Shown here: piece by piece, positions 1 to 64,000 of the stretch
Layout of the letters: each line of letters opens with the position of its first letter
Position numbering within the stretch: the first letter of the stretch is position 1
Position numbers and translations under genes: made by a program
NCBI GenBank assembly: GCA_050250755.1
Contig: JBFWOB010000030.1
Coordinates: 14,322-78,321 of the forward strand
Length of the DNA stretch: 64,000 nucleotides
From: Hyphomicrobiaceae bacterium
GTDB lineage: Bacteria > Pseudomonadota > Alphaproteobacteria > Rhizobiales > Hyphomicrobiaceae
Reading direction: 5' to 3'
The notes under the pieces: model-generated
Told to the model about the DNA's origin: nothing
The model's input: the letters and a program-made list of their open reading frames with translations, nothing else
The model's database searches: none

Positions 1-27
1 GCCTCAAGCAGTCACCGGAGCCATCCA

Positions 28-681
28 ATGATGCCCACCATCACCGCCTTTGAAATGTCTCCTGATCGCGGCAGGGGGCTGGCACGTGACATGCGTGTTC
101 GCTGGGCGCTTGAAGAGGTGGGCCAGCCTTACGGTGTTCGCCTTCTTTCGTTCAGTGAGATGAAGGAGCAAGCGCATCGCGCGCTTCATCCTTTCGGGCA
201 GATTCCGACCTATGAGGAAGGCGATCTCGCCCTCTTCGAGTCCGGGGCGATCGTGTTCCACATCGCGGAGCGTCATGTGGGCCTGCTGCCGGTCGATGCA
301 AACGCACGGGCGCGCGCGATCACATGGATGTTTGCCGCTCTGTGCACGATAGAGCCGCCGATTGTCGACCGGGGAATTGTCACTTACCTGGAGAGTGACA
401 AGAGCTGGCGCGAGGAGCGAATGCGCATGGTCGAGGATCGCATCCGTGCAAGGCTAGGCGAACTTTCTGCTCAACTTGGCGATTCCGATTGGCTCGACGG
501 TGCATTCAGCGCGGCGGATCTTCTGATGGCGCATGTGCTGCAGAGGCTGAAGAGTTCGGACCTGCTGCGCGAATATCCGAACTTGGCAGCCTATGTCGCC
601 CGCGCCGAAGCGCGACCCGCCTTCAGGCGTGCGTTCGCTGCGCAATTGGCGGTTTTCACCGCCGCATCGTCCGGGCAATAA
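28..681 (+). CDS. Glutathione S-transferase family protein
   Basis: 217-aa ORF from ATG 28. GST N-terminal thioredoxin-like motif (HPFGQIPTYEEGDLALFESGAIVFHI) followed by a helical C-domain. Likely chromosomal flank. Confidence 0.8.
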   Translation: MMPTITAFEMSPDRGRGLARDMRVRWALEEVGQPYGVRLLSFSEMKEQAHRALHPFGQIPTYEEGDLALFESGAIVFHIAERHVGLLPVDANARARAITWMFAALCTIEPPIVDRGIVTYLESDKSWREERMRMVEDRIRARLGELSAQLGDSDWLDGAFSAADLLMAHVLQRLKSSDLLREYPNLAAYVARAEARPAFRRAFAAQLAVFTAASSGQ

Positions 682-962
682 AACCTACCCTCAGCGATCT
701 CAGCTTCGCGGCGAGGCATGCTTGCAGCCCGTGGCCAAGAACACCACGGCCCGGGCGCCGAGGTCCCGAAACCATGGACACACGCGTCGACTCAGAAGCC
801 GTTCCGCTCAAGAGTGCAGCGGTGTGGCTCGGGGCGACATGGCGAGGCTCGACTCCCTGCTCACGTATGTCCAAATGTATGACCAAAACGGCTGCGACCG
901 GCCGATTTCCCTGAAATTTATCAGGGGAATCGTGGAGTTTCAATAATTTAGGGATATCAAAA

Positions 963-981
963 TGGCGCCCAGAAGAGGACT
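963..981. repeat. Direct repeat copy 1 (att-like core resembling a tRNA 3' end)
   Basis: TGGCGCCCAGAAGAGGACT, 18/19 identical to 14872-14890. Lies in an AT-rich non-coding patch. Confidence 0.6.
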
Positions 982-1390
982 GGTGGACCTGCTTTCCAAG
1001 CATCAGATATATAAGAGTTTCTTCCTCATCCTGAGGCGGATTGTGTACCAGCGAAGTGTACCTGTCGCAAGCCTCGGAACACGAGCGGAAAGAGACCCGT
1101 TTGTGCAGTTCTTGCCCATCCACTGCCGGGAAGAGGTTGCCTCGGCTACTGCTGATATGGCTGGGTTTGAAGCAACCGAGCATGAAATTCATACGAGACT
1201 TACGACGGGGTATGTTGCCCGGTAGCGGCTGCGGTGCCTTGAAGAGCGGCCGGAGTTTGCGAACGGCTGAGGCACGCGCCACCCAGCGCGGCGAGAGTGA
1301 GCAGAGTGCTCGGCTGCATGTTGATAAAATGCCGACGGAGTAGCGGCGCATTATGACACTAGGATCGGTCTACAAGGTTTGAACTTCTCG

Positions 1391-2116
1391 CTACTTGGGT
1401 CTTCTGCTGTCAATGATGCGCAGGAGATGGCTAGCCAACATGATCTGCTCGATGGCCTCGACAGGATCGCTAAGTGCCACGTGGCGGTGTGACTGTGGGT
1501 TCTTGTAAGATCCTAGCGCTCCAGCAAAGAGGTGAGCACGTGCCTCTCGCTCGCCAGCTTCGACACTCTTGTCCGTGAGCTTGCCCGTCTTTGGATCGAA
1601 TGCCTCTCTCGCAAGCTTAACCCCGACCACATCATCGGCAGCACCGGTGGCGCGTCGTAGCTCGACCTCGACCTGCTTCATGCCTTGGAACACTGCCACG
1701 TCATACTCACCCCTAACGAATGCGAGCCAGACGCTGTCAGAGATAGAAGAATGGAGCAGAGCCTTCGGAAGCATTTTTGCTGCGGTGAAGTCCTTAAACG
1801 ACTGTTGGGTCTCGAATTGGCGAGCGCGGCGGCTTAGCCTGCGCCAACCGTGAGTGCCATTGATGCCGGGCTCGGGGACGACCAATCCCTGAGCTTGCAG
1901 CCAAGCCCACGCTTCGACCATTGCCAGTTCAATGTCGGCTGCCAAAGTGTGGTGGGGACTGAAGTGCTGGACCAGGCTCTTGGCAAAACGGCCGGGCTCA
2001 AACATCTTATCGCCTTCGATCTCACGAGTGGCGAACAGCAGCCGAGCGCCAAGTTCTTCGGGCTCAAGTCTAAGTATAACTTCAGGCTCGGGAAGAGCCT
2101 TCACGTATTGGTTCAT
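1391..2116 (-). CDS. TIGR02391/Hypoth_Ymh-family protein (R-M associated)
   Basis: C-terminal half fits the Ymh pattern (FQGMKQVEVELRR...EAGEREARAHLFAGALGSYKNPQSHR). Start set at ATG 2116 (MNQYVKAL), 16 nt after the hsdR stop, because the longer ORF-track version overlaps hsdR. Confidence 0.7.
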   Translation of the reverse strand: MNQYVKALPEPEVILRLEPEELGARLLFATREIEGDKMFEPGRFAKSLVQHFSPHHTLAADIELAMVEAWAWLQAQGLVVPEPGINGTHGWRRLSRRARQFETQQSFKDFTAAKMLPKALLHSSISDSVWLAFVRGEYDVAVFQGMKQVEVELRRATGAADDVVGVKLAREAFDPKTGKLTDKSVEAGEREARAHLFAGALGSYKNPQSHRHVALSDPVEAIEQIMLASHLLRIIDSRRPK

Positions 2117-2132
2117 GGGTTCAGGCTCGAAA

Positions 2133-5100
2133 TCAGTGAGATGGCGCGTTTCCGGGCCGGGTACCCATGTGGTGGTACACGTACTGCCATACAGCTTCGA
2201 CCTTCTCATCGAAGATGACCTGCGGATAAGGCTCCTCCGGCAGCTCGTTGAGGACCACTTTAATCTCGGAGTGCACGCTGGCACGAGTTTGTGGGTTCAG
2301 CTCCCATCGCGGCGACAGGAGGTCGGCCTGGAGCTTCTGAAGCAGTCCCTTCGCCACGGCCTTGACCGCGATTTCTTGAGCTCGGGTCAGTTTTGGCGAA
2401 GGACGTGTGAGCAGGTCGAACACTGCCCGTTCACGCTCCGTCATTCCCTCGAGCCCAGCGCGTTGTTGCTCCTCGTCCATCTCGTTGACGAAGCGCCTGA
2501 GGGCGTCAAAGAATTTCGCCGCATCGATGGTGCCGCTGTTGTACTCCGCGACCAGCATCTCCAGCTTTTCAACGAGATCCTTGCGGGTTGGATTTTCACC
2601 CGCCAACTTGCGCGCCTTTTTTTCAGCATTAGCGCGCATCTGTTCGCTAGCTGTCTTCGGGTTCGTTTGAAAAAGGCCGGACAGCTTCTCAAAGTCGATA
2701 TCGGAGAGGTCTATGCGCTCGCCGACCGCATGATCTTCAACGATGGGTGCTGTGATTGCAACGCCTTCGATCTTCTCATCTAGCAGCGCTTCGATCTTGG
2801 CATAGATGGCGGATATATCGATTGGCCCCAGCTTTGCTCGCACTGCCTCACCGATGACGTGGAGCGTCGCCACTTGCTTGAGAAAGGGCGTAGCTCGGTC
2901 GTCCGGCAGTAGCGCCTTGTAAGCCCGAGCAGCAACTCCCACGCGCCGCAGAAACTCGCGCCTTTGCTCATCTGGGGCGATGAGCACCTCCACGGCATCT
3001 GCGATCAGCTTGAGACGAGCGAGCTTACTGGCCGCCGGGATCGCCTCGGGATCAACGCCAAGCTCGACGCAAAACGCCCGTGCCGCAGCCAGCGACGCAA
3101 CCAGTTCCTCCACGAGCCCGTCCTTGCTTCTAATTGGCGACCCGCCGCTGAGCGAGGAGGTGGTGGCGTAGATGGCGAGCGCCTTCTGCAGGTTTTGGAA
3201 CACGCCAACATAATCCACCACCACGCCCGCCGTCTTGCCGGGCGCCCGGCGGTTGGCACGAGCAATCGTCTGCATAAGCGTGTGGTTCTTCATGGGCTTG
3301 TCGAGGTAAATAGTGCTGCACGTTGGCACGTCGAAGCCGGTGATCCACATAGCGCAGACGAACACGAGCCGGAGTGGGTCCTCTCCATTCTTGAACCTGC
3401 TCTCCAGGTCCTCCTTCTGCATCCGCTCTCGATGCGGAAGAATGTCGAGGCCCTTGGTCTTGAGGTCCGCGATTTCGTTCTGTCCCTGGCTCACAACCAC
3501 GGCCATGTCGAGGCTCTTCATCCACGCCAGCAGCTCGTTAATGCCGGCCTTGGTCTCCTCACGGGCAGCTGTTGCGGATTTTTCACGTTCCGAGATCAGC
3601 GCCGCCCATGCCGCTTTGACCTTGTCGTACATGCGCACCGCCGTGGCCTTGTCTATGGCCACGAACATCGCTTTACCCAAGTAGCCACGAGAGGCGAGAT
3701 GACGCACGAGGTCCGCAGCGATCTCGTCTAACCGGTCGTTTCGAGTGATCAGGTGGTACTGGCGGGCGAACTCTCGCTCCAGCTTCTTTTCCTGGTCATG
3801 ATCGAGCCCAGCCTCCTCAATGACGTCATAGACCTCCTCTCGCAACTCTTCGGAGGCGATCTGAAGCTCTGGCTTCCGGTTCTCGTAGAACAGCGGGACG
3901 GTTGCGCCGTCTGACGCCGACTGCGCGAAATTGTAGATCGAGACATAATCGCCGAAGACTTCCCGTGTCCTCTCCTCTTGGCCGGCTATTAGAGGCGTTC
4001 CCGTGAAGCCGATGAAGGCCGCATTGGGAAGCGCTCGGCGCATGTTGGCGGCGAGCTGATCGTACTGGCTGCGGTGTGCCTCGTCCGTGATGACAATAAT
4101 ATCCTGGCGCTCCGACAGCACCGGCATCAGTTCAAGGCGGTCGGCCGAGAACTTATGGATCAAGGTGAAGACATACCGCTCTTGCCCCGCCAAAAGCTGG
4201 CGCAAGTGCGCCCGGCTCTGTGCCTGGGCATCCTTAATGGGCTTCGTCAGCGCGCCAACGGAGGCGAATGTCTGGGCGATCTGGTCGTCCAACTCCTGCC
4301 GGTCGGTGACGACCACGAAGGTCCAGTTGCCGCCGAGCCGCCGAAGCACTTTCTCGGCAAACATCACCATCGAGAAGCTCTTGCCCGAACCCTGGGTATG
4401 CCAGAACACCCCCAGCCGGCCCTGGTTGTCAGCTATGTGCCGCACGGCCGCGATGGCGCGATTAATGCCGAGGACTTGATGGTACTTGGCTGTCAACTTC
4501 CGCAACCCCTGGCGCCCCTCCTCGAACAGCAGAAAGCTCTCGATCAGGTCGAGGAAGCGGCCGGGCGTGCATGTCGCCCTTAGCATCGTCTCCAGTCCGA
4601 CGCTCTCGGGGCCGTCCTCATCAAGTCGCTTCCATGGGGCGAATAGGTTGAACGGGGCGTGCGACGGTCCCATGACTGCTTCGAGGCCGTTGGAGAGGAG
4701 CGTGAAGCCATTTGCGTCGAACAGCCTAGGAATAGTGTCGCGGTAGTCGCGAAGGTTGGCGTCATAGGCTTCCTGTAGGGGCTGCGTTGGAGCCTTCCAC
4801 TCGCAGAGGAGAACGGGGATACCGTTAAGGTAGCCGATGGCGTCGGGGCGCTTGCGAAAGCCATATAGCTCGTTCTCGATCCACATCTGTGAGGCGATCA
4901 AGAAGTCGTTCTCGCCCTTGCCCTGCCCCGTCCAATCAACCAGTCGCACCCGCTCTAGCTTCTGAGAACCGTCCTCCTGCGGCACCTGGACTGGCACGCC
5001 GTCCCGCAGCAGACGGTAAACTTCGCGGTTAGCGGCGACGGGCGACATGGACGAGCGGTCGGCTGTCAGCTCAGCCTCGGCTTGCTCCAGCGCCTTGACG

Positions 5101-5327
5101 GGTAAGTCAGAGTTGAGGCGCTTCAGGGCTCCACGGAGGCGAGCGGGCAAGAAGACTTCGCGCCGTGAGCGGCGGCCGGTCGGGTTCGTGGGGCCGGGTT
5201 CCTCGTGCAGCAAGTTCTGATGTTGCCAGCCCAGCTCTTGCAGCAGCTCCAACGCCGGCCTCTCCACGATCTCCACCTCACTAGCGAGCGCGCCAGAAAG
5301 AGAGCGTGAGGGGGCAGCAGGAGGCAT
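2133..5327 (-). CDS. hsdR: Type I restriction enzyme R subunit
   Basis: 1064 aa. SF2 helicase motifs: Walker A (TQGSGKSF) and DEAH box (VITDEAHRSQY). N-terminal nuclease region. Abuts hsdS. Confidence 0.95.
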   Translation of the reverse strand: MPPAAPSRSLSGALASEVEIVERPALELLQELGWQHQNLLHEEPGPTNPTGRRSRREVFLPARLRGALKRLNSDLPVKALEQAEAELTADRSSMSPVAANREVYRLLRDGVPVQVPQEDGSQKLERVRLVDWTGQGKGENDFLIASQMWIENELYGFRKRPDAIGYLNGIPVLLCEWKAPTQPLQEAYDANLRDYRDTIPRLFDANGFTLLSNGLEAVMGPSHAPFNLFAPWKRLDEDGPESVGLETMLRATCTPGRFLDLIESFLLFEEGRQGLRKLTAKYHQVLGINRAIAAVRHIADNQGRLGVFWHTQGSGKSFSMVMFAEKVLRRLGGNWTFVVVTDRQELDDQIAQTFASVGALTKPIKDAQAQSRAHLRQLLAGQERYVFTLIHKFSADRLELMPVLSERQDIIVITDEAHRSQYDQLAANMRRALPNAAFIGFTGTPLIAGQEERTREVFGDYVSIYNFAQSASDGATVPLFYENRKPELQIASEELREEVYDVIEEAGLDHDQEKKLEREFARQYHLITRNDRLDEIAADLVRHLASRGYLGKAMFVAIDKATAVRMYDKVKAAWAALISEREKSATAAREETKAGINELLAWMKSLDMAVVVSQGQNEIADLKTKGLDILPHRERMQKEDLESRFKNGEDPLRLVFVCAMWITGFDVPTCSTIYLDKPMKNHTLMQTIARANRRAPGKTAGVVVDYVGVFQNLQKALAIYATTSSLSGGSPIRSKDGLVEELVASLAAARAFCVELGVDPEAIPAASKLARLKLIADAVEVLIAPDEQRREFLRRVGVAARAYKALLPDDRATPFLKQVATLHVIGEAVRAKLGPIDISAIYAKIEALLDEKIEGVAITAPIVEDHAVGERIDLSDIDFEKLSGLFQTNPKTASEQMRANAEKKARKLAGENPTRKDLVEKLEMLVAEYNSGTIDAAKFFDALRRFVNEMDEEQQRAGLEGMTERERAVFDLLTRPSPKLTRAQEIAVKAVAKGLLQKLQADLLSPRWELNPQTRASVHSEIKVVLNELPEEPYPQVIFDEKVEAVWQYVYHHMGTRPGNAPSH

Positions 5328-6592
5328 CAGGCAGCGTCCTCGAGTTCGCGCTCGGCACCGGCCACTGACAACTTACCGGACATCAGGCGAGGTAGGAGAA
5401 GAGCACGAGATGCTGCGAGCTTCGTGTTCGAACGTTGGAGCGTCGCTGCCATCTCAACCCCTGCCATCACGTACTTTTGGAATTGATCACAAACCGTGGC
5501 AACTGGCATGGGAACAGGGTATTTCGCCAGAACGGCCCAGCTGGCTCGGGGCATCTTGGTCCCATTTGAGGTCTGCACAGAGTGAGCGACAAACCGGTCA
5601 CTCGACGTCACGGCAAGCACCAAAGCCGCGACTTTCGTCGCTCGGGGACGAATAACGATCGCATCGGATGAGCAGATACCCTCGAAGGGAGCCCATGCCA
5701 CCTTATGGAAGTAAGGTCGTATCTTTCCGAATAGGATGTCCCCCCGCCTGAACTTTAGCTTCGTGCTCGTCACGTCTGCGGCGCTTCCCCAATCGTCGAG
5801 AGTGGTTGAACGGCGTGGGATATGCTCCAGGCCGACGTAGGGCGTCTCGCCGCTCACCTGGGTAGGCTGAACGGCGTCCCGCATCTCCTCGGCAAGCGCC
5901 CCGAGCGTTGTCCAGGTCCATCCGAGGGGCAACCTATCATCACCCTTGTCTCGGACTTCAGTAGCCTTATGCTCCGGAAACCGGAAGTGGACGAACCATT
6001 CCTCGAACAGCCCCCGCGCCATCTCCTCCAGCACCGCGATCCGTCGCCGGTTCACCTCGATCAGATCGTCGTACGCGCCGAGGATGGAGGCGATGTGGCG
6101 TTGCACAGACATCGGAGGAAGCGGGATCCGTAACAGACGAATGTCTCGGATCGGAAGTTGTGGTTGAGCCGCACCACTGGTCAGCGCTGTGACCTGCGCT
6201 CTGAACTGCGGACTTCGAACGACCAGAAACAAGAACTCCGGCAGCAAAGTTGAACGATCTGCTCGCAGTATGACCATGCCGGAATTGATCCTTATTTGGT
6301 CGTACCGCACGCGATCATTGAACCAACCGACGTTCCCGATGGTCCCACGAGTGGTCAACACTATGTCGCCTCGGACGACCCGGCCCTTCCGAAGCTTGCG
6401 TTCCTTATCATTGGTGATGAACTGGCACGACGTGAAATCGAAGCCATTCTTGCGAACGTTTCCCGTATCCAAGAAGAGCCAGTCGCCGACAGCATTGAAA
6501 TCCGACTTCTTCGGATACTCAGTACCGCGATCCCCGTCGATGATTTCAACCGGAGCGTTTCCAAGTGGCCGCTGGACCCATGCGTCAGTCAT
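5327..6592 (-). CDS. hsdS: Type I R-M specificity subunit
   Basis: 421 aa with two tandem target-recognition domains separated by conserved helical spacers (LEEMARGLFEEWFVHFRFP; ASRALLLPRLMSGKL). ATGA overlap with hsdM. Confidence 0.85.
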   Translation of the reverse strand: MTDAWVQRPLGNAPVEIIDGDRGTEYPKKSDFNAVGDWLFLDTGNVRKNGFDFTSCQFITNDKERKLRKGRVVRGDIVLTTRGTIGNVGWFNDRVRYDQIRINSGMVILRADRSTLLPEFLFLVVRSPQFRAQVTALTSGAAQPQLPIRDIRLLRIPLPPMSVQRHIASILGAYDDLIEVNRRRIAVLEEMARGLFEEWFVHFRFPEHKATEVRDKGDDRLPLGWTWTTLGALAEEMRDAVQPTQVSGETPYVGLEHIPRRSTTLDDWGSAADVTSTKLKFRRGDILFGKIRPYFHKVAWAPFEGICSSDAIVIRPRATKVAALVLAVTSSDRFVAHSVQTSNGTKMPRASWAVLAKYPVPMPVATVCDQFQKYVMAGVEMAATLQRSNTKLAASRALLLPRLMSGKLSVAGAERELEDAA

Positions 6593-8148
6593 GCAAGCAG
6601 CTCCGCCGCGTTCTTCGCGATCTGTGCCTGCAGCGTGACAGCCTCTACGTTCAGCGCCTCCAACTCCTCCTGAAGCGCCTCCAACTGCTCTCGGAACTCG
6701 CCGTTGTCCTTCTTTTCACCCGGGGCCAGCCCGACGTACCGGCCGGGATTAAGGCTCCAGCTCTGTTCCTTAATCTCAGCCCGGCTTGCGACCCTGCAGA
6801 GCCCTAACACGTCGCGGTAGCCGCCCTTGGGGAACGCCTCCTTGATGCGCTCCGCACTACCCGCCTGGGTCTCGATCTCGTCACCCCGCCACAGCCGCAC
6901 AATGTTGGCTAGGAACTCGATGTGCCCCGGATCGAACGTGCGATGAGCCCTGGTGACTTGCCGGAACAGATGGCGGGCATCTATGAACAGCACCTCGTCA
7001 GCCCGTTTGCCTTTAGCTTTGCCCTTGTCGAGGAACCATAGCGTTACCGGCAGCGTGACCGTGAAGAACATATTGGGCCCGACCGCGATGATGCAGTCAA
7101 CTGCCCCGGTCTCCACGAGCTTGCGACGCAGGTCCTTCTCGCTGCCGCCCCCGTCACTGGCGCTGTTGGCCATGACGAAGCCGGCCCGCCCGGTCGGGCT
7201 CAGCGCGGCGTAGAACAGATTGATCCAAAGATAGTTGGCGTTGTTGACAGTCGGCAGGCCGAGGGGGAAGCGGGCGTCCACCTTGCCGGCTTCGCTGACT
7301 AGCCGCTTGAGGTCCACTTCCGACTGGTTGAACGGCGGATTGGCCATGACGAAGTCAAATCGCCCGAGGAGTTTGTGTGGGTCGTCGTAATAAGAGTTAG
7401 CGATTTGCACGTCGCCGGAGAGCCCATGCACAGCCAGGTTCAATCGACAAAGACGCAGTGTGTCCGACATCTTCTCAACGCCGAACAGGCTGATCTCTCT
7501 GGCCGGTTGCCTGCGGTGACGGCGAACGAACTCGGCCGAGTGCACGAACATGCCGCCCGAGCCGCAGGCGGGGTCCAATATCGCGCCATGGTATGGCTCG
7601 ATCACCTCAACGATTAGTTTGACAATGGAGGCAGGGGTGAAGAACTCGCCACCCTTTTGCATGTAGGCGGAGGCGAACTGGCCCATGAAGTACTCAAAGA
7701 TCAGACCGTAGGCATCGCCTTCAAGCTTGAGAGGGGCCAGCAGCCGCAGCAACTCCCGCAGCGTTGCGTTCGGTAGCCCGCTGTAGCCATGTGGGAGCGC
7801 CGCGGCAAGATCCGGGTTCGCCTCGGCAACGCTCCTCATCGCCTCGTTCAAAGCGGCCCCGAGGTCGCTGGCCTCGGGCAGCGCGATCAGCTTCGAGAAG
7901 CGGGCGTTGTCCGGCAGGAACACGGCGCCACGAGCTCGGTAGTCCTCCGGCTTCGCCTTCAGCCGACCCTTGAACCTCGGCGCGATCTCGTCTGTGTGGA
8001 TCTTCGCGAACTTGGCCTCCATCTGCCGGAGCGCGATCAGCGCAAGGACTGGTTGCGAGTACTGGTCAGGCCTCAGATCGGTGTTGGTCCAGAGATTGTC
8101 TGCTGTTTTGAACAGCGTCGCCGAGACCCGCTGAAGGTCAGTCTCCAT
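6589..8148 (-). CDS. hsdM: Type I R-M N6-adenine DNA methyltransferase subunit
   Basis: AdoMet motif ILDPACGSGGMF and catalytic NPPFN. Start set at ATG 8148 (METDLQ), preceded by a GGGGGAG RBS. The ORF-track start at 8184 is also possible. Confidence 0.9.
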   Translation of the reverse strand: METDLQRVSATLFKTADNLWTNTDLRPDQYSQPVLALIALRQMEAKFAKIHTDEIAPRFKGRLKAKPEDYRARGAVFLPDNARFSKLIALPEASDLGAALNEAMRSVAEANPDLAAALPHGYSGLPNATLRELLRLLAPLKLEGDAYGLIFEYFMGQFASAYMQKGGEFFTPASIVKLIVEVIEPYHGAILDPACGSGGMFVHSAEFVRRHRRQPAREISLFGVEKMSDTLRLCRLNLAVHGLSGDVQIANSYYDDPHKLLGRFDFVMANPPFNQSEVDLKRLVSEAGKVDARFPLGLPTVNNANYLWINLFYAALSPTGRAGFVMANSASDGGGSEKDLRRKLVETGAVDCIIAVGPNMFFTVTLPVTLWFLDKGKAKGKRADEVLFIDARHLFRQVTRAHRTFDPGHIEFLANIVRLWRGDEIETQAGSAERIKEAFPKGGYRDVLGLCRVASRAEIKEQSWSLNPGRYVGLAPGEKKDNGEFREQLEALQEELEALNVEAVTLQAQIAKNAAELLA

Positions 8149-8371
8149 CGCGCTCCCCCTTTTCCTGCAGCGGGATCTTGCCACACCTGATTAGTGCTTC
8201 GCCAGCGTGGTGCGACAGTGCGAACCGGGTTTGTGCGGCCGCTGCCCGACGATGGGCCCTTCAGGTCGAGATGTTTTGCTGCGATCGTTCGGGCCGGGAT
8301 CGGGGGAGTGATCTCCAAACAAATCCCCCGTATAGGGGGTAGGCGTCAAAAAAACCAGGTGGAGATCTACA

Positions 8372-8860
8372 GTGGCTACAGTCACTTTTGTTCCGTTCAG
8401 TGAGGTCAAGCCCCTCTCTGACTGTCAACCAGGAGACGTGGTCTACAGCCTGAGAAGCAAGGCTGAGGGGCCTTCTCTCGTTGTTGAGACAAATATGCCG
8501 AATATGGGGCAGTTAATCTTGTTAATGCCAAATGGGCCAGTTGCACGGGAGCTGCCCCATGACACGTTGGTGATGCCGTATTCCACACAAGAGTACTGCA
8601 TCGAGGTGCTCGGCTCTGTCTCGCCGTTCGTTGGGGTTCCCGAACAGAACGGCGCGTTGCTGCACCGCGACGGCAACTGGCAGCTTCTTCTTCAAACGAG
8701 TGGAACTTGGGAGTGCTACGACTTCCGCTCCGGCAAGTTCAACGCCCGTTCTGGTCATCAAGAGTATATTTGCCAGAACTGGCGCTTGATCGTGCCGCGG
8801 CTACCTGTCGGTGCAACTTCTGACCCGAAGGTGATCTTTGAACGCCCGGCGAGAGCATAA
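8372..8860 (+). CDS. Hypothetical protein
   Basis: 162-aa ORF with GTG start and plausible amino-acid composition. No recognisable motif. Confidence 0.4.
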   Translation: MATVTFVPFSEVKPLSDCQPGDVVYSLRSKAEGPSLVVETNMPNMGQLILLMPNGPVARELPHDTLVMPYSTQEYCIEVLGSVSPFVGVPEQNGALLHRDGNWQLLLQTSGTWECYDFRSGKFNARSGHQEYICQNWRLIVPRLPVGATSDPKVIFERPARA

Positions 8861-9015
8861 AAGGCCGTAACGCGCCACCCATAGGGTCTCGGCACGTATA
8901 CCTTTCCAGGACACTTTGGACGAGACAGATATGCGTCTCATATGGATGCAAACTTGATATTTAAGACGTTCGTGCTATAAGGTCTAGAGCCATCCAAGAC
9001 GAGAGGGAGGCACGG

Positions 9016-9564
9016 ATGCTGTACGGCTACGCTCGGGTCAGCACGACCGATCAAGACTTGTCGATCCAGAAGGCAGCCCTGAAAGCTGCGGGATGCACTG
9101 TGATCCGGGCAGAGAAGGCGACCGGCACGACCCGCAAGGGCAGGACAGAACTTGAGACCCTGCTGGAGTTCATGCGGAAGGACGACACATTGGTCGTCAC
9201 CCGCATTGACCGGCTCGCCCGCAGCCTGAGGGATCTTCAGAACATCATGCACGAGCTGCGTGAGAAGGGCGCACATCTCAAGGCCACAGAGCAGCCGGTG
9301 GATACCTCAACGCCCGCTGGGAAGGCCTTCCTGGATATGCTGGGGGTGTTCTCTGAGTTCGAGACGAACCTTCGGCGTGAGAGGCAGATGGAAGGCATCC
9401 AAGCGGCAAAAGAACGGGGTGTCTACAAAGGGCGGCCGAAGAGTATCGACGCCGAGGAAGTCAGGAAATTGCTCGACGAGGGGATTGGCGCGACCGGGGT
9501 TGCAAAACGGCTAGGAATAGGGAGAGCGAGCGTTTACCGGCTAGCGTGCATCGGAAAAACCTAA
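9016..9564 (+). CDS. Serine recombinase (resolvase/invertase family)
   Basis: MLYGYARVSTTDQDLSIQ catalytic-Ser motif, resolvase core and C-terminal HTH (GATGVAKRLGIGRASVYR). Confidence 0.9.
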   Translation: MLYGYARVSTTDQDLSIQKAALKAAGCTVIRAEKATGTTRKGRTELETLLEFMRKDDTLVVTRIDRLARSLRDLQNIMHELREKGAHLKATEQPVDTSTPAGKAFLDMLGVFSEFETNLRRERQMEGIQAAKERGVYKGRPKSIDAEEVRKLLDEGIGATGVAKRLGIGRASVYRLACIGKT

Positions 9565-9573
9565 ATACGTGTA

Positions 9574-9602
9574 TTGACACAATTATGTGTTATACTTATA
9601 TC
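9574..9602 (+). promoter_or_regulatory. Sigma70-like promoter with overlapping palindrome
   Basis: TTGACA (9574-9579), 17-nt spacer, TATATC (9597-9602). ACACA-ATTA-TGTGT palindrome at 9577-9590. Downstream GGAGGA RBS at 9621-9626. Confidence 0.4.
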
Positions 9603-9630
9603 TGTGCTGCGAATGAGCACGGAGGACTAC

Positions 9631-10497
9631 ATGCCGGCGAACAACATCAAGAAGCTCCGATCCAAGAAGGGGTGGACGCAAAAGCAGTTGGCTGAAGCCG
9701 CCGAAACCAGTCAGCAGCAGATCCAGCGCATCGAAGCCGGCATTCAAGACGCTCGCTTCGATCTTGCTGTGCGCATCTGCACAGCACTGGGAGAACCGAT
9801 GGACCGGGTGTTTCCCGCGACGGCACTGCCCCTGCGGCGAGCACGGAAACGCGTTGAGAGCGTGGGACAGCTCTTCAGTGACGGCGCAGCCCAAAAGGAG
9901 CTTGAGCAAGCCGGCCTAGACATGGACCCCGCTGCACGAACCTTTGCGTACCGTCTTCGTGGAGGCGCTGAGGGTCGATTTTCGATCTCTGGGCCAGAAA
10001 GTGCCCGCCTATACTTGAACATGCAGCGTGAAGAAGAGGACGATGGGTTTCTTGTCTTTGACGCTGGCTCCCGACGCATTGCCATCAACCCAAAGCATCT
10101 CATCTTCTGTCATTTTCTATTCGATATGCCTCGTGAAGAGCCCGAGGAAGTTGATGGGGACAAAGACTTTGCCGTTCAGATCTTCCTTTCGGACAGCGCC
10201 GAGCCACTAATCTTCAACGTCGATCCAGACACTTCGCAGCTCGATGATGAAGGAGCTGAGGACAACGAGGTTCAACTTCAAGACCTAGTGTTCAACATTG
10301 AACTCGACGTGCGGGAGCGCTTCTGCCTGACAGACGAGGACGGTGAAACCGCTTGGTTCAGAAGTGCGGACGTCGCGATGATCTCGCTCCCGTTGTGTGC
10401 TGTTGAGCCGAAGCTCATGGCGAGCATCGACGACGGTGAAGACGAGAAGGAGGCGGCCGAAGAGACCTCTTCCTCAAAACCCGATCCCGCAGCTTGA
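9631..10497 (+). CDS. XRE-family HTH protein with long acidic C-terminal domain
   Basis: HTH_3 motif (KKLRSKKGWTQKQLAEAAETSQQQIQRIEAG). ATG 9631 lies 4 nt after GGAGGA. The ORF-track start at 9574 falls inside the promoter. C-terminal ~220 aa is Asp/Glu-rich. Confidence 0.8.
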   Translation: MPANNIKKLRSKKGWTQKQLAEAAETSQQQIQRIEAGIQDARFDLAVRICTALGEPMDRVFPATALPLRRARKRVESVGQLFSDGAAQKELEQAGLDMDPAARTFAYRLRGGAEGRFSISGPESARLYLNMQREEEDDGFLVFDAGSRRIAINPKHLIFCHFLFDMPREEPEEVDGDKDFAVQIFLSDSAEPLIFNVDPDTSQLDDEGAEDNEVQLQDLVFNIELDVRERFCLTDEDGETAWFRSADVAMISLPLCAVEPKLMASIDDGEDEKEAAEETSSSKPDPAA

Positions 10498-10561
10498 CGA
10501 ACGCGCCTGTCCTTCCACTCACGGGTGCAAATAAGCCGTCAATGCTCATACAGGAGAAACA

Positions 10562-11230
10562 ATGCGCTACCTCTGCCGTGCAAGCGGCTGTGGCCGCACG
10601 ACTGCGACCCGCTTTTCGCGTTACTGCTCGGCCCACAAATCAAGGCAAAGAAGACACGGTGACCACGCACAAGCAGGCATTACTGCCGCTGACCTCAAGC
10701 CCTATGTCGCCCGTGTGCGCTGCCGCATGGAGAAGAACCAACACAACCCCGCCTGGGACGCCCTGGATGCCCGCTGGAGGGCCATTGTTGAGCACGCCGA
10801 GGGTGTCATCGCCCTGCAGCTTGCTGGCCGTCCTGGGAGCCGAGACGAGCGCACAGCGGCACGTGAAGTGAGCAAGCTCGGAGAAAACATCCCCGCACGG
10901 GCCGTGGTCCAGACGGTGCTCGCCGTAGTGATGATGTGGGAGTTCGAGCCACGGCGTTTCCGCAGCGACCGGTCCTTCAAGACCCAGCTCGTGCGCCGCG
11001 TAAGAGCTCTCACGGATATGAACTACGGCGAGCGCTACCATCATCCGTCGGCGACCGTGAAGCGATACTACAAGGACGTCTCACCACGAGCGACGGCGAT
11101 TTTGGGGCAATGGCTGGTAGAGGCCCTAGGGGGCGCTGGGCTCCATGTGGCCCGTCTCGAAAGGGCCGATCTCGAACAGGTCGAGAGCGAGAAGAGGGCG
11201 CTTCACAAGGCACTTTCGGAGTTGAACTGA
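10562..11230 (+). CDS. Hypothetical protein with N-terminal Cys/His knuckle
   Basis: 222 aa. N-terminus CRASGC...YCSAH. Stop is 1 nt before the next gene's ATG, which implies an operon. Confidence 0.55.
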   Translation: MRYLCRASGCGRTTATRFSRYCSAHKSRQRRHGDHAQAGITAADLKPYVARVRCRMEKNQHNPAWDALDARWRAIVEHAEGVIALQLAGRPGSRDERTAAREVSKLGENIPARAVVQTVLAVVMMWEFEPRRFRSDRSFKTQLVRRVRALTDMNYGERYHHPSATVKRYYKDVSPRATAILGQWLVEALGGAGLHVARLERADLEQVESEKRALHKALSELN

Positions 11231-11231
11231 T

Positions 11232-12650
11232 ATGCGCTCCGAGGATCTACCAGACCACAATTTGAAGCTTCCCCGCAAGAAGCCGAAGCCACCCGAGCCG
11301 CAGAAGCACCTGTGGTTCGACGGATGGATGTCGGCCAATGGATCGGCACTGAAGGGCCTGATCGAGGCAACGACCAAGTTCATTTCACACCACGAGGAGC
11401 ACACCGGAACTCGGATCAGGAAGCGGCGGCCTGTCGATCAGGCTGTTCACCTCCGTAGCATTGACGCTCTCGTGTGTGCTCTTGCCCACGCAGTCCTGGT
11501 CCCGCCGCCCACTGGCCGCATTGCTGTGAAGCTCGGTCATGCAGGGAAGGGACAGTCCCGCTACGATAGCCCTGTGTTCGGCAAAGCACTCTCGCCCCTC
11601 GTGCACCTTCTGTCTGACCTCGACTTTCTGAATTTGAAGCGGTCCACCTTGCGAGGAGAGGTCTCGTCCATTGCGCCCTCACCTTGGTTTGCTCAAAAGG
11701 TCGGGGAGTTTGGGGTTCAGCTAGCGGACTTCGGAAGACATCAAGATGAGGAAGTCATTTCCCTCACTTGCAATGCGAAGCGGTACAGCGGGTGGGCCGA
11801 TGATCGCATTGGGACGCTGTATCGAGAACCCATCGACTACAACGACACACCAACCACAACGAAGTACAGGGCCGAGCTCCGGACACTTAACGAGTTCCTG
11901 AAGAAGGCCGAGATCGACTTCCTCGATGATGGGCTGGAGCCACGAGTAGATCCGTTCGACAGACGCATGAGGCGGCGGTTCATCATCCTCCCCGATCAAC
12001 AAGTCCGCTTCAACCAAGGCGGGCGCCTTTTCGGCGGCTTCTGGCAGCAGCTCAAGAGAGAGCGACGGTCCCACATTCGGATCAATGCTGAGCCTGTCGT
12101 CGTGCTCGACTACGGCTCGATGTTCACAAGGCTGGCCTACGCTGTGATCGGCAAAGAGCCACCGGACGGAGACCTGTACGCCATACCTGGTTACGAGGGC
12201 TACCGCAGCGGGATCAAGCTGGCGATGAATGCGCTTCTCTTCGACAAAAGCCCCAGGAGGTCGAAGTGGCCCAAGGAAATAGGGATCGGCGTCGGCGACG
12301 ATGAGGATGCAAAAATGGATCGACGAGGGTCCGCGGCACAGTACGAGGCGCGCCTACCAACCGGCTCGACAGTGAAGAAGGTTAGGGATGCCACCCTGTC
12401 AGTGCATCCTCACCTGAGCAAGGCGTGGGGCAGGCAACTCGGCTACCAACTCATGTTCCTTGAAAGTGAGATTATGGTGGAGGTCCTTCGGCAACTCGCC
12501 AATCGGCGTATCCCAGCTCTGGGCCTTCACGACGGACTGTTGGTCTCTTCATCGAAGGCAACCGAGGCTGCCGGGGTGATGAGAGAAGTAGGTCGGGAGA
12601 AGTCGGGCTTGCTTCTGCCGGTCACTCAGAATGAACCTGAGGAGGAGTAG
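11232..12650 (+). CDS. Putative minimal superfamily-A (Pol I/T7-like) nucleotide polymerase
   Basis: 472 aa. Motif A VVVLDYGSMFTRLAYA (Asp codon 12108-12110). Motif B YRSGIKLAMNALLF (12204-12242). Motif C LGLHDGLLV (12528-12533). No exonuclease domain recognised. The function call is inference. Confidence 0.5.
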   Translation: MRSEDLPDHNLKLPRKKPKPPEPQKHLWFDGWMSANGSALKGLIEATTKFISHHEEHTGTRIRKRRPVDQAVHLRSIDALVCALAHAVLVPPPTGRIAVKLGHAGKGQSRYDSPVFGKALSPLVHLLSDLDFLNLKRSTLRGEVSSIAPSPWFAQKVGEFGVQLADFGRHQDEEVISLTCNAKRYSGWADDRIGTLYREPIDYNDTPTTTKYRAELRTLNEFLKKAEIDFLDDGLEPRVDPFDRRMRRRFIILPDQQVRFNQGGRLFGGFWQQLKRERRSHIRINAEPVVVLDYGSMFTRLAYAVIGKEPPDGDLYAIPGYEGYRSGIKLAMNALLFDKSPRRSKWPKEIGIGVGDDEDAKMDRRGSAAQYEARLPTGSTVKKVRDATLSVHPHLSKAWGRQLGYQLMFLESEIMVEVLRQLANRRIPALGLHDGLLVSSSKATEAAGVMREVGREKSGLLLPVTQNEPEEE

Positions 12651-13156
12651 ATAAGGGATATAGGTTGTGGTGGTCGTGCTTGTTCTACCCTCACGTCACT
12701 TTTTTTGCTACCTCTCTTCCTCCATCAACAAGACCCGTAAGGTTGGGCTTCGTCGCTCCGCCTCGGAAGAAGCGCCATCGGCCGGGTTGGCTTATCGTCA
12801 AGCACCTTGGCAATTCTGACAGCGTAAAGGGGCCCAACTTCCTACATCGGATGTTCATGTGGGGCTGGGGTCCGCGAATAACTGCATCCCCTCATTGTCC
12901 AAGCGACAAGCCGTCGTTCCGGGAAGGCAGTGGGTGCTATCTCTCGCAGCCCCGTGAGGGACAGGTTAGCGAGAGCAAATTGCAACAACTACGGTGATGG
13001 CGGGATCGCACCGACAGTGGCGTTTGGGAGGGGCGCAAAGCTTGACCCAATCCGCGCCTTTCCGGTCGATCTCGATACTTCTTCGGAGTTTGAATTGCAG
13101 GATAGAAAGGCCGCCGCTGGTCGATGCGCACAAGCATGCTACTCGTGCATTGCTCG

Positions 13157-14770
13157 TCAACTCTGGTCATCCCCTCCAGCCCCTTCCCATAAGCCGGGAA
13201 GCGGGATCAGACGGACTGCACGCTCCATGAGGCGGAGCGAAACTTCGCCGTAGGCGTCCGCTGCGGTGCGAGGGGCGTGTCCCTGTATCGCATCGAGAAC
13301 ACGCTTGTCGATGCCCTGCTCTAGACCAAGTGCACGGAACAGGTGCCGCCACGCATGGTTTGGGTCCTTCCGATGCCGACGTCCCACCTCAAGCCCAAGC
13401 GTGTGGACCCACGCTGCCACGTTTTTCGCTAGAATCTTAGGCTGTGGCCTCTTTGCTCCGACCTTCCGTTGGGAGGGGTCGAAGAACAGCGGTCCCGATC
13501 CTTTGGTTTCGACGAACTTAAGAAAGTCAACGCTTAGGACGTAGGGGTGAAGAGGAACCCGGCGTTCAGACGAAACGGTCTTCACACTGCCAGCTTCAGC
13601 CTTAATATCCATGAACCAGATATCGCCCTCTTGCCGAATGTCTTCGGCCCTGAGTTGACAAATCTCTGAGACCCGAGCCCCCGCTAGGGCACAGAGGAGA
13701 GGCACCCACCGGTAGACGGGGCTACTCTCTCTTGCGGCTGCTTGGAGGATCGCGGCGGCATCTGACAGGTCAAAGTTGCGCATCCTTTGGCCGGGCTTAG
13801 TTCCTCGTTTGATCGTAACACCTGCCGCAGCGTTGTGCTCGACGCGGCCGTTATCCACGGCCCAGCCCAAGACGACGCGAAGGGCAGCCAGCTTGCTTTT
13901 TCTAATAGTGGCCGGGGAATTACCCATAGCGAGAAGGCGATCCTTCCAAGCAATCACTGACTGCTTGCAGATGGCGTTAAGCTGGTCGGTTCCAGAAAAT
14001 GCGATGTAGGCTTCGATGTGCTTGCGCCACTCATCAACCGTCTTCTGCTTTGGTTGGGCTTCCTTGGCCCAAGCTTCGAATGCGTCCACGAGCGTTGCGC
14101 TACGCTGTTGGGAACTGCTCGACCGGTTGCCGCTTCTGCGGACAGGGAACCGGGCCTCCACGGGGTCCGGGGAGTAGTCGCCCTCGGAACGCCTTTCCAG
14201 CGTCTGGGCCGCCTTGATCAGAGCCGAGGCGACCGCGGTTAGGAGATCCGCCCTCGTCTTTTTATCCAAGCTGTAACCGTGGCGTTCCAGCCAGGGATCG
14301 AGCTTAATGTGTGGCTCCAGAATGCGTTCGGCCTGACGTGGGTGGTAAGGTGCGCTCTCGACCCCATCCGACGTCGGATCGAGGTACGCAGCGCCGTCCA
14401 GCAGCAAATCCTGGAAAATCGACCATTGCTCGGTCGGCCCGGGCTCATCTTCATGTTGGCCCACGAAGTCTCGATACCACTCACCCGCGATCTCATGGAT
14501 TTCCCGATGTGACAGCCCCGCCGGCGCCTGACGGGCAGTAGCCCAGCGAGCTTCGACCTGCGCCGACACGGACGAATGTCGTAGGCGAGCTTCCGCGATG
14601 TCCTTCGTTTTGAGGGAGACCTTTACGGTGGGGCCGAGTTTCACTGTGCTCGTCAACCCCGCTACGTCCACAGAGAAGCTGCGTCCGGACAGTACCTGGA
14701 GGAGGTCTGAGGGCAATCTTGCACGGTAGTACCAGACCCCCGTAGTGGGGTGGCGCCAAGGCTGAGCCAT
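13157..14770 (-). CDS. Tyrosine recombinase / phage-type integrase
   Basis: 537 aa from ATG 14770 (MAQPWRHP). C-terminal catalytic signature: ARVSEICQL, HAWRHLFR, AYGEV. Confidence 0.9.
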   Translation of the reverse strand: MAQPWRHPTTGVWYYRARLPSDLLQVLSGRSFSVDVAGLTSTVKLGPTVKVSLKTKDIAEARLRHSSVSAQVEARWATARQAPAGLSHREIHEIAGEWYRDFVGQHEDEPGPTEQWSIFQDLLLDGAAYLDPTSDGVESAPYHPRQAERILEPHIKLDPWLERHGYSLDKKTRADLLTAVASALIKAAQTLERRSEGDYSPDPVEARFPVRRSGNRSSSSQQRSATLVDAFEAWAKEAQPKQKTVDEWRKHIEAYIAFSGTDQLNAICKQSVIAWKDRLLAMGNSPATIRKSKLAALRVVLGWAVDNGRVEHNAAAGVTIKRGTKPGQRMRNFDLSDAAAILQAAARESSPVYRWVPLLCALAGARVSEICQLRAEDIRQEGDIWFMDIKAEAGSVKTVSSERRVPLHPYVLSVDFLKFVETKGSGPLFFDPSQRKVGAKRPQPKILAKNVAAWVHTLGLEVGRRHRKDPNHAWRHLFRALGLEQGIDKRVLDAIQGHAPRTAADAYGEVSLRLMERAVRLIPLPGLWEGAGGDDQS

Positions 14771-14871
14771 TCTGATGATCACGGACTGTGTACCTCTCCT
14801 GTGTACCTGCAGGAGAGGAAGAACCCATTGAAGCGCCTTAGTTATCTGAAAACATGGCGCTTTTAGGATCA

Positions 14872-14895
14872 GTGGTGCCCAGAAGAGGACTCGAA
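14872..14895 (-). repeat. Direct repeat copy 2 = truncated tRNA 3' end (att remnant)
   Basis: The reverse complement, GTTCGAGTCCTCTTCTGGGCACCA, reads as T-loop, T-stem 3' half, acceptor 3' strand, discriminator and CCA. The upstream tRNA body is absent. Confidence 0.65.
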
Positions 14896-15367
14896 CAAAG
14901 ACTACAATAAATTGATATTGTTATATTTAATGTCTCTTGACCTTCCAAATGAGTGTCCTGAAGAATGCCTGAATGAGTGTCCTCCGCCGGTCTGCGTCAG
15001 GCTGCCGCACAACCATCTGCCCCTCACTGAACAGTTTCGCCCCTGAAGGTGCGCTGACCCACCCCCAACCGCGGCTGTGTCCTGCGGACACTCGGTTGAT
15101 CGGCAACTCGCTTAACGGCAGACAAGGACAAGGCCATCTGCAATGACGATGTTCATTACTTTTGCCCAAGTGGCTGCGAAATGACTATCGCCGAACTGTT
15201 CGATCCGAACTTCACACTGCAAGTGCTCATCCCGCCGGCCGGATGACGAGGCGCACACGCGGCTCCGCGCGCCTTGCTGTCCGGCCCTTCATGCGCTTTA
15301 CCCTGCGCGCTGGTGCCTGCAGTCCCGGCTCACTCCCACCGTGCGATCCGCACGACGGCAGCCCTGT

Positions 15368-15601
15368 TCAATCCTGATTGTCGCTTCCGTATTCGGAGGT
15401 GGAGGTGAACTTGTACCGGTTCACCCAGGCATCCAGGTCCTCATGCACGTAGACGACCTTGGCGCGCTTGCCGGGCCCAAGCTTATGATACGACGGGCCG
15501 GTGCCCTTGAGCCGCATGTCCTGCAACGTGCGCTCCGCCAGCCGGAGATAGGCGGCCGCCTCGCCGGTGGTCAGGTAGCGTACGTCCTCGTCATCGGTCA
15601 T
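15368..15601 (-). CDS. AlpA/MerR-type HTH protein (excisionase-like)
   Basis: 77 aa. YLTTGEAAAYLRLAERTLQDMRLKGTGP is typical of AlpA-family excisionases and regulators. Confidence 0.75.
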   Translation of the reverse strand: MTDDEDVRYLTTGEAAAYLRLAERTLQDMRLKGTGPSYHKLGPGKRAKVVYVHEDLDAWVNRYKFTSTSEYGSDNQD

Positions 15602-15700
15602 GCGGTGGAGTTGTCCCCGAAAAGGGGGTTAACCTACCAACACCCCGCAAATCCCCGCAACGCCCTTGTCGGCCGTTCCCCCCGCCGCTACCTATATGCC

Positions 15701-16234
15701 ATGGACATTCTTCCGGCGGCCCAGGTGCAGGCCCGTATCGACAAGGCCCGGCAACGCTACTTCGACCTCAAGCACGAGCTCGAGGAGGCGCTGAGACCGT
15801 TTACCGCCGATCCCATGACCGCCTTGAACATCGTGGCCTACGCCGAAGAGTTCGGGGCGGATGAAGCGGCCATGACGCTCAGGCATGAGCCCGTTCGCTT
15901 CGACGTATCCTATCCAACGGCAGGGATTGATGAGGCGACGGCGATCCAGCTGGAAAACCTGGTGTTCGATTTCGCGGATGCTTCCCGCGACCTGGATTTC
16001 TACACAACGATGCGCGAAGACGAGCGGCAGCGCGCCGATCCCAAGCGCCTGCGGGTGATGGTGCACGACGGGCGGGAGTTCACGTTCAACCCCCGCACCA
16101 AGGAATGGCGCTACCTCGATACGCCGGAGCTGATTTACACCTTCCCCATGCAGCGCGTGGAAAACCGGGGCGCGCCAGACATGAGCCCCGATGGGGGCCA
16201 AACGCGAACCCGTCGCCGGGGCCGGGGGATGTAG
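15701..16234 (+). CDS. Hypothetical protein with Arg-rich C-terminal tail
   Basis: ATG 15701 (MDILPAAQ), in frame with ORF 15341-16234. Ends in ...GGQTRTRRRGRGM. Confidence 0.55.
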   Translation: MDILPAAQVQARIDKARQRYFDLKHELEEALRPFTADPMTALNIVAYAEEFGADEAAMTLRHEPVRFDVSYPTAGIDEATAIQLENLVFDFADASRDLDFYTTMREDERQRADPKRLRVMVHDGREFTFNPRTKEWRYLDTPELIYTFPMQRVENRGAPDMSPDGGQTRTRRRGRGM

Positions 16235-16252
16235 GCTGACAGCGCAGCCGTT

Positions 16253-16882
16253 CTACGGTGCGAGGTCTGTGCCGCGTTCCGGTTCGGGTGCTGTCACCGC
16301 TTCCTCAATCCAGTCCGGCATGGGACCATCCAGCGCCTTCACGATTTCCCCGTCTCGTGTGCGCACCCAGCGTTTCCAGAGCTGATGGTCCAACGAGTTG
16401 TCGAATACATAGCCACGGTCCACCAGCCGGAGAGCATCCTGCAGATTCAAGATGCTTCGCACGTATCGCTCGCGAACTTTATTGCTCGGGACATCGTGGC
16501 CGCCTTGGGCCACACGTTCCGCTATCCGCCGGATGTTGATTTCCGGGTCCGAGGTGCCGACGAAATAAAGCCGGATGAACCAGCCCGCCCGTTTCGCGCG
16601 GCGGATTAAGTCAAGGTGCCGCTGCGTCGAAAACACGGTCTCATACGCAAAGTTGCGGCCGTGCGTCAGGCATTCTTCGCGACGCCTATCGGCAAGTCGA
16701 GCGGCATTCTGTACCGCTTCGAGCGAGTTCCAGTCACCAAATTCCGCCTGCGCAATCTCATCGGCATTGATATAGCTGTGTCCCGCCGTCCATTCGTGTT
16801 TCAGCACCAGCCGGGTCAGCGTTGTCTTGCCGGAACCGTTCGGGCCTGCGACGACGACCATGGAAGGGCGGCGTTCGCTCAC
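16253..16882 (-). CDS. Zeta-toxin-like P-loop kinase
   Basis: 209 aa. N-terminal P-loop GPNGSGKTT. Size and layout match zeta/AAA_33 kinases. GTG start overlaps the upstream stop by 1 nt. Confidence 0.75.
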   Translation of the reverse strand: MSERRPSMVVVAGPNGSGKTTLTRLVLKHEWTAGHSYINADEIAQAEFGDWNSLEAVQNAARLADRRREECLTHGRNFAYETVFSTQRHLDLIRRAKRAGWFIRLYFVGTSDPEINIRRIAERVAQGGHDVPSNKVRERYVRSILNLQDALRLVDRGYVFDNSLDHQLWKRWVRTRDGEIVKALDGPMPDWIEEAVTAPEPERGTDLAP

Positions 16883-17118
16883 TACCGCTCGACCCCGGCC
16901 GTATCCAACTTATGCCCTTCCTCCTCCCACCATCTTTGAACCTCGATGGCTTCCTCAAACGGGGTCAGCCCCTTGGCGAGCACGCGGATACCCCGCCGCG
17001 CCATGGCTTCCCGCCACAGCACCGTGCGCCGGATGTCCTCCAGCAGCTCGGCTTCCTCCACTTCACTCGGTTCCCAGTTCGGATCCCGGAAATCCCCTTT
17101 CGCAGCCATGATGTTCAT
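16882..17118 (-). CDS. Putative cognate antitoxin (small acidic protein)
   Basis: 78 aa from ATG 17118 (MNIMAAKGD). Its stop overlaps the toxin start. Confidence 0.5.
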   Translation of the reverse strand: MNIMAAKGDFRDPNWEPSEVEEAELLEDIRRTVLWREAMARRGIRVLAKGLTPFEEAIEVQRWWEEEGHKLDTAGVER

Positions 17119-17308
17119 CTCCTGTTCCAATGGAGTCTGAGCCACCTCTGCCAACCCGTCAAGGCTTCGCCCTGACTGCCCGGTGCATCCTATCCGTGTG
17201 CATTGCGACACACCCCCATGTCACCCATCGCATACAGCGCGTGTTCACCTGCCTATTGTGCCAGCACGCCGGCTTGCCAGCCAAGCGGCAGCAGGCTTCC
17301 ATGCGGGC

Positions 17309-17647
17309 ATGCTGCTATCCACCGTCACCGAGGCCGGGCAAGTCCGGGTTTATGCCACGCGCTACAATTCCATCGTCACCTACTTCACCGAGGACGAAAC
17401 CACCGGCGGCATCAAGCTGAACATGGAACTGGGGTTCTGCGCCCTGCCGGAGGATCTCGTGCGCGTCGGTCCCTCGGTTGGCGAAGCGGTCATCGCCGAG
17501 ATCGCGTTGCGCCTCGGCATTCCGCCCGCTGAGGTGCTGCAGGCCAGCTTGAAGGCCCTGTGCGAGGTGGCGGACCCCGAACTCCCCGCCTACTACCGGT
17601 GGGCGCCGCGCTCGCGTGGCCGCGCCGCCACCTGCTCCGGCCGTTAG
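17309..17647 (+). CDS. Hypothetical protein
   Basis: 112 aa from ATG 17309 (MLLSTVTEAG). Plausible composition, no motif. Confidence 0.4.
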   Translation: MLLSTVTEAGQVRVYATRYNSIVTYFTEDETTGGIKLNMELGFCALPEDLVRVGPSVGEAVIAEIALRLGIPPAEVLQASLKALCEVADPELPAYYRWAPRSRGRAATCSGR

Positions 17648-17806
17648 GCTGTTTCTTTTTCGCGCAGTCAGTCGTCTCGACAGGAAGCGCTCTGGATGCG
17701 CCTCACCATTTCCCGTCGGTTCCCCACTTGGCGTCTCAAAACCGTTCTCAGGGACCGTCCAGCCGTCTTGCAGGGCATATTGCTGGCCGGCCTCACCGGC
17801 TAAAAA

Positions 17807-17875
17807 ATCCTGGGGGTTCGGGGGCAAAGCCCCCGGCGATATGGCCGATTCGGCGCCGTGATGTTTGTGCACAAA
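17807..17875 (+). promoter_or_regulatory. Candidate oriT / operator region upstream of mobC
   Basis: ATCCTG hexamer at 17807-17812. Hairpin with 7-bp stem, CGGGGC-AAA-GCCCCG type, at 17819-17835. Perfect 12-bp palindrome TTTGTGCACAAA at 17864-17875. Confidence 0.3.
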
Positions 17876-18055
17876 TGTGCCCAAAAAGTACACACGCGGT
17901 ATTTTCACTGCATGAACCACACCCCTATGTTTGCGTGATGGGAGCAAGCAAGTCTTTTGGGCCCAAAAATGGACCCAAAAGATGCTCAATCGGCCGGTGG
18001 CCTCAATCGCACGCGCTTGCTTGTCCCCTCAACGCCGGGGAGGGCTGTGACCGCC

Positions 18056-18454
18056 ATGTGCGCCGCCAAAAACCATAGAAAAGCACAACCGCTCTCCGAA
18101 CGGATCAAGGTCCAGTTGACGGTCGAGCAACGCGACATCCTCGAAGCAAGGGCTGAAGCAGCCGGAATCACACTGGCCGCCTATATGCGCCAGTGCGCAC
18201 TGGTATCGCTGGGCGGTCCGGGAGCGCCCAAACGGCCGCCCCTGAAGCGGAAACGCGAGCAGGAGCTCACGTTCGCGGAAATCCATGAGATGGCGATGCA
18301 GGTGCGCAAGGTGGGCATCAACCTGAACCAGCTCGCCCATCAGGCCAACAGCGGCCTGGTGCCGATCAAGCGCGAGGAAATCGTCTACATCCAGAACCGC
18401 ATCCAGACCGTCCTCAGCGAAGCCTCCGCCGCCATGGAAAGAGCCTTCCGATGA
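18056..18454 (+). CDS. mobC: MobC-family relaxosome accessory protein
   Basis: VGINLNQLAHQAN motif. ATGA overlap with the relaxase start. Start ATG 18056 chosen; the ORF-track start at 17957 is possible. Confidence 0.75.
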   Translation: MCAAKNHRKAQPLSERIKVQLTVEQRDILEARAEAAGITLAAYMRQCALVSLGGPGAPKRPPLKRKREQELTFAEIHEMAMQVRKVGINLNQLAHQANSGLVPIKREEIVYIQNRIQTVLSEASAAMERAFR

Positions 18455-19758
18455 TCGGCAAGGTGCCAAAGGCGGGACAGGGGTTCCGCGGCCTGGTCAA
18501 CTACCTGCTCAACGGCGACAAGGACCAGCAGCATGCTGCCAGGGAAGCAGGCTCCTCAGGCCTGCCGGCGAGCAGGGTGGCATGGTCCGCCATGCGCAAC
18601 ATGCTCATCACCGACCCCAATCTCGCACCGGGCCTGATGCGGGCAACCGCCCACAAGTCCAAACGGGTCAAGAGCCCCGTCTACCATTACGTGATCAGCT
18701 GGCACCCCGATGAGGCGCCTACCGACGACTTCATGCAACAGGTCTGCGATGTGACCTGCGACGACCTTGGATTGCAGGACTACCAGCGCCTCTACATCGC
18801 CCACCGCGACACCGATCACCACCACGTGCACATCGTGGTCAACCGCGTGCACCCGGAAACGGGCACCGCGTGGAACCGCCGGCAGGACTGGGTGCGCATC
18901 GAGCAAAGCCTCCGCCGCCAGTCCGAAAACATGGGCCTCGAAATCGTGCCGGGCCGCCACACCGACGGGCAACAGTTCAGGAACGTCGGCAAAAGGCCAT
19001 CGGACGGCGCCTTGCGGCGCAAGGCAATGAAACCGTCCGGGGTCCCCGAGCGCAGCTGGACCAAGGAGATGATCCGCGAACGGCGCGAGGCGCTGTCGCG
19101 CACGATCGACGCGTGCTCGAGCTGGAGCCAGTTGGACCGGGCGCTGTCCGTCATGGGCTACCGACTTCACCGCAAAGGGCAGGGGCTGGTCATCGCCGAT
19201 GCGGGCGGCACGATGAAGCTGTCGGATGTCGGCAAGACCATCCGCCTCAAGGCGCTCGAGGCGCGGTTCGGGCAGACCTTTGACCAGCACGAGACGCTGG
19301 CGCAGATGATGGACGACCAGGCGCGCGGGGCGTCGGTTGCCGCCCCGGTGTCCCTGACCGCACCGCCGCCTCCGCCGTCCCCCGCTCCGAGGGATACGCC
19401 CATGACGGCCGGCGCCTTACATCGCGCACCGCCGCTTTCTCCACCGTCGGCCGACCCCGATCGGGAACGTACCGCCGAGAAGTACACCGTCCTCGCCGGT
19501 GCCAAGGACAAGGCCGATCTCGCCGAAGCCTTGCGGGCGCTGGGCCTCGCCTCCGTCGACAACGTGCGCAGCGCCCGCGCCGAGGTCGTGAAAGCCATGG
19601 AAGATGTGGAAAAGGAGAAATCCGTCCTCGATCAGTTGATCAGTGATCTTGCCATCCCGGGTGCCGGCGGTAACGCTCCGAAGAAACATGACTCCGGACC
19701 AAGTGACAATGCCCCGCCCCCTCAGGACAAGCGCCGACGTTCGAGGCGCCGCCGCTAG
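18451..19758 (+). CDS. Relaxase/mobilisation nuclease (MobA/VirD2 type)
   Basis: N-terminal relaxase domain with His-rich metal motif HRDTDHHHVHIVVNRV. Pro/Ala-rich linker. C-terminus is KRRRSRRRR. Confidence 0.9.
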   Translation: MIGKVPKAGQGFRGLVNYLLNGDKDQQHAAREAGSSGLPASRVAWSAMRNMLITDPNLAPGLMRATAHKSKRVKSPVYHYVISWHPDEAPTDDFMQQVCDVTCDDLGLQDYQRLYIAHRDTDHHHVHIVVNRVHPETGTAWNRRQDWVRIEQSLRRQSENMGLEIVPGRHTDGQQFRNVGKRPSDGALRRKAMKPSGVPERSWTKEMIRERREALSRTIDACSSWSQLDRALSVMGYRLHRKGQGLVIADAGGTMKLSDVGKTIRLKALEARFGQTFDQHETLAQMMDDQARGASVAAPVSLTAPPPPPSPAPRDTPMTAGALHRAPPLSPPSADPDRERTAEKYTVLAGAKDKADLAEALRALGLASVDNVRSARAEVVKAMEDVEKEKSVLDQLISDLAIPGAGGNAPKKHDSGPSDNAPPPQDKRRRSRRRR

Positions 19759-19775
19759 GGAGACCTGACCTCCCG

Positions 19776-20807
19776 ATGCCTGCCGCCAATCTCCGCCAAG
19801 GCAGCACGCTCTACGCCCTCGGCCTGCACCGGACGGAGGGAGCACACTGGTACGACATCAAATTGGGCGCCCCGTTCTCCAAAGGCGGCGCCGCGCGGCT
19901 TTGGCATGTCGAGAAGCCGGGCCTCGCGCTGCCGCTGGTGGCCAAGATCTGGAACAAGCAAGGCTTGGGCGAGGTCTTTTCAACTCCGGTGGAAGCCACC
20001 CGCGTGCTGCGGCTGGTCGCCAACCGCGACCAGCTTCACAACCACATCCCAGCGGTGGTCTGGCCACGCCGCCTGCTGTTCACCCGGCCGGAGCGGGACA
20101 ACGTCCAGCGGGATTTCCGCGGCTTCACCATGTCCCGCCTCGACCACATGCGGAAGCTGCATCACATCATCGCACTGTCCCAGAAAGGCCAGTCCCCGCT
20201 CACCTTCGACCAATCCAAACGCATGGTGCTGATGCTGTGCGAAGCGCTGCAGAAGCTGCACGAGCACCCCTGGCAGTTCCGCATCGCCGATTTTTCGCCA
20301 AACAACATCATGTTCAACGAAGACTTCACCACCCTGGCCTTCGTCGACGCCGACAGCTACCAGTTCCTCTATCCCGACCCCGAAAGCCGCACCAATATTC
20401 AATTTAGGCCCACCGGTTTCACCCTCGGCTATTCGTCTCCCAAAGCCGTCAAGGACGAGCTTCTGCGCAAGACGGGTGACCCGCCCGTTCTGGTCGATGA
20501 GCAACACGACCAGTTCGTGCTCGCCATCCACATCTTCCAGATCTACATGGCCCATCTCGGATTGGGCGGCGCGGCACCCTTCCAGAAATTCGAGCGCGGC
20601 AACGAGAACGATGCCATCGCCGCAGGCCGCTTCACCCATGACATGCCCAAGGACCACCAACCCAACGCGTTCGTCCAGGAACAATACCTCCGTATCCCGG
20701 CGCCCGTCCGCGAAGCCTTCAGCCGCACTTTCGCCCGTGGCAAACCCCTGACCACACGCGAATGGGCCGACCTGTGCTCAACGCACTGGAGGTCCCTTCA
20801 ACCCTGA
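19776..20807 (+). CDS. Protein-kinase-like fold protein (Ser/Thr kinase-like)
   Basis: Ordered but degenerate kinase motifs: Gly-rich loop (LGAPFSKGGAARLW), Lys (PLVAKIW), catalytic loop (IADFSPNNIMF), DFG-equivalent (FVDADSY), GYSSPK. Confidence 0.65.
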   Translation: MPAANLRQGSTLYALGLHRTEGAHWYDIKLGAPFSKGGAARLWHVEKPGLALPLVAKIWNKQGLGEVFSTPVEATRVLRLVANRDQLHNHIPAVVWPRRLLFTRPERDNVQRDFRGFTMSRLDHMRKLHHIIALSQKGQSPLTFDQSKRMVLMLCEALQKLHEHPWQFRIADFSPNNIMFNEDFTTLAFVDADSYQFLYPDPESRTNIQFRPTGFTLGYSSPKAVKDELLRKTGDPPVLVDEQHDQFVLAIHIFQIYMAHLGLGGAAPFQKFERGNENDAIAAGRFTHDMPKDHQPNAFVQEQYLRIPAPVREAFSRTFARGKPLTTREWADLCSTHWRSLQP

Positions 20808-20865
20808 AGCCACCCCCAACGGCGCCGACGCTCAAGTCCAGGCTCCCTCGGCCGCGGCTGTCGCC

Positions 20866-21573
20866 ATGCCCGCCTCCGTCCCATCGCGTCCAACCGCCCA
20901 ACCCGGCGCTCCGGCCCGGTTCACCCCGGTGGATTGGCCGGCAACATTCTGGAAGCTCCGCCGAGCCCTTGCCGCCGGCGTGACCCACTTGGTCGTAGCA
21001 TTTGCTCTCGCTGCTCTGTTTCTCCTGTTTCTCCAGTACCGCCACGGTCCTGTCTCCGCGCCACAGCCACCGACACCACCTGGCGGCATGCAACCATCCG
21101 ATTACCTGTCGCTGGAATGGCCGACCATTCCCTCCCAGGTTTCCTTGGTATCGCCCGTCCCGCCGTTGCCCCGGCCCAATCCGCGGCGCGAAACACCCGA
21201 CACCATCCGCGGCTCCGTCTATAAATACCTTTCTGTCTGCCTCAGCGCGCCGCACGACCCAAACAAACCCTTCGCCTGCATCCCGAAGGGGCGTGAGGTC
21301 CGCCGTGTGGGCGTCGATGTCTTCCTTCGCGTGAGGTCCGAAACCGGCTTTGCCGTCAGGGCGTGGGGAGCGACGGGCTTCACCACCGAAAGCCTCTGCC
21401 GCCAAGTGATCGCGGGTATGCGCGGAAGCCGTTGTGCTCCGAGCGAAATGCGGTTCGATCGCGGCGACGGCAGCTTCGGCACCATCCGGTTCGTCAGGGT
21501 CGAATTCGACGCCGACCCGGCGCCCGCACCACTGAACCCTTTGTCAGCACTGCGTAAACCGCGGCAGCCTTGA
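20866..21573 (+). CDS. Single-pass membrane protein with Pro-rich linker
   Basis: One hydrophobic helix (HLVVAFALAALFLLFLQY), a Pro-rich segment, and a ~120-aa C-terminal domain with 4 Cys. Confidence 0.5.
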   Translation: MPASVPSRPTAQPGAPARFTPVDWPATFWKLRRALAAGVTHLVVAFALAALFLLFLQYRHGPVSAPQPPTPPGGMQPSDYLSLEWPTIPSQVSLVSPVPPLPRPNPRRETPDTIRGSVYKYLSVCLSAPHDPNKPFACIPKGREVRRVGVDVFLRVRSETGFAVRAWGATGFTTESLCRQVIAGMRGSRCAPSEMRFDRGDGSFGTIRFVRVEFDADPAPAPLNPLSALRKPRQP

Positions 21574-21831
21574 GCGCCGCGTGGCCGGGGAGCTAGCACG
21601 AGGCGCAGAGAATCTCCACGCCATGGACGGGCATTGCACGGGTTGAGGGCGGCACGGTTCGAGGAGTTTCGCGGATGCCTGCTGCACAACCGACGGGCGC
21701 GTTTCGCGGCCCAGCCCGCCTCGCCAACAAAACTGTGGAACGACCCGGAAAGGCCGACACAGGACGATCCGTGAGCATCTAGGGTTATTGCTCACTTTGT
21801 TTCGATCATTGTACGCAAGGATACTTCCTCG

Positions 21832-22740
21832 ATGCCAAACCAGCCCCAGGATCCCGCGTGGCATACGTTCGGCAAGTCACCCCTCATCAACGGGGACGCC
21901 GGCGGAACGCCGATTCCCAAGGACAAGACGCACCTCAAGCGCTTTCCGTTCGTGTTCCTTGTGGATGTTTCCCATTCGACCTCGTTCGGCGGCGACAATG
22001 CCGACCTCCACGCCATCAACCGCGAGCTGCCGCGGTGTTTCGAGACCCTGAGGAGCCCGCCGCCCGACAGCGACCTCGCCAACGTGAAGGGGCAAATAGA
22101 TATCTGTTTGGTTACCTATTCGCAGACACCCAAGAACATCTTCCTGTGGCAACCCGCCGACGAGCTGCCGACCAGCGTCAGCCTCCAATCCGAAACCAAC
22201 ACCTCCACCCGCGCCGCCCTCAACCACGCGATGGACCTGATCGAAGAACGGCTGAAGCTCCTGAAGCAGCCCGGCCAGAAAGTGCAGACCGGCGCACCCC
22301 ACATCTTCCACATCACCGACGGCGTCCCCAACGACGTCTACCCGCACATGCCGGAATGGAAGCAACTGGTGGACCGCATTGCCGTGTTCGCCACCAACGC
22401 CGACCAGGACCGTGCCACCGACCAGAAGGGGCATATCCTGCATTTCGTCACGCCCAGTGCCGAGCGGATCAACAAAGACAACCGCTTCATCGATGAGAAC
22501 GGCAATGACATCTCCGGCAAGGAAGCGATGATCAAGCTGTCGGGCGAAAAGACCGTCATAACCCTCAACCGCGGCGCCAGCTCGCTGCCCGACGTGATCA
22601 AGCTGATCACCGCCATCATCAGCGTCAAATCCACCAACTCCAAAACCACCGTGGCGGAAACCATCGCCGAAGTGGTGGAGGAAAGCGACGGCGCGCTCGG
22701 CATGCCCGACAGCTACCCGGCTCTCGGCGCGAAACCATGA
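21832..22740 (+). CDS. vWA-domain protein (TerY-like)
   Basis: MIDAS motif DxSxS (FLVDVSHSTS, nt 21964-21981) and downstream HITDGVPND. Confidence 0.8.
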   Translation: MPNQPQDPAWHTFGKSPLINGDAGGTPIPKDKTHLKRFPFVFLVDVSHSTSFGGDNADLHAINRELPRCFETLRSPPPDSDLANVKGQIDICLVTYSQTPKNIFLWQPADELPTSVSLQSETNTSTRAALNHAMDLIEERLKLLKQPGQKVQTGAPHIFHITDGVPNDVYPHMPEWKQLVDRIAVFATNADQDRATDQKGHILHFVTPSAERINKDNRFIDENGNDISGKEAMIKLSGEKTVITLNRGASSLPDVIKLITAIISVKSTNSKTTVAETIAEVVEESDGALGMPDSYPALGAKP

Positions 22741-23558
22741 ACCCCGAGCTCGTGACCCAGTGCCGCCTCGCCACCGAGCAATGGCGGGGCTGGCTCATCT
22801 CGTCCGTGTCGCAGCAAGGCAAGCGCCACCACCAGCGTTCCCTGCCGACCGACGATGCCCTCCTGGTCGCCGCCGCCGGCGACCATCTTTTGCTCGGCGT
22901 GGCCGACGGCGTCTCAAGCTGCCCCTTGTCCCGCATCGGCTCTGAGCATGCCTTGGCCGCCATCTACGCCCACGTCGATCAGGCGCTCCTGAAATCCGGC
23001 GGCGAACCGAGCCCGGACATCCTCGCCCACGCCATGGCGAACGCCCACTATGCGCTGCAATCGCTTGCCGACCAGACCGGCGCCCCCATCGACGATTACT
23101 CAACCACCGTGGCAACCGTCCTGATCGGCCCCACCACCATCTACGCCGCCAATATCGGTGACAGCAGCCTCGCCTACCTCACCAAGCCCCGCAGCGCCGC
23201 CAACCCCGATACGGCGGTCCTCCTGCCGCTTTGCTCCGCCCCGCAGCAGGATGACGGGGTCACGCCCATCACGTTCCCCAACTGGAACAAGTTCCTTGCA
23301 CTTGCCCGCCACCCCGTCGACGGCGTCGATGCCGTGCTTCTTGCCACCGACGGCGCCGAGGACTTCCTGTTCAACGGCCGGCACGCCACCGGGCAGGTCC
23401 TGAGCCCCGCCGCCGTCAGCGCGTATCTGTCCAACTGCAACGACTTGTCGCCGAGGCTCCTGCCCCTGTTCCTCGCCGACTACATCCAGAAGCTCGACAA
23501 CGGCACCGACGACCGAAGCCTCATCATTGCCTCACCCCACCCGGCGCTGGCGTTATGA
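22737..23558 (+). CDS. PP2C-family Ser/Thr phosphatase
   Basis: Metal-binding Asp motifs LGVADGVSS and LLATDGAEDF. ATGA overlaps with vWA (22737-22740) and traG (23555-23558). Confidence 0.75.
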   Translation: MNPELVTQCRLATEQWRGWLISSVSQQGKRHHQRSLPTDDALLVAAAGDHLLLGVADGVSSCPLSRIGSEHALAAIYAHVDQALLKSGGEPSPDILAHAMANAHYALQSLADQTGAPIDDYSTTVATVLIGPTTIYAANIGDSSLAYLTKPRSAANPDTAVLLPLCSAPQQDDGVTPITFPNWNKFLALARHPVDGVDAVLLATDGAEDFLFNGRHATGQVLSPAAVSAYLSNCNDLSPRLLPLFLADYIQKLDNGTDDRSLIIASPHPALAL

Positions 23559-25567
23559 TCAGCCCGCCCACCGACCTCTCCCCGTTCACCCCGACCACCC
23601 TGATGGCCCTGGTCGACGCCATCCTCGACGATCCGGCCGCCCGCATCCGCCAGCCCACCATCGAAATCCTCAACCAGATCGGCGACCGGCCGCTGCATGA
23701 CCTGATCTCGAGACATGTGAAGGGCTACCTTTCCCGCAGCGACGCCGTGGTGGAGCAGCTGCCTGCGCTCGGCACGGTGAACTGGGGCAAGGTCGCCGCC
23801 ACCATCTACACGCGCCTCTCATCCGACATCCGCCGCAACGCGCGCTTCAGGCTGGCCTACAGCCTGTCCATCGAATACCCGGCGGCGATGCTCACGGAGA
23901 AGGACCGCGCCGCCATCCGCGGCATGGCGCAGCTGGTCGCCCATGCCAAGATCACCCCTCACGAATGGGCACTGTTCCTGGCCCGCATGGCATGGCATGA
24001 CGGCAAGGGCCACCTCGTCGCCGGCCCCGCCGCCAAAAGTGCCGCCATTTTGGCCGAAACCGTCACCATCCTGAAAAACATCCTGCCGACGGTGCTGCCC
24101 GCCCACGAGGTGGTGCTTGGTGACGCCGTCGCCAGGATCTCCCGCCATGCCCTGGCGCCCGTGCAACAGGCGCTGCCGCCGCCAGGCTTCAAACGCGGCA
24201 TCCGGTTCCTGAAGGGGGCCGACATCGACGGCACGCCCTATCTTGCCACCAAGGCCTCCAAGGCCAGCCTCTACCTCGGCCGCATGCCGCGCACCCGCGA
24301 GCACATCTACTACGCCGGCCACGAGAGTCTCATCACCATCGGCGGGCCGGGCAGCGGCAAGAGCATGGCGCATGTCATTCCCAACCTGCTCCTCTACCCG
24401 GGCTCGGCGCTGGTGCTGGATGTGAAAGGCGAGCTCTGGGACATGACCGCCGGATACCGCGCGAAGCACTTCGGGCCGGTGTTCCGGTTCTCGCCCACCG
24501 ACACCGGCGGGCGCACCCACCGCTACAACCCGTTCGACTTCATCTCCGCCGACATGCAGGAGGCGGCCAACGACTGCGAGGTGTTCTCCTATCAGGTGAT
24601 CGTCCCCAACCCCGAAACGCGCGAGCCGTTCTGGGACAACCGCGCGCGGGACTTTTTGTGGGCCTTCGCCATGATCATCGCCGCCTCGCCGAACCCCAAG
24701 AACCGCATCATGGAGGCCCTCTCCGACCTGACCGCCATCCCCACCGAGTTCAAAGACCTCACCAAACGCCCCTACATCGGCTCCAAGACCCAGAAGGTCA
24801 TCCAGACCCTGCACCTGATGGCTAAGCAGTTCGACATCCCGGACCTCGGGCATGCCGCCACCTCCATCGAATCCAGCCTGGTCGAAAGCGAGCGCCTCAC
24901 CAGCATCTTCGACAATGTCCGCCGCGCCCTCGCGCTGTTTGGGCGTTCCAAGAGGCTGCGCAACGCCATGGCAACCAGCGACTGGCGGCCAGAACAGCTG
25001 CGCAACCAACCCGGTTCCACCATCTACCTCTGCATCCCCGATTCCGAGCTCAAGGCCTACGCCCCCATCATCCGCGTGATGTTCTCCCAGCACCGCCGCA
25101 TCCTGAGCCGGCATCGCGCCGACCCGAAAGAGGCGCCCATCACCTTCTTCCTCGATGAAATGCCTCAGTTGGGGACATTCGACGACATCCTCACCATGCA
25201 GGACCTCGGCCGCGGCGCGGGGCTGCGCCTCTGGATGTTCGCCCAGTACATGTCCCAGATCCGCAACGCCTACGGCCAGGACCGCACCACCGGCATCATC
25301 GAGGCCAACCGCATCCGCTGCTACATGCAGCCCGACATGGATGCCGCGACCCATCTCGAGCGCGCCCTCGGCGACACCGTCAATGAGCTGACCGGCGAAC
25401 GCCGCCCGCTTGCCACCGTCCCCGAGCTGCAAAGCTCGCCCGACTACACCAACAAAATCATCCTGTCCGTGCGCGGGCATCTCCCGGCCGTACTCGACAA
25501 GGTGATGGCCTTCGAGAAACTCAAGGACCGCATGATTTCCCCGCCGGACGTGCCGGTCGCCGGTTGA
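23555..25567 (+). CDS. traG: Type IV coupling protein (TraG/VirD4 family)
   Basis: Walker A GGPGSGKSM and Walker B FFLDEMPQLG. The N-terminal ~250 aa has no obvious TM helix. Confidence 0.85.
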   Translation: MISPPTDLSPFTPTTLMALVDAILDDPAARIRQPTIEILNQIGDRPLHDLISRHVKGYLSRSDAVVEQLPALGTVNWGKVAATIYTRLSSDIRRNARFRLAYSLSIEYPAAMLTEKDRAAIRGMAQLVAHAKITPHEWALFLARMAWHDGKGHLVAGPAAKSAAILAETVTILKNILPTVLPAHEVVLGDAVARISRHALAPVQQALPPPGFKRGIRFLKGADIDGTPYLATKASKASLYLGRMPRTREHIYYAGHESLITIGGPGSGKSMAHVIPNLLLYPGSALVLDVKGELWDMTAGYRAKHFGPVFRFSPTDTGGRTHRYNPFDFISADMQEAANDCEVFSYQVIVPNPETREPFWDNRARDFLWAFAMIIAASPNPKNRIMEALSDLTAIPTEFKDLTKRPYIGSKTQKVIQTLHLMAKQFDIPDLGHAATSIESSLVESERLTSIFDNVRRALALFGRSKRLRNAMATSDWRPEQLRNQPGSTIYLCIPDSELKAYAPIIRVMFSQHRRILSRHRADPKEAPITFFLDEMPQLGTFDDILTMQDLGRGAGLRLWMFAQYMSQIRNAYGQDRTTGIIEANRIRCYMQPDMDAATHLERALGDTVNELTGERRPLATVPELQSSPDYTNKIILSVRGHLPAVLDKVMAFEKLKDRMISPPDVPVAG

Positions 25568-25616
25568 CGAGGCGTTCTCGTGGTTCAATCGTTTCACATG
25601 ACGAGACGTTAGAAAG

Positions 25617-25640
25617 CGGCCATGTCCATGGCCGTTTTTC
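25617..25640 (+). terminator. Rho-independent terminator after traG
   Basis: CGGCCATG-TC-CATGGCCG stem followed by TTTTTC. Confidence 0.6.
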
Positions 25641-25829
25641 TCTGCCTCGCTTCGCGGTGTTGCCGTTTTTCCGCCTCCGGTACAATAGAGCCGCCTAAGG
25701 CAGAGATGTGCCGTTGCGATTTGCCGCGTTGCGAACTCTCAGGGGGCATCAGCGCGCATGGTCGGATGCGAATGACCCCAGGATCTTAAGGTCGCGCAAC
25801 GGCGGGCACGCAGCCTCCTGAGGGGACCC

Positions 25830-27449
25830 ATGCCGACGAACCAACAGCCCGCCGCCAGCAGCGCTGAAATTGGCCCGTTCGGTCCGCTTCGACACGGTGT
25901 GTTCCGAAACATGTGGCTGGCCAGCATATTCTCCAACCTGGGACTGTTTGTTCTGGGTGTGGGTGCTGCCTGGGATATGACGCTCATGAGCGGTTCGGCG
26001 AGCATGGTCGCATTGGTTCAGACCGCCATGATGCTTCCCGTCGCGCTGTTCTCCTTGGCGTCGGGTGCCATCGCCGACATGTTCGATCGCCGCAAGGTGG
26101 CGCTTGTTGCGCTGGTGATCTCGATCTGTGGATCGATCGTCCTTGCTCTCATGGCGCACACCGGACACATCACTCCCGGATCCATGCTCGCCCTGTGCTT
26201 CATCGTCGGCTCGGGCACCGCGCTCCTTTGGCCCGCTTGGGGCGCCTCTGTCGGAGAGCAGGTGCCGCCGGACGTATTGCCAGCGGCGGTGGCGCTCAAC
26301 GGCATCAGCTACAATGCTGCCCGCAGCTTCGGACCGGCCATCGGGGGCGTCATCGTTGCGGCGGCTGGTGGCGTGGCTGCATTCGCGACGGCGGCACTGT
26401 CCTATATCCCTCTGCTCATCGTACTTTACCTATGGCGACGCCAAGGTGAGCCCTCGCGGCTGCCTCCGGAGAGCCTTGGGCGTGCCATGATCTCCGGCTT
26501 GCGCTACGTCAGCAACGCGCCGTCAATTCGCGTGGTGATTGGCCGAACGTTGATAACCGGCCTCGCAGGTGGCTCGGTGGCAGCGCTTCTACCCCTTGTC
26601 TCGCGCGATCTGCTGCTGGGCGGCGCTCAGTTGTTCGGTCTTCTTCTCGGGGCCTTTGGCATCGGTTCGATTTGCGGGGCCTTCAGCTTCTCCCTTTTGC
26701 GAGATCGCATGAGCGGCGAGGCGGTGGTTCGCCTGTGCACGTTGGGCATGGGTTTGGGCGTTGCCGTCATTGCCGAGAGCCGTCTGCCGGTGCTCACGGT
26801 CGCTGCCCTCGTCCTGTTCGGGGCCGCTTGGACGGGATGCATGATGAGCTTTAACGTGACGGTGCAGATGTCGGCCCCTCGCTGGGTCGCCGCGCGCAGT
26901 CTCGCGGCGTATCAAGCTGCTGTGGCTGCAGGTGTCGCGCTTGGCGGATGGGGCTGGGGGGTGCTGGCCAACGACTGGGGAGTCGACCGCGCGCTCCTGG
27001 CCTCCGCTGCCGCCCTGCTCGTGTCGATAGCCCTTGGCCAGTGGTTGCGTGTTCCAACGATCGGTTCTCAGAAAGCGGTGTCCGGCAATGAGTTATCCGA
27101 CCCGGACGTGCAAATTCCGCTTACCGCCCGCAGCGGCCCGATTGTCGTCGAGATCGAGTATCGCGTCGAAACCGACCGAGCGCGCCCCTTCCATGCGGTG
27201 ATGCAGCGAGTCCGGTCGAGCCGGACACGCAATGGCGCCTACGGCTGGTCCATCGCACGTGACATTGCCGATCCGGAGATCTGGATCGAGCGCTATTCAT
27301 GCCCCACTTGGCATGACTATCTGCGCCAGAGGAACCGGCCGACAACGGCAGAGCGCGAACTTCACGCGCGTGCAGCAGAGTTCCACATCGGCCCGGAGCC
27401 GGTACGTGTCCATCGCATGCTCGAACGCCCGGTCGGCTCTGTCCGCTGA
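25830..27449 (+). CDS. MFS transporter with soluble C-terminal extension
   Basis: About 12 hydrophobic helices over the first ~400 aa, then a ~130-aa hydrophilic tail. Confidence 0.8.
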   Translation: MPTNQQPAASSAEIGPFGPLRHGVFRNMWLASIFSNLGLFVLGVGAAWDMTLMSGSASMVALVQTAMMLPVALFSLASGAIADMFDRRKVALVALVISICGSIVLALMAHTGHITPGSMLALCFIVGSGTALLWPAWGASVGEQVPPDVLPAAVALNGISYNAARSFGPAIGGVIVAAAGGVAAFATAALSYIPLLIVLYLWRRQGEPSRLPPESLGRAMISGLRYVSNAPSIRVVIGRTLITGLAGGSVAALLPLVSRDLLLGGAQLFGLLLGAFGIGSICGAFSFSLLRDRMSGEAVVRLCTLGMGLGVAVIAESRLPVLTVAALVLFGAAWTGCMMSFNVTVQMSAPRWVAARSLAAYQAAVAAGVALGGWGWGVLANDWGVDRALLASAAALLVSIALGQWLRVPTIGSQKAVSGNELSDPDVQIPLTARSGPIVVEIEYRVETDRARPFHAVMQRVRSSRTRNGAYGWSIARDIADPEIWIERYSCPTWHDYLRQRNRPTTAERELHARAAEFHIGPEPVRVHRMLERPVGSVR

Positions 27450-27747
27450 GCGGGCGCGGTCCCACGGACGCTCGACACTTGTGCCCGATGCGCACGAGGC
27501 ACCGGCGTCGGTTCGGTCTCGGTTTTGCCGGGCATCCATGGCGCCGCCCGCTCAACCTTCAGTGGCTGGACACGATCAAGCCCGGTGGGAAAGTCGCGAT
27601 CGCGTGCCATCTGCAGCAACGCCGTGGTCCGCAGGTGATGAAACAAGTCGCATGTCATATACAGTGCTGCCTGTTCCGTACACACCCTGTATTGACCATG
27701 TATGCCCCTTTCGTCAGGCTCGCATCACCTAAAGAAAGGGAAACACA

Positions 27748-28329
27748 ATGGATAACCAAAAACCGCAACAGGGCGAATTCGCCATCAACCTCAACTTCCG
27801 CCGCAACGGCAATCCGAAGGCGCCGGCCCTTTCCGGCCGCATCAGCGCCCCGGACTCCCCCGACAAGATCCTCTCCTTCGATGCCTTCGAGCACCAGAAC
27901 GACAAGGGCAAGTTCTGGATCGGCAGCGTTGACCCGCGCGGCGCCTCCATGCGCAACGCGCTGAGCAACACCGCTCCCGAACGCGGCACCCATTTCATCG
28001 CCATCCGCGAGAACGGCTTCAAGGTCTTCCGCGAGGACGCCGAGGGCAACCCGAACCCCGCCTATCAGGCGCTCACCGACGCGGAGAAAAAGCAGCACGA
28101 CGCGCTACCGTCCTACTGGGCCGTGTGGACCCGTGGCCGCAACGATCCTGAGATCCGCGCCGCCGCCTGGGAGCGCAAGCCCACCCGCTATGGACCCTGG
28201 GCGTCCGGAAGCACCCAATACCCGCAGCGCGGCATGGATGCCGCCGAAGCCTACATCGACCAGGCGCCCGGACCCGATGAGATCCCGTTCTTCGACCACG
28301 CGACCGCCGGCAACGAGGGCAGGGCGTAG
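27748..28329 (+). CDS. Hypothetical protein
   Basis: 193 aa. ATG 27748 is preceded by AAGAAAGGGAA. Followed by a terminator. Confidence 0.55.
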   Translation: MDNQKPQQGEFAINLNFRRNGNPKAPALSGRISAPDSPDKILSFDAFEHQNDKGKFWIGSVDPRGASMRNALSNTAPERGTHFIAIRENGFKVFREDAEGNPNPAYQALTDAEKKQHDALPSYWAVWTRGRNDPEIRAAAWERKPTRYGPWASGSTQYPQRGMDAAEAYIDQAPGPDEIPFFDHATAGNEGRA

Positions 28330-28347
28330 ACGCGTCAGCCCTCCCAC

Positions 28348-28371
28348 AGGCCCCGACGGGGCCTTTGTTTT
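28348..28371 (+). terminator. Rho-independent terminator
   Basis: AGGCCCC-GAC-GGGGCCT stem followed by TTGTTTT. Confidence 0.6.
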
Positions 28372-28527
28372 GGGTGTCCGGTTCCGTCTCCTCGCCCGTG
28401 CGCGGTTGCACGGCCAAGGCAAAAAAACTTTCAGACAACCCCCTTCCGGCCCTTTTTTTCCGGGCACGGCCCTCCACCTAAACCGGCTCCGGGGGATGTT
28501 TAAGGTTATTTGCAGGAGCCGTTTGAC

Positions 28528-29151
28528 ATGACTGACGAGGCACTCCCCGAGAACCCCAAGGTCGGCCGCATTTCTGCGATCCAGAACATGTACCGCAGGC
28601 CGAACAGTGACCAGCCCATGTTTCGCGGCTTCATCCAGCTCGAGGATGAGGACCGTCCGCGCAACCTCGTTCTCTGGCTGCATCGCTCAAGGACGGGGCG
28701 CGTCGTGCTGGGTGGGCGCAGCTCGAAAACCGCGGCGTCCAAGCTTTCCGAGGCCCTGGACGACGTCTTCGAGAAGGATGGCGACTTTCCGCCCTTGAAG
28801 CAGGTGAACGGCCTCGACGTGGACACCGGTTCCCTTGTCCTCTTTGAGAATCCGGAGAAGCAGGGCCCGAACAGCTCGGATTTCTACGGGTACTACAATC
28901 CGGGCACCCACCACCCGCTGTTGGCCGTGCAGGTCTGGTCCGACAACGATGCCGACGACAGGTTGATGCTCAATGGCCCCCTCAGGGTCTACGTCGAGCG
29001 GCAGCAGGTGCAGGAGCGGGTGCCCGACATCGACGAGGCCACCCGGCAGGAGCTGCAGCAGCGCGTGCATGACGACGGCCGGCCCGACGCCGACAACGAC
29101 CAGGAGGATATGGAACAGGCGCCGCGGCGCAGACGGGGCAGGGGCCGTTAG
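28528..29151 (+). CDS. Hypothetical protein with acidic patch + Arg-rich tail
   Basis: ATG 28528 (MTDEALPEN) lies 9 nt after CAGGAG. Ends in DADNDQEDMEQAPRRRRGRGR. Confidence 0.55.
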   Translation: MTDEALPENPKVGRISAIQNMYRRPNSDQPMFRGFIQLEDEDRPRNLVLWLHRSRTGRVVLGGRSSKTAASKLSEALDDVFEKDGDFPPLKQVNGLDVDTGSLVLFENPEKQGPNSSDFYGYYNPGTHHPLLAVQVWSDNDADDRLMLNGPLRVYVERQQVQERVPDIDEATRQELQQRVHDDGRPDADNDQEDMEQAPRRRRGRGR

Positions 29152-29274
29152 CCGACCTTGGCCCCGCATGGGGGCGAGGGGAGGGCGGCGATCCGCAAAC
29201 GTCGCCCGGCCCGTCCTGCGAAGGCTCGCCGGGACAGAAAACCAAACGGTAATCTCATGGGCGGGGTTCCGTCG

Positions 29275-29703
29275 CTACATCTTCCGGCCACGCCGTCTCG
29301 GGCGGTCATCATCCGGGCGTTGGTCATCGTCCATGGCCTGCCCGGCCACCGGCTCATCGCCTGGAGGGGACGCATCATGGCCCAGAATGTCCGCCACCAT
29401 GTCCGGCGCCTGTGTGGCCGCACGCTTCACCGAATACGTGAGCACCCCGCGCACCGCCGCGTCCCCGGCGCCGGAGAGCTTCCCGTAGAGGTCCCGCCAT
29501 TGCTCCGGCTCCATGGCATCGACCAGCCGGTCGAGCTCCCGCTTCGCCGCCTCCCGGTCGACCCCGGCCTCGTCGGTCATGCCCTGCCAGCGCGCCCACG
29601 CCAGCGCCGCCCGTTCCGCCGGTTTGGCAGCAAGGCGGTCGGCGGCCGTGCGGGCGCCGCGCGCCTTCAGCTTGCCGGGGTTCCACAAGGCCATTGTCCG
29701 CAT
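29275..29703 (-). CDS. Hypothetical protein with acidic patch + Arg-rich tail
   Basis: The only frame here with protein-like composition. Ends in DDDQRPDDDRPRRRGRKM. Start is at 29703 or 29694. Confidence 0.45.
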   Translation of the reverse strand: MRTMALWNPGKLKARGARTAADRLAAKPAERAALAWARWQGMTDEAGVDREAAKRELDRLVDAMEPEQWRDLYGKLSGAGDAAVRGVLTYSVKRAATQAPDMVADILGHDASPPGDEPVAGQAMDDDQRPDDDRPRRRGRKM

Positions 29704-29938
29704 CCTTCAAAGACAGGCAAGGGGGACGCCGCCCCGCATCCCGGGGCCCGCGTCCTCGCACGCCAAGCCGGCGGGCCGTCTTGGCCCTTCGGGCGTCGGC
29801 CGCTGGCGCGGTCAGGCCCATGCCCAGAGCTAACGTGCTCGCATGCGCCATGACAATGGCTATTGCCTGAAGGGCACAGGAAACGGCGGTGTCCTTCGCC
29901 GGGGCAACGATCTTCACACGGAACCAACGGACCACACC

Positions 29939-30223
29939 ATGCGAACCCTGGTCAGGCTGGGCACCCGGTATTACTGGCGAGACGACGAGGACCGCTGTTT
30001 CATCCCCCTCCACAATCCCGCCGCGCGCATACCGTTCTCGCTGGCGGAAAGCGCCCATGTCCGCTTCGAGCAGGTGCCCTGCGCGACCGACCTGCCGCTC
30101 ACCCTCGGCCATCGCGCGTACACCTGCGACGACTGCCGCGAGAGCTTTGCCGCCGCCTGCCATTGCAACAACACGCCGCAACCCGCCCCCCGCCCCCGGC
30201 GGCGCAAATCCATGAGGCGCTGA
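29939..30223 (+). CDS. Hypothetical small Cys-containing protein with Arg-rich tail
   Basis: 94 aa from ATG 29939 (MRTLVRLG). Contains CDDCRESFAAACHC. Ends in PRPRRRKSMRR. Confidence 0.4.
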   Translation: MRTLVRLGTRYYWRDDEDRCFIPLHNPAARIPFSLAESAHVRFEQVPCATDLPLTLGHRAYTCDDCRESFAAACHCNNTPQPAPRPRRRKSMRR

Positions 30224-30224
30224 C

Positions 30225-30851
30225 GTGCACCCGTTTCTGCGCAGCTATGCCCACACCGCCTGGACCCCGGCCGACCCCCTCCAGGGCCTTGCCGCGCACG
30301 AGCGCCGCGCCATCCTGCTGATGCCCTCCACCTTCGGCGAACGCCTGCGCATGGCGCCCTGGCGCTCCTACGCCAAGAAGCGCGAGACCATGCTCCGCAT
30401 CGTCGCCGAACGCCGCCTGCTCTACGACCTCATGCAGGAGCGCATGCAGCAGGCAAAGCCATCGCCCGCCGCCGATGAGATGCTGACGCCCGGCGACCGC
30501 GTCCTTGCCGAATGGCAGGCAAGGGCCATGCAGGTTTCTCCGTCCGCCGCCATGGATGCCGTTGCTGCCTACCGCATGGCCCTGCAGCGCGACGCGATCG
30601 CCGCGCTCATGGACCAGCGCCGCCAGGAAACCCTCACCGATCTCGCCCGCAATCCCGCCGCCCGCGCCGAGCGGGGCATCCGCGACAAGCGCCTCCAGGC
30701 CCTGCAGCAGATCGAGCTGCAACGCGCCCGCCTGCATGTGAAGGCACTGGAAATCAACGCCGGGCTCCACGATGAACCGGAACGGGAACCGCCCGCCGTC
30801 CCGGCCCACGACGACGATGACCGGCCCCGCCGCCGCTCCCGCTCCATGTGA
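30225..30851 (+). CDS. Hypothetical protein with acidic patch + Arg-rich tail
   Basis: GTG start 1 nt after the previous stop. Ends in HDDDDRPRRRSRSM. Confidence 0.5.
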   Translation: MHPFLRSYAHTAWTPADPLQGLAAHERRAILLMPSTFGERLRMAPWRSYAKKRETMLRIVAERRLLYDLMQERMQQAKPSPAADEMLTPGDRVLAEWQARAMQVSPSAAMDAVAAYRMALQRDAIAALMDQRRQETLTDLARNPAARAERGIRDKRLQALQQIELQRARLHVKALEINAGLHDEPEREPPAVPAHDDDDRPRRRSRSM

Positions 30852-31192
30852 GGTGCCCCGCCATGCGCAGCTACCCCGAGTTCCCGTTGCTGGTGATCGG
30901 TGACCGCGCCTACCGCATCGACATCCGCCGCAACATGCTCGTCAATACCCGCAACACATATGACCGCGTGTTCTTCCGCGATGTGGAAGCCCACTTCATC
31001 CAGATTGCGCGCTATTCGCCGCCGAACATTCGCATGCAATGCCTCGAGGCCGCCGTTGCCTTCGACAAGGCCCTGCAACGGCCCCGTGGCTCGACCTCGC
31101 AGGAGCTGCTGGCCTTCATCAACCACCCGCAAAACGTCTGGGTTCCCGAGCCGGAGCCAGGGCACCGTTTCCGGCGGCGCCAGCGCATGTGA
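30848..31192 (+). CDS. Hypothetical protein with Arg-rich tail
   Basis: GTG 30848 overlaps the previous stop; an alternative ATG is at 30863. Ends in PGHRFRRRQRM. Confidence 0.5.
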   Translation: MRCPAMRSYPEFPLLVIGDRAYRIDIRRNMLVNTRNTYDRVFFRDVEAHFIQIARYSPPNIRMQCLEAAVAFDKALQRPRGSTSQELLAFINHPQNVWVPEPEPGHRFRRRQRM

Positions 31193-31256
31193 GCGGCGGG
31201 TGGTTGACAATGAGGCGTATGCGGATTAAAGATTTGACCGACCGAAATTGCTGATA

Positions 31257-31282
31257 GGGGCGCCGCGCATGCGCCCCTTTTT
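31257..31282 (+). terminator. Rho-independent terminator
   Basis: GGGGCGC-(7 nt)-GCGCCCC stem followed by TTTTT. Confidence 0.6.
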
Positions 31283-31342
31283 GCGTTCCGGCGCCCCGTT
31301 CCACCTTTTCGGGATTGGCCGCAAAGGGAAGGGGAGGGGGAA

Positions 31343-31588
31343 GTGCAACAAGGACCAATCACCATCGCCAACGATCCCGTCCTCTTCGCCTACAGCCCCC
31401 TCAAGGGCCGCAACGGCAAAACCCGCTGGAAATGCCTTGGCGCCGCGTGGCCCCACGCCACCGGGGCAGGTCTCACCGTGCAGCTGGATCTCGTGCCCAT
31501 CCATTGGGACGGCCGCATCATCCTGCTTGAACCAGATGAGCACGATGACGCCGAAATGCTGAAGCGGGGGAGGCCCAAGCGGCCCTGA
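31343..31588 (+). CDS. Hypothetical small protein
   Basis: 81 aa. GTG 31343 immediately follows a strong GGGGAGGGGG RBS. Ends in KRGRPKRP. Confidence 0.5.
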   Translation: MQQGPITIANDPVLFAYSPLKGRNGKTRWKCLGAAWPHATGAGLTVQLDLVPIHWDGRIILLEPDEHDDAEMLKRGRPKRP

Positions 31589-31619
31589 GCCGTTGCAGCA
31601 TATGTGGCATTACTCGAAC

Positions 31620-32997
31620 GCTCCGCAGAGAAATGTATGGACCGGCTGCTGGACGCAATCGAGATCGCGCGTGGGGATCGGAAGTCGCTGATATGTATCC
31701 GGCCTGTTTGATCGGCTCGCGGGCCGTGGCCTTGATGGGAATACGCGCGCACCACTGGTCTCATTAGCGGATAGGCCGTCAAGCGGCCATTTCTCTGCCC
31801 AGACTTTGGATGCGCATTTTCGTCCGTTCCATGCATTGATCTCTGTCGCGAACCTCTTCGATGTCGTCAGGCTAGACCGCAATCGTCTCGTCGAACCTCC
31901 TATCGTGCCGCAAGATGCTCCAGGCGATGCGCGCCAGTTTGTTGGCGAGCGCGGTCGCAAGCTTGTTGCGATGAAGCCGAGGCGCTACTTGCTGCAGCCA
32001 CGCACCAAAGCTAAACCGCGCCCAGTTGTGCGGGCGCATCAGGATGATGTTCGCCGCCTGGATGAAAAGTGTTCGCAGATACTTGCTGCCGCGCTTGGAG
32101 ATACGCCCCAGGATCGGCCGACCGCCCGTGCTGTACTGGCGTGGGATTAGGCCCAGCCAGGCGCCGAAGTCGCGCCCGCGACCAAAGGCTTCGCCAGTGC
32201 CGATGGCGGCGACCATGGCAGTGGAGATCAGAGGGCCGACGCCGGGGATGCTCATCAGGCGCTGGCAGTTCGCCTCTTTCTTACTGAGCGCCTCGATCTC
32301 CCGCGTTACCGTCTCGATGCGTTCGTCGAGCCAGAGCCAGTCCTCGTAGAGACCGACGATGAGATCAGCCATCCGCGGCGAAATCTCCTTCTCGCGGTTC
32401 TTCAGAATCTCGAACAAGGAGTTGCGCAGTGCTCTCGATCCAGTGCGGACAGCGATACCCTGCTCGATCAAGAAGGCGCGGATCTGGTTGATTGTGGCGG
32501 TGCGGCGGGAAACCAATCGGGATCTAACGCGATGGCAGGCCTGCAGGTCGAGCTGATCCTGCGTCTTCTCTTGCACAACGCGGAGGTTCGGCCGAAGTGC
32601 CGCTTCAGCGATGGCCTCGGCATCGTTGTAGTCGTTCTTTTGTCCCTTTAGGAACGGCTTCACATGGATCGCCGGAATGATCCGCGGCTGGTGGCCGAGC
32701 TGGCGAAGAACGCGGCTGACAAAGTGCGCGCTGAGGCACGCTTCCATGCCCACGATGCAAGGCGGCAGCGCTTTGAATGTATCGGCGAGTGCCAATCGCT
32801 TGATCTTGCGGCGCAACGCGATCTTGCCTGAGGTGTCGAAAGCGACGAGGTGAAAAACGTCCTTGCCGATGTCGATACCAATCGAGGCGAAAGCTGGCGC
32901 AATGGTATCCATGAGCTGCTTCTCCTGTTCGTCGCGGGTCAAGGTCTTTGCAGACTAACCCGCTGGGGAAGCAGCCGGTCCATTCCATTAGCCGACT
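31620..32997 (-). mobile_element. IS110-family insertion sequence (IS1111-like layout)
   Basis: Perfect 14-bp subterminal inverted repeat: ATGGACCGGCTGCT at 31637-31650 and AGCAGCCGGTCCAT at 32970-32983. TCGAAC occurs at both outer junctions (31614-31619 and 32998-33003). Single transposase gene. Ends are approximate. Confidence 0.6.
31872..32912 (-). CDS. IS110-family transposase/recombinase
   Basis: ATG 32912 (MDTIAPAFASIGIDIGKD) with a GGAGAA RBS. N-terminal DEDD-type region (IGIDIGKD...GMEACLSAH...YNDAEAIAEA). Confidence 0.9.
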   Translation of the reverse strand: MDTIAPAFASIGIDIGKDVFHLVAFDTSGKIALRRKIKRLALADTFKALPPCIVGMEACLSAHFVSRVLRQLGHQPRIIPAIHVKPFLKGQKNDYNDAEAIAEAALRPNLRVVQEKTQDQLDLQACHRVRSRLVSRRTATINQIRAFLIEQGIAVRTGSRALRNSLFEILKNREKEISPRMADLIVGLYEDWLWLDERIETVTREIEALSKKEANCQRLMSIPGVGPLISTAMVAAIGTGEAFGRGRDFGAWLGLIPRQYSTGGRPILGRISKRGSKYLRTLFIQAANIILMRPHNWARFSFGAWLQQVAPRLHRNKLATALANKLARIAWSILRHDRRFDETIAV

Positions 32998-33056
32998 TCG
33001 AACACGAGCGTGCTCAGCCTAAAGATCAGCAATAAAGAGCGGTCAGGTTACCTCGA

Positions 33057-33422
33057 TCAGCGGACATAAGCAGATGGAATTTCGAGATCGACCAAGTAAG
33101 CTGTTCCGTCGGATGCGCGATGGACTGAAATCCCTTGTAAGCTCGCGACGAGGCGGGCTAACAGCGGCGGAATTCTGCGCTGCCGGTTAGGAGAGTAGAG
33201 CCATCGCAACAATCTGAGCGCATTCGCTATGACCAAGACCGTGGCGCCGGCGAGGATGGCCATCCAGAGCGTCGTCATTGCGAGCGGCGTCGCGGCGAGA
33301 AAGCCGCCTTTCGCACAAGCGTTATCAAAATGTTCTGCCAGATGTTTCAGAGTATCGCCTGCGAGATCCTGCGAATTAACTGCCAGCGCAGGAACCGGAT
33401 CAATGAGTCGTTCGTATGTCAT
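33057..33422 (-). CDS. Hypothetical membrane protein
   Basis: 121 aa from ATG 33422 (MTYERLIDP). One or two hydrophobic helices. The ATG overlaps the stop of the 40-aa ORF (ATGA). Confidence 0.45.
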   Translation of the reverse strand: MTYERLIDPVPALAVNSQDLAGDTLKHLAEHFDNACAKGGFLAATPLAMTTLWMAILAGATVLVIANALRLLRWLYSPNRQRRIPPLLARLVASLQGISVHRASDGTAYLVDLEIPSAYVR

Positions 33423-33541
33423 CTGAAGAACACATATTTCGCCAGCGCAGCGATAATGAGGGCGAGGACGATAACCGCCAGCAGACCGCCGAGCCCCATG
33501 CCCCACACCATGCCCGTTCCGTCCATCATGCGATCCATCAT
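33419..33541 (-). CDS. 40-aa Met/Gly-rich small membrane protein (below the ORF-track cutoff)
   Basis: Manual translation gives MMDRMMDGTGMVWGMGLGGLLAVIVLALIIAALAKYVFFR. ATGA overlaps the cusA stop at its start and the next gene's ATG at its stop. Confidence 0.45.
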   Translation of the reverse strand: MMDRMMDGTGMVWGMGLGGLLAVIVLALIIAALAKYVFFR

Positions 33542-36500
33542 GACGTAAGCCCCTCCTTCTGACGGACGGCGGCAGTGGCTCGGGTGAGCCGTGCCCCTTT
33601 GATCAACGCGTAGATGGCTGGAATGACGATCAATGTCAAAACGGTGGAGGACGCCATTCCACCGATCATCGGAACCGCGATGCGCTGCATCACTTCAGAG
33701 CCGGTGCCGTGACTCCATAGGATCGGCACAAGACCCGCAATGATGGCGATCACCGTCATCATCTTAGGGCGCACGCGCTCGACTGCACCCTCCATTATGG
33801 CGACGGTAAGATCAGAGCGCGTAACAGCGCGGCCTTCCGCGAGTGCCTTTCGCTTCTGATCCTCCCAGGCGTGGTCGAGATAGATCAGCATGATGACGCC
33901 GGTTTCGGCAGCAACGCCGGCCAATGCGATGAAGCCGACGGCGACTGCAACGGACAAGTTGAAGCCCATCCACCACATCAGCCACAGGCCGCCCACCAGC
34001 GCGAACGGCAGCGACAGCATGACAATCAGCGCTTCCGTCATGCTTCGAAAATTGAGGTAGAGCAGCAATAGGATGATTAGCAGTGTCAGCGGTACTACAA
34101 TGGCGAGACGCTTCTTTGCCCGCTCGTAGTACTCGTACTGTCCGCTCCACACGGCAATGTATCCGGGTGGGAATATTACCGCGGCAGCGACCGCATGCTT
34201 GGCGTCGGCAACATAGCTGCCGAGATCACGCTCGCGGGCGTCGACGAAGATATAGGCAGCAAGTTGAGCGTTCTCGGTGCGGATTGAGGCCGGGCCCCGC
34301 ACGAGACTGATCTTGGCCACTTGTCCGAGTGGAATAGAAGCGCCGTTGGGGAGCGGCACCAGTGCTTCTTGCGCCATTGCTCGGGGGTCCGAGCGCGTAT
34401 CGCGGGGATAGCGGACGGTGACGCCATAGCGCTCGCGGCCTTCGACGGTTGTCGTGACCGTTTCAGCGCCGATGGCCGATGACACCACCTGCAGTACATC
34501 CGCGACTTTTAGCCCGTATCGGGCAAGCTCGAGCCGGTTCGGCTCGATATCAAGGTAGTAGCCACCGATGATGCGCTCAGCAAACGCACTCGACGTCCCT
34601 GGCACTGTCTTGATGGCGGCCTCGATCTGGCGCGCGAGCGTTTCGATGACCTTGATGTCCGACCCGATGACCTTGACCCCGACGGGAGTGCGGATGCCGG
34701 TTGCCAACATGTCGATGCGTGCCTTGATCGGCATCGTCCAAGCGTTCGAAACACCGGGAAACTGAAGCGCCTTGTCCATCTCCTGAATTAGCTTGTCGAT
34801 GGTCATGCCCGGACGCCAATCCTCCTCAGGCTTCAAGTTGATCACGGTCTCGAACATCTCTGTTGGCGCTGGATCGGTAGCGGTCGCGGCGCGGCCCGCC
34901 TTGCCGAACACGCTTTCGACTTCGGGGAAGGTCTTGATGATGCGATTCTGGATCTGCAGCAGGTGAGCTGACTTGGTGATGGAAAGCCCGGGCAGCGTTG
35001 TTGGCATGTACATGATCGTGCCCTCGTTGAGATTGGGCATAAACTCGGAGCCGAGCTTGGTGGCAGGCCAAATGCTTCCTGCGAGGATGAACAGGGCAAT
35101 GCCGATCGTGAGTACTTTTGCCTTTAGCACGCCACGGATGATCGGCCGGTAGAGCCAAATCAGGGCACGGTTGATGGGGTTCTTGCGCTCTGGAACGATG
35201 CGCCCACGCACGAACACCGCCATCAGCGCTGGCACTAGCGTAATGGAGAGCAACGCAGCGGCAGCCATGGCGAAGGTCTTCGTCCAAGCGAGCGGCTTGA
35301 AGAGAAGGCCCTCCTGCGCTTCCAACGCAAAGATCGGTAAGAACGAGACAGTGATGATGAGGAGAGAGAAGAACAGCGACGGGCCAACCTCGCTCGCCGC
35401 CTCAATCAGCGCCTCCATCCTCGGCTTATTGGGCGGCGCGCGCTCCAGATGCTTGTGAGCGTTTTCTATCATCACGATGGCCGCATCGATCATGGCGCCA
35501 ATGGCGATCGCGATGCCGCCGAGACTCATAATGTTGGATGAAATGCCCAAGCCCCACATGCAGATGTAAGCGATTAGGATGCCGCACGGCAGTGTAATGA
35601 TAGCGACCAGGGCGCTACGGGCATGGAGAAGGAATACGAAACAAACCAGAGCCACGATCAGACTTTCTTCGATCAGCGTCGTCTTAAGCGTGGCAATGGC
35701 GCGGTGGATCAGCTCCGAGCGGTCGTAGACTGGCACGATCGACGTGCCCTTAGGGAGGCTGTCCTTAATCTCGGCCAACCGCTTTTTAATGCTGTCGATT
35801 ACGGATAGGGCGTTCTGTCCGTAGCGCTGAATGGCGATACCGGATACGACCTCACCCTCGCCATTTAACTCGGTGACGCCGCGCCGCTCGTCAGGCGCCA
35901 ACTCGACCCGCGCCACGTCTTTGATAAGCACCGGCGTGCCGCTTTGCGCCCTGAGGACAATATTCTCGATATTGGCAATGCTTTTAAGATAGCCGCGCCC
36001 CCGCACCATGAACTCGGTCTCGGCCAATTCCACCACCCGGCCGCCGACGTCCATGTTGGACTCGCGGATAGCGCTGCGCACCTCCGACAAGGGAATATTG
36101 AATGCGCGCAGCCGGCGCGGATCGACAACAACAGAATACTGCCGCACAAAGCCGCCGACGCTTGCGACCTCAGCCACACCCTCCGCCTTTGCGACGGCGA
36201 AGCGCACCTGCCAATCCTGCGTCGTGCGCAGCTCAGCGAGGTTCCTCTTTTCGGCCATCACGGCGTATTGGTAGACCCAGCCTACACCGGTCGCGTCGGG
36301 CCCGAGCGTCGGTACGACGCCTTGCGGCAGCGTTCGCGCTACGCCGGACAGATATTCGAGCACGCGGGAGCGCGCCCAGTAAATGTCGGTGCCTTCCTCG
36401 AAAATGACGTAGACGAACGAGACGCCAAAGAACGAGAAACCTCGCACCACCTTCGAGCGCGGCACCGACAGCATCGCCGTCGAAAGCGGATAGGTGATCT

Positions 36501-36690
36501 GGTCCTCGATTACCTGCGGTGCCTGTCCAGTGTATTCCGTGTAGATGATGACCTGCGTGTCTGAAAGGTCCGGAATGGCGTCGAGGGGAACGTTGGTGAC
36601 GGCATAAACCCCGGCGCCGGTCGCAAAGACTGCCGCGATCATGATCAGCACCAGATTGGTGGCCGACCAACGTATGATACGCGCGATCAC
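33538..36690 (-). CDS. cusA: CusA/CzcA-family heavy-metal efflux RND pump
   Basis: 1050 aa. 12-TM RND layout with two large periplasmic loops. HME-RND-like segment GGIAIAIGAMIDAAIVMIENAHKHLE. Confidence 0.9.
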   Translation of the reverse strand: MIARIIRWSATNLVLIMIAAVFATGAGVYAVTNVPLDAIPDLSDTQVIIYTEYTGQAPQVIEDQITYPLSTAMLSVPRSKVVRGFSFFGVSFVYVIFEEGTDIYWARSRVLEYLSGVARTLPQGVVPTLGPDATGVGWVYQYAVMAEKRNLAELRTTQDWQVRFAVAKAEGVAEVASVGGFVRQYSVVVDPRRLRAFNIPLSEVRSAIRESNMDVGGRVVELAETEFMVRGRGYLKSIANIENIVLRAQSGTPVLIKDVARVELAPDERRGVTELNGEGEVVSGIAIQRYGQNALSVIDSIKKRLAEIKDSLPKGTSIVPVYDRSELIHRAIATLKTTLIEESLIVALVCFVFLLHARSALVAIITLPCGILIAYICMWGLGISSNIMSLGGIAIAIGAMIDAAIVMIENAHKHLERAPPNKPRMEALIEAASEVGPSLFFSLLIITVSFLPIFALEAQEGLLFKPLAWTKTFAMAAAALLSITLVPALMAVFVRGRIVPERKNPINRALIWLYRPIIRGVLKAKVLTIGIALFILAGSIWPATKLGSEFMPNLNEGTIMYMPTTLPGLSITKSAHLLQIQNRIIKTFPEVESVFGKAGRAATATDPAPTEMFETVINLKPEEDWRPGMTIDKLIQEMDKALQFPGVSNAWTMPIKARIDMLATGIRTPVGVKVIGSDIKVIETLARQIEAAIKTVPGTSSAFAERIIGGYYLDIEPNRLELARYGLKVADVLQVVSSAIGAETVTTTVEGRERYGVTVRYPRDTRSDPRAMAQEALVPLPNGASIPLGQVAKISLVRGPASIRTENAQLAAYIFVDARERDLGSYVADAKHAVAAAVIFPPGYIAVWSGQYEYYERAKKRLAIVVPLTLLIILLLLYLNFRSMTEALIVMLSLPFALVGGLWLMWWMGFNLSVAVAVGFIALAGVAAETGVIMLIYLDHAWEDQKRKALAEGRAVTRSDLTVAIMEGAVERVRPKMMTVIAIIAGLVPILWSHGTGSEVMQRIAVPMIGGMASSTVLTLIVIPAIYALIKGARLTRATAAVRQKEGLTS

Positions 36691-38120
36691 GGGTTCGTCT
36701 CATTGGCGGAAGGAGTAGGCGGTGCGGCCTCGAAGGAAGCGGCCGTGAAGGCGGACAGCGCGGCCTTCAAGTTGCTCTCGGCATCGATCAGGAAGTTGGC
36801 GGCGACGACGACATTTTCGCCGGCTTTGATACCTTCGATGATCTCCACATTGCCATCACCTCTGGCGCCCACTTTAACAGCGCGTGGTTCGAAGCGGCCT
36901 TCACCACGATCAACGATCACTACCTGGCGATTGCCGCTGTCAATGAGTGCCGAGACCGGCACGACGAGACGTTCAGCCTCGCCCTCGCCCGCATTGATCT
37001 CCACATCTGCGAACATCTCGTGCTTGATGCGATGATCGGGATTGCCGACCTCGATGCGCACTTTGGCCGTGCGCGTCGCCATATCGAGCTCGTGTAGAAT
37101 GAAGGTGACGGTGCCGGTGAATATTTCGCCAGGGAAGGCACGGAAGCTTACTTTAGCTTTCGATCCCACGCGTACCTGTCCAATATCTTGCTCGGCAACG
37201 TCGGCAATGACCCAGATCGAGGAAAGATCGACGAGCCGCAGCATCTCCTCTCCAGCTTTGATCATCATGCCTTCGATTACATTCTTCTGCATGACGACGC
37301 CGGAGACGGGCGAAGGCCAGTCAAATGAGATAACTGGCTCGCGCGTGCGCTTGAGCTCGTTTATCACGGCCTGCGGAAGCTGCAGGTTCGAAAGGCGCTG
37401 AAGCGCGCCCGCGTCATCGCGATTGCCGGATGCATTGGTCGAGATGCGGTAGTCGACTTGCACCTTGACCATGTCGGGACTGTAGACACGGAACAGTGGC
37501 TCGCCCTTCTTTACGTGGCGACCCGTCTCGTTGACGTAAAGTTTTTCGATGAAACTGTCGGCGCGTAACGCAATGGTGAGGAGCGTACGCTCGTCGGGCT
37601 TGGCGACACCTGGTGCCCGAATCGGCCGCACCAAACGGCGCATTACCGCAGGCTCCGACCGCACACCCGCATGCTGGATCTTCGCAATGCTGACTTTGAC
37701 GGTATTGCCGTTGTCTTCCTCGCCTTCGTAGACGGGAATGTAGTCCATCCCCATCCAGTCTTTCTTCGGGACCGGCGAGGTGTCTGGCAGTCCCATCGGA
37801 TTGCGGTAGTAGAGCAGCTTGCCTTTTCCCTTGGGCGCCGGCGGCGTTGCCTCAGCACTCCCGATCGTGGGCTCCTCTTCGTCGTAAACAGGCAGATAGG
37901 CGCGACCATCGGAGGTCTTCTTAGGCGATGGCGCGAAATCCGCCTCGCCATCGGGGTGCTTCCAATAGAGAACCTTGCGCCGAGCGACGGGACGATCTGA
38001 GACGGTACCCGTAGGAGCGACTTGCCTCCCGAGGAGCCAGAACCCGGCACCGGCGCGATATCCGCCGACGATGCCGAGGAGGGCCGCTGCCAGAGCGACC
38101 CCGAGGATGGTGCGGGACAT
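36687..38120 (-). CDS. cusB: Efflux RND periplasmic adaptor (CusB-like)
   Basis: MFP/HlyD-type barrel-sandwich. Two N-terminal metal-binding-type repeats (YWKHPDGE; YYRNPMGLPDTSPVPKKDWMGMDYIPVY). Overlaps cusA. Confidence 0.85.
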   Translation of the reverse strand: MSRTILGVALAAALLGIVGGYRAGAGFWLLGRQVAPTGTVSDRPVARRKVLYWKHPDGEADFAPSPKKTSDGRAYLPVYDEEEPTIGSAEATPPAPKGKGKLLYYRNPMGLPDTSPVPKKDWMGMDYIPVYEGEEDNGNTVKVSIAKIQHAGVRSEPAVMRRLVRPIRAPGVAKPDERTLLTIALRADSFIEKLYVNETGRHVKKGEPLFRVYSPDMVKVQVDYRISTNASGNRDDAGALQRLSNLQLPQAVINELKRTREPVISFDWPSPVSGVVMQKNVIEGMMIKAGEEMLRLVDLSSIWVIADVAEQDIGQVRVGSKAKVSFRAFPGEIFTGTVTFILHELDMATRTAKVRIEVGNPDHRIKHEMFADVEINAGEGEAERLVVPVSALIDSGNRQVVIVDRGEGRFEPRAVKVGARGDGNVEIIEGIKAGENVVVAANFLIDAESNLKAALSAFTAASFEAAPPTPSANETNP

Positions 38121-38129
38121 GGACCGCTG

Positions 38130-38522
38130 TCATTTGGCCTGAAAGACGACTGTGCCGTCGACGGTCTCATTCTCGCCAGGGACCTTGGCCTGGAGCTTAA
38201 GGGCCCATTTGCCAGCCATTGTGAAATCGGCCTTGAAGCGGTAGACGCCAGGCTCGGCACCAGGCATTGCCGCATGCTTCGCCGTCATCTGGCCCATGCT
38301 ATCTGGCGACATGTCTAGCCGGGTGCGGAAGACGATCGCGCCAGCGATTGGTTTAGCCGTGGGCTTGTGGACGAGACGTACGGCGATCTCGCTACCCGGG
38401 CCGTTCTTCACTTCAACGGCAACGGGCTGGAACTCGTAGTCAGAGGCCGCGGCTAGGGCGGTGGGCACGGTGGAGTTGACCGCCAGCCCAAATGCTGCGA
38501 TCGCGACAAGGTTGGTCTTCAT
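38130..38522 (-). CDS. Periplasmic FixH/YtkA-like protein
   Basis: ATG 38522 and signal peptide MKTNLVAIAAFGLAVNSTVPTALAAA. About 105-aa beta-rich mature part. The family call is tentative. Confidence 0.5.
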   Translation of the reverse strand: MKTNLVAIAAFGLAVNSTVPTALAAASDYEFQPVAVEVKNGPGSEIAVRLVHKPTAKPIAGAIVFRTRLDMSPDSMGQMTAKHAAMPGAEPGVYRFKADFTMAGKWALKLQAKVPGENETVDGTVVFQAK

Positions 38523-38640
38523 GATCCTGATCCTGACACAAGAGATGGGCGCCGCAGACGGTAACCGCGGCGAACTGCCATAGGCGTCTGGCAGACAGCC
38601 GCACACGGCCGTTGCCAGCTTGCCTGCGTTTCTCACAGGG

Positions 38641-39099
38641 TCAGGCTTTTGGGGGTGGGGCAGGTGGTCGATGCAGCCAGTCAGGCGGCTTTTGGGGATC
38701 GGCCGGCCGATCGTGACGGATCAGGAGGCGGAGCGTTGCCGGCCCGGGCGACAGTGCCGCGATAGCGGTGATGCCGCACTTGGCGAGGCAAGCCATCATC
38801 TCAGGACACGCGGCCTTCGATGAGGTGTCACAGCAGGGGCAGTCCTTCTCAGCCACACCATGCATGGCGTCGGGCATGCCCTGCATGGCCTTCATGCAGT
38901 CGCTCATTGCATCTTCGGGCGGAGCCACCGCAACCACGGTCTTGTGCGTGTCGGCATGCATCGACGCGCCGGCCCACTCCGAGATGATCGGTGCAAGCGG
39001 CAGCGCCACGGCGATCAAGATCGCCAGTATGATCCGCAAGTACCTCAGAACATCGCTCCTTCTAGTGTCGCAGAATGCCCAATGCCGCGACAGAGTCAA
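38641..39099 (-). CDS. Membrane-anchored Cys/Met/His-rich putative metal-binding protein
   Basis: One TM helix (ILAILIAVALPLAPII) followed by DCMKAMQGMPDAMHGVAEKDCPCCD...CPEMMAC. Confidence 0.5.
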   Translation of the reverse strand: MTLSRHWAFCDTRRSDVLRYLRIILAILIAVALPLAPIISEWAGASMHADTHKTVVAVAPPEDAMSDCMKAMQGMPDAMHGVAEKDCPCCDTSSKAACPEMMACLAKCGITAIAALSPGPATLRLLIRHDRPADPQKPPDWLHRPPAPPPKA

Positions 39100-39496
39100 C
39101 GCGCGTTTTAAGCACTTTGCGGCAGGCCCGACCGTGGAGTTGTTTCCGAGCCAGCCATACTCCTGCCGACGCGCGATGACCGAAAACGCGACAGCTCATA
39201 AGCCAACGCCCGAACTGTCCTCTACGGATTCCGTCCATGCTTTTTAATTTGGATGAACAGACTACCCCATTCCTTCCGGAACTTTCGCAACAAGAGGCGG
39301 TTCTCGCGATAGAGCATCCGGAATGGAGGGGCCCGAAGGTCCAGCCTTATCGGATGCTCTGTTGGTGAGGCTTGAAAGCGCTCGACCTTTCGACGCGCAA
39401 AGTCTCCGCGGACCAGTGGCAACAGCAACGTGCCGCTCGTTTCGCTGACCGAGAATCGGAAGATGGTCGAGATAGATCAGGACGATCCTGAAGCCC

Positions 39497-40039
39497 ATGG
39501 CTGGGGCACCGATGGAGGAAGGATTGATGCCTCACGAGCACCAGGCACGCCAAGCGCATGGCGATGGGAAGCATGGCTCGCACGGCCGCCCATACCTGAT
39601 GCTCTGGGTGAACATGACCCTTGGCCTTGCCGTCATGTACATCGTCATGTTCAGCATGATCGATGGCTTCGGCGACTTCAGGAACAATCTGAACATGTTC
39701 TATATGGCTGTGACCATGTGGGCGCCCATGGGCATCTTCATGTTGGCCACGATGCCGGGCATGTACTCGAACAGGAAAGCCAACCTAGCGCTTTACGCGC
39801 TTTTCGCCGTGCTGACGGCGGGGTCCTTCTGGGCAACGCGCGACCAGGTTATGATTAACGACCGCCAGTTCATTGCATCAATGGTTCCCCACCACTCCGG
39901 CGCAATCCTGATGTGCAGGAAAGCAAACCTTTCCGATCCAGAGCTCGTCTCGTTGTGCGGCGAGATCACCAAGGGGCAGCGCGAGGAGATTGAGCAGATG
40001 GAAAGGATAGGTGCAAGGTTTCGTAACGATGCGAAATGA
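39497..40039 (+). CDS. DUF305-domain protein (copper-resistance associated)
   Basis: FIASMVPHHSGAILMC...REEIEQMERI matches the DUF305 HH motif. N-terminal His-rich stretch and TM helices. Confidence 0.7.
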   Translation: MAGAPMEEGLMPHEHQARQAHGDGKHGSHGRPYLMLWVNMTLGLAVMYIVMFSMIDGFGDFRNNLNMFYMAVTMWAPMGIFMLATMPGMYSNRKANLALYALFAVLTAGSFWATRDQVMINDRQFIASMVPHHSGAILMCRKANLSDPELVSLCGEITKGQREEIEQMERIGARFRNDAK

Positions 40040-40333
40040 CTGCTAATTCCGCGATGCATTTGGTTGAGACGGCTTAGTGACGACGCGGCGCAGAGTTAGC
40101 TGCCGTCGAGTACGGGACCCCACACGTCCACGGTTTGGCGTCGCACCATCGTCGCGACACCTCAAGCAGCGGACATCGCTGGATAGGATCATTGGCTGCG
40201 GGAAGGCTGGCCAAGGCAACGAACGACCTGGTGGTCCATGACCTATCGGAGCGCCGCGTCCGCATTGTTTAAGTCTTGACTTTCGTTAGCTCAAACTTAC
40301 ATTCGGCTCTCGTGCAGCAACAAGCTGGAAAAG

Positions 40334-40663
40334 ATGGCTAACGCGGAGCGAGCCTTTGACGCGCTCGGCGACCGCACCCGGCGGCGCATCTTTACGAAAC
40401 TACGCAATCGAGTGTGCACGGCGGGTGAACTCGCACAGGGCATGGGCGTGACCCGGGCAGCGGTTTCGCAACACCTTCAAGTGTTGCGGCTCGCCGGGCT
40501 CGTCTCTGTCACAGCCTACGGAACGCGGCGGCTCTATCGGGTCGAGACCCAAGGCATCGAAGCGCTGCGCCAATGGCTCGACGGTTTCTGGGACGAGACC
40601 CTGGACGCGTTCAAGACAGCCGCCGAGCGTGCGGCCAGTAAAAAGGCAGAGCCTGATGGCTGA
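40334..40663 (+). CDS. ArsR/SmtB-family transcriptional regulator
   Basis: 109 aa. HTH segment CTAGELAQGMGVTRAAVSQHLQVLRLAGLV. Confidence 0.85.
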   Translation: MANAERAFDALGDRTRRRIFTKLRNRVCTAGELAQGMGVTRAAVSQHLQVLRLAGLVSVTAYGTRRLYRVETQGIEALRQWLDGFWDETLDAFKTAAERAASKKAEPDG

Positions 40664-41165
40664 ACAGATCTTCTTGAATTGGACCGATCCGAACAGCGTT
40701 AGAAAGATCATCAAAGTGCAGGCGCCGCGAGTTTTGGCGTGGCAGGTCTTCACGCAACATCTGGGGACCTGGTGGCCTCTGGCCGTATACAAGATCGGCA
40801 ATGCGAAGGCCGTGGACGCCGTCATCGAGCCGCAAATTGGCGGGCGTTGGTATGAACGCGGTGACGATGGCAGCACATGCGATTGGGGACGCGTGCTGGC
40901 CTGGCAGCCGCCCTCTCGGCTCGTGCTGTCGTGGGACATCAACGCAGACTTCCAATACACCCCGGGGCTCAACACCGAAATCGAAGTGCGCTTCATCGCG
41001 GAAGGCGAAAGCGCAACACGTGTTGAGCTCGAACATCGCTGTCTCGATCGGTTTGGCGATCGCCGCGATCAAATGCGCGACGTCTTCGACAAGAGCGGCG
41101 ATTGGGGTCAGCTGCTGTTGTCGTTCGCGGGCGCCGCCGAGAAGGCTACCGCTCAGGGAGGCTAA
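40656..41165 (+). CDS. SRPBCC/AHSA1-like domain protein
   Basis: ATG 40656 overlaps the arsR end. Typical ArsR partner, about 170 aa (WWPLAVYKIG...GGRWYE). Confidence 0.6.
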   Translation: MAEQIFLNWTDPNSVRKIIKVQAPRVLAWQVFTQHLGTWWPLAVYKIGNAKAVDAVIEPQIGGRWYERGDDGSTCDWGRVLAWQPPSRLVLSWDINADFQYTPGLNTEIEVRFIAEGESATRVELEHRCLDRFGDRRDQMRDVFDKSGDWGQLLLSFAGAAEKATAQGG

Positions 41166-41166
41166 C

Positions 41167-41550
41167 ATGCCGTATTACACCCCTACGGTTACGCTGCTTG
41201 CTGTCGCCCTCTATTTCTACTTCGCCACACAAGTGGCGGTCGCGCGGAGGCGGTTCAATGTCAAGCAACCCGCTACGACCGGTAACGCCGACTTCGAGCG
41301 CGTCTTCCGTGCTCACATCAACACTTTGGAGTGGCTCCCAACCTTCCTGGTCCCGCTGTGGCTGTGTGCAATCTATTTCGACGATAAAGCCGCAGCCGCG
41401 ATCGGGCTCGTCTGGATTGTCGGGCGTGTGGTGTATTTCATGGGTTACAGCCGCGCCGTCGAAAAGCGCCTACCCGGGTTCTTCATCCAATCGACCGCAT
41501 GCCTGCTTCTTTTCTTTGGCGCAGTCGCCGGACTGGCTCTTCACTGGTGA
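41167..41550 (+). CDS. MAPEG-family membrane protein (glutathione-transferase-like)
   Basis: 127 aa with 3-4 TM helices. Contains RAHINTLEWLPTFL. Confidence 0.65.
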   Translation: MPYYTPTVTLLAVALYFYFATQVAVARRRFNVKQPATTGNADFERVFRAHINTLEWLPTFLVPLWLCAIYFDDKAAAAIGLVWIVGRVVYFMGYSRAVEKRLPGFFIQSTACLLLFFGAVAGLALHW

Positions 41551-41843
41551 TGCGAATGGGCCGATTTTGAGAAATACGGCGCCAAACAGCACTGCAGAAC
41601 GCGTAACGCTACAACTAATTCAATGCCAGTCTTTCAGCGACGTCATGTACCAACGCGGATGAGAGGTAGAGTACTTTCACGTCGCCATATCCTCGCTGCA
41701 CGAGATCGTCGACAAGGCGCGAGGCGCCGCCGCCAATATCGGTGATTGGCGGTACTAGGCGGAGGCGCAACCGCTGTTACAAGCGCAAGCGACGTTTCCG
41801 GCGAGGCCTGCGTCCAAGAGCGCACGAGGCAGGACACGTACCA

Positions 41844-42683
41844 TCATCCCGTTGGCTCCCGACGGCCCAGGGGATAGCTGCGGTCATCTTCGCGGAAGGG
41901 TTGGGTAAGCAGCCGGTCGAGACGCAGCTCGCGAGGATCGCGGAACTGGTCTATGCCGACCGTCATGGCGAGGTGGCCGTCCTCCGGCTGCTCGCGATAG
42001 GTCCCCAAAAGGCGATCCCAACAGGACAGGTTGAAGCCAAAATTGCTATCGGTTTCGCGTGGCTTGATCGAATGGTGCACCCGGTGCATGTCAGGAGTGA
42101 CGACGATCCAGCGCAGGACCCTGTCGAGCTTTCCCGGCATGGAGACGTTGCCATGATTGAACATCGATGTCGCATTGAGCAAAACCTCGAAGATCAGCAC
42201 CGAGATGGCCGGTGCGCCGATCGTCGCTACGACGCCGAACTTGATGACCATCGACAGAAGGATCTCGACGGGGTGAAAGCGGATGCCGGTGGTGACATCG
42301 AATTCGAGGTCGGCATGATGCATTCGATGCAAGCGCCACAGCGCCGGGACGGCGTGGAACAGCACATGCTGCAGATAAATGGCGAGGTCGAGCAGGATGA
42401 TACCAAGCACTACCGCCAGCCAAGTCTGGACCTGGAAGGCATGAACGAGGCCCCATCCCTGTTTTTCGGCGAGGAGCGCAAGCGCGACCGCCGATATCGG
42501 AAAGAGAACCCGCACCAAAAGCGTGTCGATAAGTACGATGCCGATATTTCCAGGCCAGCGACGCGCCCGACCCGTTGCCTGGGCGCGGCGTGGTGCAAGC
42601 AGCTCCCAAAGGACCATGCCCAACAGGATGCTGACAAAAACCGCGAGCCTTATGAAAGGCTCATTTGACTGGAGCATCTGCAT
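41844..42683 (-). CDS. Fatty-acid hydroxylase / sterol desaturase family protein
   Basis: His boxes HRMHHAD and HRVHHS. N-terminal TM helices. Start ATG 42683 (MQMLQSNEP). Confidence 0.75.
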   Translation of the reverse strand: MQMLQSNEPFIRLAVFVSILLGMVLWELLAPRRAQATGRARRWPGNIGIVLIDTLLVRVLFPISAVALALLAEKQGWGLVHAFQVQTWLAVVLGIILLDLAIYLQHVLFHAVPALWRLHRMHHADLEFDVTTGIRFHPVEILLSMVIKFGVVATIGAPAISVLIFEVLLNATSMFNHGNVSMPGKLDRVLRWIVVTPDMHRVHHSIKPRETDSNFGFNLSCWDRLLGTYREQPEDGHLAMTVGIDQFRDPRELRLDRLLTQPFREDDRSYPLGRREPTG

Positions 42684-42709
42684 ATTCAATAATTCTCTTG
42701 AATGATGAG

Positions 42710-43387
42710 ATGGTGTCAAGCATGAACCCGAAGCGTGCGCTCTTTGCCCAGTTCGCCGCTGTGGCGAAAGCCGTCGCGCACGAGCATCGACTGGAGTTGC
42801 TGGAGCTGGTGGCACAGGGCGAGCGCAGCGTCGAGCGGCTGGCGGAGTGCACCGGCCTGTCCGTGGCCAATGTCTCACAGCACCTGCAGCATCTGCGCCG
42901 TGCTGGTCTCGTGGTGTCACGCCGGCAGGCGAAATTCGTGCTCTATAGTCTGGCCGATGGCGGGGTTCTCGATCTGCTAGCTAGCATTCGTAGCGTTGCC
43001 GAACGCCGTGTCAGCGATGTTGATCGCATCGTGCGCGACTACTTCCAGGCGCGTGATGAACTCGAGCCGGTCTCGCGCGCCGAGCTTGTGCGGCGGATCA
43101 AAGACAAGACCGTCATTGTCATCGACGTTCGCCCTGAGGATGAGTTTGCGCTCGGGCACATCGCCGGCGCCCGCAACCTGCCGCTGGTGCAGTTGAAACG
43201 CCAGCTCTCCAAGCTCGATCGCAAAACAGAGATCGTTGCTTATTGCCGTGGCCCCTACTGTGTCATGTCCTTCGAGGCGGTGGCTCTGCTGCGCCGGCAG
43301 GGCTTCGAGGCGCGCCGGCTAGAGGACGGACTTCCTGAGTGGAAGGCCGCTGGGTTGCCGGTCGAGACCTTAGCCGTCCGCGAGTAA
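42710..43387 (+). CDS. ArsR-type HTH fused to rhodanese domain
   Basis: HTH segment ERLAECTGLSVANVSQHLQHLRRAGLV. Rhodanese active-site loop AYCRGPYCV. Start is at 42710 or 42722. Confidence 0.8.
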   Translation: MVSSMNPKRALFAQFAAVAKAVAHEHRLELLELVAQGERSVERLAECTGLSVANVSQHLQHLRRAGLVVSRRQAKFVLYSLADGGVLDLLASIRSVAERRVSDVDRIVRDYFQARDELEPVSRAELVRRIKDKTVIVIDVRPEDEFALGHIAGARNLPLVQLKRQLSKLDRKTEIVAYCRGPYCVMSFEAVALLRRQGFEARRLEDGLPEWKAAGLPVETLAVRE

Positions 43388-44114
43388 CGTTAGGACACGA
43401 TTGCGAAGCCCATCAGGCATCACGCGGAGCTAACTTTTTAATCACGATCCAAATAGTGGTGGCGCTTCCGGACCAAACCGTCGCGCCGTCCGACGATTGG
43501 ATTCTGTCTCTTTGATCTTCCTAGTCTTCAGCAGGATCTCTTCCATCGTCCGTTGCATGGGCGAGCGCCATTGCGGTGATGTGCAGAGCTTGCAGACATT
43601 GGTTCCCTAGGCCGTGCAACTGGCGGTGGTATGTGTGCAAATGTCCGCTTTCCAAAATAACGGACGCGAGCTTCCCATCATTGCTGTCGGATCCGAACGA
43701 AGGTTCCGAGGGCTCGCAATCGCGCGTTGGTTAGGAATTCCGCTGCCTGCAGCGTAACGCGTCCTAAGCTCGACCCGTTAGTCGGCAATTTCGCAAGCAC
43801 ACCGCGATGTAAGGGGGGAACATCAGACGGCATCGGTGAGGGCACGAGCGAGCGGCCAAGTCCATCTCTCGCATCCACAACTCGCCGATCGTATTCCCCG
43901 CGCGCGGCGCCATGGGTTGAGGACTACGCAGCTGCCATTCAGCTGAGAGCCATCGCGTAACCTCGAATCGTGGCTATTGCGACTACCGTCTGATCGCTGC
44001 GCAGGCGCCACATCGCGCCAATCTACTCAGGGTTAATTGTTCTTTTAACGTTCCGTTCAGACACGAGCGTGCTAGAATCATATGTTGACGGCGCTAACCA
44101 GGGAGGTCGAGCCC

Positions 44115-45122
44115 ATGTCGAACAAACCGATTGCCGCGCTCCTCGCCTCCCATATTGAAGGCGACGACGAGCAGTTCCTGTCGATCATCTTGCAGTTCGC
44201 GGCCCAGGAGGCGCGGCATGGCCGCACTGACGAGGCAGCGAAGCTGAAGGAGCTTGTCCAATCCGCTCGCGACCGGCGACGGGTCTCACCGCCGTCCGGC
44301 CAGACGCCCATCCCGATGGCGCGCCCGCGCGGCGAGCTGCAGGGCTTGGTGGACAGCTCCTATCCGAAGCTCACGCTCTCAAGCATGGTCCTCTCTCGCG
44401 ATGCCCGCGAGCGCCTCCTGCGCGTGATCCGGCAGCAGCAGTCGCGCGCCGCTCTGCGCGATCACGGCCATGTGCCAACCAGCCATATGTTGCTGGTCGG
44501 CCCGCCGGGTACCGGCAAGACCATGACGGCTGCGGCCATAGCAGGCGAGCTGCACCTGCCGTTGTTCACCGTGCGCCTGGAAGCGCTATTCAGCCGCTTC
44601 CTCGGAGAGACCGCAGCCAAGCTGCGGCTGCTGTTCGATCAGATCGCGCAGGTGCGCGGCGTCTACCTCCTTGATGAGTTCGACGCAATCGGCTCGCGAC
44701 GTGCCGCGACCAACGACGTCGGCGAGATCAGGCGCGTGCTCAATTCGGTGCTGGCCTTCATGGAGGAGCCAAACTCGACCGACAGCCTCGTGATTGCCGC
44801 CACCAACCATGTCGAGATCCTCGACAGCGCGCTGGCCCGCCGCTTCGACGAAGTGATCGAGTATGCCCTGCCTGACGCATCCGCGGCGCGGACGGTGATC
44901 GAAAGCAGGCTCGGCAAGTTCCGGCTGCATGCGCGGTCCTGGAAGAAGGTCTCCGCCGCTGCAGAGGGCCTTAGTCAAGGCGAGCTGTGCCGAGCTGCCG
45001 ATCAGGTGGTCCGCGATGCCATTCTCGCGAAGGCCGACAAGGTGACTGGGGTCGGGCTCGAAAATGCGCTCAAAGCCCGACAGGCTGTGCAGAGAAGATT
45101 CCGTTCTCAAAGCGAGTTGTAG
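44115..45122 (+). CDS. AAA+ ATPase (IetA-like)
   Basis: Walker A GPPGTGKT and Walker B VYLLDEFD. ATG 44115 lies 8 nt after GGGAGG. Confidence 0.8.
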   Translation: MSNKPIAALLASHIEGDDEQFLSIILQFAAQEARHGRTDEAAKLKELVQSARDRRRVSPPSGQTPIPMARPRGELQGLVDSSYPKLTLSSMVLSRDARERLLRVIRQQQSRAALRDHGHVPTSHMLLVGPPGTGKTMTAAAIAGELHLPLFTVRLEALFSRFLGETAAKLRLLFDQIAQVRGVYLLDEFDAIGSRRAATNDVGEIRRVLNSVLAFMEEPNSTDSLVIAATNHVEILDSALARRFDEVIEYALPDASAARTVIESRLGKFRLHARSWKKVSAAAEGLSQGELCRAADQVVRDAILAKADKVTGVGLENALKARQAVQRRFRSQSEL

Positions 45123-45176
45123 GGCGCCGGTTGCGAATCACTTACCGTTGGAACCTGCCCTAACGAGTTTTGAGCC

Positions 45177-47726
45177 ATGCCGACGCCCGATGAGTTTGGC
45201 GCCCGCGACCGTCAGCACATCCATATTGATGTCCTTCGCGAGCGAGCCGATTACCGCTTTCCTTCCCGCAAGCAGACCAGGAAGCCGCTTCGCGACGACT
45301 ATGCCGCGCACGCCGCGTCCTTGATCGAACAACTGACTCTGGCGTTGGGTGCAGTCCCGCCGCCGGCAGATCGGCTCGCGGTCGACGGCCTGAAATCCGG
45401 CACCATCGTCGAGGTCGCAACCGCGCCGCCCGAACCCGGATCTCGTAAGGCCGCCGTCAAGGTGCCCGCCGCCCTAGAGTTTACGGTGCAGGACATCGTC
45501 ATCCTGCGCGGCGGCCGGCGGGGCGACAAATCCGAGAACGCGCTCGTCTTCGTCCCCGACGACGCGCGCGCATTCCTGACAGGACGCCTCGGCGCTTACG
45601 GCAACGCCAATCTAGGCAACCGGCCTCGCCCCGATGTGGACCGGTTCGAGAGCATCGAGACCGTGAGCAGCGTCGAAGATCGGCGCCTCTTCACGGGAAC
45701 GGTCGCATTCGACGACCCGGAACGACGTTGGTGGGAGCTCTGGGTGCGGGAGCTTGCATCGCCCGAACGGACGATCTCGGCCGGCGTCGCGCGTCTTGCG
45801 CAGGCGCAGGGCTTCGACGTGCACGGCGACCGGCTGCTGTTCCCGGATACGACGGTCATCTTCGTCCACGCGAGCGCGGCGGTGCTTGCCGCATTCGCGG
45901 CTCGCATTCAAGGCGCGATCACGGAAGTGCGGCGCGCGACCGGCACCATCTCGGTCTTTCTGGAGAGGGGCGAAGCCGGCGCCGTTGATCAAGGTGACTG
46001 GGTCGAGAGCCTGACCGCGCGCCTGAGGCCGGCCGCAGCCGATGCACCGGCAGTGTGCACGCTCGATACCGGCGTCGCTGCGGCCCATCCCCTGATCGCT
46101 CCCGGCCTGGCCGGCGCATGGGCCTATGATGCCGCTTGGGGTCCCGACGATCATTATCCCGATGGCGGCCACGGCACGGCGCTGACCGGGCTCGCACTGC
46201 TCGGCGATCTGGCCCCGCTCATGGAGGACGAAAGGCAAGTCGACCTCACGCACACAGTCGAATCGATGAAGCTGCTGCCGCCGGGCGGGTTCCCGCAGAC
46301 GCAGCCCGGCAACTACGGCGTGGTCACGCAAGGCGCCGTCGCCTCGGTCGAGACCGAGCGGCCGGGCGTCCGCCGCGTGTTCTGCATGGCTTGTTCGACC
46401 GTAGACTTCCCGAACGACCGGCCGTCGACATGGAGCGGATCGATCGATCAGATCGCGGCGGGCTCGATGCCGGGCGACAGGAATGCGGCCCTGACGGCCG
46501 CCGCACATCCGAAGCGCATCGTTCTCGTGCCGACCGGCAATGTCGACGGCGGCATGAAGCCGGATGTCGAGCGCTGCCAAGGGATCGAGGACCCGGCGCA
46601 AAGCTGGAATGGGATCACCATCGGCGGCTACACGACCAAGGAGACGTGCAACGACGCGGCGTTCTCGCCCGTCGTCGCAGCCAACAACCGCAGCCCCTTC
46701 AGCCGGGGTTCAAACCTGCAGCCAAATGATCTGACCCCGATCAAGCCCGAGCTGCTGTTCGAGGCGGGGAATATGGCGGCGGACGCAACCGGCTTTTGCG
46801 GGTGGCATTCGGACCTCTCGATGCTGGCGGCGGGGTCGGATGTCGTGAACGATCCTCTGGTGCCGTTCTGGGCGACCAGCGGCGCGTCGGGCGTCGCCGG
46901 TCATTTCTTTGGGTCCCTGCAGGCCGCGATGCCGGAGCGTTGGCCTGAGACCTTGCGCGCGCTTGCCGTCGATTCGGCCCATTGGCCCGAGCCAATTCGC
47001 AAGCGCTTTATCGGTCGCGGCGCACATTGGAAGACGCTCGGGAAGGCACGGCTGCAGGAGCTGTTGCGCGAGGTCGGCTACGGCGTGCCGCGGCTCGACC
47101 GGGCGATGCTGTCCGCGCGGAACGATGTGACCTTGATTGCCGAAGCGGAGATTCAGCCGTTTGCGGTCGGAGCCGACGGGCGCACCGCCGTATTCAACGA
47201 CATGCATTTCTACAAGCTGCCTTGGCCGAAATCGGCCCTGGAGCAACTCGAGAACGAAATCGTGATGATGAAGGTCACGCTCTCCTATTTCATAGAGCCG
47301 AACCTCACCGGGCGCGCCGCGACGCGGCCCGAGACCTATCGTTCGTTCGGTCTGCGCTTCGCCATGAAGAAGCGCGGCGAGACGAGTGGGCGGTTCAGGA
47401 GCCGGATTTCGGCGGCGCTCGAACGCGAGGCGGCCGAGACCGAAGCGGAAAAAAGCTGCTGGCTGTTGGGGCCCAAGGCGATCCAAGCCGGATCGCTGCA
47501 CTGCGATTTGTGGCGGGGCAGGGCGATCGATCTCGCCTTGCACGACGAGATCGCGATCTACCCGGTCGGGGGCTGGTGGAAGTCGCATGCGGGACAGCGT
47601 CGGATGACCGACCGTGCGCGCTATTCACTCGTGATCTCGCTGTCGGCTCCCGGGCATGTGATCGACCTGCATGCCGAAGTCGTCACCCACGTCGATGCGG
47701 CGACGATCGGCGTGGAAGCGACTTAA
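45177..47726 (+). CDS. S8 subtilisin-like serine peptidase with ~280-aa N-terminal domain (IetS-like)
   Basis: Catalytic order D-H-N-S: CTLDTGV (D297), GGHGTAL (H332), FEAGNMA (N532), WATSGASGVAG (S568). Confidence 0.8.
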   Translation: MPTPDEFGARDRQHIHIDVLRERADYRFPSRKQTRKPLRDDYAAHAASLIEQLTLALGAVPPPADRLAVDGLKSGTIVEVATAPPEPGSRKAAVKVPAALEFTVQDIVILRGGRRGDKSENALVFVPDDARAFLTGRLGAYGNANLGNRPRPDVDRFESIETVSSVEDRRLFTGTVAFDDPERRWWELWVRELASPERTISAGVARLAQAQGFDVHGDRLLFPDTTVIFVHASAAVLAAFAARIQGAITEVRRATGTISVFLERGEAGAVDQGDWVESLTARLRPAAADAPAVCTLDTGVAAAHPLIAPGLAGAWAYDAAWGPDDHYPDGGHGTALTGLALLGDLAPLMEDERQVDLTHTVESMKLLPPGGFPQTQPGNYGVVTQGAVASVETERPGVRRVFCMACSTVDFPNDRPSTWSGSIDQIAAGSMPGDRNAALTAAAHPKRIVLVPTGNVDGGMKPDVERCQGIEDPAQSWNGITIGGYTTKETCNDAAFSPVVAANNRSPFSRGSNLQPNDLTPIKPELLFEAGNMAADATGFCGWHSDLSMLAAGSDVVNDPLVPFWATSGASGVAGHFFGSLQAAMPERWPETLRALAVDSAHWPEPIRKRFIGRGAHWKTLGKARLQELLREVGYGVPRLDRAMLSARNDVTLIAEAEIQPFAVGADGRTAVFNDMHFYKLPWPKSALEQLENEIVMMKVTLSYFIEPNLTGRAATRPETYRSFGLRFAMKKRGETSGRFRSRISAALEREAAETEAEKSCWLLGPKAIQAGSLHCDLWRGRAIDLALHDEIAIYPVGGWWKSHAGQRRMTDRARYSLVISLSAPGHVIDLHAEVVTHVDAATIGVEAT

Positions 47727-47752
47727 CTCGACGCAGTAAGCTTGAGAGCAGA

Positions 47753-47787
47753 CATCATCGGCGACGCGCTCAGCGTCGCCGATGATG
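47753..47787. terminator. Perfect 15-bp-stem hairpin between convergent genes
   Basis: CATCATCGGCGACGC-GCTCA-GCGTCGCCGATGATG. No U-tract on either side. Confidence 0.45.
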
Positions 47788-47976
47788 GTGGCCCGGATGT
47801 CGGCTTCTGGGATGGCGCAACTCTGTGCTGCGCACCACGAGAGCATATGCGTTAGGTCACTATGGGGCCCATCGTATCTGCTAGCCGATATCCGCTGCCA
47901 GAGGTCTTGCGAATGCTGCCAGTTCGGGAGAATGAGCATCCTCCATGGCCCTCCATGCGATCGGCATTTTCCATCC

Positions 47977-50900
47977 TCACCGAAAATCCCGCGATCGGAA
48001 TCCCGCGTCGTGCTTCCGGATATCGCGCGGGTCATGGCCTGGGTTCTTGATGTGGTCCGCGCGGGCCAGCGGCGGGTCGATGCCGTTCCGGTCGGCAAGC
48101 GTGTGCAGGTGATGGCTGAGGTCAACCAGGCGCTGCGCGACGACGTGAATGACGATGCCTTCCCGCTGCAGCAACCCTTCCACGCCGAGCAGCCTGGCGC
48201 CCATCACCACTCTACGAAAACGCTCGAACACCTTCGGCCAGACGATGATGTTGGCGATGCCGGTTTCGTCCTCGAGGGTGGCGAAGATCACGCCGCTGGC
48301 GGTTGCAGGGCGTTGCCGCACCAGAACGACGCCCGCCACTTTCAAACGGCGGTTGTTCGGCCGGGTCGCGAGGTCCTTGCACGGGACGAAACCCATGCCC
48401 GCCATGTCACCGCGCAGCAGGGCCATGGGGTGAGCTTTGAGCGACAGGCGCAGGGTTTCGTAGTCGGTGACCACGTGCTCGCCGAGGGTCATTTCCGGAA
48501 GCTGGGCATCCGGCATCTCCAACACTTCGTCCTCGCCGCGATAGGCGAACAGCGGCAGGGGCGGCGCATCGGGCAGGGCTTTGGCTTCCCAAAGCGCTTC
48601 CCGCCGGTCGAGGCCGATGGAGCGGAACGCATCCGCTTCCGCCAGCCTGATGAGGGTGGCCGCGCGCAGCTTGGCACGGCGCCAGAGCTGCCGGAGGTCG
48701 GAATAGCCGTTGCCCCGCGAGGCGAGGAGGCGTTCAGTTTCTGCGCCCGCTAGGCCAGAGACCTGGCGCAGGCCGAGCCGCACGGCGAAACGGGATTGCG
48801 TATCCGGTGCCGGCTCCAGCGTGCAGTCCTGTTCGGAATGGTTCACATCGACGGGGAGGACGTGAACGCCATGGTCGCGGGCGTCGCGCACGATTTGGGA
48901 AGGCGCGTAGAAGCCCATGGGCTGGCTGTTGAGGAGCGCGCAGGCAAACGCGGCCGGATAGTAGTGCTTGAGCCACGCTGATACGTAGGCGAGTTGGGCG
49001 AAGCTGGCGGCATGGCTTTCGGGGAAGCCGTACTCGCCGAACCCTTCGATCTGGTTGAAGCAGCGCTCAGCGAAGTCCGCCTCGTAGCCGTTGCGCGTCA
49101 TGCCGTTGATGAACTTCTCGCGGAAAGTGTGGATGGTGCCGGTATGCCGGAACGTCGCCATGGCACGGCGCAGGCCGTCGGCTTCGTCGGGCGTGAACCC
49201 GGCGGCCACGATAGCGATCTTCATCGCCTGTTCCTGGAAGAGGGGCACCCCCAGTGTTTTGCCCAGCACCTCCTTCAGCGCCGGGGAGGCGTAGGTGACG
49301 GGCTCCTGGCCGCAGCGGCGGCGCAAGTAGGGGTGCACCATGTCGCCCTGGATGGGGCCGGGACGGACAATGGCCACCTCGATGACCAGGTCGTAGAAGC
49401 AGCGCGGCTTGAGGCGCGGCAGCATGGTCATCTGCGCGCGGCTTTCGACCTGGAACACGCCCACCGAATCCGCATTGCACAGCATGTCGTACACGGCGGG
49501 GTCGTCCTGCGGCACGGAGGCGAGACCGTAATCCTCGCCGTAGTGCTGCCGGATGAGGTCGAAGGCCTTGCGGATGCAGGTGAGCATGCCGAGCGCCAGC
49601 ACATCCACCTTCATGAGCCGCGCCGCCTGCAGATCATCCTTATCCCACTCGATAACTGTCCGTTCGGCCATGGCCGCGTTTTCGATGGGAACCAGTTCAG
49701 ACAATGGTCCGCGCGTGATGACGAAGCCGCCCACGTGCTGCGACAGGTGGCGCGGAAAACCCACCAGTTCGCGCGCCAGCGAGAGCACCATGGCAAGGCG
49801 GGGATCGTCCGGGTTCAGGCCGCCTTCACGCGCCTGGCTGTCCGTGGTGACCGCGCCGTGCGACCCCCAGATGCCTTTGGCCAGGCCACCAACGACATCC
49901 TCCGACAGCCCCATCGCCTTGCCGACATCGCGCACGGCGGACCTGCCCCGGTAGCTGATGACGGTGGCAGCCAGCCCGGCGCGGTCGCGGCCGTACTTAT
50001 CGTAGATGTATTGGATCACCTCCTCGCGGCGCTCGTGCTCGAAATCCACGTCGATGTCCGGGGGTTCGTTGCGTGCCGCCGAGATGAACCGCTCGAAAAG
50101 CAGGTCGTGATGGGCGGGATCGACGGAGGTGACGCCGAGGCAATAGCACACGGCGCTATTGGCGGCCGAGCCCCGGCCCTGGCAGAGGATGCCCCTCCGG
50201 CGGGCAAAGCGCACGATGTCGTGCACGGTGAGGAAATAGGGCGCGTAATTCAGTTCCGCGATGAGCGCCAGTTCGTGTTGGATGGCGGCCTGCACCTTCT
50301 CCGGCATGCCCTCGGGATAGCGCTCGCGCACGCCGATGCGGGTGAGGTGCTCCAGTTCCTGCTGGGGTGTGCGGCCCTCCGTGGTCACTTCGATGGGGTA
50401 TTCATAACGCAGCTCGTCGAGGCTGAACCGGCAGCGTTCCGCGATGTCCACGGTGCGCGCTACGGCCTCCGGATGATCCGCAAACAGCGCCGCCATCTGT
50501 TCGGGCGCTTTCAGATGGGCTTCCGCGTTCGGTGAGAGGCGGTATCCCGCCTGGTCGATGGTGCAATGCTCGCGGACGCAGGTGACCACATCGTGCAGCA
50601 GCTTCCGGCGGGGGTGATGGTAGTGCACGTCGTTGGTGGCGACCCATGGGGTTCCGCATCTGTTGGCAAGCTCCGCCAGCTGCGCCAGTTGCGCCTTGTC
50701 GTTGCCGCGAAAGCGGTGCGCGCCTGCGAGGTAGGCGCGGCCGGGGAACGCTTCGGCAAGCCGCGCGAGAATGGCCGCCAAGCCATCGGCGCCGTTCGGC
50801 GCTGCCGGATTGCGGGCAAGCCCGTGGTCGCCGGGTAGGGCAAGGACGATCTGCCCTTCGGCGTATGCCAGCACGTCATCGAGGTTCAGCCAACACTCCC

Positions 50901-51219
50901 CCTTGGGTGCGCGGCGGCGGCCGATGGTGATGATCCGGGACAGGCGGCCGTAGGCTTGGCGGTCGGTGGGATAGATCAGCAGGCTCGGCGCATCCTGCAA
51001 ATCAAGCCGCGCGCCGACCACGAAGCGAATGCCTGCCTCCTTCGCGGCAGCGTGAGCACGCACGATGCCTGCCAGCGTGTTGCGGTCGGTGATGGCGAAC
51101 GCCTTGAGGCCGAGAGCAGCCGCCGTCACTGCCAGTTCCTGCGGATGCGAGGCGCCGCGCAGGAAGCTAAAATTGCTGGTGATTTGCAGTTCGGCGTAGG
51201 CTGGAATCACACGCGGCAC
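47977..51219 (-). CDS. dnaE2: Error-prone DNA polymerase III alpha-like subunit
   Basis: 1080 aa. N-terminus YAELQITSNFSFLRGASHPQEL (PHP domain) and C-terminal ...SRDFR are typical of DnaE2/ImuC rather than DnaE1. GTG start. Confidence 0.9.
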   Translation of the reverse strand: MPRVIPAYAELQITSNFSFLRGASHPQELAVTAAALGLKAFAITDRNTLAGIVRAHAAAKEAGIRFVVGARLDLQDAPSLLIYPTDRQAYGRLSRIITIGRRRAPKGECWLNLDDVLAYAEGQIVLALPGDHGLARNPAAPNGADGLAAILARLAEAFPGRAYLAGAHRFRGNDKAQLAQLAELANRCGTPWVATNDVHYHHPRRKLLHDVVTCVREHCTIDQAGYRLSPNAEAHLKAPEQMAALFADHPEAVARTVDIAERCRFSLDELRYEYPIEVTTEGRTPQQELEHLTRIGVRERYPEGMPEKVQAAIQHELALIAELNYAPYFLTVHDIVRFARRRGILCQGRGSAANSAVCYCLGVTSVDPAHHDLLFERFISAARNEPPDIDVDFEHERREEVIQYIYDKYGRDRAGLAATVISYRGRSAVRDVGKAMGLSEDVVGGLAKGIWGSHGAVTTDSQAREGGLNPDDPRLAMVLSLARELVGFPRHLSQHVGGFVITRGPLSELVPIENAAMAERTVIEWDKDDLQAARLMKVDVLALGMLTCIRKAFDLIRQHYGEDYGLASVPQDDPAVYDMLCNADSVGVFQVESRAQMTMLPRLKPRCFYDLVIEVAIVRPGPIQGDMVHPYLRRRCGQEPVTYASPALKEVLGKTLGVPLFQEQAMKIAIVAAGFTPDEADGLRRAMATFRHTGTIHTFREKFINGMTRNGYEADFAERCFNQIEGFGEYGFPESHAASFAQLAYVSAWLKHYYPAAFACALLNSQPMGFYAPSQIVRDARDHGVHVLPVDVNHSEQDCTLEPAPDTQSRFAVRLGLRQVSGLAGAETERLLASRGNGYSDLRQLWRRAKLRAATLIRLAEADAFRSIGLDRREALWEAKALPDAPPLPLFAYRGEDEVLEMPDAQLPEMTLGEHVVTDYETLRLSLKAHPMALLRGDMAGMGFVPCKDLATRPNNRRLKVAGVVLVRQRPATASGVIFATLEDETGIANIIVWPKVFERFRRVVMGARLLGVEGLLQREGIVIHVVAQRLVDLSHHLHTLADRNGIDPPLARADHIKNPGHDPRDIRKHDAGFRSRDFR

Positions 51220-51257
51220 GGCCCGTCACCCTGATTTTGCGGACCGGCGCTTGATAG

Positions 51258-51272
51258 GAACAAACATGGAAC
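51258..51272. promoter_or_regulatory. Alphaproteobacterial-type LexA (SOS) box
   Basis: GAAC-AAACATG-GAAC (GTTC-N7-GTTC on the coding strand), about 40 nt upstream of the dnaE2 start. Confidence 0.6.
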
Positions 51273-51340
51273 ATTGTCAAGCCGAAGCGCAGCCCGATAT
51301 GGCCCTATCAAAGGGCAGGGAGAGCAGAACGCTGGCTACT

Positions 51341-54300
51341 TCATTGCTTTGCTTGCCGCGCCAGTATCATAAGCCGGTCAAAGGGCGTGGTTCGTTCCAG
51401 ACCCGGTTGTGCCTGCTTGATCTGTTCGAGAACTCTGAGCAGGTCACCAAGTGGATGGCGAGGCGTTTTGGGCACAATTGCATCCAGTAACTGCAGTGTT
51501 TCCCTGGGGAATAAGGAGGGCAATTTGGATTTTCCAAGTTTTCGACAAAGGTAATGGAGATGCTCAATCGGACACAGCAAAGGTTCAGCCATCCTGAAGG
51601 CAGCGGGAAACTGGTCGTCTGCCGCGATGGCGAGATTGGCAAGCGCCTCAGATAGCGGTGCGGAGGTAATGCGGATTTCTTTCGGCCATGTTCCACGCCA
51701 AAAAGGCGCGATGCGATTGGTCCAATAGTCCGCTTTTTTATCCGCGGCAGCGCCGATGGCGTTGGCCAAAGTTCTGGTGACCTCGATAAGCCCTTTCTCT
51801 GGAAAGACTGAAAGTGCTTCTGCTATGTTAGGAAAGGTATAGCCCTCGATGAGGTCCAGGCCGGCGTAAGTCAAGAGCTGGGCATAGATTCGCGCCGCCT
51901 GCGGATCGAGCTCAGCGTAATGTCGAGCCGTCTCAAGAAACGCGGGCTTTATAGCGATCATAAGTGGTTTATAGAGACGCGCTGACCAGAGAAAGCCCTC
52001 CCAGGCTGGTTTAGCGCGATCAGAGTGCGTCCAGCCAAATAGTAGCAGCAGGTGGTCATGAGTCCAGTCTGGATCCGCGCGAAACAGGGACACGGCCTGA
52101 GCGGCAGCAATGACGATACCGAATAGAAATGGCCGACCGTTGGCGGAAAGGACCCTTTCGAGGATGGCGCGAATATCTGCGGGCAGACCTTGGCCGTCCT
52201 TTGGATTTCCGGCCAGCCAATAATTGAGGATGGCCTGAGTTATGTGGCCCACCGGATGATTGATGGCGGCATCCACATAGCGCGTCGTTTCATTATCCGG
52301 ATGACGACTTGCCAACACGTGCTCACAGAGTGAAAAAAAGATGCGTTGATGCGGGTGAACTGACCGCGCCGCACCTTCAAGCCAACATGATATGGCCGCG
52401 GCACAGTGGCTTCGGACATCGTTGGGCATACGGTCGATGATGGGCGCGAAGTAATACCAGGTGCGCCGCGGCAAGCGCTTTTCGGACCAGCTGTAGAATG
52501 CCGCGCGCCAGCGGTCCTTGAGCCAGACTCCTCTGTCCGCCAGATCGGCAAGGGCGCATCCGGCCTGCAAAGGATGCTTGCGGCAGGTCTCGGGCCAAGT
52601 GTCGTCGTAAAGGATGGATGTCTTTTCCGGGCGTTCCTTCATCAGCCACCCGACGAGTTCCCGCCGCTTCGTGGGAGCAAAATCAATTTGGCGTTGATCT
52701 TCAAAGTCAGGATCGCCGGTCCCGCTCATCCAAGAGATGAATTCATTGCGTTCGTGTTCGCGCACCTGCTGCCATCCGCCGAACCCGGCCGGGGGTGTGG
52801 CAAGCAGGGCCAGCGACGCGGCGCCGAGGGGTGCTTCATCACTCATAAGCTTGCAAAGCCGCAGGTATTTTCCGCGATTGACGATTCCCCTCCATTCCGC
52901 TGCTGACAGATCTCGGCGATACATCCACCGCGGAGGCCCTTTGTGAATTGCGATCTCCAGCCCGGTGCGCAGTTGCTGGGAGAGAGCTGGTCCCTGCTGG
53001 ACGAACAAGCGCAACACCTCGCGATGGGTATCCACACTCCAAAGCCACCAGCCGTCATCAGCAATCAAATGGTCGACCCATTCAGCCGAAGGGATACCGC
53101 CGTAGCTCGCCGCAAAGAGCGCGAGACGCGTGAAAGTAGGATAGGGAACGCTGAGCCAGTGCGTGGCTACGGCCGCGGCGCGGTCACCGTCGGCTTTTTG
53201 CACGGCAAGCCATGCATCGCGCACCAGTTCAATCAATATCACCCAGTCTTGGAAGCCCCTGTTTTGCCAATGTGGTTCGATGGAGGGGAGGTTCCAGCGG
53301 GAATCATCGAACTGCGGCGAAGCGGCGCCGACATCCCGGGCAATGTCCAGGGCATCTTTCAGGAGCGTCTCGAATTCGGTGAGCAGCGCGGGGAGTGCGG
53401 CTGACCATTCCTCGGTCGAGCGCAATTCATCAAGAGCGCTGCCGGCGTGGTCACACGCGAGCACCAGTTTACAGGCGACATCGGCCTTCAGTTGATCTCT
53501 GTCGGAAGAGTTAGCAGGAAGCTCCGCATGTGGACCACGCCGCGCTCTGGAGATGGAGATTCTTGGGGCAAGAATATCGCGAAGTTGCAACCGCATGCCG
53601 GTGGTCAAGCCCGTCCGCTTGAGTTGTTTGCTCCAGGTGAAGAAATCGGCATCGAAGCGTGGCGACCTGACCCTTCCTTCAAGCAAATGGCGCCACAGCG
53701 TGCGCATTTGCGCGGTGGGAATGGAGCGAGGAGATTCATTCTGAAGTGCGGTCAGTTCGTGCGTGTTGCCCGCATGCTCAAGATCATCGATGCGATCGAG
53801 TGCGCGTCCGATATCCCAAGCAAAGGCATCGTGAAGGACGGCGCCGCTTTCAACGGCCCAAAGAAGCAAGGAAGGATCACCCAGGTACCTCAGAAGCCAG
53901 CGGGCGAGATGAGACATGACGTGGTCCCATCTGCTCTGGCGGTGTTGATGGGTAACGACTGTCATCCATGGTGCATGAGTATGAGGTGCGGGACGCGCCA
54001 ACAGGCTGTAGCTCAGCGTTTCGTCCTCGGGCGGCGGAGCCGGTATGCCGAACCTGGACAGATCGCGGTGACCGAAATCCTGCTTCGAGAAGGCGCCAAG
54101 CCAGTCCAATGGCGGCGGTGGTGAAAGGTCCGCAAATCGCATCGCGGGCAATCCGGATTGATGAGTCAGCGCCCAAATCATGCGTCCGACAAAGTCATCC
54201 TCGCGGGTGCTAAGGCTGGGGCGGGCGGAGGCGTGCTTGACAACGATGGCCTCCTTGCCGCTGACGCCATCGATATAAGTTTTGGCCCATTCCTGCAGGG

Positions 54301-55150
54301 TACGATGCATTGCCCCGTGATTGTCTGCCCGGTTGTAGAGAATCGGTGTCACCCCCTTAGCCGTCCATTGGGTTGTCTCAATGCTTTCCTGGCCGGGCGA
54401 GTACGCTCCAAAAGCGTAAGCCTGCGGAGTTGTTTCGCCGAGCCGACGATCCGCGGCCAGGGCGTCCATCATGTAGCGCAGGACGGGGTCGTTGATGCTA
54501 TAGCCGACGAAACACACGATGTAGTTGGCCAGCAACTCACTGACGAACCGCGCTGCCCATCGTTCGGTAAGATAAGCCAAACCAAAGTCGCCGCTTGTGA
54601 TGATCAAGCGGTTCAAGTCCATGGCGTCATCGACGCGCTTGGGCAGCTTGCCATGGAGGTAGACGAGGCCATTCCAGCGGCTTGCCTTTGGGATGGGCAG
54701 GGACGGCGCCAAGCAGGAGTTGAACGCAACCTTGAACCGCTTCCCCGCACGGTCAAACAGCTCGTCGAAGTTGGTTGTGACAAGCCGCAAGGAGCCGTCT
54801 GAGACCCGCCCCAGCCGCAGTAAAGCTTGATGGGTATCGAGAGCCCCCACCCGACGCCATTTCGGCTTTAGCGCCTGCTGCAGTGCCTTATGAAGCGTGA
54901 GGCGCTGGCCGGGCAGGCGGCGCTCAAGAAGATCCAGAGCGGTGTCGTACTGCTCCGAATCCAAGGCGCTTTTTTCCGCTGCCAAGGGTGACGTGCCTGT
55001 GATCTCGAAAATGCGCGTCACGAGCTTTGCGAAGCTCGGCAGGTCGGCCGGGTATGAAATGCCGGCCCCGCAAAAGAAGACGACCTTCCCCTCTTCGTGG
55101 GCATCAAGCAGGAGTTCAGGAATGTCGGGGCCGTTGGCAATAAACTGCAT
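51341..55150 (-). CDS. SIR2-like domain fused to ~1000-aa uncharacterised domain (DSR-like)
   Basis: N-terminal motifs VVFFCGAGIS, LVTTNFD, VYLHGK and CFVGYSINDP. The remainder is helical and W/L/R-rich with no nameable motif. Confidence 0.8.
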   Translation of the reverse strand: MQFIANGPDIPELLLDAHEEGKVVFFCGAGISYPADLPSFAKLVTRIFEITGTSPLAAEKSALDSEQYDTALDLLERRLPGQRLTLHKALQQALKPKWRRVGALDTHQALLRLGRVSDGSLRLVTTNFDELFDRAGKRFKVAFNSCLAPSLPIPKASRWNGLVYLHGKLPKRVDDAMDLNRLIITSGDFGLAYLTERWAARFVSELLANYIVCFVGYSINDPVLRYMMDALAADRRLGETTPQAYAFGAYSPGQESIETTQWTAKGVTPILYNRADNHGAMHRTLQEWAKTYIDGVSGKEAIVVKHASARPSLSTREDDFVGRMIWALTHQSGLPAMRFADLSPPPPLDWLGAFSKQDFGHRDLSRFGIPAPPPEDETLSYSLLARPAPHTHAPWMTVVTHQHRQSRWDHVMSHLARWLLRYLGDPSLLLWAVESGAVLHDAFAWDIGRALDRIDDLEHAGNTHELTALQNESPRSIPTAQMRTLWRHLLEGRVRSPRFDADFFTWSKQLKRTGLTTGMRLQLRDILAPRISISRARRGPHAELPANSSDRDQLKADVACKLVLACDHAGSALDELRSTEEWSAALPALLTEFETLLKDALDIARDVGAASPQFDDSRWNLPSIEPHWQNRGFQDWVILIELVRDAWLAVQKADGDRAAAVATHWLSVPYPTFTRLALFAASYGGIPSAEWVDHLIADDGWWLWSVDTHREVLRLFVQQGPALSQQLRTGLEIAIHKGPPRWMYRRDLSAAEWRGIVNRGKYLRLCKLMSDEAPLGAASLALLATPPAGFGGWQQVREHERNEFISWMSGTGDPDFEDQRQIDFAPTKRRELVGWLMKERPEKTSILYDDTWPETCRKHPLQAGCALADLADRGVWLKDRWRAAFYSWSEKRLPRRTWYYFAPIIDRMPNDVRSHCAAAISCWLEGAARSVHPHQRIFFSLCEHVLASRHPDNETTRYVDAAINHPVGHITQAILNYWLAGNPKDGQGLPADIRAILERVLSANGRPFLFGIVIAAAQAVSLFRADPDWTHDHLLLLFGWTHSDRAKPAWEGFLWSARLYKPLMIAIKPAFLETARHYAELDPQAARIYAQLLTYAGLDLIEGYTFPNIAEALSVFPEKGLIEVTRTLANAIGAAADKKADYWTNRIAPFWRGTWPKEIRITSAPLSEALANLAIAADDQFPAAFRMAEPLLCPIEHLHYLCRKLGKSKLPSLFPRETLQLLDAIVPKTPRHPLGDLLRVLEQIKQAQPGLERTTPFDRLMILARQAKQ

Positions 55151-55293
55151 GACATTGCCCTCAGCAAGTTAGCTCGTGCCCGCATGCATATGGGGGTGAT
55201 TCGCCCTGTTGCGGATGGTGAGTGTGGGTGGGAGGGAGGAGAGAGGCAACAACGCAGCCTCCATTGATCCAACGGGATGCAGAACGGTCGGTG

Positions 55294-56325
55294 TTATCGG
55301 CGGCCGGTCCCGTCCCAAACAGGCAAGCGATCCACGTCCTCCGTCTGAACATCTTCCCGCCGTCCGTCGTAGAGTTTCGTGGTGACCACCGAGGAGTGGT
55401 TGGCCAGCCTCCGCGCTTCCTCCATCATTCCCCCGGCGTTCAGGAACTCCGTAATCCCCGTCGCCCTAAAACTGTGGTTGGTGATGCCCTCGATGCCCAG
55501 CTTACCGGTGCGATGCTTCACCATCTGGTAGCAGACCATGTTGGTGACGGGTTTGGCGGTGAGCAGCTTGCGGCCCTTGTCCCATTTGCGGAACAACCAG
55601 CCCTCCGGATTGGGCTCGCAATCCTTGGCGGGATGGGTGGAGCGCCCGAGATACTCGCACAGGTACTGCTCAAGCATCGGATGACAGGGCACCTTGTGAA
55701 TCTTGCCACGCTTTTCCTGCAGCCTCAGATGCAGGCGGCCGCCCGTCCGGTAGAGGCTGCGGTGCCTCAGCTTGCACACCGCGCCCACGCGGGCGCAGCT
55801 GTAAGCCATTACGGCGATGATGGCGCGGTCGCGGAGGTCACGCAGGTTGTCGGTGTCGAAGCTAGCCAGCAGGCGCGACATGTCGGCAAATTTGAGCTGC
55901 AACGCGCGCCCGGTGTTCTCCGAGTCATCGGATACCTTGAGGTCCAGGGTGGGATTGGCGGGAATGGCGCCGCCGCAGACCAGCGCTTTGAAATAGCCAC
56001 GCAGACAGGCCAGCGTTTGCGCCCTGGTCCGTGGCGACAGGTCGCCTTTTTGGGGCGCCTGACGGACGCGTTGCAAACCCTTGACGTAGTTGCTGAGGTG
56101 CGTGGGCGTAAGGTCGGCAAGGGATGCGAATTCTCCGTGCTCCGCCCATTCCAGAAACGCCCTCAGGATGCGGAAATAGGCCTCCGCGGTGAGCTTGTTG
56201 CGTTGCTTGCTGAAAAACGAGCGGGTGAGCTCCGGCGCCTTGGGGTGGGTGGCGTAGAGAATATCCGGCAACCAGCCGTCAATTTCCCGCTGCAGGTCCG
56301 ATGCGTCCATAACCGACACTGCCAT
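55294..56325 (-). CDS. Tyrosine recombinase / integrase
   Basis: 343 aa. AYSCARVGAV...HSFRATGITE...TTKLY matches the R..HxxR..Y signature. Confidence 0.85.
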   Translation of the reverse strand: MAVSVMDASDLQREIDGWLPDILYATHPKAPELTRSFFSKQRNKLTAEAYFRILRAFLEWAEHGEFASLADLTPTHLSNYVKGLQRVRQAPQKGDLSPRTRAQTLACLRGYFKALVCGGAIPANPTLDLKVSDDSENTGRALQLKFADMSRLLASFDTDNLRDLRDRAIIAVMAYSCARVGAVCKLRHRSLYRTGGRLHLRLQEKRGKIHKVPCHPMLEQYLCEYLGRSTHPAKDCEPNPEGWLFRKWDKGRKLLTAKPVTNMVCYQMVKHRTGKLGIEGITNHSFRATGITEFLNAGGMMEEARRLANHSSVVTTKLYDGRREDVQTEDVDRLPVWDGTGRR

Positions 56326-56340
56326 GCGGGCTTAAAAAAC

Positions 56341-56736
56341 TTAAATATAATGTCGATTATGTTTCGTTTTGTGAGAGGGGGGTGTGTTTTCGCAGCAAAC
56401 CGCCAACTGCTCCCCATCGCCCTGATTACCGCGCGTGTTCACCCATTCGCCGGGCACCCCGAGCGGGCATCGGGGGGCGGGATAGCGGCCGACCTTCGCG
56501 TTCCAATACCTCCATGCGCGGGCGGGGATGATGCCCGGCGGTGCCTGGTCGATTGCAGCTGCGAGGCCTTCCAGACCGATGTGTTCCAACAGCAGCGCCA
56601 TGTCCTCATCCGTTGAGGCCTTCATGGCATACGCCATCAGCTCGATGGGCTGGGCAAGGCTTTCTTCCGGCGGCTTGAACCATACGATCCGGCGGGCAGC
56701 ACGAAGGAATTCCGGCGTTTGCGGAAACGGCCTCAT
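56341..56736 (-). CDS. Hypothetical protein
   Basis: 131-aa ORF with plausible composition and no motif. Confidence 0.4.
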   Translation of the reverse strand: MRPFPQTPEFLRAARRIVWFKPPEESLAQPIELMAYAMKASTDEDMALLLEHIGLEGLAAAIDQAPPGIIPARAWRYWNAKVGRYPAPRCPLGVPGEWVNTRGNQGDGEQLAVCCENTPPSHKTKHNRHYI

Positions 56737-56982
56737 CGATCACCATTCCCATCACGATGTCGGCGCGCTGTCCGTTTCAGGCTCGGCAGCCGCAACGGGT
56801 CCACGGCGACTGCCGCTTTCACAAGCGGTTTTAGGAGCGGTCAGTGTGGCTGACCCCGATGGGCAGCCGCGCACATCGAAGCTCAGCACCCATATAGCGA
56901 AATTCAGGTCCCAGAAGCACGGCGATCTCATCGAGAACGAATATCAGACCGGGTGCCCAAGGAGGGACAGGGACAATTGCCA

Positions 56983-57252
56983 TCAATAATGAAATTGGTC
57001 ACGCTTCGCGTCATAAGCCTCCACCAGATCCTTCCAATTCAAGAATTCCGTGTGCTTGTCACTGCCTTCCGGTGCGCCTTCCAGCAATTCACACCGACGC
57101 TCGACTTCACGGGCCAGTTCGTCAGCAGCCTCCACGAATTCGCGGAAACTCTCGCCTCCGGGCAGGTCTTGCCAGGCGCCGAACCTCCAGACCGCGCCCG
57201 CTGCCTGCAAGGCCTTTACCGCCGCATACCGCATCCGGTCGAGGTCACTCAT
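56983..57252 (-). CDS. Hypothetical protein
   Basis: 89 aa from ATG 57252 (MSDLDRMRY). Overlaps the upstream stop by 8 nt. Confidence 0.4.
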   Translation of the reverse strand: MSDLDRMRYAAVKALQAAGAVWRFGAWQDLPGGESFREFVEAADELAREVERRCELLEGAPEGSDKHTEFLNWKDLVEAYDAKRDQFHY

Positions 57253-57550
57253 TGATGAACTCCTTGTCCACTGCGTCACTCCTCCGATCCCAACTGCCGC
57301 CGGTAACAAGGCGCGGGCGCCATGCGCAACGCTTCTCGAGGCGATGCTCCACAAGAATGGCCACAAACACTTGGCTGCGGGCTTTGCCCACGAATAACCG
57401 CTCGTCGTCGATCATGCCTTTGAGGAACCCCCGGAATGGCCCCTTGACCGCTTCGGTGCGTTGGAACGGAACGACACAATCGGCCTGCATCAGCGACCAC
57501 TCCGACGTCCAGTCCGCCCCCAAAACCAAGCTGATATAAACCGAAGCCAT
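57245..57550 (-). CDS. Hypothetical protein
   Basis: 101 aa from ATG 57550 (MASVYISL). Confidence 0.35.
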   Translation of the reverse strand: MASVYISLVLGADWTSEWSLMQADCVVPFQRTEAVKGPFRGFLKGMIDDERLFVGKARSQVFVAILVEHRLEKRCAWRPRLVTGGSWDRRSDAVDKEFINE

Positions 57551-57812
57551 GACCACGCTGCGCACGTTCACCTCCGCGCACGGATTTGCCGCCGATCGCT
57601 GCGTTGCGCGATACAGGCGGGACTGCCGCGGCTCAGGCCAGCGCAGCCACAATTCCTCCCTGGTCCGGCGGCAAACCCTTCGTGCCGGGGCCGCGAAACG
57701 CATCCTTCCCGGAGGGTGTGGGCCCGACTATCCCGAACAGGGCCCCTGCCCCGGCGCCCTTCGCGCCGTTCATTCCGGTGCCTGGACAGCGCGTTTTCGG
57801 ATGTAATGCACA

Positions 57813-58190
57813 CTACAAATCGTTGGCGCACCGGGCTTGCTCCATTCTTCTCTTCAAGCTTTTCAGATTGCGCGCGGATACGTCCCCGGCTTCCCGGATA
57901 AGCGGCTGGTGCGTGCGCGACACCAACCGCGGCACATACCAGCGCTGCGGATAGCGCCCGAGCATCACGACATCGTCTTCCAGCAGCTCGCGCAGCATGC
58001 GCACGCGCCGTTTCATGTCTGCTTCCAATTGCGCGGCCTGCGCGCATTCATCCGCCTCGATGCGCTTTTCGACATCGCCATGCTCCAGAAGAAAAACCAC
58101 CAGGAGACCGCAAAAGGCCGCCCACACCCAGAACGCCCGTTTTTTTGCGGGGACGGGTGGGTCCCCATTCATCTTCTCGCTTCCCTTCAC
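57813..58190 (-). CDS. Hypothetical membrane protein
   Basis: One TM helix (FWVWAAFCGLLVVFLL) followed by a charged helical tail. Confidence 0.4.
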   Translation of the reverse strand: MKGSEKMNGDPPVPAKKRAFWVWAAFCGLLVVFLLEHGDVEKRIEADECAQAAQLEADMKRRVRMLRELLEDDVVMLGRYPQRWYVPRLVSRTHQPLIREAGDVSARNLKSLKRRMEQARCANDL

Positions 58191-58508
58191 CCGCGCACCC
58201 TCACGCCGACCCGATCCCGGCCGCGCCGGCGGCCGGTTCGCTGAAGCTCATCCGGTTCAATCAATGGGCACCCGGAGGTGATGCCTCCGGAAAAGGCTCC
58301 GCGGCGCAAACCCCAACGCCGCGGAGCGTGACCCTTACCCTCGTCGGGCCACCACCGCACAATACCAGACGGTACACCGTCATTTGTGATGCGTTCCCGC
58401 CGTTTTCTCGCCGGGAATAAGGCGGTGTCGCGCAGTTGCAGCACTGCATCACCGCATCGCGCGATCCTTCCGTGCAAATTTGACGGGCGGCGCGTGCCTC
58501 CGCACGCT

Positions 58509-59072
58509 ATGGGGACGAACGAAAGCTGCCGTGTGAGCCCCGATGCGCCGCGTCACCCATCGCCGCGCCGAAAGGCGGTCAGCGTTCTCCTGGAGCGCGC
58601 CAACGCCCGCTTCCATGAAATACTGCGGCGGACGGACCCGAACCTGTTCGCCTGCGGTGGAGACGCTGCTGCGGAACCCGTGCCACTTCGCGAAATCGTG
58701 GACGCGGTTAACTTCGTCGGCCAGTGGCCGTCGCGTATCCTTCAGTCCAGCCGGTTGCCCCGCTCCCTCACGCATGTCCGGCAGACAACGGCCCTGATGG
58801 CCGTTTCGCTGAGCAGCGAGAACCCCCGCACCATCGCCCATCAACTCGGCCGGTTCGACCGGTCGGCCATCGTTCTCGGTGCCAGCGCCGCCCGGAAGCG
58901 CCTCGAGAGAGGAGAGCAACCCAGCCTGGATCTGTTCACGGCCGCCCTTGTCGTGCTGATGCGCTCTTATCCGACGGCGCATGTCCATCTCGACAGCGCG
59001 CTTCGGCAATGTGCGTCCGACACGCTTCTTCGCCATGCGAATGCGCAATCATCGGACGCACGTGGCGTTTAA
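58509..59072 (+). CDS. DnaA domain-IV-like HTH protein
   Basis: LREIVDAVN...SSRLPRSLTHVRQTTALMAVSLS...IAHQLGRFDRSAIV resembles the Bac_DnaA_C pattern. Both frame and start are uncertain. Confidence 0.4.
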   Translation: MGTNESCRVSPDAPRHPSPRRKAVSVLLERANARFHEILRRTDPNLFACGGDAAAEPVPLREIVDAVNFVGQWPSRILQSSRLPRSLTHVRQTTALMAVSLSSENPRTIAHQLGRFDRSAIVLGASAARKRLERGEQPSLDLFTAALVVLMRSYPTAHVHLDSALRQCASDTLLRHANAQSSDARGV

Positions 59073-59215
59073 TCGTGTGTATGGCGACGGGGCCGCTCGG
59101 TCTTGCTTCGCCGCGCAGAACCGGCCTCGTCCGCCATGTGCGTTTGGGCAATTGGCAAACGCGGACTGCCCTCATCAGAACGTACGGAGAGCCGGTGAGG
59201 GACCTTGAGCAACCG

Positions 59216-59587
59216 CTACGCCGATTCCAGGCATTCTTTGACCGCGGCGAGCAGCTGGCGCCGGGTAAAGGGTTTTGACAGGCACGCAGCAGGACCGCCA
59301 GGCGGGGGCCCCAGCAGTTCCTCGACTTCTTCCGCCCAGGCGGTGAGGAAAATCACCTTCGGCGGCCGAGGACGCGCCTGCAGTGCCTGCCAGAGGCCAA
59401 GGCCGCCAAGCGGAGCGTTGGTCCAATCGGAAATCACGAGATCGGCTGTCTCCAGTCTTGGATCAGCCAGCGCGTTGCTGCCTGACGCGTGAGCCGTGGG
59501 GGCATAGCCCGCTTCGCGCAATATTCCGGAGATCGCGCCAATTGTCGCGCGGTCGTCGTCGACGATAATGATGCTCGGTGCTGTCAT
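59216..59587 (-). CDS. Single-domain response regulator (receiver)
   Basis: IIIVDDD, LVISDW and LSKPF match the REC signature. Confidence 0.8.
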   Translation of the reverse strand: MTAPSIIIVDDDRATIGAISGILREAGYAPTAHASGSNALADPRLETADLVISDWTNAPLGGLGLWQALQARPRPPKVIFLTAWAEEVEELLGPPPGGPAACLSKPFTRRQLLAAVKECLESA

Positions 59588-59668
59588 TCGCTGCTCCGAT
59601 GTGATGCTGCGGCGCGAGCCCGGCGTCCGCGGATCGTGCCGTGAACGAAGCCTCCAAAGGCACGCTTC

Positions 59669-60376
59669 CTAAAGCTCCGCCTCATCACATTTCATCCGTT
59701 CCTGCGATGGACGGAATCGGGTCATCCGTGAAGCCGTCCGGACCCAACGTCCGGCCCAGCCGTTGGCAGCACTCGCCCTCTCATGAGCGACGACAGGGTT
59801 GTGCACGCCGTCCGCCCTCGTTGCGCAGAACCGCACGGAAAGATTGGTCACCGTCAGTTCAGGCGTGCGCGCCAGCGCCATGGTCAGTGTGTTCTGGTCC
59901 ACCAAGCCCCGGCGCGTGCCGTCGCTGAACTCAGCCCATCGGTGGAGAAACGACACCGTGCCGTCCGTCGCGCGGAGCACCATGGTGCCGGAACGCAATC
60001 CCAGTCTCGGCGTTCCGAGCCGGTCTTTGCCGAGGCGCATGTGCAGCCCGATGTCCGTCTTGATGGCCGCGAGATCATCGAGGGGCGCGAATACAATCGC
60101 ATCCACGTCAAGAAAGATGATCGTTGTGCGCGCATGCCGCCGCATCGCCTGGATCATCATTGCAGGCTTGCGCAGCGTGTTGCGTGCCCAGCCGCCCCGA
60201 CGCTTGTCTACAGAGACGAAATCATGCGGCGCGCCAACCTTGTCGAGACTGGCCCGCAGTGGTGTCACCCATGCCGCATAGTCGGGCGTGTACCAGCCGC
60301 AGACGACGAAGTTTTTCTCACCTTCGTCCGCTCGGCCGACGTCAGCCGTACCGTTTTTTTCCATCGCACGCCCCAT
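59669..60376 (-). CDS. Putative nucleotide-diphospho-sugar transferase
   Basis: DxD-like motif IIFLDVDAIV. About 230 aa. Tentative. Confidence 0.4.
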   Translation of the reverse strand: MGRAMEKNGTADVGRADEGEKNFVVCGWYTPDYAAWVTPLRASLDKVGAPHDFVSVDKRRGGWARNTLRKPAMMIQAMRRHARTTIIFLDVDAIVFAPLDDLAAIKTDIGLHMRLGKDRLGTPRLGLRSGTMVLRATDGTVSFLHRWAEFSDGTRRGLVDQNTLTMALARTPELTVTNLSVRFCATRADGVHNPVVAHERASAANGWAGRWVRTASRMTRFRPSQERMKCDEAEL

Positions 60377-60382
60377 CGACCT

Positions 60383-60892
60383 TTACGCCTTGCTCCTGCG
60401 CCCCCAAATCGACAACCGCCGGTACTCCGACGGCGTGACGCCAACTGCCGCGGTAAACACTTCGGTGAAGTGACGTTCTTTGCCGTAGCCTGCGCGCAGC
60501 GCCACCTCCCGAACGAGCAAGCGTCCCGTCACCAAAAGGTGCTTCGCGTACTGGATGCGTGCTTCCCGGATGAGATGGCCCGGCGACGGTGCGCCGATCT
60601 TGCCCAGTTCGCGCCTGAGCTTCGTGAGGCTGATATTGTCGATAGCGCGTGCCAGGTTTTGCGCGGTCAGCATGGCGTCGTCGTAAGCACGGCGCCGCGC
60701 ATCGTTCCAACCGTGCACCATCGCCTCCCGCCGGATGGCCTCACGCGCCTCCCATTCGCCGGCGATCCATTGCGACAGCACCTCGTGCACCCGGCGGAAG
60801 AACGGGGCAGACCGATAGGCTGGCGGCTTGCGGTCCCGCGCGACAACGGCATTGTCCTGCTCCATCGCAATCACCCAAGCGAAACACGCCAC
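60383..60892 (-). CDS. AraC-family transcriptional regulator
   Basis: C-terminal double HTH (IREARIQYAKHLL...VREVALRAGYGKERHFTEVFTAAVGVTPSEYRR). Confidence 0.8.
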   Translation of the reverse strand: MACFAWVIAMEQDNAVVARDRKPPAYRSAPFFRRVHEVLSQWIAGEWEAREAIRREAMVHGWNDARRRAYDDAMLTAQNLARAIDNISLTKLRRELGKIGAPSPGHLIREARIQYAKHLLVTGRLLVREVALRAGYGKERHFTEVFTAAVGVTPSEYRRLSIWGRRSKA

Positions 60893-61473
60893 ATCCGTTC
60901 GCGCCCAACGGTGTCGGGCACGGTGGGCAATTCATGACGTTCGGAATCCCCCTCGCGGCAAAGACCGGTACGTTGGCTAACTCACCAACGACCCTCTCTG
61001 CACGGGCGAAGTGCGTTTCCGGCGCAAGTTGGCGCGTTTCTGGAGGTTCGGCCGATTGTATGGGAGGCCGCCGACTTCAAATGGCAGCCTCATCCTTCGC
61101 CAGTGCGTTCCAGACCACTGCCGATGCACAAGCCCCCTCCCGCACCGCTTCGAATTTGTGCGGTTGCGAGCCTCATGCCTGCATGCGGCCGGACCCGTTC
61201 CCGACGGACGGCCCGACACCTCGAGGCGCCCGTGCCTCAAGCCATAGCAGGCGGTTCACCGTGAATTACGACTCCGTTCACGGCTTATTCTCGCCCAAAA
61301 TGTGACTTTCGGTGACACGCTCCTGCCACTTCTGTCCGTGCTCGAAGCGCTTCGCCGCACATCAATTATTACTGGGCAACATGCCGCGAACGGCGGCACC
61401 GCCCGACGGCTAACTGACCGCGACGGAAGTCGACTTATTCGGAGGAGAACTGCTCCCGTCGGCTCCAGACACG

Positions 61474-62169
61474 TTAACGAGGCCCGGCGTGCTCACCGGC
61501 GCTGGATTGCCCGTTTGCCGAAACAACGTGTGCCTGAGCCTGCGCCGGATCCGAAATCCCCGGAGGCAGCGACAGATCGAGCCAGCGCTTGTCAAACTGC
61601 TCGTATAGCTGCGGAGCCAGCTTGGTGTTCTGCGGCAGCAGACGAACCGCACTCCCTTGCGCGAACACGGTGATCGTTGCCTGCATGTCCGCCGGGCTCA
61701 TTCCGCTCATTTTCGTGCGCGATGCGGAATTGACGATGTGCGCCATCATGTTCCAGGCCACGCCCACCTTGTTGGTGAAGGCCACCTTGCCATGCTCGAT
61801 GCGGAAATCGGCGTGGATGACGGCGTCGCCACCAAGATGGCGGCACTCAAACCAGAGGCGGTCCTTGGCGTTCTCAAGCACGCCCCTCAGGTTCGGCGCC
61901 TGGCCGCGTTCGTTGCCGGTGACGGCAACGGCGAACACCGTGTCGATCAGCAGGTAAGGCATTCCCAGGTCGCCCTTCGCCACCCGGCGCGCAAGGGCCG
62001 TATCGATATCGCCCGACCGCATCCTCAGATAGTCCGCGAAGTCGTCGCGCTTCCGTTGCGCTTCCTCCAGCCGATCGCGCTCGGCCGCCTTCATGCGCCG
62101 TACTGCGAGTTTCTGCCGGTAGCCGTTCGGCATCCTCATCTCGACCACCCTTTGTCCGAACCCATTCAA
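61474..62169 (-). CDS. Hypothetical protein (possible YbjQ/UPF0145-like domain)
   Basis: The segment ...CRHLGGDAVIHADFRIE... weakly resembles YbjQ-type proteins. Confidence 0.35.
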   Translation of the reverse strand: MNGFGQRVVEMRMPNGYRQKLAVRRMKAAERDRLEEAQRKRDDFADYLRMRSGDIDTALARRVAKGDLGMPYLLIDTVFAVAVTGNERGQAPNLRGVLENAKDRLWFECRHLGGDAVIHADFRIEHGKVAFTNKVGVAWNMMAHIVNSASRTKMSGMSPADMQATITVFAQGSAVRLLPQNTKLAPQLYEQFDKRWLDLSLPPGISDPAQAQAHVVSANGQSSAGEHAGPR

Positions 62170-62395
62170 ATATGCCCTTCACACGCAACGCTGCGTGCGA
62201 GTCCCCACATATCCGCAGATGTCAGATCATCGGCCGAACCGCCACAAGTGCTTGGCGCGGCGTATGCCGAGTTATCCCCAACTGGGCGTCAGCTGTGTTG
62301 ACGGATTCAACATCAAACAGGACGTCGGCGCGGATGCTGAAGAGCGCAGGCGGCGGCTTGAGCCAACGCCGATCGCGCTGAGAGCCATTGTCTTG

Positions 62396-63091
62396 TCACG
62401 ATCCGAGCCCTCCGTGGCGCTGGTCCGGCTCATCCTCCGCGTGCATGGGCGAGGCAGCGTGGCGTGATCGCGACTTGAACGCACGACGCAAAAGCGGCTC
62501 GACCTCCTTGAGCCGTTCTCTCTGCTCCTTGAGGACGAGGCCGATCTCCCTTTCGATCGTCTCGGAGGCGCGAGCGCTGTTGTCCCCAGGGCTGTCAACT
62601 TCACGCGCAACGGCCGCCTTGTAGCGGTTCGACAGGTCGAGCAGGCGCCGTTCAGGCTCATAAAACGGGTCGGAGAGGTCGACACCTTGGTCCATGTGCC
62701 GCTCGGTCTCGCCACTGGTAATCACCCAATCGGCAACCTGGTAGCGCAGGGCCGTCGCGGCGACCTTCACCGCGGAGGAAATCTCGTCTGTCGAGGGACC
62801 GGCCAAGCGCGCAACGTTCCATGCCATGTACTGAATGGCTGCCAGGTACGAGGGCGTCTCGAATGACGCTGGATAAGCGCAGCCAATCCCTCGGCGTTGG
62901 CGCAGCTCTGTGTCTTTCAAAAGCATGAAATGGGAATATAAGCCGTGTGCAGCGAGGATCTGCCCGGCCAAGTGCGAAGGCCCAATGGAGGAAATGTTCA
63001 AACTCATAATAAGCAGTATATGGCCCGTATTATTTTTTTCAATGGGAAATAATACTTCTTTGAATTGCGCGGTCGTTCCCAATAGCAGCAT
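62396..63091 (-). CDS. Hypothetical protein
   Basis: 231-aa ORF. The 5' part and upstream region have lower GC. Confidence 0.35.
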   Translation of the reverse strand: MLLLGTTAQFKEVLFPIEKNNTGHILLIMSLNISSIGPSHLAGQILAAHGLYSHFMLLKDTELRQRRGIGCAYPASFETPSYLAAIQYMAWNVARLAGPSTDEISSAVKVAATALRYQVADWVITSGETERHMDQGVDLSDPFYEPERRLLDLSNRYKAAVAREVDSPGDNSARASETIEREIGLVLKEQRERLKEVEPLLRRAFKSRSRHAASPMHAEDEPDQRHGGLGS

Positions 63092-63506
63092 AAATCATCA
63101 GATACGGATCGTTTGGTAAACCATTATAATGGCTTGCGAATTGCGCTTACAGAATCATATCGCTGCACTTCATGCAGGCGGAGGGTGCAACTTCCATTAT
63201 CATGGCTGCCCTAACCCCTGTCCTTTCCTCATAACCCCGGACGTGATCGACTTGCCGACATACCGCGCCGGACAACGTCGAGGCATCCCAAAAGCTACCA
63301 TTGAGCGCGCTAAAGTCCGCGACGCCAAAGGAGCCGCCGACCGTGTCGGCTGTCGGAGGTATCGCGTCGCAAGATCAGATGTCGATCTTCTCCGCGATCT
63401 CGATCGAATCGTCGATGCCTATTCATAAAACCGCAAAAAGCGGGCAGGCGGTTCGGCAAAATCAAGCTTCATGACTTCGGACGTACGCGGCCAGGCACGA
63501 ATTGCG

Positions 63507-64000
63507 TTATTTCGGGAGCTTGACGGAGAGTTCATAGGAAAAACCACGCGAACTATAATCGAAGCGCGGCGGTGCGCCCGAGTTGGCCAGGGCGCGCTCG
63601 AGCAAAACAGTGCCGAAGCCTTTCCGCGTTGGAGGCGCGGTGGGTGGACCGCCCTGCTCCTTCCATTTGAAATGAAGGGTTGTTACGTCGGCTCCGACGG
63701 CGACCGTCCAGCCAACAAAGACGCTGCCCTCGTCTCGACTTAAGGCTCCGTGTTTGGCGGAGTTGGTAGCTAGCTCATGCACAATCAGAGCGAAGCCTTG
63801 CGCGAGGGTCGGACTGAGGTGGACCTGAGGGCCATCGACCAGGATCCGATTGCCAAAGCTGTTGGTAATCGCTCTTACGATGTCCATGAGGAAGGCTCCT
63901 CGTCCATCCCCCTCCATCAGTAGGTCCTGTGCTCCGGCGAGTGCGTGCAAACGGGAAATCAAGGCTTCCGAACCGTCGCCCCCATTGCGCAAGCTGGCAC
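63507..64000 (-). CDS. HWE/HisKA_2-type sensor histidine kinase (C-terminal part; gene runs off the window)
   Basis: RLHALAGAQDLL and HELATNSAKHGALS...KWKEQGGP...GFGTVLLERAL match an HWE-type ATPase domain. Confidence 0.7.
   Translation of the reverse strand, partial: ASLRNGGDGSEALISRLHALAGAQDLLMEGDGRGAFLMDIVRAITNSFGNRILVDGPQVHLSPTLAQGFALIVHELATNSAKHGALSRDEGSVFVGWTVAVGADVTTLHFKWKEQGGPPTAPPTRKGFGTVLLERALANSGAPPRFDYSSRGFSYELSVKLPK

What the first reader, a model, noticed from the sequence alone, without database searches (positions are those of the whole stretch)
10562..12650. Stand-alone minimal family-A-like polymerase (motifs A, B, C) coupled to a Zn-knuckle protein
The 472-aa ORF has no obvious textbook identity. 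Its last ~180 aa nevertheless carry the three palm/fingers motifs of superfamily-A polymerases in the correct order. Motif A is VVVLDYGSMFTRLAYA (compare Pol I DYSQIELR..A; Asp codon at 12108-12110). Motif B is YRSGIKLAMNALLF, i.e. R-x3-K-x3-N-x3-F at 12204-12242 (compare RRxAKxxNFGxxYG, or T7 RNAP RxxxKxxxMxxxY). Motif C is LGLHDGLLV at 12528-12533 (compare VHDE). I could not recognise any 3'-5' or 5'-3' exonuclease module. The N-terminal ~290 aa are unassigned. The gene starts 1 nt after a 222-aa protein with a CxxxxC...CxxH knuckle, and both follow the XRE gene. From memory, a family of minimal PolA/T7-RNAP-related enzymes in mobile elements (TV-Pol; Iyer, Abhiman and Aravind 2008) was defined computationally and remains essentially uncharacterised biochemically. 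Here the protein could be a self-replication module for the excised island or a nucleotide-polymerising conflict effector.
Basis: partly seen in the sequence, partly recalled or inferred. Interest (0 to 1): 0.75.

Follow-up and report, generated by a model that had tools for sequence, protein, structure and literature searches.

The report
Minimal PolA-like polymerase of a genomic island
A 13.9-kb island, apparently inserted at a tRNA gene, carries a stripped-down relative of DNA polymerase I and a zinc-knuckle partner protein; this gene pair was predicted by computer in 2008 (the TV-Pol family), probably primes and copies the island's own DNA, and has never been tested in this branch.

Summary
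ORFs 10562-11230 (222 aa) and 11232-12650 (472 aa) exist, 1 nt apart, and all quoted motif coordinates are exact.

**The 472-aa protein**
- It has no Pfam or NCBIfam hit.
- Its AlphaFold model (pLDDT 90.9) matches only family-A DNA polymerases in the PDB (66 hits, best E 7.6e-6).
- A profile-profile alignment to Klenow (E 4e-5) pairs R265/D293/R325/K329/F337/H433-D434 with R668/D705/R754/K758/Y766/H881-D882.
- These residues are 99-100% conserved in 224 homologues.
- It shows all four defining features of the TV-Pol family (Iyer 2008).

**The 222-aa protein**
- It is a basic (pI 10.3) all-alpha protein with an invariant C-x4-C...C-x2-H...RHG knuckle.
- It has no PDB structural relative.
- Its family lies next to the polymerase gene in 42 of 66 complete loci, upstream or downstream.

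**Context**
Both genes belong to the backbone (serine resolvase, polymerase pair, tyrosine integrase) of 8.6-15 kb islands. These islands are flanked by direct repeats of tRNA 3' ends. Here the repeats are at 963-981 and 14873-14891, and the cargo is a type I R-M system. No helicase is present.

**Verdict**
This is a new member of a known, computationally defined kind. The likely function, a two-subunit primase-polymerase replicating the excised island, is inferred, not shown.

The parts
963..981 (.). Left direct repeat (putative att core), TGGCGCCCAGAAGAGGACT; a copy of a tRNA-Leu 3' end
   Evidence: This is a 19-nt direct repeat, 18 of 19 identical to the copy at 14873-14891. It is one of only 3 repeat families found in 18.5 kb. 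The pattern has 2 matches in the window against 0.11 expected by chance. The same repeat flanks the islands in L052 and L015.
1391..2284 (-). Cargo: Hypoth_Ymh-domain protein (297 aa)
   Evidence: Pfam PF09509, E 8.9e-24.
2133..8184 (-). Cargo: type I restriction-modification operon, with hsdR at 2133-5327, hsdS at 5327-6592 and hsdM at 6589-8184
   Evidence: Pfam hits: SWI2_SNF2, HSDR_N and T1RH-like_C for hsdR, Methylase_S for hsdS, and N6_Mtase plus HsdM_N for hsdM.
8372..8860 (+). Unknown 162-aa ORF between the R-M operon and the resolvase
   Evidence: It is an ORF only. It has no Pfam hit and no homologue in the 80 related loci. Whether it belongs to the element backbone is uncertain.
9016..9564 (+). 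Small serine recombinase (resolvase/invertase type, 182 aa); backbone gene
   Evidence: Pfam Resolvase E 1.6e-40 and HTH_7 E 3.8e-10. Homologues lie within 10 kb of the polymerase gene in 52 of 80 loci.
9574..10497 (+). XRE-type HTH protein with a long acidic C-terminal region (pI 4.4); local regulator, not conserved with the module
   Evidence: HTH_3 at residues 25-77, E 1.6e-12. A homologue is found in only 1 of 80 loci.
10562..11230 (+). p222: basic CCCH zinc-knuckle plus helical-bundle protein, the conserved partner of the polymerase
   Evidence: C5, C10, C22, H25 and G33 are invariant, and R31 and H32 are kept in at least 90% of sequences. The motif is retained in the divergent partners examined. 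The AF2 model has pLDDT 92.8 and shows 7 helices plus one hairpin. Foldseek finds no PDB relative, best E 0.38. The pI is 10.3. Its family is adjacent to the polymerase gene in 42 of 66 complete loci.
11232..12650 (+). TV-Pol-type minimal family-A-like polymerase (472 aa): thumb, palm and fingers only
   Evidence: The AF2 model has pLDDT 90.9. Foldseek PDB hits are all PolA. BFVD hits to ~430-aa phage proteins reach E 4.5e-21. hhalign against a PolA profile gives E 4e-5 over 342 columns. phrog_4756 matches at E 7e-21. There are 4644 representative clusters at E <= 1e-3.
12024..12026 (+). R265 codon: beta-hairpin arginine (aligned with Klenow R668)
   Evidence: G264-R265 are kept in 224/224 and 223/224 sequences. 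GRLFGG aligns with Klenow GRLSS.
12108..12110 (+). D293 codon: motif A catalytic aspartate (aligned with Klenow D705)
   Evidence: Kept in 224/224 sequences. It lies at the end of strand E287-294. LDYGSMFTR aligns with ADYSQIELR.
12204..12242 (+). Helix O / motif B: R325-x3-K329-x3-N333-x3-F337 (aligned with Klenow R754, K758, F762, Y766)
   Evidence: R325 is kept in 223/224 and K329 in 224/224 sequences. The motif lies on helix H325-337.
12528..12533 (+). H433-D434 codons: motif C (aligned with Klenow H881-D882)
   Evidence: Both are kept in 221/221 sequences. They sit at the turn between strands E429-431 and E435-439.
12651..13156 (.). 506-bp non-coding spacer between the convergent polymerase and integrase genes; role unknown
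   Evidence: No convincing ORF, iterons or terminator were found. The corresponding spacer is only 18-135 nt in L002, L011, L017, L021 and L024.
13157..14782 (-). Tyrosine integrase (541 aa) at the tRNA-proximal end of the island
   Evidence: Pfam DUF6538 E 5.6e-11 and Phage_integrase E 3e-9. Homologues occupy the same position next to intact tRNA genes in L052, L015, L008, L021, L058 and L082.
14873..14896 (-). Right direct repeat: the last 24 nt of a tRNA-Leu(CAG) gene (GTTCGAGTCCTCTTCTGGGCACCA). The rest of the tRNA is missing.
   Evidence: The sequence is. It is identical to the 3' end of the L052 tRNA-Leu. ARAGORN finds no tRNA in the window. The 5' half of the tRNA is absent from the window.

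Best explanation
**What it is.** The 472-aa protein is an active, exonuclease-less polymerase of the TV-Pol family. This family is the minimal, deep-branching relatives of family-A DNA polymerases: thumb, palm and fingers only. Its gene is translationally coupled to that of a basic CCCH zinc-knuckle and helical-bundle protein (p222).

**Where it sits.** Both genes are backbone genes of a 13.9-kb island (963-14891) flanked by direct repeats of a tRNA-Leu 3' end; in related genomes such islands sit at intact tRNA genes. The island also encodes a tyrosine integrase and a small serine resolvase, and it carries a type I R-M system as cargo.

**Proposed mechanism.**
1. The integrase excises the island as a circle.
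2. p222 binds the single-stranded template or origin through its zinc knuckle and basic helical body.
3. p222 thereby lets the polymerase start a strand de novo and extend it, probably with dNTPs. This would make the pair a two-subunit primase-polymerase, analogous to CcPol-MP of SCCmec.
4. Because the island encodes no helicase, host helicase and replisome components are presumably recruited.
5. The resolvase resolves replicated multimers.

**Shown:** the fold, the conserved active site, the gene linkage and the island boundaries.

**Inferred:** catalytic activity, priming, the role of p222, replication of the excised form and the role of the resolvase.
For: **Polymerase identity.**
- The AF2 model has pLDDT 90.9.
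- Foldseek against the PDB gives 66 hits at E <= 1e-3, and the top 50 are all Pol I-type enzymes.
- hhalign of a 224-sequence family profile against a PolA profile gives E 4.1e-5 over 342 columns. It aligns R265=R668, D293=D705, R300=R712, R325=R754, K329=K758, F337=Y766 and H433-D434=H881-D882.
- Those residues are 99-100% conserved in 224 homologues.
- The secondary structure has the right topology. Motif A lies at a strand end, helix O is 325-337, motif C sits at a beta turn, and there is a two-helix thumb at 38-58 and 67-89.

**Partner.**
- The CCCH...RHG motif is invariant.
- The p222 family is adjacent to the polymerase gene in 42 of 66 complete loci: 22 just upstream and 18 just downstream.
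- In the window the two genes are 1 nt apart.
- p222 has a pI of 10.3.

**Mobile-element backbone.**
- A resolvase is present in 52 of 80 loci and an integrase in 33 of 80.
- Direct repeats of tRNA 3' ends flank 8.6-15.2 kb islands in the window and in six of 14 related loci examined. In five of those six the integrase lies beside an ARAGORN-confirmed tRNA gene; L025 has the repeat but no called tRNA.
- The same layout is seen in Bradyrhizobium ottawaense with different cargo.

**Precedent.**
- Iyer et al. 2008 predicted prim-pol activity for TV-Pols and described this neighbourhood type (PMC2579912).
- CcPol-MP is a dNTP primase that needs its small partner (PMC7581432).
- Primases commonly use a zinc-binding domain or a helical bundle as an accessory module (same paper).
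Against: - No activity data exist for this clade.
- Sequence-level links to PolA are absent. There is no Pfam DNA_pol_A hit, and an hmmsearch of the family HMM against E. coli Pol I finds nothing.
- The hhalign probability is only 70%, and Foldseek TM-scores to PDB PolAs are low (about 0.26).
- Klenow E883 is Gly or Ala here.
- No helicase, no recognisable origin and no iterons were found in the island.
- p222 is not an OB fold and has no known structural relative, so its role is argued by analogy only.
- One third of complete loci lack p222 and have other small neighbours instead.
- Relatives are rare on plasmids (3 of 72,556 records), so autonomous replication is not their usual lifestyle.
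- The tRNA next to the window's island is truncated.
Confidence: 0.6

Rival explanations
1. Conflict effector. The polymerase and p222 form an anti-phage or anti-plasmid system that synthesises a nucleic-acid product on infection, as defence-associated reverse transcriptases do. The XRE protein would act as regulator and the island would be a defence island.
For: - The island carries defence-type cargo: a type I R-M system and a Hypoth_Ymh protein.
- A relative in B. ottawaense carries a STAND NTPase.
- An XRE gene precedes the pair.
- No helicase or origin was identified.
Against: - PADLOC gives no meaningful hit for either protein.
- The pair is the constant backbone alongside the recombinases, whereas the defence genes are the variable cargo.
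- The XRE gene is shared by only 1 of 80 loci.
- TV-Pol relatives fused to D5-type helicases serve as the only replicative enzyme of virophages (PMC2579912).
Confidence: 0.12
2. Single-subunit RNA polymerase. The enzyme makes RNA, either transcripts of island genes or RNA primers only, like T7-type RNA polymerases and mitochondrial RNA polymerase. p222 would act as a specificity factor.
For: - TV-Pols are described as related to both PolA and T7-like RNA polymerases and were proposed to have primase (RNA polymerase) activity (PMC2579912).
- Motif C is H-D-G/A rather than H-D-E, which is closer to the T7 RNA polymerase H-D-S motif (my own knowledge; residue data).
- The Klenow steric-gate Glu is not conserved: F298 in 168 of 224 sequences, Ala in 22 and Gly in 6.
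Against: - All top-50 PDB fold matches are DNA polymerases I, and none is T7 RNA polymerase.
- The position equivalent to T7 RNAP Y639 (Klenow Y766) is Phe in 187 of 217 sequences, so it lacks the hydroxyl that selects rNTPs. The equivalence is from my own knowledge; the residue data are.
- At 472 aa there is no room for a promoter-recognition N-terminal domain or specificity loop.
- The one characterised relative uses dNTPs (PMC7581432).
Confidence: 0.12
3. Replicative-transposition enzyme. As Iyer et al. proposed, the element is a replicative transposon. TV-Pol would copy the element during resolvase-mediated transposition rather than replicating an excised circle.
For: - A serine resolvase is the most frequent neighbour (52 of 80 loci).
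- Iyer et al. report duplicated copies in Brucella flanked by ~200-nt repeats (PMC2579912).
Against: - The window and six of 14 related loci examined show the signature of site-specific integration by a tyrosine integrase at tRNA 3' ends: direct repeats of 17-79 nt. In five of the six, an intact tRNA lies next to the integrase gene.
- This signature points to excision and integration, not transposition.
- Small resolvases are not known to transpose DNA on their own (my own knowledge).
Confidence: 0.1
4. Degenerate or non-catalytic polymerase-like protein with a structural or regulatory role.
For: - There is no sequence-level hit to any curated polymerase model.
- Rice 2023 describes RRM-only 'Pol' relics lacking the catalytic Asp residues in similar contexts (PMC10061031).
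Against: - Every catalytic and substrate-binding residue expected of a PolA active site is 99-100% conserved across 224 homologues down to ~32% identity.
- Thumb, palm and fingers are all complete in a high-confidence model.
Confidence: 0.04

Closest known systems
TV-Pol family (transposon-virus polymerases; Iyer, Abhiman and Aravind 2008, Biol Direct 3:39, PMC2579912)
   Same: - It has the same minimal architecture: a two-helix thumb, a beta-hairpin Arg, an RRM palm with two Asp, and fingers with a conserved Asp plus RxxxK.
- It has no nuclease domain and is 400-600 aa long.
- It has the same neighbourhood type that the paper describes for one subset: a gamma-delta-type resolvase and/or a lambda-type integrase, an adjacent stand-alone helical protein, and R-M operons nearby.
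- The host range overlaps, in particular alphaproteobacteria such as Methylobacterium.
- The Zamilon virophage replication protein, a relative of the founding Sputnik V13 (relationship from my own knowledge), is a Foldseek hit at E 1.1e-3.
   Different: - I could not align it directly with a named founding member, because no sequences or supplement were available.
- The paper calls these elements replicative transposons. Here they behave as tRNA-integrating islands bounded by tRNA 3'-end repeats.
- Whether p222 equals the paper's 'TV-PolN' helical domain or its 'C3RHD' zinc domain could not be checked. No p222-polymerase fusion appeared among the 120 listed of 277 partner homologues.
CcPol-MP primase-polymerase of SCCmec and the PolA-SSB primases of Bacillota (Bebel 2020, PMC7581432; Rice 2023, PMC10061031)
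   Same: - A family-A-type catalytic subunit lacks a working exonuclease.
- It is encoded next to a small partner protein in an integrative island that also carries site-specific recombinases and often R-M cargo.
- It is the best functional analogy for a two-subunit, dNTP-using primase-polymerase.
   Different: - CcPol is a recognisable truncated Pol I relative, closest to the CHEAP subfamily (PMC10201439). The protein here is undetectable by PolA sequence models.
- The CcPol partner is an OB-fold SSB without zinc. Here the partner is an all-alpha protein with a CCCH zinc knuckle.
- CcPol-MP sits in an operon with the Cch2 helicase. No helicase is present here.
- The hosts are Bacillota with large serine recombinases. 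Here the hosts are mainly Alphaproteobacteria with a tyrosine integrase plus a small resolvase.
Bacterial DNA polymerase I polymerase domain (Klenow, KlenTaq, Bst large fragment)
   Same: - It has a right-hand fold.
- Equivalents of R668, D705, R712, R754, K758, Y766, H881 and D882 are aligned and conserved.
   Different: - It has no 3'-5' or 5'-3' exonuclease domain.
- Identity is about 10-14%, and Pfam DNA_pol_A does not match.
- E710 is replaced by Phe, F762 by Asn, Y766 by Phe and E883 by Gly or Ala.
- At 472 aa it is about half the size of E. coli Pol I (928 aa).
Pipolins (piPolB-encoding integrative elements)
   Same: They are small integrative elements encoding their own primer-independent DNA polymerase. 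They are often at tRNA genes, have tyrosine recombinases and carry defence cargo (PMC11551731 abstract; PMC10061031 introduction).
   Different: The polymerase there belongs to family B, not family A. No zinc-knuckle partner is described in the passages read; the absence of homology to the present proteins was not tested here and rests on my own knowledge.

Membership tests
TV-Pol (Iyer et al. 2008) | Thumb formed by two antiparallel helices at the N-terminus | tested here: met
   The AF2 model (pLDDT 90.9) has long helices at 38-58 and 67-89. I could not inspect coordinates to confirm that they pack antiparallel.
TV-Pol (Iyer et al. 2008) | [quoted passage not shown] | tested here: met
   Strands 247-252 and 265-267 are in the model. 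G264 is kept in 224/224 and R265 in 223/224 sequences. R265 aligns with Klenow R668 in GRL.
TV-Pol (Iyer et al. 2008) | RRM-like palm with two conserved metal-binding aspartates | tested here: met
   D293 is kept in 224/224 and D434 in 221/221 sequences. They align with Klenow D705 and D882. One is at a strand end and the other at a beta turn.
TV-Pol (Iyer et al. 2008) | Fingers inserted after palm strand 1, with a conserved Asp and an RxxxK motif | tested here: met
   D314 is kept in 224/224, R325 in 223/224 and K329 in 224/224 sequences, on helix 325-337. R325 and K329 align with Klenow R754 and K758.
TV-Pol (Iyer et al. 2008) | No fused or linked nuclease domain; association with resolvase, integrase or transposase, or with a D5 helicase | tested here: met
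   There are no nuclease domains. A resolvase is found in 52 of 80 loci and an integrase in 33 of 80. No D5 helicase is present, which matches the paper's second, recombinase-linked subset.
TV-Pol (Iyer et al. 2008) | Significant sequence similarity to a named founding member (for example Sputnik V13, or the Brucella or Methylobacterium proteins) | tested here: inconclusive
   There is only a structural hit to the Zamilon virophage replication protein (E 1.1e-3, prob 0.99). Founding sequences and the paper's supplement were not available.
Family A DNA polymerases (Pfam DNA_pol_A, PF00476) | Match to the curated sequence model | tested here: not met
   There is no DNA_pol_A hit even at E <= 1. 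phmmer and hmmsearch against PDB sequences find no polymerase. The family HMM against E. coli Pol I finds nothing.
Family A DNA polymerases (superfamily level) | Right-hand fold with motifs A, B and C in order and conserved catalytic residues | tested here: met
   Foldseek gives 66 PDB hits at E <= 1e-3, and the 50 listed are all PolA. hhalign gives E 4.1e-5 with all motif residues aligned.
CcPol-MP / PolA-SSB primases | Small OB-fold ssDNA-binding partner encoded next to the polymerase | tested here: not met
   A partner exists, but it is all-alpha with a CCCH knuckle (AF2 pLDDT 92.8) and has no OB-fold or other PDB match.
CcPol-MP / PolA-SSB primases | Helicase (Cch2-type) in the same operon | tested here: not met
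   There is no helicase between 963 and 14891 apart from the R-M motor subunit HsdR. None is present inside the B. ottawaense island.
CcPol-MP / PolA-SSB primases | Partner-dependent de novo DNA priming with dNTPs | not testable with these tools
   This needs biochemistry.
T7-like single-subunit RNA polymerases | N-terminal promoter-binding domain, specificity loop, and Tyr at the helix-O position that selects rNTPs (Y639) | tested here: not met
   At 472 aa the whole length aligns to the polymerase core. The helix-O position is Phe in 187 of 217 sequences and Tyr in 5. No T7 RNAP appears among the top 50 fold hits. The Y639 equivalence is from my own knowledge.
Known anti-phage defence systems (PADLOC-DB v2) | Match of either protein to a defence-system model | tested here: not met
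   The polymerase gives only a 34-residue RmrT fragment hit at E 0.0048. p222 gives none.
tRNA-integrating genomic islands | Tyrosine integrase at one end, and direct repeats of a tRNA 3' end at both ends | tested here: met
   In the window the repeats are at 963-981 and 14873-14891, with the integrase at 13157-14782. Intact tRNA genes are confirmed in related loci L052, L015, L008, L021, L058 and L082. The window's own tRNA is truncated.

The most novel reading that the evidence does not exclude
The p222-polymerase pair would be a new kind of primase. In it, a zinc-knuckle and helical-bundle subunit with no relative among solved (PDB) structures converts a minimal PolA-type palm into a primer-independent DNA polymerase. 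That enzyme would replicate small tRNA-integrating islands without an element-encoded helicase. This would be a third independent solution to priming with a family-A fold, after CcPol-MP. It would combine in one accessory protein both devices used by DnaG/PrimPol-type primases (a zinc domain) and AEP-type primases (a helical bundle). The interchangeable partner slot, where p222 is replaced by HNH_3-like, Bro/KilA-like or other small proteins in a mutually exclusive way, would then mark a modular family of PolA-based initiators.
Probability: 0.35. Interest if true: 0.7.

Novelty: new member of a known kind. Interest (0 to 1): 0.45.

Why it matters
**A large, unannotated family.** TV-Pols are thought to resemble the ancestral core of family-A DNA polymerases and T7-type RNA polymerases. 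Apart from the atypical CcPol, none has been studied biochemically (PMC7581432). The family found here has 4644 representative clusters at 50% identity. It has no Pfam or NCBIfam model, is annotated everywhere as 'hypothetical', and is absent from the 2023 reclassification of PolAs (PMC10201439).

**Testable hypotheses.** The analysis here gives:
- a confident structural model;
- a residue-by-residue map to Klenow;
- a strictly conserved zinc-knuckle partner;
- defined island boundaries.

Together these make concrete tests possible: is this a two-subunit primase-polymerase, and do these small cargo-carrying islands (type I R-M here, a STAND NTPase in a relative) replicate after excision?

**If confirmed.** It would add a new primase architecture. 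It would also help explain how a widespread class of alphaproteobacterial genomic islands is maintained and spread.

Tried and rejected
**Sequence-level searches that found no polymerase**
- Pfam, NCBIfam and PADLOC scans of both proteins gave nothing useful.
- phmmer and profile hmmsearch against PDB sequences gave only chance hits.
- hhalign of the 38-sequence alignment against the single E. coli Pol I sequence failed, with probability 0.2%.
- hmmsearch of a 224-sequence HMM against Pol I gave no hit.
- Only a profile-profile comparison with a PolA alignment built from E. coli plus 10 phage polymerases worked.

**Partner protein**
- Foldseek of p222 against the PDB gave no relative.
- A profile search for p222-polymerase fusions found none among the 120 listed hits.
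- The apparent 659-aa fusion in L006 has part of p222 in another frame, so I regard it as a frameshift or assembly artefact.

**DNA features**
- A search for iterons, an origin, promoters or terminators in 8000-15600 gave nothing above chance.
- An Rfam scan of 1-20000 gave nothing relevant.
- A search for the 5' half of tRNA-Leu in the window found it absent.

**Context elsewhere**
- Phage relatives sit among hypothetical genes, and no p222 relative was found among the neighbours checked.
- Only 3 plasmid records have relatives.
- The supplement of Iyer et al. is not held as text, so TV-PolN and C3RHD could not be compared.

**Ideas rejected**
- OB-fold SSB partner: the model is all-alpha.
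- XRE as part of the module: it is found in 1 of 80 loci.
- Inactive relic: the active site is invariant.

Full report
**1. The observation**

One is at 10562..11230 (222 aa) and the other at 11232..12650 (472 aa). Both are on the + strand and are separated by a single nucleotide. They lie downstream of an HTH_3/XRE ORF at 9574..10497.

The quoted codon positions are exact:
- D293 at 12108-12110
- R325..F337 at 12204-12242
- H433-D434 at 12528-12533

The organism is a Hyphomicrobiaceae MAG. An identical protein is on record as 'hypothetical protein'.

**2. What the 472-aa protein is**

Curated sequence libraries are silent. There is no Pfam or NCBIfam hit and only a fragmentary PADLOC hit. One PHROG of unknown function matches (phrog_4756, E 7e-21). 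Sequence searches of the PDB give nothing.

The family is nevertheless large:
- 276 close homologues, all unnamed
- 4644 representative clusters at E <= 1e-3 in an exhaustive search
- almost all members 400-530 aa long

An AlphaFold2 model built on 38 homologues is confident (pLDDT 90.9, pTM 0.87). Foldseek against the PDB returns 66 matches at E <= 1e-3. All 50 listed are Pol I-type family-A DNA polymerases such as Taq, Bst, Klenow, Aquifex, M. smegmatis and apicoplast Pol (best E 7.6e-6, probability 1.00). TM-scores are low, about 0.26.

Against predicted viral structures, the best matches are ~430-aa phage proteins (E 4.5e-21, TM up to 0.69). One of them is annotated as a DNA polymerase. 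Ordinary phage PolAs and the Zamilon virophage replication protein follow.

Single-sequence and HMM-versus-sequence comparisons with E. coli Pol I failed. I therefore built a PolA profile from the E. coli polymerase domain plus ten diverse phage PolAs and compared it with a 224-sequence family profile. hhalign gave E 4.1e-5 (probability 70%) over 342 columns, covering residues 28-470.

The alignment pairs the following:

| This protein | Klenow |
|---|---|
| GR265LFGG | GR668LSS |
| LD293YGSMFTR300 | AD705YSQIELR712 |
| R325SGIK329LAMN333ALLF337 | R754RSAK758AINF762GLIY766 |
| LH433D434G | VH881D882E |

The model's secondary structure has the matching topology:
- motif A at the end of strand 287-294
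- helix O at 325-337
- motif C at the turn between strands 429-431 and 435-439
- two long N-terminal helices (38-58, 67-89) as a thumb

Across 224 homologues down to ~32% identity, conservation is near-total:
- R265 in 223/224
- D293 in 224/224
- D314 in 224/224
- R325 in 223/224
- K329 in 224/224
- H433 and D434 in 221/221

This is the signature of an enzyme under selection for catalysis, not a relic.

The whole protein is polymerase core. There is no room for an exonuclease domain.

**3. The 222-aa neighbour**

Its homologues are all stand-alone, unnamed proteins of 130-300 aa without Pfam domains.

Residues C5, C10, C22, H25 and G33 are invariant, and R31 and H32 nearly so. The motif C-x4-C-x(10-18)-C-x2-H-x5-RHG survives in partners that share only ~20% identity overall.

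The AlphaFold2 model (pLDDT 92.8) shows a short knuckle. C5 and C10 lie around two mini-strands, and C22 and H25 lie at the start of the first helix. I read this arrangement as treble-clef-like. It is followed by a seven-helix body and one beta-hairpin.

Foldseek finds no PDB relative (best E 0.38). The protein is very basic (pI 10.3, net charge +16).

**4. Linkage and genomic context**

I fetched 80 loci with polymerase homologues from reference genomes and searched their ORFs with the window's proteins.

Among 66 loci with a complete polymerase gene and at least 1.2 kb on both sides, 42 carry a p222-family gene:
- 22 immediately upstream, often overlapping by 4 nt or within 10 nt
- 18 immediately downstream, 60-250 nt away on the same strand
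- 2 elsewhere

Adjacency that is preserved through a change of gene order argues for a functional pair.

Loci lacking p222 carry other small neighbours that never co-occur with it:
- a 137-aa protein with weak HNH_3 similarity
- a protein that from its sequence looks Bro/KilA-like (my reading; Pfam gave no hit)
- a 151-aa protein

A small serine resolvase lies within 10 kb in 52 of 80 loci, and a window-type tyrosine integrase in 33 of 80. The XRE gene appears in only 1 of 80.

In Bradyrhizobium ottawaense the layout is STAND NTPase | resolvase | two small ORFs | p222-like | polymerase | integrase on the opposite strand, followed by core genes.

**5. The element**

A 19-nt direct repeat sits at 963-981 and 14873-14891 (18 of 19 identical). 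The right copy lies about 90 nt beyond the integrase start. It is the last 24 nt of a tRNA-Leu(CAG) gene, identical to the intact tRNA-Leu in locus L052.

In related loci the integrase lies next to an intact tRNA:
- Leu-CAG in L052, L015 and L008
- Glu-CTC in L082
- Thr-GGT in L021
- Ala-CGC in L058

In six of the 14 loci examined for such repeats, a 17-79-nt copy of the tRNA 3' end lies 8.6-15.2 kb away.

These are therefore tRNA-integrating genomic islands. They share a constant backbone (resolvase, p222-polymerase, integrase) and carry variable cargo.

In the window the island spans 963-14891 (13.9 kb). Its cargo is a Hypoth_Ymh protein and a type I R-M operon. The tRNA body itself is missing from the window, so the site has been rearranged or a further element lies to the right.

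The island encodes no helicase. I found no iterons or other origin-like repeats. Relatives are rare on plasmids (3 of 72,556 records) and in phages (10 of 50,697 records).

**6. Comparison with what is known**

Iyer, Abhiman and Aravind (2008, PMC2579912) defined the TV-Pol family by four features:
- a bi-helical thumb
- a beta-hairpin Arg
- an RRM palm with two Asp
- fingers with a conserved Asp plus RxxxK

They also noted the absence of nuclease domains. All of these are met here.

They further describe a subset whose gene is adjacent to a stand-alone all-helical protein. That subset sits in neighbourhoods with gamma-delta resolvase, lambda-type integrase or transposases, in regions rich in R-M operons, in genomes that include several alphaproteobacteria. 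This is the window's situation. I therefore file the protein as a TV-Pol member.

Two caveats apply. I could not align it with a named founding member. I also could not check whether p222 corresponds to their 'TV-PolN' or 'C3RHD' domains, because the supplement is not held.

The only biochemically studied protein assigned to TV-Pol is CcPol of SCCmec. It is a dNTP-using polymerase that becomes a primase only in complex with the small protein MP, later modelled as an OB-fold SSB. It works with the Cch2 helicase (PMC7581432, PMC10061031). Bebel et al. state that no other TV-Pol had been characterised.

CcPol is in fact a recognisable truncated Pol I relative (PMC10201439). It is much closer to canonical PolA than the protein here. 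That 2023 reclassification of PolAs does not include this family.

Membership of the CcPol-MP / PolA-SSB group fails on the tested features. The partner is not an OB fold, there is no helicase, and the host group and recombinases differ. The functional analogy remains the best available.

Bebel et al. point out that primases typically use either a zinc-binding domain (DnaG, PrimPol) or a helical bundle (AEP primases) to hold the template and initiating nucleotides. p222 has both.

**7. Most likely mechanism and rivals**

I propose that the pair is a two-subunit primase-polymerase. It would start replication of the excised island circle, host factors would supply helicase and bulk synthesis, and the resolvase would resolve multimers.

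The fold, the conserved active site, the gene linkage and the island structure are shown. Catalysis, priming, the role of p222 and replication of the excised form are inferred.

Substrate choice is uncertain:
- The Klenow steric-gate Glu is usually Phe here (168 of 224 sequences).
- The Y766 / T7-Y639 position is Phe (187 of 217 sequences).
- Both weakly favour dNTPs, but they rest on a remote alignment.

My confidence that this is an active PolA-superfamily / TV-Pol polymerase is about 0.9. My confidence in the full replication scenario is about 0.55-0.6.

The rivals are a defence effector, an RNA polymerase, a replicative-transposition enzyme and an inactive relic. They are listed with their evidence in the rival explanations. 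None is excluded except, in practice, the last.

**8. Verdict**

The finding is a genuine, deep-branching polymerase with a conserved zinc-knuckle partner, but the kind has been known computationally since 2008, so it is a new member of a known kind.

Its value lies in three points:
- The clade is large, unannotated and biochemically untouched.
- The partner protein and island boundaries are now defined.
- The primase hypothesis is directly testable.

Noticed in passing
window 14873-14896 (- strand) and 14897-15020: Only the last 24 nt of a tRNA-Leu(CAG) gene remain next to the integrase. Upstream of this fragment the sequence is AT-rich and unrelated to tRNA. ARAGORN finds no tRNA anywhere in the 64-kb window, and the 5' half of the tRNA is absent. 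The attachment site therefore seems to have been disrupted, or a second element lies to the right.
   Followed up: partly
window 15368-17211: Just right of the island lie an HTH_17 (AlpA/excisionase-like) 77-aa ORF at 15368-15601 (-) and a zeta-toxin-like P-loop protein at 16253-16882 (-). A 109-aa ORF ends at the start of the toxin gene and could be its antitoxin. GC content stays low (0.60-0.62) up to about 18 kb. This may be a second, adjacent mobile element or a remnant of one.
   Followed up: no
window 12651-13156: A 506-bp non-coding spacer lies between the convergent polymerase and integrase genes. In relatives L002, L011, L017, L021 and L024 the corresponding spacer is only 18-135 nt. 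I found no repeats, terminator or Rfam match in it. It could hold an origin, a small RNA or a decayed gene.
   Followed up: partly
window 9574-10497: The XRE protein has a ~200-residue, highly acidic C-terminal extension (whole-protein pI 4.4, net charge -26) with no family match. It is shared by only 1 of 80 related loci. An acidic DNA-mimic-like tail next to two very basic proteins is curious.
   Followed up: no
loci L009, L010, L012, L016, L017, L019, L021, L023, L024, L032, L035, L064: Where the p222 partner is missing, the polymerase gene is flanked by other small proteins that never co-occur with p222. These are a 137-aa protein with weak HNH_3 similarity (7 loci), a 156-aa protein that looks Bro/KilA-like from its sequence (no Pfam hit; 6 loci), a 151-aa protein (5 loci) and a 131-aa protein (2 loci). 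This suggests an exchangeable partner slot.
   Followed up: partly
locus L006 9260-11239: There is an apparent 659-aa fusion of p222 and the polymerase in a MAG. Part of p222 is also detected in a second reading frame (9717-9929), so this is probably a frameshift or assembly error rather than a natural fusion.
   Followed up: partly
locus L084 (Logan contig DRR186587_475, 8549 bp) versus L082 4817-13385: An assembly contig of 8549 bp contains just the B. ottawaense island, from the STAND NTPase to the integrase. This is nearly the same length as the repeat-bounded island in the chromosome (8568 bp). It could simply reflect an assembly break at the duplicated 79-nt tRNA-Glu sequence, or it could derive from an excised circle. 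I did not examine the contig ends.
   Followed up: no
locus L082 4817-4891 and 13385-13459: In B. ottawaense the island is flanked by two complete copies of tRNA-Glu(CTC), sharing a 79-nt exact repeat. Integration there duplicates the whole tRNA rather than only its 3' end.
   Followed up: partly
window 656-1351 (- strand): A 231-aa ORF without any family match spans the left direct repeat (963-981). It would therefore cross the island boundary, so it is probably not a real gene, or it is a chimeric one.
   Followed up: no
window 32000-44000 and 50000-58000: Further blocks of lower GC (0.59-0.61, against 0.64-0.67 for 18-32 kb and 44-50 kb) contain long ORFs, for example 33538-36690 (1050 aa) and 51341-55150 (1269 aa). 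These may be additional horizontally acquired regions. I did not examine them.
   Followed up: no

Follow-up and report, generated by a model that had tools for sequence, protein, structure and literature searches.

In type VI secretion, the PpkA-PppA-Fha1 genes inside the secretion cluster encode a Hanks-type transmembrane kinase, a phosphatase of the PP2C type and a vWA domain that gate the machine post-translationally, the vWA domain of PpkA being fused to the kinase and lying on the periplasmic side. ArnB is a stand-alone cytoplasmic vWA protein that, together with eukaryote-like kinases and phosphatases, controls a surface machine; vWA/MIDAS domains are protein-docking modules. The YegI/PphC/YegL locus of Escherichia coli (PphC is also named YegK) is known as the TerY-P 'phosphorylation triad' (Anantharaman, Iyer & Aravind 2012). 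YegI is a membrane kinase in which K39, D141 and a DSD motif are essential (bioRxiv 10.1101/819920); D46 is essential in PphC, and the phosphatase-kinase partnership of PphC and YegI has been shown in vitro (bioRxiv 10.1101/303594). Kinases of the defence-type TerY-P systems bear a C-terminal OB-fold or zinc ribbon, and FtsK/EssC-like or VirB4-like ATPases have TerY-like vWA genes as flanking genes in extended CoCoNuT loci (PMC11090510).

Here we describe a set of this type in the window, the whole stretch of 64,000 nucleotides of Hyphomicrobiaceae DNA that was analysed. There is good support for an integrative mobilizable element of ~18 kb here, with the set lying in its mobilisation module. 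That it is a YegI/PphC/YegL-type set and belongs to the backbone of the module seems to us highly probable; to the best explanation of the whole, a mobilisation module with a phospho-signalling set acting as an export gate, we would give an even chance.

Gene content and arrangement

The features of the module, in window coordinates, are:

13157..14782, minus strand: tyrosine recombinase/integrase (DUF6538 and Phage_integrase) on the element's left side; Pfam PF00589 E 3e-9, PF20172 E 5.6e-11
15368..15601, minus strand: HTH_17 (AlpA/excisionase-like) protein; Pfam PF12728 E 2.8e-9
17957..18454, plus strand: MobC/NikA-like relaxosome accessory protein; Pfam PF21983 E 2.9e-11, PF05713 E 1.7e-7
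18451..19758, plus strand: MOBP-type relaxase, 435 aa; Pfam PF03432 E 3.7e-29, PF22863
19776..20807, plus strand: soluble YegI-type eukaryote-like Ser/Thr kinase domain, 343 aa; hhalign, AF2, Foldseek, PDB profile
20866..21573, plus strand: single-pass proline-rich membrane protein, 235 aa; KD19 2.46 at residues 38-56
21574..21831, no strand: spacer, 258 bp, with a 7-bp inverted repeat at 21771-21795
21832..22740, plus strand: cytoplasmic YegL/TerY-like vWA protein, 302 aa; hhalign, AF2
22737..23558, plus strand: PP2C-type Ser/Thr phosphatase (PphC/YegK-like), 273 aa; Pfam PF13672 (PP2C_2) E 6.9e-22
23555..25567, plus strand: VirD4/TraG-type coupling protein (T4CP), 670 aa; Pfam PF02534 (T4SS-DNA_transf) E 7.9e-55, PF10412, PF12696

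The element thus carries an integrase, an excisionase-like HTH protein, MobC, a MOBP relaxase and its own T4CP, and no T4SS genes were found in it. The end of the MobC gene and the beginning of the relaxase gene share 4 nt; the relaxase, which has an Arg-rich C-terminus, matches NCBIfam TraI_MobP_relax at E 5.5e-54, under the curated cut-off. The T4CP has a Walker A motif (GPGSGKS) and by hydropathy lacks an N-terminal transmembrane anchor, as indeed no transmembrane segment was detected in it or in any of 20 orthologues; the sole membrane protein of the module, again by hydropathy, comes from the set. From the kinase to the T4CP all genes lie on the plus strand. The tight spacing described in the earlier note holds up: the relaxase stop (TAG, 19756-19758) is followed after 17 nt by the kinase ATG at 19776, and vWA, PP2C and T4CP genes are chained by ATGA overlaps at 22737-22740 and 23555-23558, with tight or overlapping junctions recurring in many relatives. 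Relative L001 shares the flanking backbone ORFs and keeps the HTH_17 protein (tblastx ~65% to its positions 3596-3844), whilst variable cargo differs between the two, with zeta in the window versus Fic in L001, and MFS versus a different ORF. A search of the element for FHA and other phospho-binding domains found none, and the set has no gene for a nuclease or another effector next to it. Defence genes abound in the window: type I R-M and one for a SIR2_2 protein.

The spacer and its supposed hairpin were less durable features. The 258-bp spacer is present in the window, but it is not general, as the genes are contiguous or overlapping at this position in most relatives; in L004, ~2 kb of extra genes are inserted there. 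As a spacer precedes the vWA gene in both the window and L001, co-transcription of all genes here is putative. The 7-bp inverted repeat is real, but it lies outside the MFE fold of a region that is no more stable than shuffled sequence (z = 0.12), and its left arm is lost in an 80%-identical relative.

Identity of the signalling proteins

Judged by profile-profile comparison, kinase, vWA protein and PP2C are distant but clear homologues of YegI, YegL and PphC/YegK, in agreement with the proposed TerY-P/YegI-YegK-YegL-type triad. The kinase matches YegI residues 15-307 (hhalign probability 99.3%, E 3.8e-20) and, with no Pfam match, is further identified by profile matches to 259 PDB kinases and by an AF2 model (pLDDT 72) with 1694 PDB kinase matches in Foldseek, PknB and Stk1 among them. 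It had been called degenerate, a description that does not survive comparison: K57, D172, N177 and D191-A-D193 are invariant among its relatives, and K57, D172 and D191-x-D193 align with K39, D141 and DSD of YegI, so that every residue shown to be essential there is present and invariant. The protein ends after the kinase domain, with neither a C-terminal OB-fold nor a zinc ribbon.

The vWA protein aligns with YegL (98.8%, E 6.4e-17); its Pfam matches are sub-threshold only (E ~2e-3), and its AF2 model (pLDDT 81) has a vWA fold with structural matches that include integrin I-domains, Rea1-MIDAS and ArnB. Its MIDAS motif (D45-x-S47-x-S49, T124, D163) is intact, as had been claimed, and invariant in 12 and in 18 sequences. 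The phosphatase matches PphC (98.1%, E 9.4e-14) and, in a profile search, PDB tPphA (6e-14); its metal-binding residues D40, D57, D142, D205, D258 and D259 are invariant, D57 aligning with D46 of PphC. As the catalytic residues of kinase and phosphatase are all invariant, enzymatic activity is under selection. PADLOC models gave no match to the vWA protein or PP2C, nor to E. coli YegL/PphC or a classical PP2C-vWA-vWA-kinase locus; the family's kinases gave weak to moderate matches to its PD-T4-6 defence-kinase models.

The extra membrane protein is as first described, with one strong hydrophobic segment (residues 38-56) and, from its translation, four Cys in the C-terminal part, a domain predicted to be periplasmic. 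It evolves fast, being 45% identical in L004 and undetectable in L001. In L014, kinase and proline-rich transmembrane protein form one fused ORF of 592 aa, the kinase-adjacent slot holds transmembrane ORFs in L006, L008, L010 and L016, and YegI is itself a membrane kinase; it is therefore well supported that a receptor kinase has been split here, the kinase gene supplying its soluble catalytic half and the adjacent membrane protein the other.

Backbone or cargo

Some 30 related loci, L001, L003, L004 and L047 among them and nearly all from Hyphomicrobiales, show the order mobC-relaxase-kinase-(Pro-rich membrane protein)-vWA-PP2C-T4CP; they come from independent genomes and from metagenomes, with protein identities of 25-55%. 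In GTDB species genomes, 16 T4CP relatives share the N-terminal domain, and 11 of them have this order. Metagenome loci found via the vWA gene tell the same story: where there was enough downstream flank, a T4CP gene lay downstream in 14/14, and PP2C directly adjoined the vWA gene in 12, the exceptions being an insertion between the two (L036) and a locus without PP2C (L044). In most loci the PP2C stop overlaps the T4CP ATG or GTG, insertions in relatives lie upstream of PP2C, and PP2C, where present, is always attached to T4CP. Pairwise distances follow those of T4CP closely for vWA (r = 0.97), PP2C (r = 0.97) and kinase (r = 0.92; 0/2000 permutations), compared with r = 0.79 for the relaxase. 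Among the cases examined this vWA subfamily never occurs apart from a T4CP, its nearest outside relatives residing in classical PP2C-vWA-vWA-kinase loci without one. No vWA relative was found among 72,556 plasmids, and ~42 clusters were found at E<=1e-30 among 1.84 billion representatives; by these searches the set is neither plasmid-borne nor widespread. Conserved order, a T4CP always downstream and distances that track it identify the set as backbone: part of the DNA-transfer module rather than separate cargo, as the earlier note proposed. Homologous elements, in which it recurs syntenically and with tight junctions, speak against a sporadic insertion with its own promoter.

Backbone status does not make the set indispensable. 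A triad-less pair from Methyloligella is nested within triad-bearing T4CPs (200/200 bootstraps), and such clean loss in at least one lineage makes the set accessory to mobilisation. Four relatives lack it and presumably still mobilise, and copies are damaged in L015, L017, L021 and L044; damaged and absent copies suit dispensable cargo as well as a regulator. No T4CP residue conserved only in triad-bearing loci was found. The T4CP is anchor-less in triad-less relatives too, so it does not need the set as a membrane tether.

A candidate switch on DNA transfer and its rivals

The likeliest mechanism we can infer, though a little short of an even chance, is that the split receptor kinase and the phosphatase form a switch which, with the vWA protein as adaptor, gates either the T4CP or the relaxosome. 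The membrane protein would sense an envelope or periplasmic cue, such as contact with a helper's mating apparatus, and activate the kinase, which would phosphorylate itself and one part of the transfer machinery: the anchor-less T4CP, the relaxosome or the vWA adaptor. Through its MIDAS site the vWA protein would bind its partner, and PP2C would reset the phosphorylation state. The set would thus reversibly gate the export of DNA by the T4CP that the element encodes, modulating mobilisation without being required for it.

A serious rival, though in our view rather unlikely, is that the set is a TerY-P-type defence against phages or competing elements, of benefit to host and element alike, to which the mobilisation operon lends only expression and whose target is some process of a phage or of foreign DNA and not the T4CP. 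Homology to YegIKL/TerY-P invites this reading, as TerY-P is reported to act against T7-like phages (Gao et al. 2020, in the summaries given by PMC7699616 and PMC11090510) and triads elsewhere are tied to defence and DNA-restriction systems (PMC11090510, PMC4978471, PMC7699616); the dispensability and decay of the set, the PD-T4-6 matches, the type I R-M and SIR2_2 genes in the window, and a membrane partner that evolves very fast, as conflict-system sensors often do, fit it as well. However, defence cargo of mobile elements is usually variable, whereas this set is syntenic, tracks T4CP more closely than the relaxase does and is translationally coupled to it in most loci; its vWA subfamily keeps to T4CP loci, no effector accompanies it, and its kinase has a membrane partner in place of the OB-fold or zinc ribbon.

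Anchor-less T4CPs beside a module's only membrane protein, with a vWA docking domain whose fold matches integrin I-domains and Rea1-MIDAS, might instead point to a mainly structural set, in which membrane protein, kinase and vWA protein recruit the T4CP to the membrane or helper channel and phosphorylation is secondary. This is improbable: relatives without the triad have an anchor-less T4CP as well and encode no membrane protein between it and the relaxase, the sequence of the membrane protein is not conserved, and selection acts on both enzymatic activities. Least probable is the export of one or more of these proteins with the DNA via a helper T4SS, to act in the recipient in, for example, establishment or counter-defence. 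The genes do adjoin that of the T4CP, a substrate receptor, and the relaxase ends in the kind of Arg-rich tail that T4SS signals typically show, but kinase, vWA protein and PP2C have no such tails, and the membrane-anchored partner and kinase-TM fusion point to the donor envelope.

Comparison with known systems

Small Rhizobiaceae/Xanthobacter plasmids (pNCHU2750e, NZ_CP063366.1) resemble the window in pairing a relaxase with a VirD4/TraG-family T4CP without mating-pair genes, and theirs are the closest plasmid T4CPs (~30% identity). They lack kinase, vWA and PP2C, however, and their relaxase is MOBQ and divergently oriented, whereas the element in the window sits integrated and carries an integrase gene and an excisionase-like one.

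With the YegIKL locus the window shares profile-level homology of all three proteins, the ancestral vWA-PP2C order with its 4-nt overlap (E. coli K-12 yegL 6470-7129, pphC 5712-6473 of L025) and a D-x-D in place of DFG in the kinase, a motif essential in YegI (10.1101/819920). The window kinase, in contrast, corresponds to the N-terminal domain only (343 versus 648 aa), without YegI's two TM helices and C-terminal region, a separate single-pass protein following instead; it retains the Hanks Asn (N177) and subdomain-XI Arg that YegI lacks. Its gene has moved upstream, the T4CP gene taking its place overlapping the PP2C stop, in a mobilisation operon rather than a chromosomal or defence locus. 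TerY-P defence systems (Gao et al. 2020) and the TerY-P modules of type II/III-A CoCoNuTs (PMC11090510) have the same three-component make-up, with kinases that differ in their C-terminal domains; McrBC, helicase and HEPN partners are absent here; the recurring neighbourhood of vWA and translocase ATPase is shared, the T4CP likewise being a hexameric ATPase of conjugation machinery.

Of the sequences in the PDB, archaeal ArnB (8s05_A) matches the window vWA profile best (E 3.7e-5); it comes from the archaellum-regulatory ArnA/ArnB module (PDB 8s05, 5a8j), in which Ser/Thr kinases control it. ArnB has ArnA, an FHA/zinc-finger protein, as its partner and works at the level of gene expression, whereas no FHA or DNA-binding partner is seen for the vWA protein here. 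As a functional parallel to the mechanism proposed, the PpkA-PppA-Fha1 system of type VI secretion comes closest, with the differences that the window vWA is a separate cytoplasmic protein, that no FHA protein turned up in the element and that the machine would be the T4CP or relaxosome. The gene layout, recurring as it does in ~30 related loci, may mean that DNA transfer here is switched by protein phosphorylation.

Gene layout and junctions

The interval between the relaxase and the VirD4/TraG-type coupling protein (T4CP) is occupied by a kinase, a membrane protein, a vWA protein and a PP2C phosphatase, the kinase, vWA and PP2C genes being referred to here as the triad and the four together as the set.

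Genes of the mobilisation module (positions in the window, strand, product)
17957-18454, +, MobC/NikA-like protein (Pfam PF21983, PF05713)
18451-19758, +, MOBP-type relaxase (PF03432, E 3.7e-29)
19776-20807, +, kinase, 343 aa
20866-21573, +, membrane protein, 235 aa
21832-22740, +, vWA protein, 302 aa
22737-23558, +, PP2C_2 protein, 273 aa (PF13672, E 6.9e-22)
23555-25567, +, VirD4/TraG coupling protein, 670 aa (PF02534, E 7.9e-55)

The geometry described in the earlier note holds at nucleotide level: a gap of 17 nt separates the relaxase stop (19756-19758) from the next ATG (19776), a spacer of 258 bp (21574-21831) precedes the vWA gene, and ATGA overlaps join vWA to PP2C (22737-22740) and PP2C to the T4CP (23555-23558). 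The same note's description of the arrangement as non-canonical was also borne out: instead of the contiguous vWA-PP2C-kinase order of TerY-P/YegIKL loci, the series runs kinase, membrane protein, spacer, vWA, PP2C, T4CP, with the kinase upstream and the T4CP in the slot after PP2C. The hairpin placed at 21771-21795 exists as an inverted repeat, but fold, conservation, terminator and Rfam checks gave no support for a functional role. It was rejected as a terminator or regulator: it lies outside the minimum-energy fold, its region scores z = 0.12 against shuffled sequence, its left arm is not preserved in an 80%-identical relative, the terminator scan returned no entry for 21771-21795, and Rfam placed no family within 17-26 kb of the window. 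Elsewhere in the module, a 13-nt inverted repeat with a 4-nt gap (TCTTTTGGGCCCA / TGGACCCAAAAGA, 17953-17982) lies across the likely mobC start codon and might serve as an operator or in the control of translation.

Identity of the triad and its membrane partner

Within the triad Pfam names only the phosphatase, as the vWA protein gave sub-threshold matches and the kinase ORF (19776-20807) none. Identity was instead assessed by comparing the yegI-pphC-yegL locus of E. coli K-12 with alignments that join each window protein to its relatives. The kinase family matched YegI residues 15-307 with an hhalign probability of 99.3% (E 3.8e-20), the 343-aa protein aligning with this region end to end and carrying no additional domain. 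Its profile matched 259 PDB protein kinases, and its AlphaFold model (pLDDT 72, pTM 0.76) matched 1694 PDB kinase chains, including PknB and Stk1. Mutagenesis of YegI has established K39, D141 and the D-S-D that replaces DFG as essential (bioRxiv 10.1101/819920); these align with K57, D172 and D191-A-D193 of the window kinase. The three aspartates do not vary across the family, and K57 occurs in at least 90% of sequences. The window kinase also has a catalytic-loop asparagine, N177, whereas YegI lacks the canonical residue. It had been called degenerate, but is better described as divergent, as the counterparts of all the essential YegI residues are retained, with N177 in addition.

The vWA family matched YegL (probability 98.8%, E 6.4e-17) and its AF2 model is a confident vWA fold (pLDDT 81). 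The claim of an intact MIDAS motif stands: D45, S47, S49, T124 and D163 are all present, and are invariant in alignments of both 12 and 18 sequences. The PP2C family matched PphC/YegK (98.1%, E 9.4e-14), with invariant metal-binding aspartates among relatives, including D57, which aligns with D46, the catalytic residue of PphC (bioRxiv 10.1101/303594). Homology to YegI, YegL and PphC thus upholds the proposed assignment to the TerY-P type, and, together with the conserved catalytic, MIDAS and metal-binding residues, indicates on sequence grounds that the trio is a genuine triad of TerY-P/YegIKL type, all of whose members look active. PADLOC-DB v2 returned no vWA or PP2C match among the window proteins, a result that is uninformative because the positive controls (E. 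coli YegL and PphC, and a classical PP2C-vWA-vWA-kinase locus, L046) were likewise unmatched.

The 235-aa membrane protein is strongly hydrophobic in a single segment (residues 38-56, mean hydropathy 2.46); it also has a stretch rich in proline and, in its C-terminal half, four cysteines. It is 45% identical to its counterpart in the 80%-identical relative and has no detectable similarity to that of L001, a more distant related locus (E 0.11), though the flanking proteins there are 43-58% identical; a conserved sensor domain was rejected on this basis. Features that do recur among relatives are position, proline richness, usually one transmembrane segment, and paired cysteines towards the C-terminus. 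Locus L014 encodes a fusion of the kinase with a proline-rich linker and transmembrane region (592 aa; L014 6525-8303), and YegI is itself a membrane kinase (10.1101/819920). With the recurring features of this slot, these observations suggest that kinase and membrane protein may constitute a split receptor kinase whose extracytoplasmic part evolves fast.

Synteny and co-divergence with the coupling protein

Whether the triad is backbone or cargo can be judged from its relatives. A word-indexed search of 5.8 billion proteins found only five relatives of the kinase, with identical gene order on each contig that reaches the neighbouring genes. Scanning 185,579 species genomes by T4CP alignment gave 19 loci, 16 of which, all from Hyphomicrobiaceae or related Alphaproteobacteria, share the unusual T4CP N-terminal domain. 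Kinase, vWA and PP2C lie between relaxase and T4CP in 11 of these 16, some copies being damaged; in four the relaxase abuts the T4CP without the triad. A metagenome scan seeded with the vWA protein, and hence unbiased with respect to the T4CP, yielded 19 loci, 14 with enough downstream flank: every one of the 14 has the T4CP downstream, and in 12 PP2C sits directly between vWA and T4CP. The exceptions are L036, in which approximately 1.7 kb including a second vWA-like ORF separates vWA from PP2C (L036 8726-10530), and L044, from which PP2C is missing (L044 5537-6502). The PP2C stop overlaps the T4CP ATG or GTG in most loci, and in L047 every gene from relaxase to T4CP adjoins or overlaps the next. 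Other insertions comprise about 2 kb in the spacer of L004, the 80%-identical relative, and 2.8 kb after the L012 relaxase (L012 3880-6664); as those of L004, L012 and L036 all lie upstream of PP2C, the PP2C-T4CP pair is the tightest link.

Pairwise distances tell the same story: correlation with T4CP distances reached r = 0.97 for vWA, 0.97 for PP2C and 0.92 for the kinase, values equalled in none of 2000 permutations, with r = 0.79 for the relaxase. Cargo differs between elements, a zeta-toxin-like pair and an MFS_3 gene in the window against a Fic protein and another ORF in L001, while small backbone ORFs are shared. The earlier note had assigned the triad to the DNA-transfer operon rather than to separate cargo, and had named a sporadic insertion with its own promoter as the contrary case. 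Synteny, the 14/14 linkage to the T4CP, co-divergence and overlapping junctions clearly favour the former. By these comparative criteria, the set is built into, and inherited with, a family of predicted relaxase-T4CP operons; a consensus scan listed no promoter in the 258-bp spacer of the window, and its predicted coupling to the T4CP is translational.

Family size, gains and losses

The vWA subfamily is small and sharply bounded. A profile search returned 18 matches at E<=1e-58, followed by a gap to ordinary YegL-like proteins at 4e-13, and an exhaustive search of 1.84 billion representatives gave 42 relatives at E<=1e-30; the family comprises some 40 protein clusters, confined to a single bacterial order. 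Its nearest relatives outside the subfamily belong to classical PP2C-vWA-vWA-kinase loci without a T4CP. No vWA relative was found in 72,556 plasmids, nor was DNA near-identical to the window found in plasmids.

Neighbour-joining of the T4CP with bootstrapping never recovered the four triad-less sequences as monophyletic (0 of 200 replicates). A Methyloligella pair nested with the triad-bearing L010 in 200 of 200, and a pair from Rhodomicrobium and an uncultured organism was stable as a pair but uncertain in placement. The tree implies that the set was present early in the T4CP clade and cleanly lost at least once, the second pair representing either another loss or an early branch. Such losses, together with damaged copies in L015, L017, L021 and L044, indicate that the set is accessory to mobilisation and not mechanically required.

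The mobile element and its surroundings

From its gene content, the module is assigned to an island of approximately 18 kb that is an integrative mobilizable element with its own relaxase and T4CP. Besides the mob genes, the island holds an integrase, an excisionase-like gene, a zeta-like toxin pair, an MFS_3 transporter and conserved ORFs without known domains, and it ends before an IS110 transposase.

Features of the element and its surroundings (positions in the window)
13157-14782, -, integrase, 541 aa (N-terminal DUF6538; Phage_integrase, a modest match at E 3e-9)
15368-15601, HTH_17 excisionase-like protein
2133-8184, -, defence-island-like stretch
45177-47726, +, defence-island-like stretch
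51341-55150, -, defence-island-like stretch

The IS110-family transposase (31872-32942, -) lies just past the last ORFs common to L001; the element's right end may be marked, or disrupted, by it. A search for att sites gave no convincing flanking direct repeats, and the window contains no tRNA. No type IV secretion system (T4SS) component was found among the ORFs scanned at 13-31 kb, nor among the large ORFs of the whole window, and the element must therefore borrow a helper's channel, to which it would bring its own relaxase and T4CP. In the search for an oriT, a nick-like core of MOBP type (ATCCTG) turned up once, 150 bp upstream of mobC (17807), but 16 relatives do not keep it.

Walker A (GPGSGKS) and FFLDEMP motifs are conserved in the T4CP. 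Canonical VirD4/TraG proteins have an N-terminal transmembrane anchor, whereas none was found in the window protein or in any of 20 orthologues (maximum 19-residue hydropathy 1.47 and 0.86-1.66, respectively); its absence, though unusual, is a trait of the whole T4CP family, triad-less members included. The first ~250 residues (23555-24319) form a soluble-looking domain that has no Pfam match here or in any of the 20 orthologues, and which, searched alone against the word-indexed proteins, returned no matches. The closest plasmid T4CPs are ~30% identical and reside on small mobilizable plasmids of Rhizobiaceae and Xanthobacter that lack the triad.

Accessory genes vary among sister elements. 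L003, another related locus, has a different, P4-like integrase (Arm-DNA-bind_3 and Phage_int_SAM_3), indicating that the mob module has been joined to different integration modules. At 16253-17211 (-), a 209-aa zeta-toxin-like P-loop protein and a small upstream ORF are likely to be a toxin-antitoxin pair; in L004, a P-loop gene (209 aa, 33% identical) and its 83-aa partner lie within the kinase/vWA spacer (L004 2638-3518), so that related cassettes occupy different sites in sister elements. The MFS_3 "transmembrane secretion effector" transporter (25830-27449, E 2.8e-163) is flanked by the T4CP and by a conserved backbone ORF of 193 aa (27748-28329), and looks like element-specific cargo given the different ORF at this position in L001. 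Cargo downstream of the T4CP in L047 is a bufferin-type RiPP cluster (BufA1, MbnB/TglH, HvfC, DoxX; L047 9896-12309). The surroundings of the element resemble a defence island, with a complete type I restriction-modification system (HsdR/S/M), an 849-aa S8 subtilase, a 1269-aa SIR2_2 protein, a resolvase (9016-9564) and an HTH protein.

A candidate gate on DNA export and its alternatives

In E. coli, YegI autophosphorylates and is dephosphorylated by PphC (10.1101/819920, 10.1101/303594). By extension, the proline-rich membrane partner might relay an envelope cue to the kinase, which would phosphorylate itself and a transfer component (vWA adaptor, T4CP or relaxosome). Through its MIDAS the vWA protein would dock a partner, PP2C would reset the phosphorylation state, and the net effect would be a gate on DNA export. 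We regard such gating as plausible, though with somewhat less than even confidence. The more specific proposal, of a four-gene transmembrane Ser/Thr phospho-relay acting on the coupling protein or relaxosome, with export switched by an envelope signal through kinase and PP2C and with vWA as a phospho- or metal-dependent adaptor, is offered more tentatively, and identity and mechanism taken as one statement seem about equally apt to hold or to fail. Counting against gating, no phospho-acceptor was found: no residue of the T4CP is conserved in triad-bearing loci alone, and neither an FHA domain nor another phospho-reader was identified, FHA being absent from the element proteins scanned against Pfam.

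The principal alternative is that the set is a TerY-P-type defence system riding in the operon, TerY-P being reported as protective against T7-like phages in a passage of PMC7699616 that summarises Gao et al. 2020. A dispensable set, a fast-evolving, sensor-like membrane partner and a neighbourhood rich in defence genes would all suit this role. Yet defence-type TerY-P kinases carry a C-terminal OB-fold (stand-alone systems) or zinc ribbon (CoCoNuT systems) (PMC11090510), both of which the window kinase lacks; no effector gene accompanies the set; and a free-standing defence role sits poorly with co-divergence and translational coupling with the T4CP and with a vWA subfamily never seen away from it in the loci examined. 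Defence is considered somewhat less likely than gating, but a serious rival. That the set tethers an anchor-less T4CP to the membrane is improbable, as triad-less relatives possess the same T4CP, and its proteins have only the slimmest chance of being exported effectors, for they have no C-terminal signals and the partner is membrane-anchored.

Significance and comparison with known systems

A passage of PMC4949242 describes as still unclear how a donor senses mating contact and hands its DNA to the coupling protein, and the stem "phosphorylat" is absent from the text of a 2025 review of type IV secretion. A kinase, phosphatase and vWA adaptor coupled to a T4CP offer a concrete, mutable candidate for this donor signal path, one that has co-evolved with the T4CP across an element family and occurs in culturable organisms, namely Hyphomicrobium isolates such as H. 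zavarzinii ATCC 27496 (locus L006), sp. GJ21 (L016) and sp. CS1BSMeth3 (L003). For TerY-P/YegIKL triads, whose physiological role has yet to be established even in E. coli, the locus supplies an obvious candidate client. If gating is true, T4CP-dependent DNA transfer would for the first time be seen to answer to a eukaryote-like kinase and phosphatase; if the set is instead a defence system, its fixation in a transfer operon and inheritance with it would be unusual for a defence module. Each ingredient has precedents: the triad, integrative mobilizable elements that encode a T4CP of their own, and the control of other secretion systems by kinase and phosphatase. What is apparently undescribed is their fixed combination, a YegIKL-type triad and membrane partner within a relaxase-T4CP operon: a full-text literature search combining PP2C and von Willebrand with relaxase and coupling protein returned nothing relevant, though an earlier mention in the 2012 TerY-P paper (Anantharaman et al.) is possible.

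Among known systems, the analogue of the proposed gate is the PpkA-PppA-Fha threonine-phosphorylation pathway of the T6SS, of which it would be the conjugation counterpart were gating true; that pathway includes an FHA phospho-reader, whereas by Pfam the element proteins do not. A second analogue is the archaeal vWA protein ArnB (8s05), to which the window vWA profile has its best PDB sequence match and which is also among the structural matches. Extended CoCoNuT loci, in which TerY-like vWA genes flank FtsK/EssC-like and VirB4-like ATPases (PMC11090510), provide an analogue for the proximity of the window vWA gene to its T4CP.

Follow-up and report, generated by a model that had tools for sequence, protein, structure and literature searches.

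In an integrative mobilizable element (IME), the relaxase and some six soluble accessory proteins are built alike, with a folded body followed by a linker that is disordered and often acidic and by a C-terminal peptide of 5-9 residues. That peptide is a genuine tag. It is under selection at the level of the peptide, it is common to the relaxase and its neighbors, and its flavor is specific to the element. Since the relaxase and unrelated proteins share an ending, of which related islands each possess their own version, the most likely function of the tail is that of an export address tag. Comparison of sequences makes it rather probable that the coupling protein (T4CP) of the same element recognizes the tail as a short C-terminal tag, which would make the tail a translocation signal.

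The island lies at about 13.1-31.7 kb of the window (the whole 64-kb stretch of DNA analyzed) and is an IME, carrying an integrase, an excisionase-like gene, a NikA/MobC protein, a MOBP-like relaxase, and a TraG/VirD4-type T4CP (Table 1). The integration/excision module consists of the recombinase and an HTH_17-like gene, whose product has a C-terminus (...DLDAWV..F.STSEYG) matching those encoded by the correspondingly placed Pfam-HTH_17 genes of the related loci L012, L014, and L015. The relaxase matches Pfam Relaxase (PF03432, E=3.7e-29) as well as TraI_middle, and its residues 1-285 are 28-30% identical by tblastn to plasmid genes described as "TraI/MobA(P) family conjugative relaxase". Judged by these matches, its N-terminal MobA/VirD2 nuclease domain is homologous to TraI(P), the mark of the MOBP class. 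In plasmid databases the element had no close relative by DNA similarity and, by protein, only distant TraI(P) matches. The element encodes its own coupling protein, as the earlier note on this DNA had said, and it is of the TraG/VirD4 type (Pfam T4SS-DNA_transf, E=8e-55). As expected of an IME, the relaxase and T4CP are found within the 64-kb window without mating-pore (VirB/Trb/Tra) genes: no mating-pore or type IV secretion system (T4SS) domain was detected among the window's large ORFs, nor any T4SS gene in the called-gene lists of the related loci that were fetched. The window contains no tRNA gene and no convincing flanking direct repeat, and the right end of the island is obscured by an IS110 element at 31872-32942.

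Table 1. Features of the island, with positions in the window
Feature	Position	Strand	Basis or remark
Tyrosine recombinase, island integrase (DUF6538 + Phage_integrase)	13157..14782	-	Pfam
HTH_17/AlpA-like excisionase-type gene, 77 aa	15368..15601	-	ORF and C-terminus comparison
Family 9 accessory protein, tagged, 177 aa	15701..16234	+	RTRRRGRGM at 16205-16231
Family 2 backbone protein, untagged, conserved	17183..17647	+	C-terminal PE(H/Y)YR(Y/W) motif
NikA/MobC-type relaxosome accessory protein, untagged	17957..18454	+	Pfam NikA-like E=2.9e-11, MobC E=1.7e-7
MobA/VirD2-type (MOBP-like) relaxase, tagged	18451..19758	+	Pfam; KRRRSRRRR at 19729-19755
Untagged conserved module, relaxase-to-T4CP interval	19776..23558	+	Four genes
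Kinase-like family 7 gene	19776-20807	+	Within untagged module
Gene of unknown type	20866-21573	+	Within untagged module
VWA gene	21832-22740	+	Within untagged module
PP2C phosphatase gene	22737-23558	+	Within untagged module
TraG/VirD4-type T4CP, 670 aa	23555..25567	+	Pfam T4SS-DNA_transf E=7.9e-55, TrwB_AAD_bind, TraG-D_C
Family 0 paralog, untagged	27748..28329	+	Conserved (D/E)(I/V)PFFD motif close to C-terminus
Family 0 paralog, tagged, 207 aa	28528..29151	+	Acidic linker, then APRRRRGRGR; RRRRGRGR at 29125-29148
Family 6 accessory protein, tagged, 139-142 aa	29275..29703	-	RPRRRGRKM at 29278-29304
Family 17, small Cys-rich, tagged, ~94 aa	29939..30223	+	RPRRRKSMRR at 30191-30220
Family 12 accessory protein, tagged, 208 aa	30225..30851	+	Ends DDDDRPRRRSRSM; RPRRRSRSM at 30822-30848
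Family 13 accessory protein, tagged, 114 aa	30848..31192	+	RFRRRQRM at 31166-31189
Small ORF, 81 aa	31343..31588	+	Weaker basic tail KRGRPKRP at its end

All seven tails described by the earlier note were found exactly where it had placed them, and the bodies of the proteins are unrelated, as it had said, except for the pair of paralogs beginning at 27748 and 28528. In this element the tag takes the form (R)P-R-R-R-x-R-x-M/R. The tagged ORFs look like real genes, with GC3 values of 0.77-0.87 and orthologs in other elements. The start of the ORF at 15701 is right, since the HTH_17-like gene occupies 15368-15601 on the opposite strand, while the ORF called from 29843 probably begins at 29939, giving 94 amino acids, by comparison with its ortholog in L010. 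Membership of the ORF at 31343 in the tagged set is doubtful, because the sole relative detected on related elements (in L004, 108 aa) has no tag.

The tagged proteins lack transmembrane segments, their linkers are prone to disorder, and in 4 of the 8 an acidic patch lies upstream of the tail. The tails constitute the final 8-10 residues, at the extreme C-terminus of an unstructured region. The family 6 protein, for example, has a helical body, an acidic disordered linker, and the terminal RPRRRGRKM; an AF2 model, of poor overall quality (pLDDT 59.5 for family 6 and 47 for family 0), places helices at residues 6-107 and gives pLDDT<50 at residues 105-132 and 136-139. Scans of Pfam, NCBIfam, and PHROGs and a profile search of PDB sequences gave no usable function for the tagged accessory proteins. 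The only Pfam matches among tagged proteins were those of the relaxase, and no BID domain was seen.

Such tails are enriched on the island over background. Compared inside the window, 7 of the 18 island proteins have RRR among their final 12 residues, whereas none of the 31 non-island proteins does (Fisher p=3.7e-4) and, of 123 GC-matched shadow ORFs taken from the island, only 4 do (p=4e-5). Away from the tails, the island proteins contain no RRR in any of 4167 internal windows of 12 residues. The pattern RxRxRx0-2$ behaves similarly (6/18 island proteins, 0/31 non-island proteins, 1/123 shadow ORFs). The Arg codons of the window tails are varied (16 CGC, 11 CGG, 5 CGT, 3 AGG, 2 AGA, 2 CGA), as are the Ser codons of the GPSR tails of L013 (TCA, TCC, and AGC), and no direct-repeat family maps onto tail-coding DNA. 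With all six Arg codons in use and no DNA repeat underneath, selection must act on the peptide. The shadow ORFs, the variety of codons, and the absence of a repeat exclude the high-GC by-product that the earlier note had offered as an alternative.

Amongst about 20 elements of the Hyphomicrobiales, orthologous proteins keep the tail slot but the sequence within it is specific to the element. Conservation in orthologs, which the earlier note had suggested checking, holds for the slot and not for its contents. Flavors encountered were RRRxRxM, RGRSR, RDRDR, H(E/T)PxP, GPSR, and acidic DEPx(F/M/Y). For this comparison, genes of L001-L005 and of metagenome loci were called by a simple ORF/GC3 rule, and L010 and L011, separate contigs from one sample, were assumed to represent one element. 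Word-index searches for homologs of the small ORFs gave few matches; an exhaustive profile search recovered family 6.

The relaxase is tagged in every element examined. Its tail is RRRSRRRR in the window element, RQRRRRR in L014, KKRRGRRR in L004, RRRDRDR in L005, RRRHTPEP in L011, GFEPER in L012, GFEPKR in L027, KKGGPSR in L013, DRGRGM in L015, and DDDDERDL in L016. Judged by eye, most of 120 listed relaxase homologs end in a charged tail, of which a few flavors recur; a charged tail also ends most of the 61 family 6 representatives retrieved at 50% identity. Within an element, the flavor of the relaxase is common to 3-7 non-homologous neighbors (permutation p ≤ 5e-4): HTPEP, HEPQP, SLEP, HEPSP, and REPSP in L010; LGGPSR, DDGPSR, and GHGPSR in L013; DEPRF, NEPRM, and DEPIY in L012; RDRSI, RDRDM, REMSM, REPSL, and HDRMM in L015; and DELERA, EMEHAR, and DDEREY in L016. 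Read the other way, along each family, the orthologs take on the flavor of their own element: family 9 ends in RHRSRSR (L004), DDEPRF (L012), RPQRPMRR (L014), or KKRDRSI (L015); the tagged family 0 protein in HTPEP (L010), RKLRR (L014), ELEHAR (L001-3), DDGPSR (L013), or REMSM (L015); family 12 in RRRARDR (L005), NHEPSP (L010), or TRSRKR (L014); family 13 in DREPSP (L010) or SRSMKR (L014); and the L010 ortholog of family 17 in ...RRKNAPSLEP.

This sharing was assessed by tests that are agnostic as to flavor. Tails of different families resemble each other more within elements than between them, by a factor of 2.5 for the last 4 residues rising to 7.9 for the last 8 (permutation p<=5e-4), and the tail of a relaxase finds its best match among the neighbors in its own element (rank-sum p ~3e-4). 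Tails scoring at least 8 against that of their own relaxase were found on 23 of 80 accessory proteins, 2 of 66 host-flank proteins, and 0 of 36 backbone proteins. The sharing is absent from 35 loci with more distant TraG/VirD4 homologs (3 of 4663 pairs within a locus). The extra metagenome loci taken alone tell little either way (within/between ratio 1.04), as most are close relatives of one flavor and the ORF calls are noisy. The earlier note had observed that the relaxase shares the tail of the accessory proteins, and so it does; among these proteins, only the relaxase is certain to be a T4SS substrate. That the flavor differs between elements and is yet common, within each, to the relaxase and non-homologous neighbors is a stronger argument than that note possessed.

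What might read the tag? Between L010/11 and L014, the tag class has switched on the relaxase and on four orthologous accessory proteins. Across the same switch, the family 2 protein is 99% identical (L011 vs L014) and the PFFD paralog encoded at 27748..28329 is 95% identical (L010 vs L014), whereas the T4CP (55%), VWA protein (43%), and PP2C protein (50%) have diverged. Family 2 is not the reader of specificity, being all but unchanged where the tags differ. The VWA, PP2C, and family 7 genes are absent from L012, L015, and L027, which have tags nonetheless. That leaves the T4CP, the only universal element protein that diverges at the switch of tag class, as most probably the reader. Tail similarity showed no positive correlation in a Mantel-type test with the identity of the T4CP, relaxase, NikA, family 2, family 6 body, VWA, or family 7 proteins; flavors are thus not simply inherited, and the test does not identify the reader. 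A search for T4CP columns that covary with tail charge failed: the top ones (positions 333 and 340 of the window protein) are driven by L016 and do not hold in L012, whose tails are acidic.

We infer that the T4CP reads the tag, that a protein so recognized is then translocated, and that the transferred proteins do their work in the recipient cell. On this model, a single receptor encoded by the element, most probably the T4CP, would read the 5-9-residue peptide, so that tagged proteins would be recruited just as the relaxase is and would reach the recipient along with the DNA by way of a helper T4SS that the element hijacks. Receptor and tags would co-evolve, leading to a private flavor in each element. 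The route of export is hypothetical, since neither the window nor the related loci showed a T4SS, and the role of the cargo in recipients is conjecture, since the tagged proteins have no known function.

Arg-rich C-terminal peptides are a known signal of VirB/D4 systems, reported to interact with VirD4 (PMC3937733, PMC4486765, PMC1366493), and the closest such signal is that of the Agrobacterium VirB/VirD4 substrates (VirD2, VirE2, VirE3, VirF, VirD5, and Msi059/Msi061 of Mesorhizobium). Like it, the island tag is short, unstructured, and at the extreme C-terminus, has an R-x-R-x-R core, is common to a VirD2-type relaxase and several unrelated proteins, and is accompanied by a VirD4-type T4CP. 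Unlike it, the island tails miss the full consensus (R-X7-R-X-R-X-R-X-Xn as quoted in PMC1366493), which the earlier note had invoked: scored as [RK]x7[RK]x[RK]x[RK] in the final 30 residues, it matches 0 of the 18 island proteins. Also, the last residues of the island tails are specifically conserved (terminal xRxM), the tags of sister elements are acidic or contain Pro, and the island is an IME without a T4SS of its own, presumably targeting bacteria rather than plant cells. Positive charge, the key property in the earlier reading, is not an invariant of the element family, because in some sister elements the tags are acidic (DEPRF, DDERDL) or contain Pro (HEPSP, GPSR), and net positive charge with an R-x-R-x-R core holds for the window element but not for the family as a whole, given the acidic tails of L012, L016, and L027. 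The earlier reading as a T4SS signal is partly supported. The presence of a T4CP and a VirD2-type relaxase, the tail common to that relaxase and the accessory proteins, and the R-x-R-x-R core speak for it; charge conservation and the full Agrobacterium consensus do not hold. The acidic and Pro-containing flavors clash with the positive-charge paradigm of VirD4 substrates.

The BID signal, found on rhizobial TraA relaxases, the interbacterial toxin VbhT, and the Beps of Bartonella, offers a similar case of one signal on an accessory protein and the relaxase of the same element. VbhT, which is translocated between bacteria, has a secretion signal all but identical to the one on the relaxase of its plasmid (PMC5675462), and the logic is common to both cases: a protein that bears the signal of the relaxase is marked as a substrate, VbhT being co-transferred in conjugation (PMC5675462). 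However, BID is a folded domain with a charged tail, nearly identical in sequence and spread by terminal reassortment at the level of DNA, whereas the island tag has 5-9 residues, codons that differ between copies, and many tagged proteins per element. Conjugative T4SSs (the "conjutome" of pED208/F, RP4, pKM101) deliver plasmid- and chromosome-encoded proteins to recipients, many of them in the case of F, and some C-terminal signals suffice (PMC8406263, PMC11288057). Their signals are promiscuous and heterogeneous (C-terminal or internal, charged or hydrophobic), in contrast to the uniform, element-specific tag of the island. In the tail of F TraD, likewise, a handful of residues at the end of a flexible linker bind a specific partner, TraM, but in F it is the T4CP that bears the tail and a relaxosome protein that reads it (PMC3159463), while on the island the relaxase and accessory proteins bear it.

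A few terminal residues also mediate specific partner binding in SSB, by way of its C-terminal tip DDDIPF. Some family 6 homologs have an SSB-tip-like ending, ...ELDDEIPF (P0176), and the untagged family 0 paralog contains (D/E)(I/V)PFFD.

Perhaps the tail is instead a docking or assembly motif. The C-termini of the tagged proteins and the relaxase would then all bind one hub, whether the T4CP, the relaxosome, or some other protein of the element, and the bound proteins would work in the donor alone, for example in regulating or timing transfer. The evidence for a common reader (the tail-similarity tests and the tag-switch comparison) fits docking too, the way in which the final residues are conserved (GPSR, HEPxP, EPxF/M/Y) resembles recognition of C-terminal peptides by a pocket, the TraD tail provides an example of a C-terminal peptide that docks (PMC3159463), and the argument for export is itself drawn from comparing sequences. 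We nonetheless consider docking unlikely: the same tag is borne by the relaxase, a known export substrate, five to seven unrelated small dockers that are not substrates would be a less economical arrangement, and the precedent for signals common to relaxase and effector is export (PMC5675462).

It is quite improbable that the kinase-like/VWA/PP2C module acts on the tail as its substrate or regulatory site, or that the tail is a degron, so as to control the stability or activity of a co-regulated set of proteins. The kinase-like, VWA, and PP2C genes are indeed conserved between relaxase and T4CP, and several flavors contain Ser or Thr (RRRSRSM, GPSR, HEPSP, HTPEP). But many tails contain neither (RRRRGRGR, RRRGRKM, RFRRRQRM, HEPQP, DEPRF) and some tagged elements, the L012, L015, and L027 mentioned above, lack the VWA, PP2C, and family 7 genes, for which reasons the idea was rejected as a general explanation; as to a degron, there is no universal element-encoded protease. 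A little less probable again are generic disordered tails that bind nucleic acid or balance charge, with Arg contacting DNA or RNA and acidic patches acting as auto-inhibitors. The strongly basic tails of the window, the acidic patches preceding half of them, and the DNA-processing role of the relaxase would suit such tails; the acidic or neutral Pro-containing tails of sister-element orthologs, the exact conservation of terminal residues within an element (GPSR, HEPxP), and the lack of internal RRR in island proteins would not. An artifact of high-GC codon composition, miscalled ORFs, or a translated DNA repeat at gene ends is effectively refuted and was rejected, for although the GC content of the island is 64-67% and shadow frames rich in Arg are common, the motif occurs in 0-4 of 123 GC-matched shadow ORFs against 6-7 of 18 island proteins, tail codons vary, no DNA repeat lies at the tails, orthologs with conserved bodies exist, and flavors covary also within lower-GC elements (L005, 57%).

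Returning to a tag read by the T4CP, one may go further and imagine a private address code, which we find conceivable while leaning somewhat against it. A pentapeptide-scale tag and its cognate T4CP would diversify jointly into orthogonal classes, with recognition that is sequence-specific and anchored at the carboxy terminus. The classes may be basic RxRxM, alternating RDRDR, H(E/T)PxP, GPSR, and acidic DEPxΦ. Onto the hijacked T4SS an element would load its own relaxase, some 3-7 effector-like proteins, and nothing else, which would spare it competition or cross-talk, whether with the helper or with other elements in the same cell. If such a code is real, then recognition by T4CPs is not merely a matter of charge, and nature has provided orthogonal pairs of signal and receptor.

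The choice of substrates by T4CPs is a long-standing open problem, as known signals are degenerate and hard to predict and have mostly been studied in single systems. The related elements offer a natural series in which the relaxase and several unrelated proteins change together from one discrete class of tag to another. If the T4CP reads the tag, then the tagged proteins would be direct candidates for proteins co-transferred by IMEs, possibly new establishment or anti-defense factors, and the series would give a comparative handle on the recognition site of VirD4/TraG-type T4CPs and a source of short orthogonal export tags for engineered delivery of proteins through conjugative systems. It would also mean that mobilizable elements can privatize access to the secretion machine of their helper.

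The earlier note had described arginine-rich C-terminal tails on many proteins of the mobilisable island (about 13.1-31.7 kb), and both the observation and its positions proved exact. RRR occurs in the last 12 residues of 7 of the 18 island proteins, against 0 of the 31 other proteins of the window and 4 of 123 GC-matched shadow ORFs of the island, and nowhere internally in the island proteins (0 of 4167 windows of 12 residues). The pattern R-x-R-x-R-x(0-2)-end gives the same picture (6/18, 0/31, and 1/123, respectively). The tail pattern thus far exceeds chance, and within the window such tails are not as common on other proteins as on those of the island. The ORFs bearing tails have a GC3 of 0.77-0.87, the signature of real genes, and for the first gene with a tag the start at 15701 is confirmed by the HTH_17-like gene that fills the adjacent stretch on the other strand. 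Since the arginines of the tails are encoded by all six Arg codons, and no DNA repeat coinciding with the tails was found in the window, the likeness lies at the level of the peptide.

Features of the window (aa, amino acids; each tail ends at the stop codon)
Feature	Position	Strand	Remarks
hsdR, type I R-M system	2133-5327	minus	upstream of island
hsdM, type I R-M system	6589-8184	minus	upstream of island
Serine resolvase	9016-9564		upstream of island
Tyrosine recombinase	13157-14782		Pfam
HTH_17-like gene	15368-15601	minus	
orf15701	from 15701		tail RTRRRGRGM
Zeta-toxin/AAA_33-like kinase	16253-16882	minus	Pfam
109-aa ORF	16882-17211	minus	
NikA/MobC	17957-18454		Pfam
MobA/VirD2-type relaxase	18451-19758		Pfam; tail KRRRSRRRR
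Kinase-like protein	19776-20807		weak match to kinase part of LanL (E=3e-5)
VWA protein	21832-22740		Pfam
PP2C phosphatase	22737-23558		Pfam
TraG/VirD4-type coupling protein (T4CP)	23555-25567		Pfam
MFS_3 ("transmembrane secretion effector") transporter	25830-27449		Pfam (MFS)
Family-0 paralogues	27748-28329 (untagged), 28528-29151 (tagged; first of the five neighbours below)		
First of five neighbours	28.5-31.2 kb		tail APRRRRGRGR
Second	28.5-31.2 kb	minus	tail RPRRRGRKM
Third	28.5-31.2 kb		tail RPRRRKSMRR
Fourth	28.5-31.2 kb		tail RPRRRSRSM
Fifth	28.5-31.2 kb		tail RFRRRQRM
orf31343			tail KRGRPKRP (weaker version)
IS110	31872-32942		after island
AAA ATPase + subtilase (Peptidase_S8) pair	44082-47726		12 kb downstream of island
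DnaE2-like error-prone polymerase, 1080 aa	within 47977-55150	minus	
SIR2_2-domain protein, 1269 aa	51341-55150	minus	adjoins polymerase
Second tyrosine recombinase	55294-56325		after SIR2_2 gene

The island encodes its own T4CP. No T4SS component is among the remaining large ORFs in the 64 kb of the window, which include type I R-M, resolvase, CusAB-like RND, the AAA + subtilase pair, the DnaE2-like polymerase, the SIR2_2-domain protein, and the second recombinase. The island is therefore an integrative mobilisable element equipped with a T4CP. Its relaxase is identical (100%) to a protein of a Hyphomicrobiaceae MAG but only about 30% identical to plasmid TraI/MobA(P) relaxases. Between relaxase and T4CP sit the kinase-like, VWA, and PP2C genes, a trio that resembles the TerY-P phosphorylation triad; the arrangement is kept in most related elements and absent from three (L012, L015, and L027). 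The 109-aa ORF directly precedes the zeta-toxin-like gene, with overlapping stop and start codons, and the two, neither of whose products is tagged, are possibly a toxin-antitoxin pair inside the element. The MFS_3 gene, inserted between the T4CP and family-0 genes only in the lineage of the window, is probably cargo; MFS genes also lie nearby on the contig of one close relative.

Downstream, the GC fraction is about 0.59-0.61 at 32-44 kb and an island-like 0.65-0.66 at 44-50 kb. The lower-GC region holds IS110, CusAB-like RND genes, YtkA, DUF305, and ArsR-rhodanese, and the AAA + subtilase pair that follows it recurs just downstream of the L015 element (L015 19901-21248; AAA proteins 39% identical). 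The contrast in GC, the gene content, and this recurrence suggest that a larger island has been split at 32-44 kb by an insertion of metal-resistance genes. The SIR2_2-domain protein is possibly a defence gene.

A genome scan with the island T4CP gave five syntenic elements in Hyphomicrobiaceae (L001-L005, T4CP identity about 40%). Further elements came from homologue searches and look-ups of gene context, namely L010/L011 (assumed to be one element on separate contigs), L012 (Methyloligella halotolerans), and L013-L016, and a metagenome scan gave about a dozen more. Among isolates, the genomes of Rhodomicrobium vannielii ATCC 17100 and Hyphomicrobium zavarzinii ATCC 27496, besides that of M. 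halotolerans, hold relatives. In L012 the T4CP is in two ORFs of 205 and 477 aa (L012 11338-13496), possibly through frameshift or decay. Clustering of proteins across the elements separates an untagged backbone (family 2, NikA, family 7, VWA, PP2C, and T4CP) from tagged proteins (the relaxase, one of two family-0 paralogues, and families 6, 8, 9, 12, 13, 16, 17, 21, and 23). Conservation in orthologues, which the earlier note had proposed as a check, holds for the presence of the tail, which is always kept, but not for its sequence, which varies by element and matches that element's relaxase. Codons of the tag vary from copy to copy (the Ser of GPSR is TCN or AGC). By eye, charged tails of the same few classes end most of the 120 relaxase homologues listed and most of the 61 family-6 cluster representatives retrieved.

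Tail classes by element
Element	Relaxase	Accessory proteins
Window	RRRSRRRR	RRRxRxM type
L014	RQRRRRR	RPMRR, KRRRR, RKLRR, RRRGM, RSRKR, RSMKR
L004	KKRRGRRR	KKRRRGRSR, YKRRSRGR, RHRSRSR
L005	RRRDRDR	RRRRDRDR, RRRARDR, KKRDKSR
L001-3 and relatives	(K/E)RDRDR	ELEHAR, DEMER, PERDRS, GRDRDRN
L010/L011	RRRHTPEP	HTPEP, HEPQP, SLEP, HEPSP, REPSP
L013	KKGGPSR	LGGPSR, DDGPSR, GHGPSR
L012/L027	GFEPER / GFEPKR	DEPRF, NEPRM, DEPIY, NEPHM, DEPRL
L015	DRGRGM	RDRSI, RDRDM, REMSM, REPSL, HDRMM
L016	DDDDERDL	DELERA, EMEHAR, DDEREY

The sharing does not depend on how classes are drawn. When tails of non-homologous proteins were compared in pairs by C-terminus-anchored BLOSUM62 similarity, high scores were more frequent for pairs from one element than for pairs from different elements, by a factor ranging from 2.5 for the last 4 residues to 7.9 for the last 8 (permutation p at most 5e-4). 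Neighbours from the same element are among the best matches to a relaxase tail (rank-sum p about 3e-4), and scores of at least 8 against the element's own relaxase were reached by 23 of 80 accessory, 2 of 66 host-flank, and 0 of 36 backbone proteins. Around more distant TraG/VirD4 homologues there was no such sharing within loci (3/4663 pairs).

What might read the tag? The relaxase and four accessory families have changed tag class between the close relatives L010/L011 and L014. Family 2 (99% identity) and the family-0 paralogue without a tag (95%) hardly differ between the two, so neither can set the specificity. The T4CP (55%), VWA (43%), and PP2C (50%) have diverged. Tags are present in L012, L015, and L027 despite the lack of VWA and PP2C, leaving the T4CP as the sole universal, diverging candidate, which by elimination would be the reader. 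A search for T4CP positions co-varying with tail charge found none, and tail similarity correlates with the identity of no backbone protein, which shows that tag classes switch recurrently.

The tails share with the VirB/D4 signals of Agrobacterium their terminal position, positive charge, and R-x-R-x-R core, as well as their occurrence on a VirD2-type relaxase and unrelated proteins alongside a VirD4-type T4CP (PMC3937733, PMC4486765). The full consensus, quoted as R-X7-R-X-R-X-R-X-Xn (PMC1366493), is not matched by the window tails. The closest conceptual precedent is VbhT, a protein transferred between bacteria whose signal is nearly the one carried by the relaxase of its plasmid (PMC5675462). 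There, however, the signal is a BID domain, and it spread through recombination. F-type systems co-transfer many proteins with heterogeneous signals (PMC8406263, PMC11288057). The literature searched yielded no description of a short tag that is uniform within an element yet element-specific, switches in concert on relaxase and several accessory proteins, and is acidic or Pro-rich in some of the elements. We know of no other instance of this combination.

Searches of protein families, PDB sequences, and PHROGs gave no match to the tagged proteins, which lack transmembrane segments. The linkers of these proteins are prone to disorder and in many cases acidic; in an AF2 model of family 6 the body is helical and the tail is of low confidence. 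One family-6 representative (P0176) ends in ELDDEIPF, essentially an SSB-type C-terminal tip, a hint at possible mimicry of host hub-binding motifs by some of the tag classes. The family-0 proteins, uncharacterised and universal in these elements, have no Pfam or PDB-sequence match and a low-confidence AF2 model (pLDDT 47). Both paralogues carry an internal two-repeat pattern, …N..K…PD(Y/F)(W/Y)G…W…G..L(S/T)G; the copy without a tag has instead, close to the C-terminus, a conserved (D/E)(I/V)PFFD motif that recalls the SSB tip. Upstream of the relaxase, L014 and L018 have a Fic-domain gene that is preceded by a small partner and ends in PDRGR (L014 6177-7065). This recalls FicT toxins recruited as conjugative effectors.

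The earlier reading of the tails as T4SS signals is partly supported, in that the tag is shared with the relaxase, and is refined in that the tag is specific to the element and departs from the Agrobacterium consensus. Its main rival has the tails dock their proteins to the same hub within the donor. On balance, and with moderate confidence, we take the tails to be C-terminal recognition tags, specific to each element and present on its relaxase too, that most probably serve as translocation signals read by the T4CP. The function of the tagged proteins, by conjecture, may be in establishment or anti-defence.
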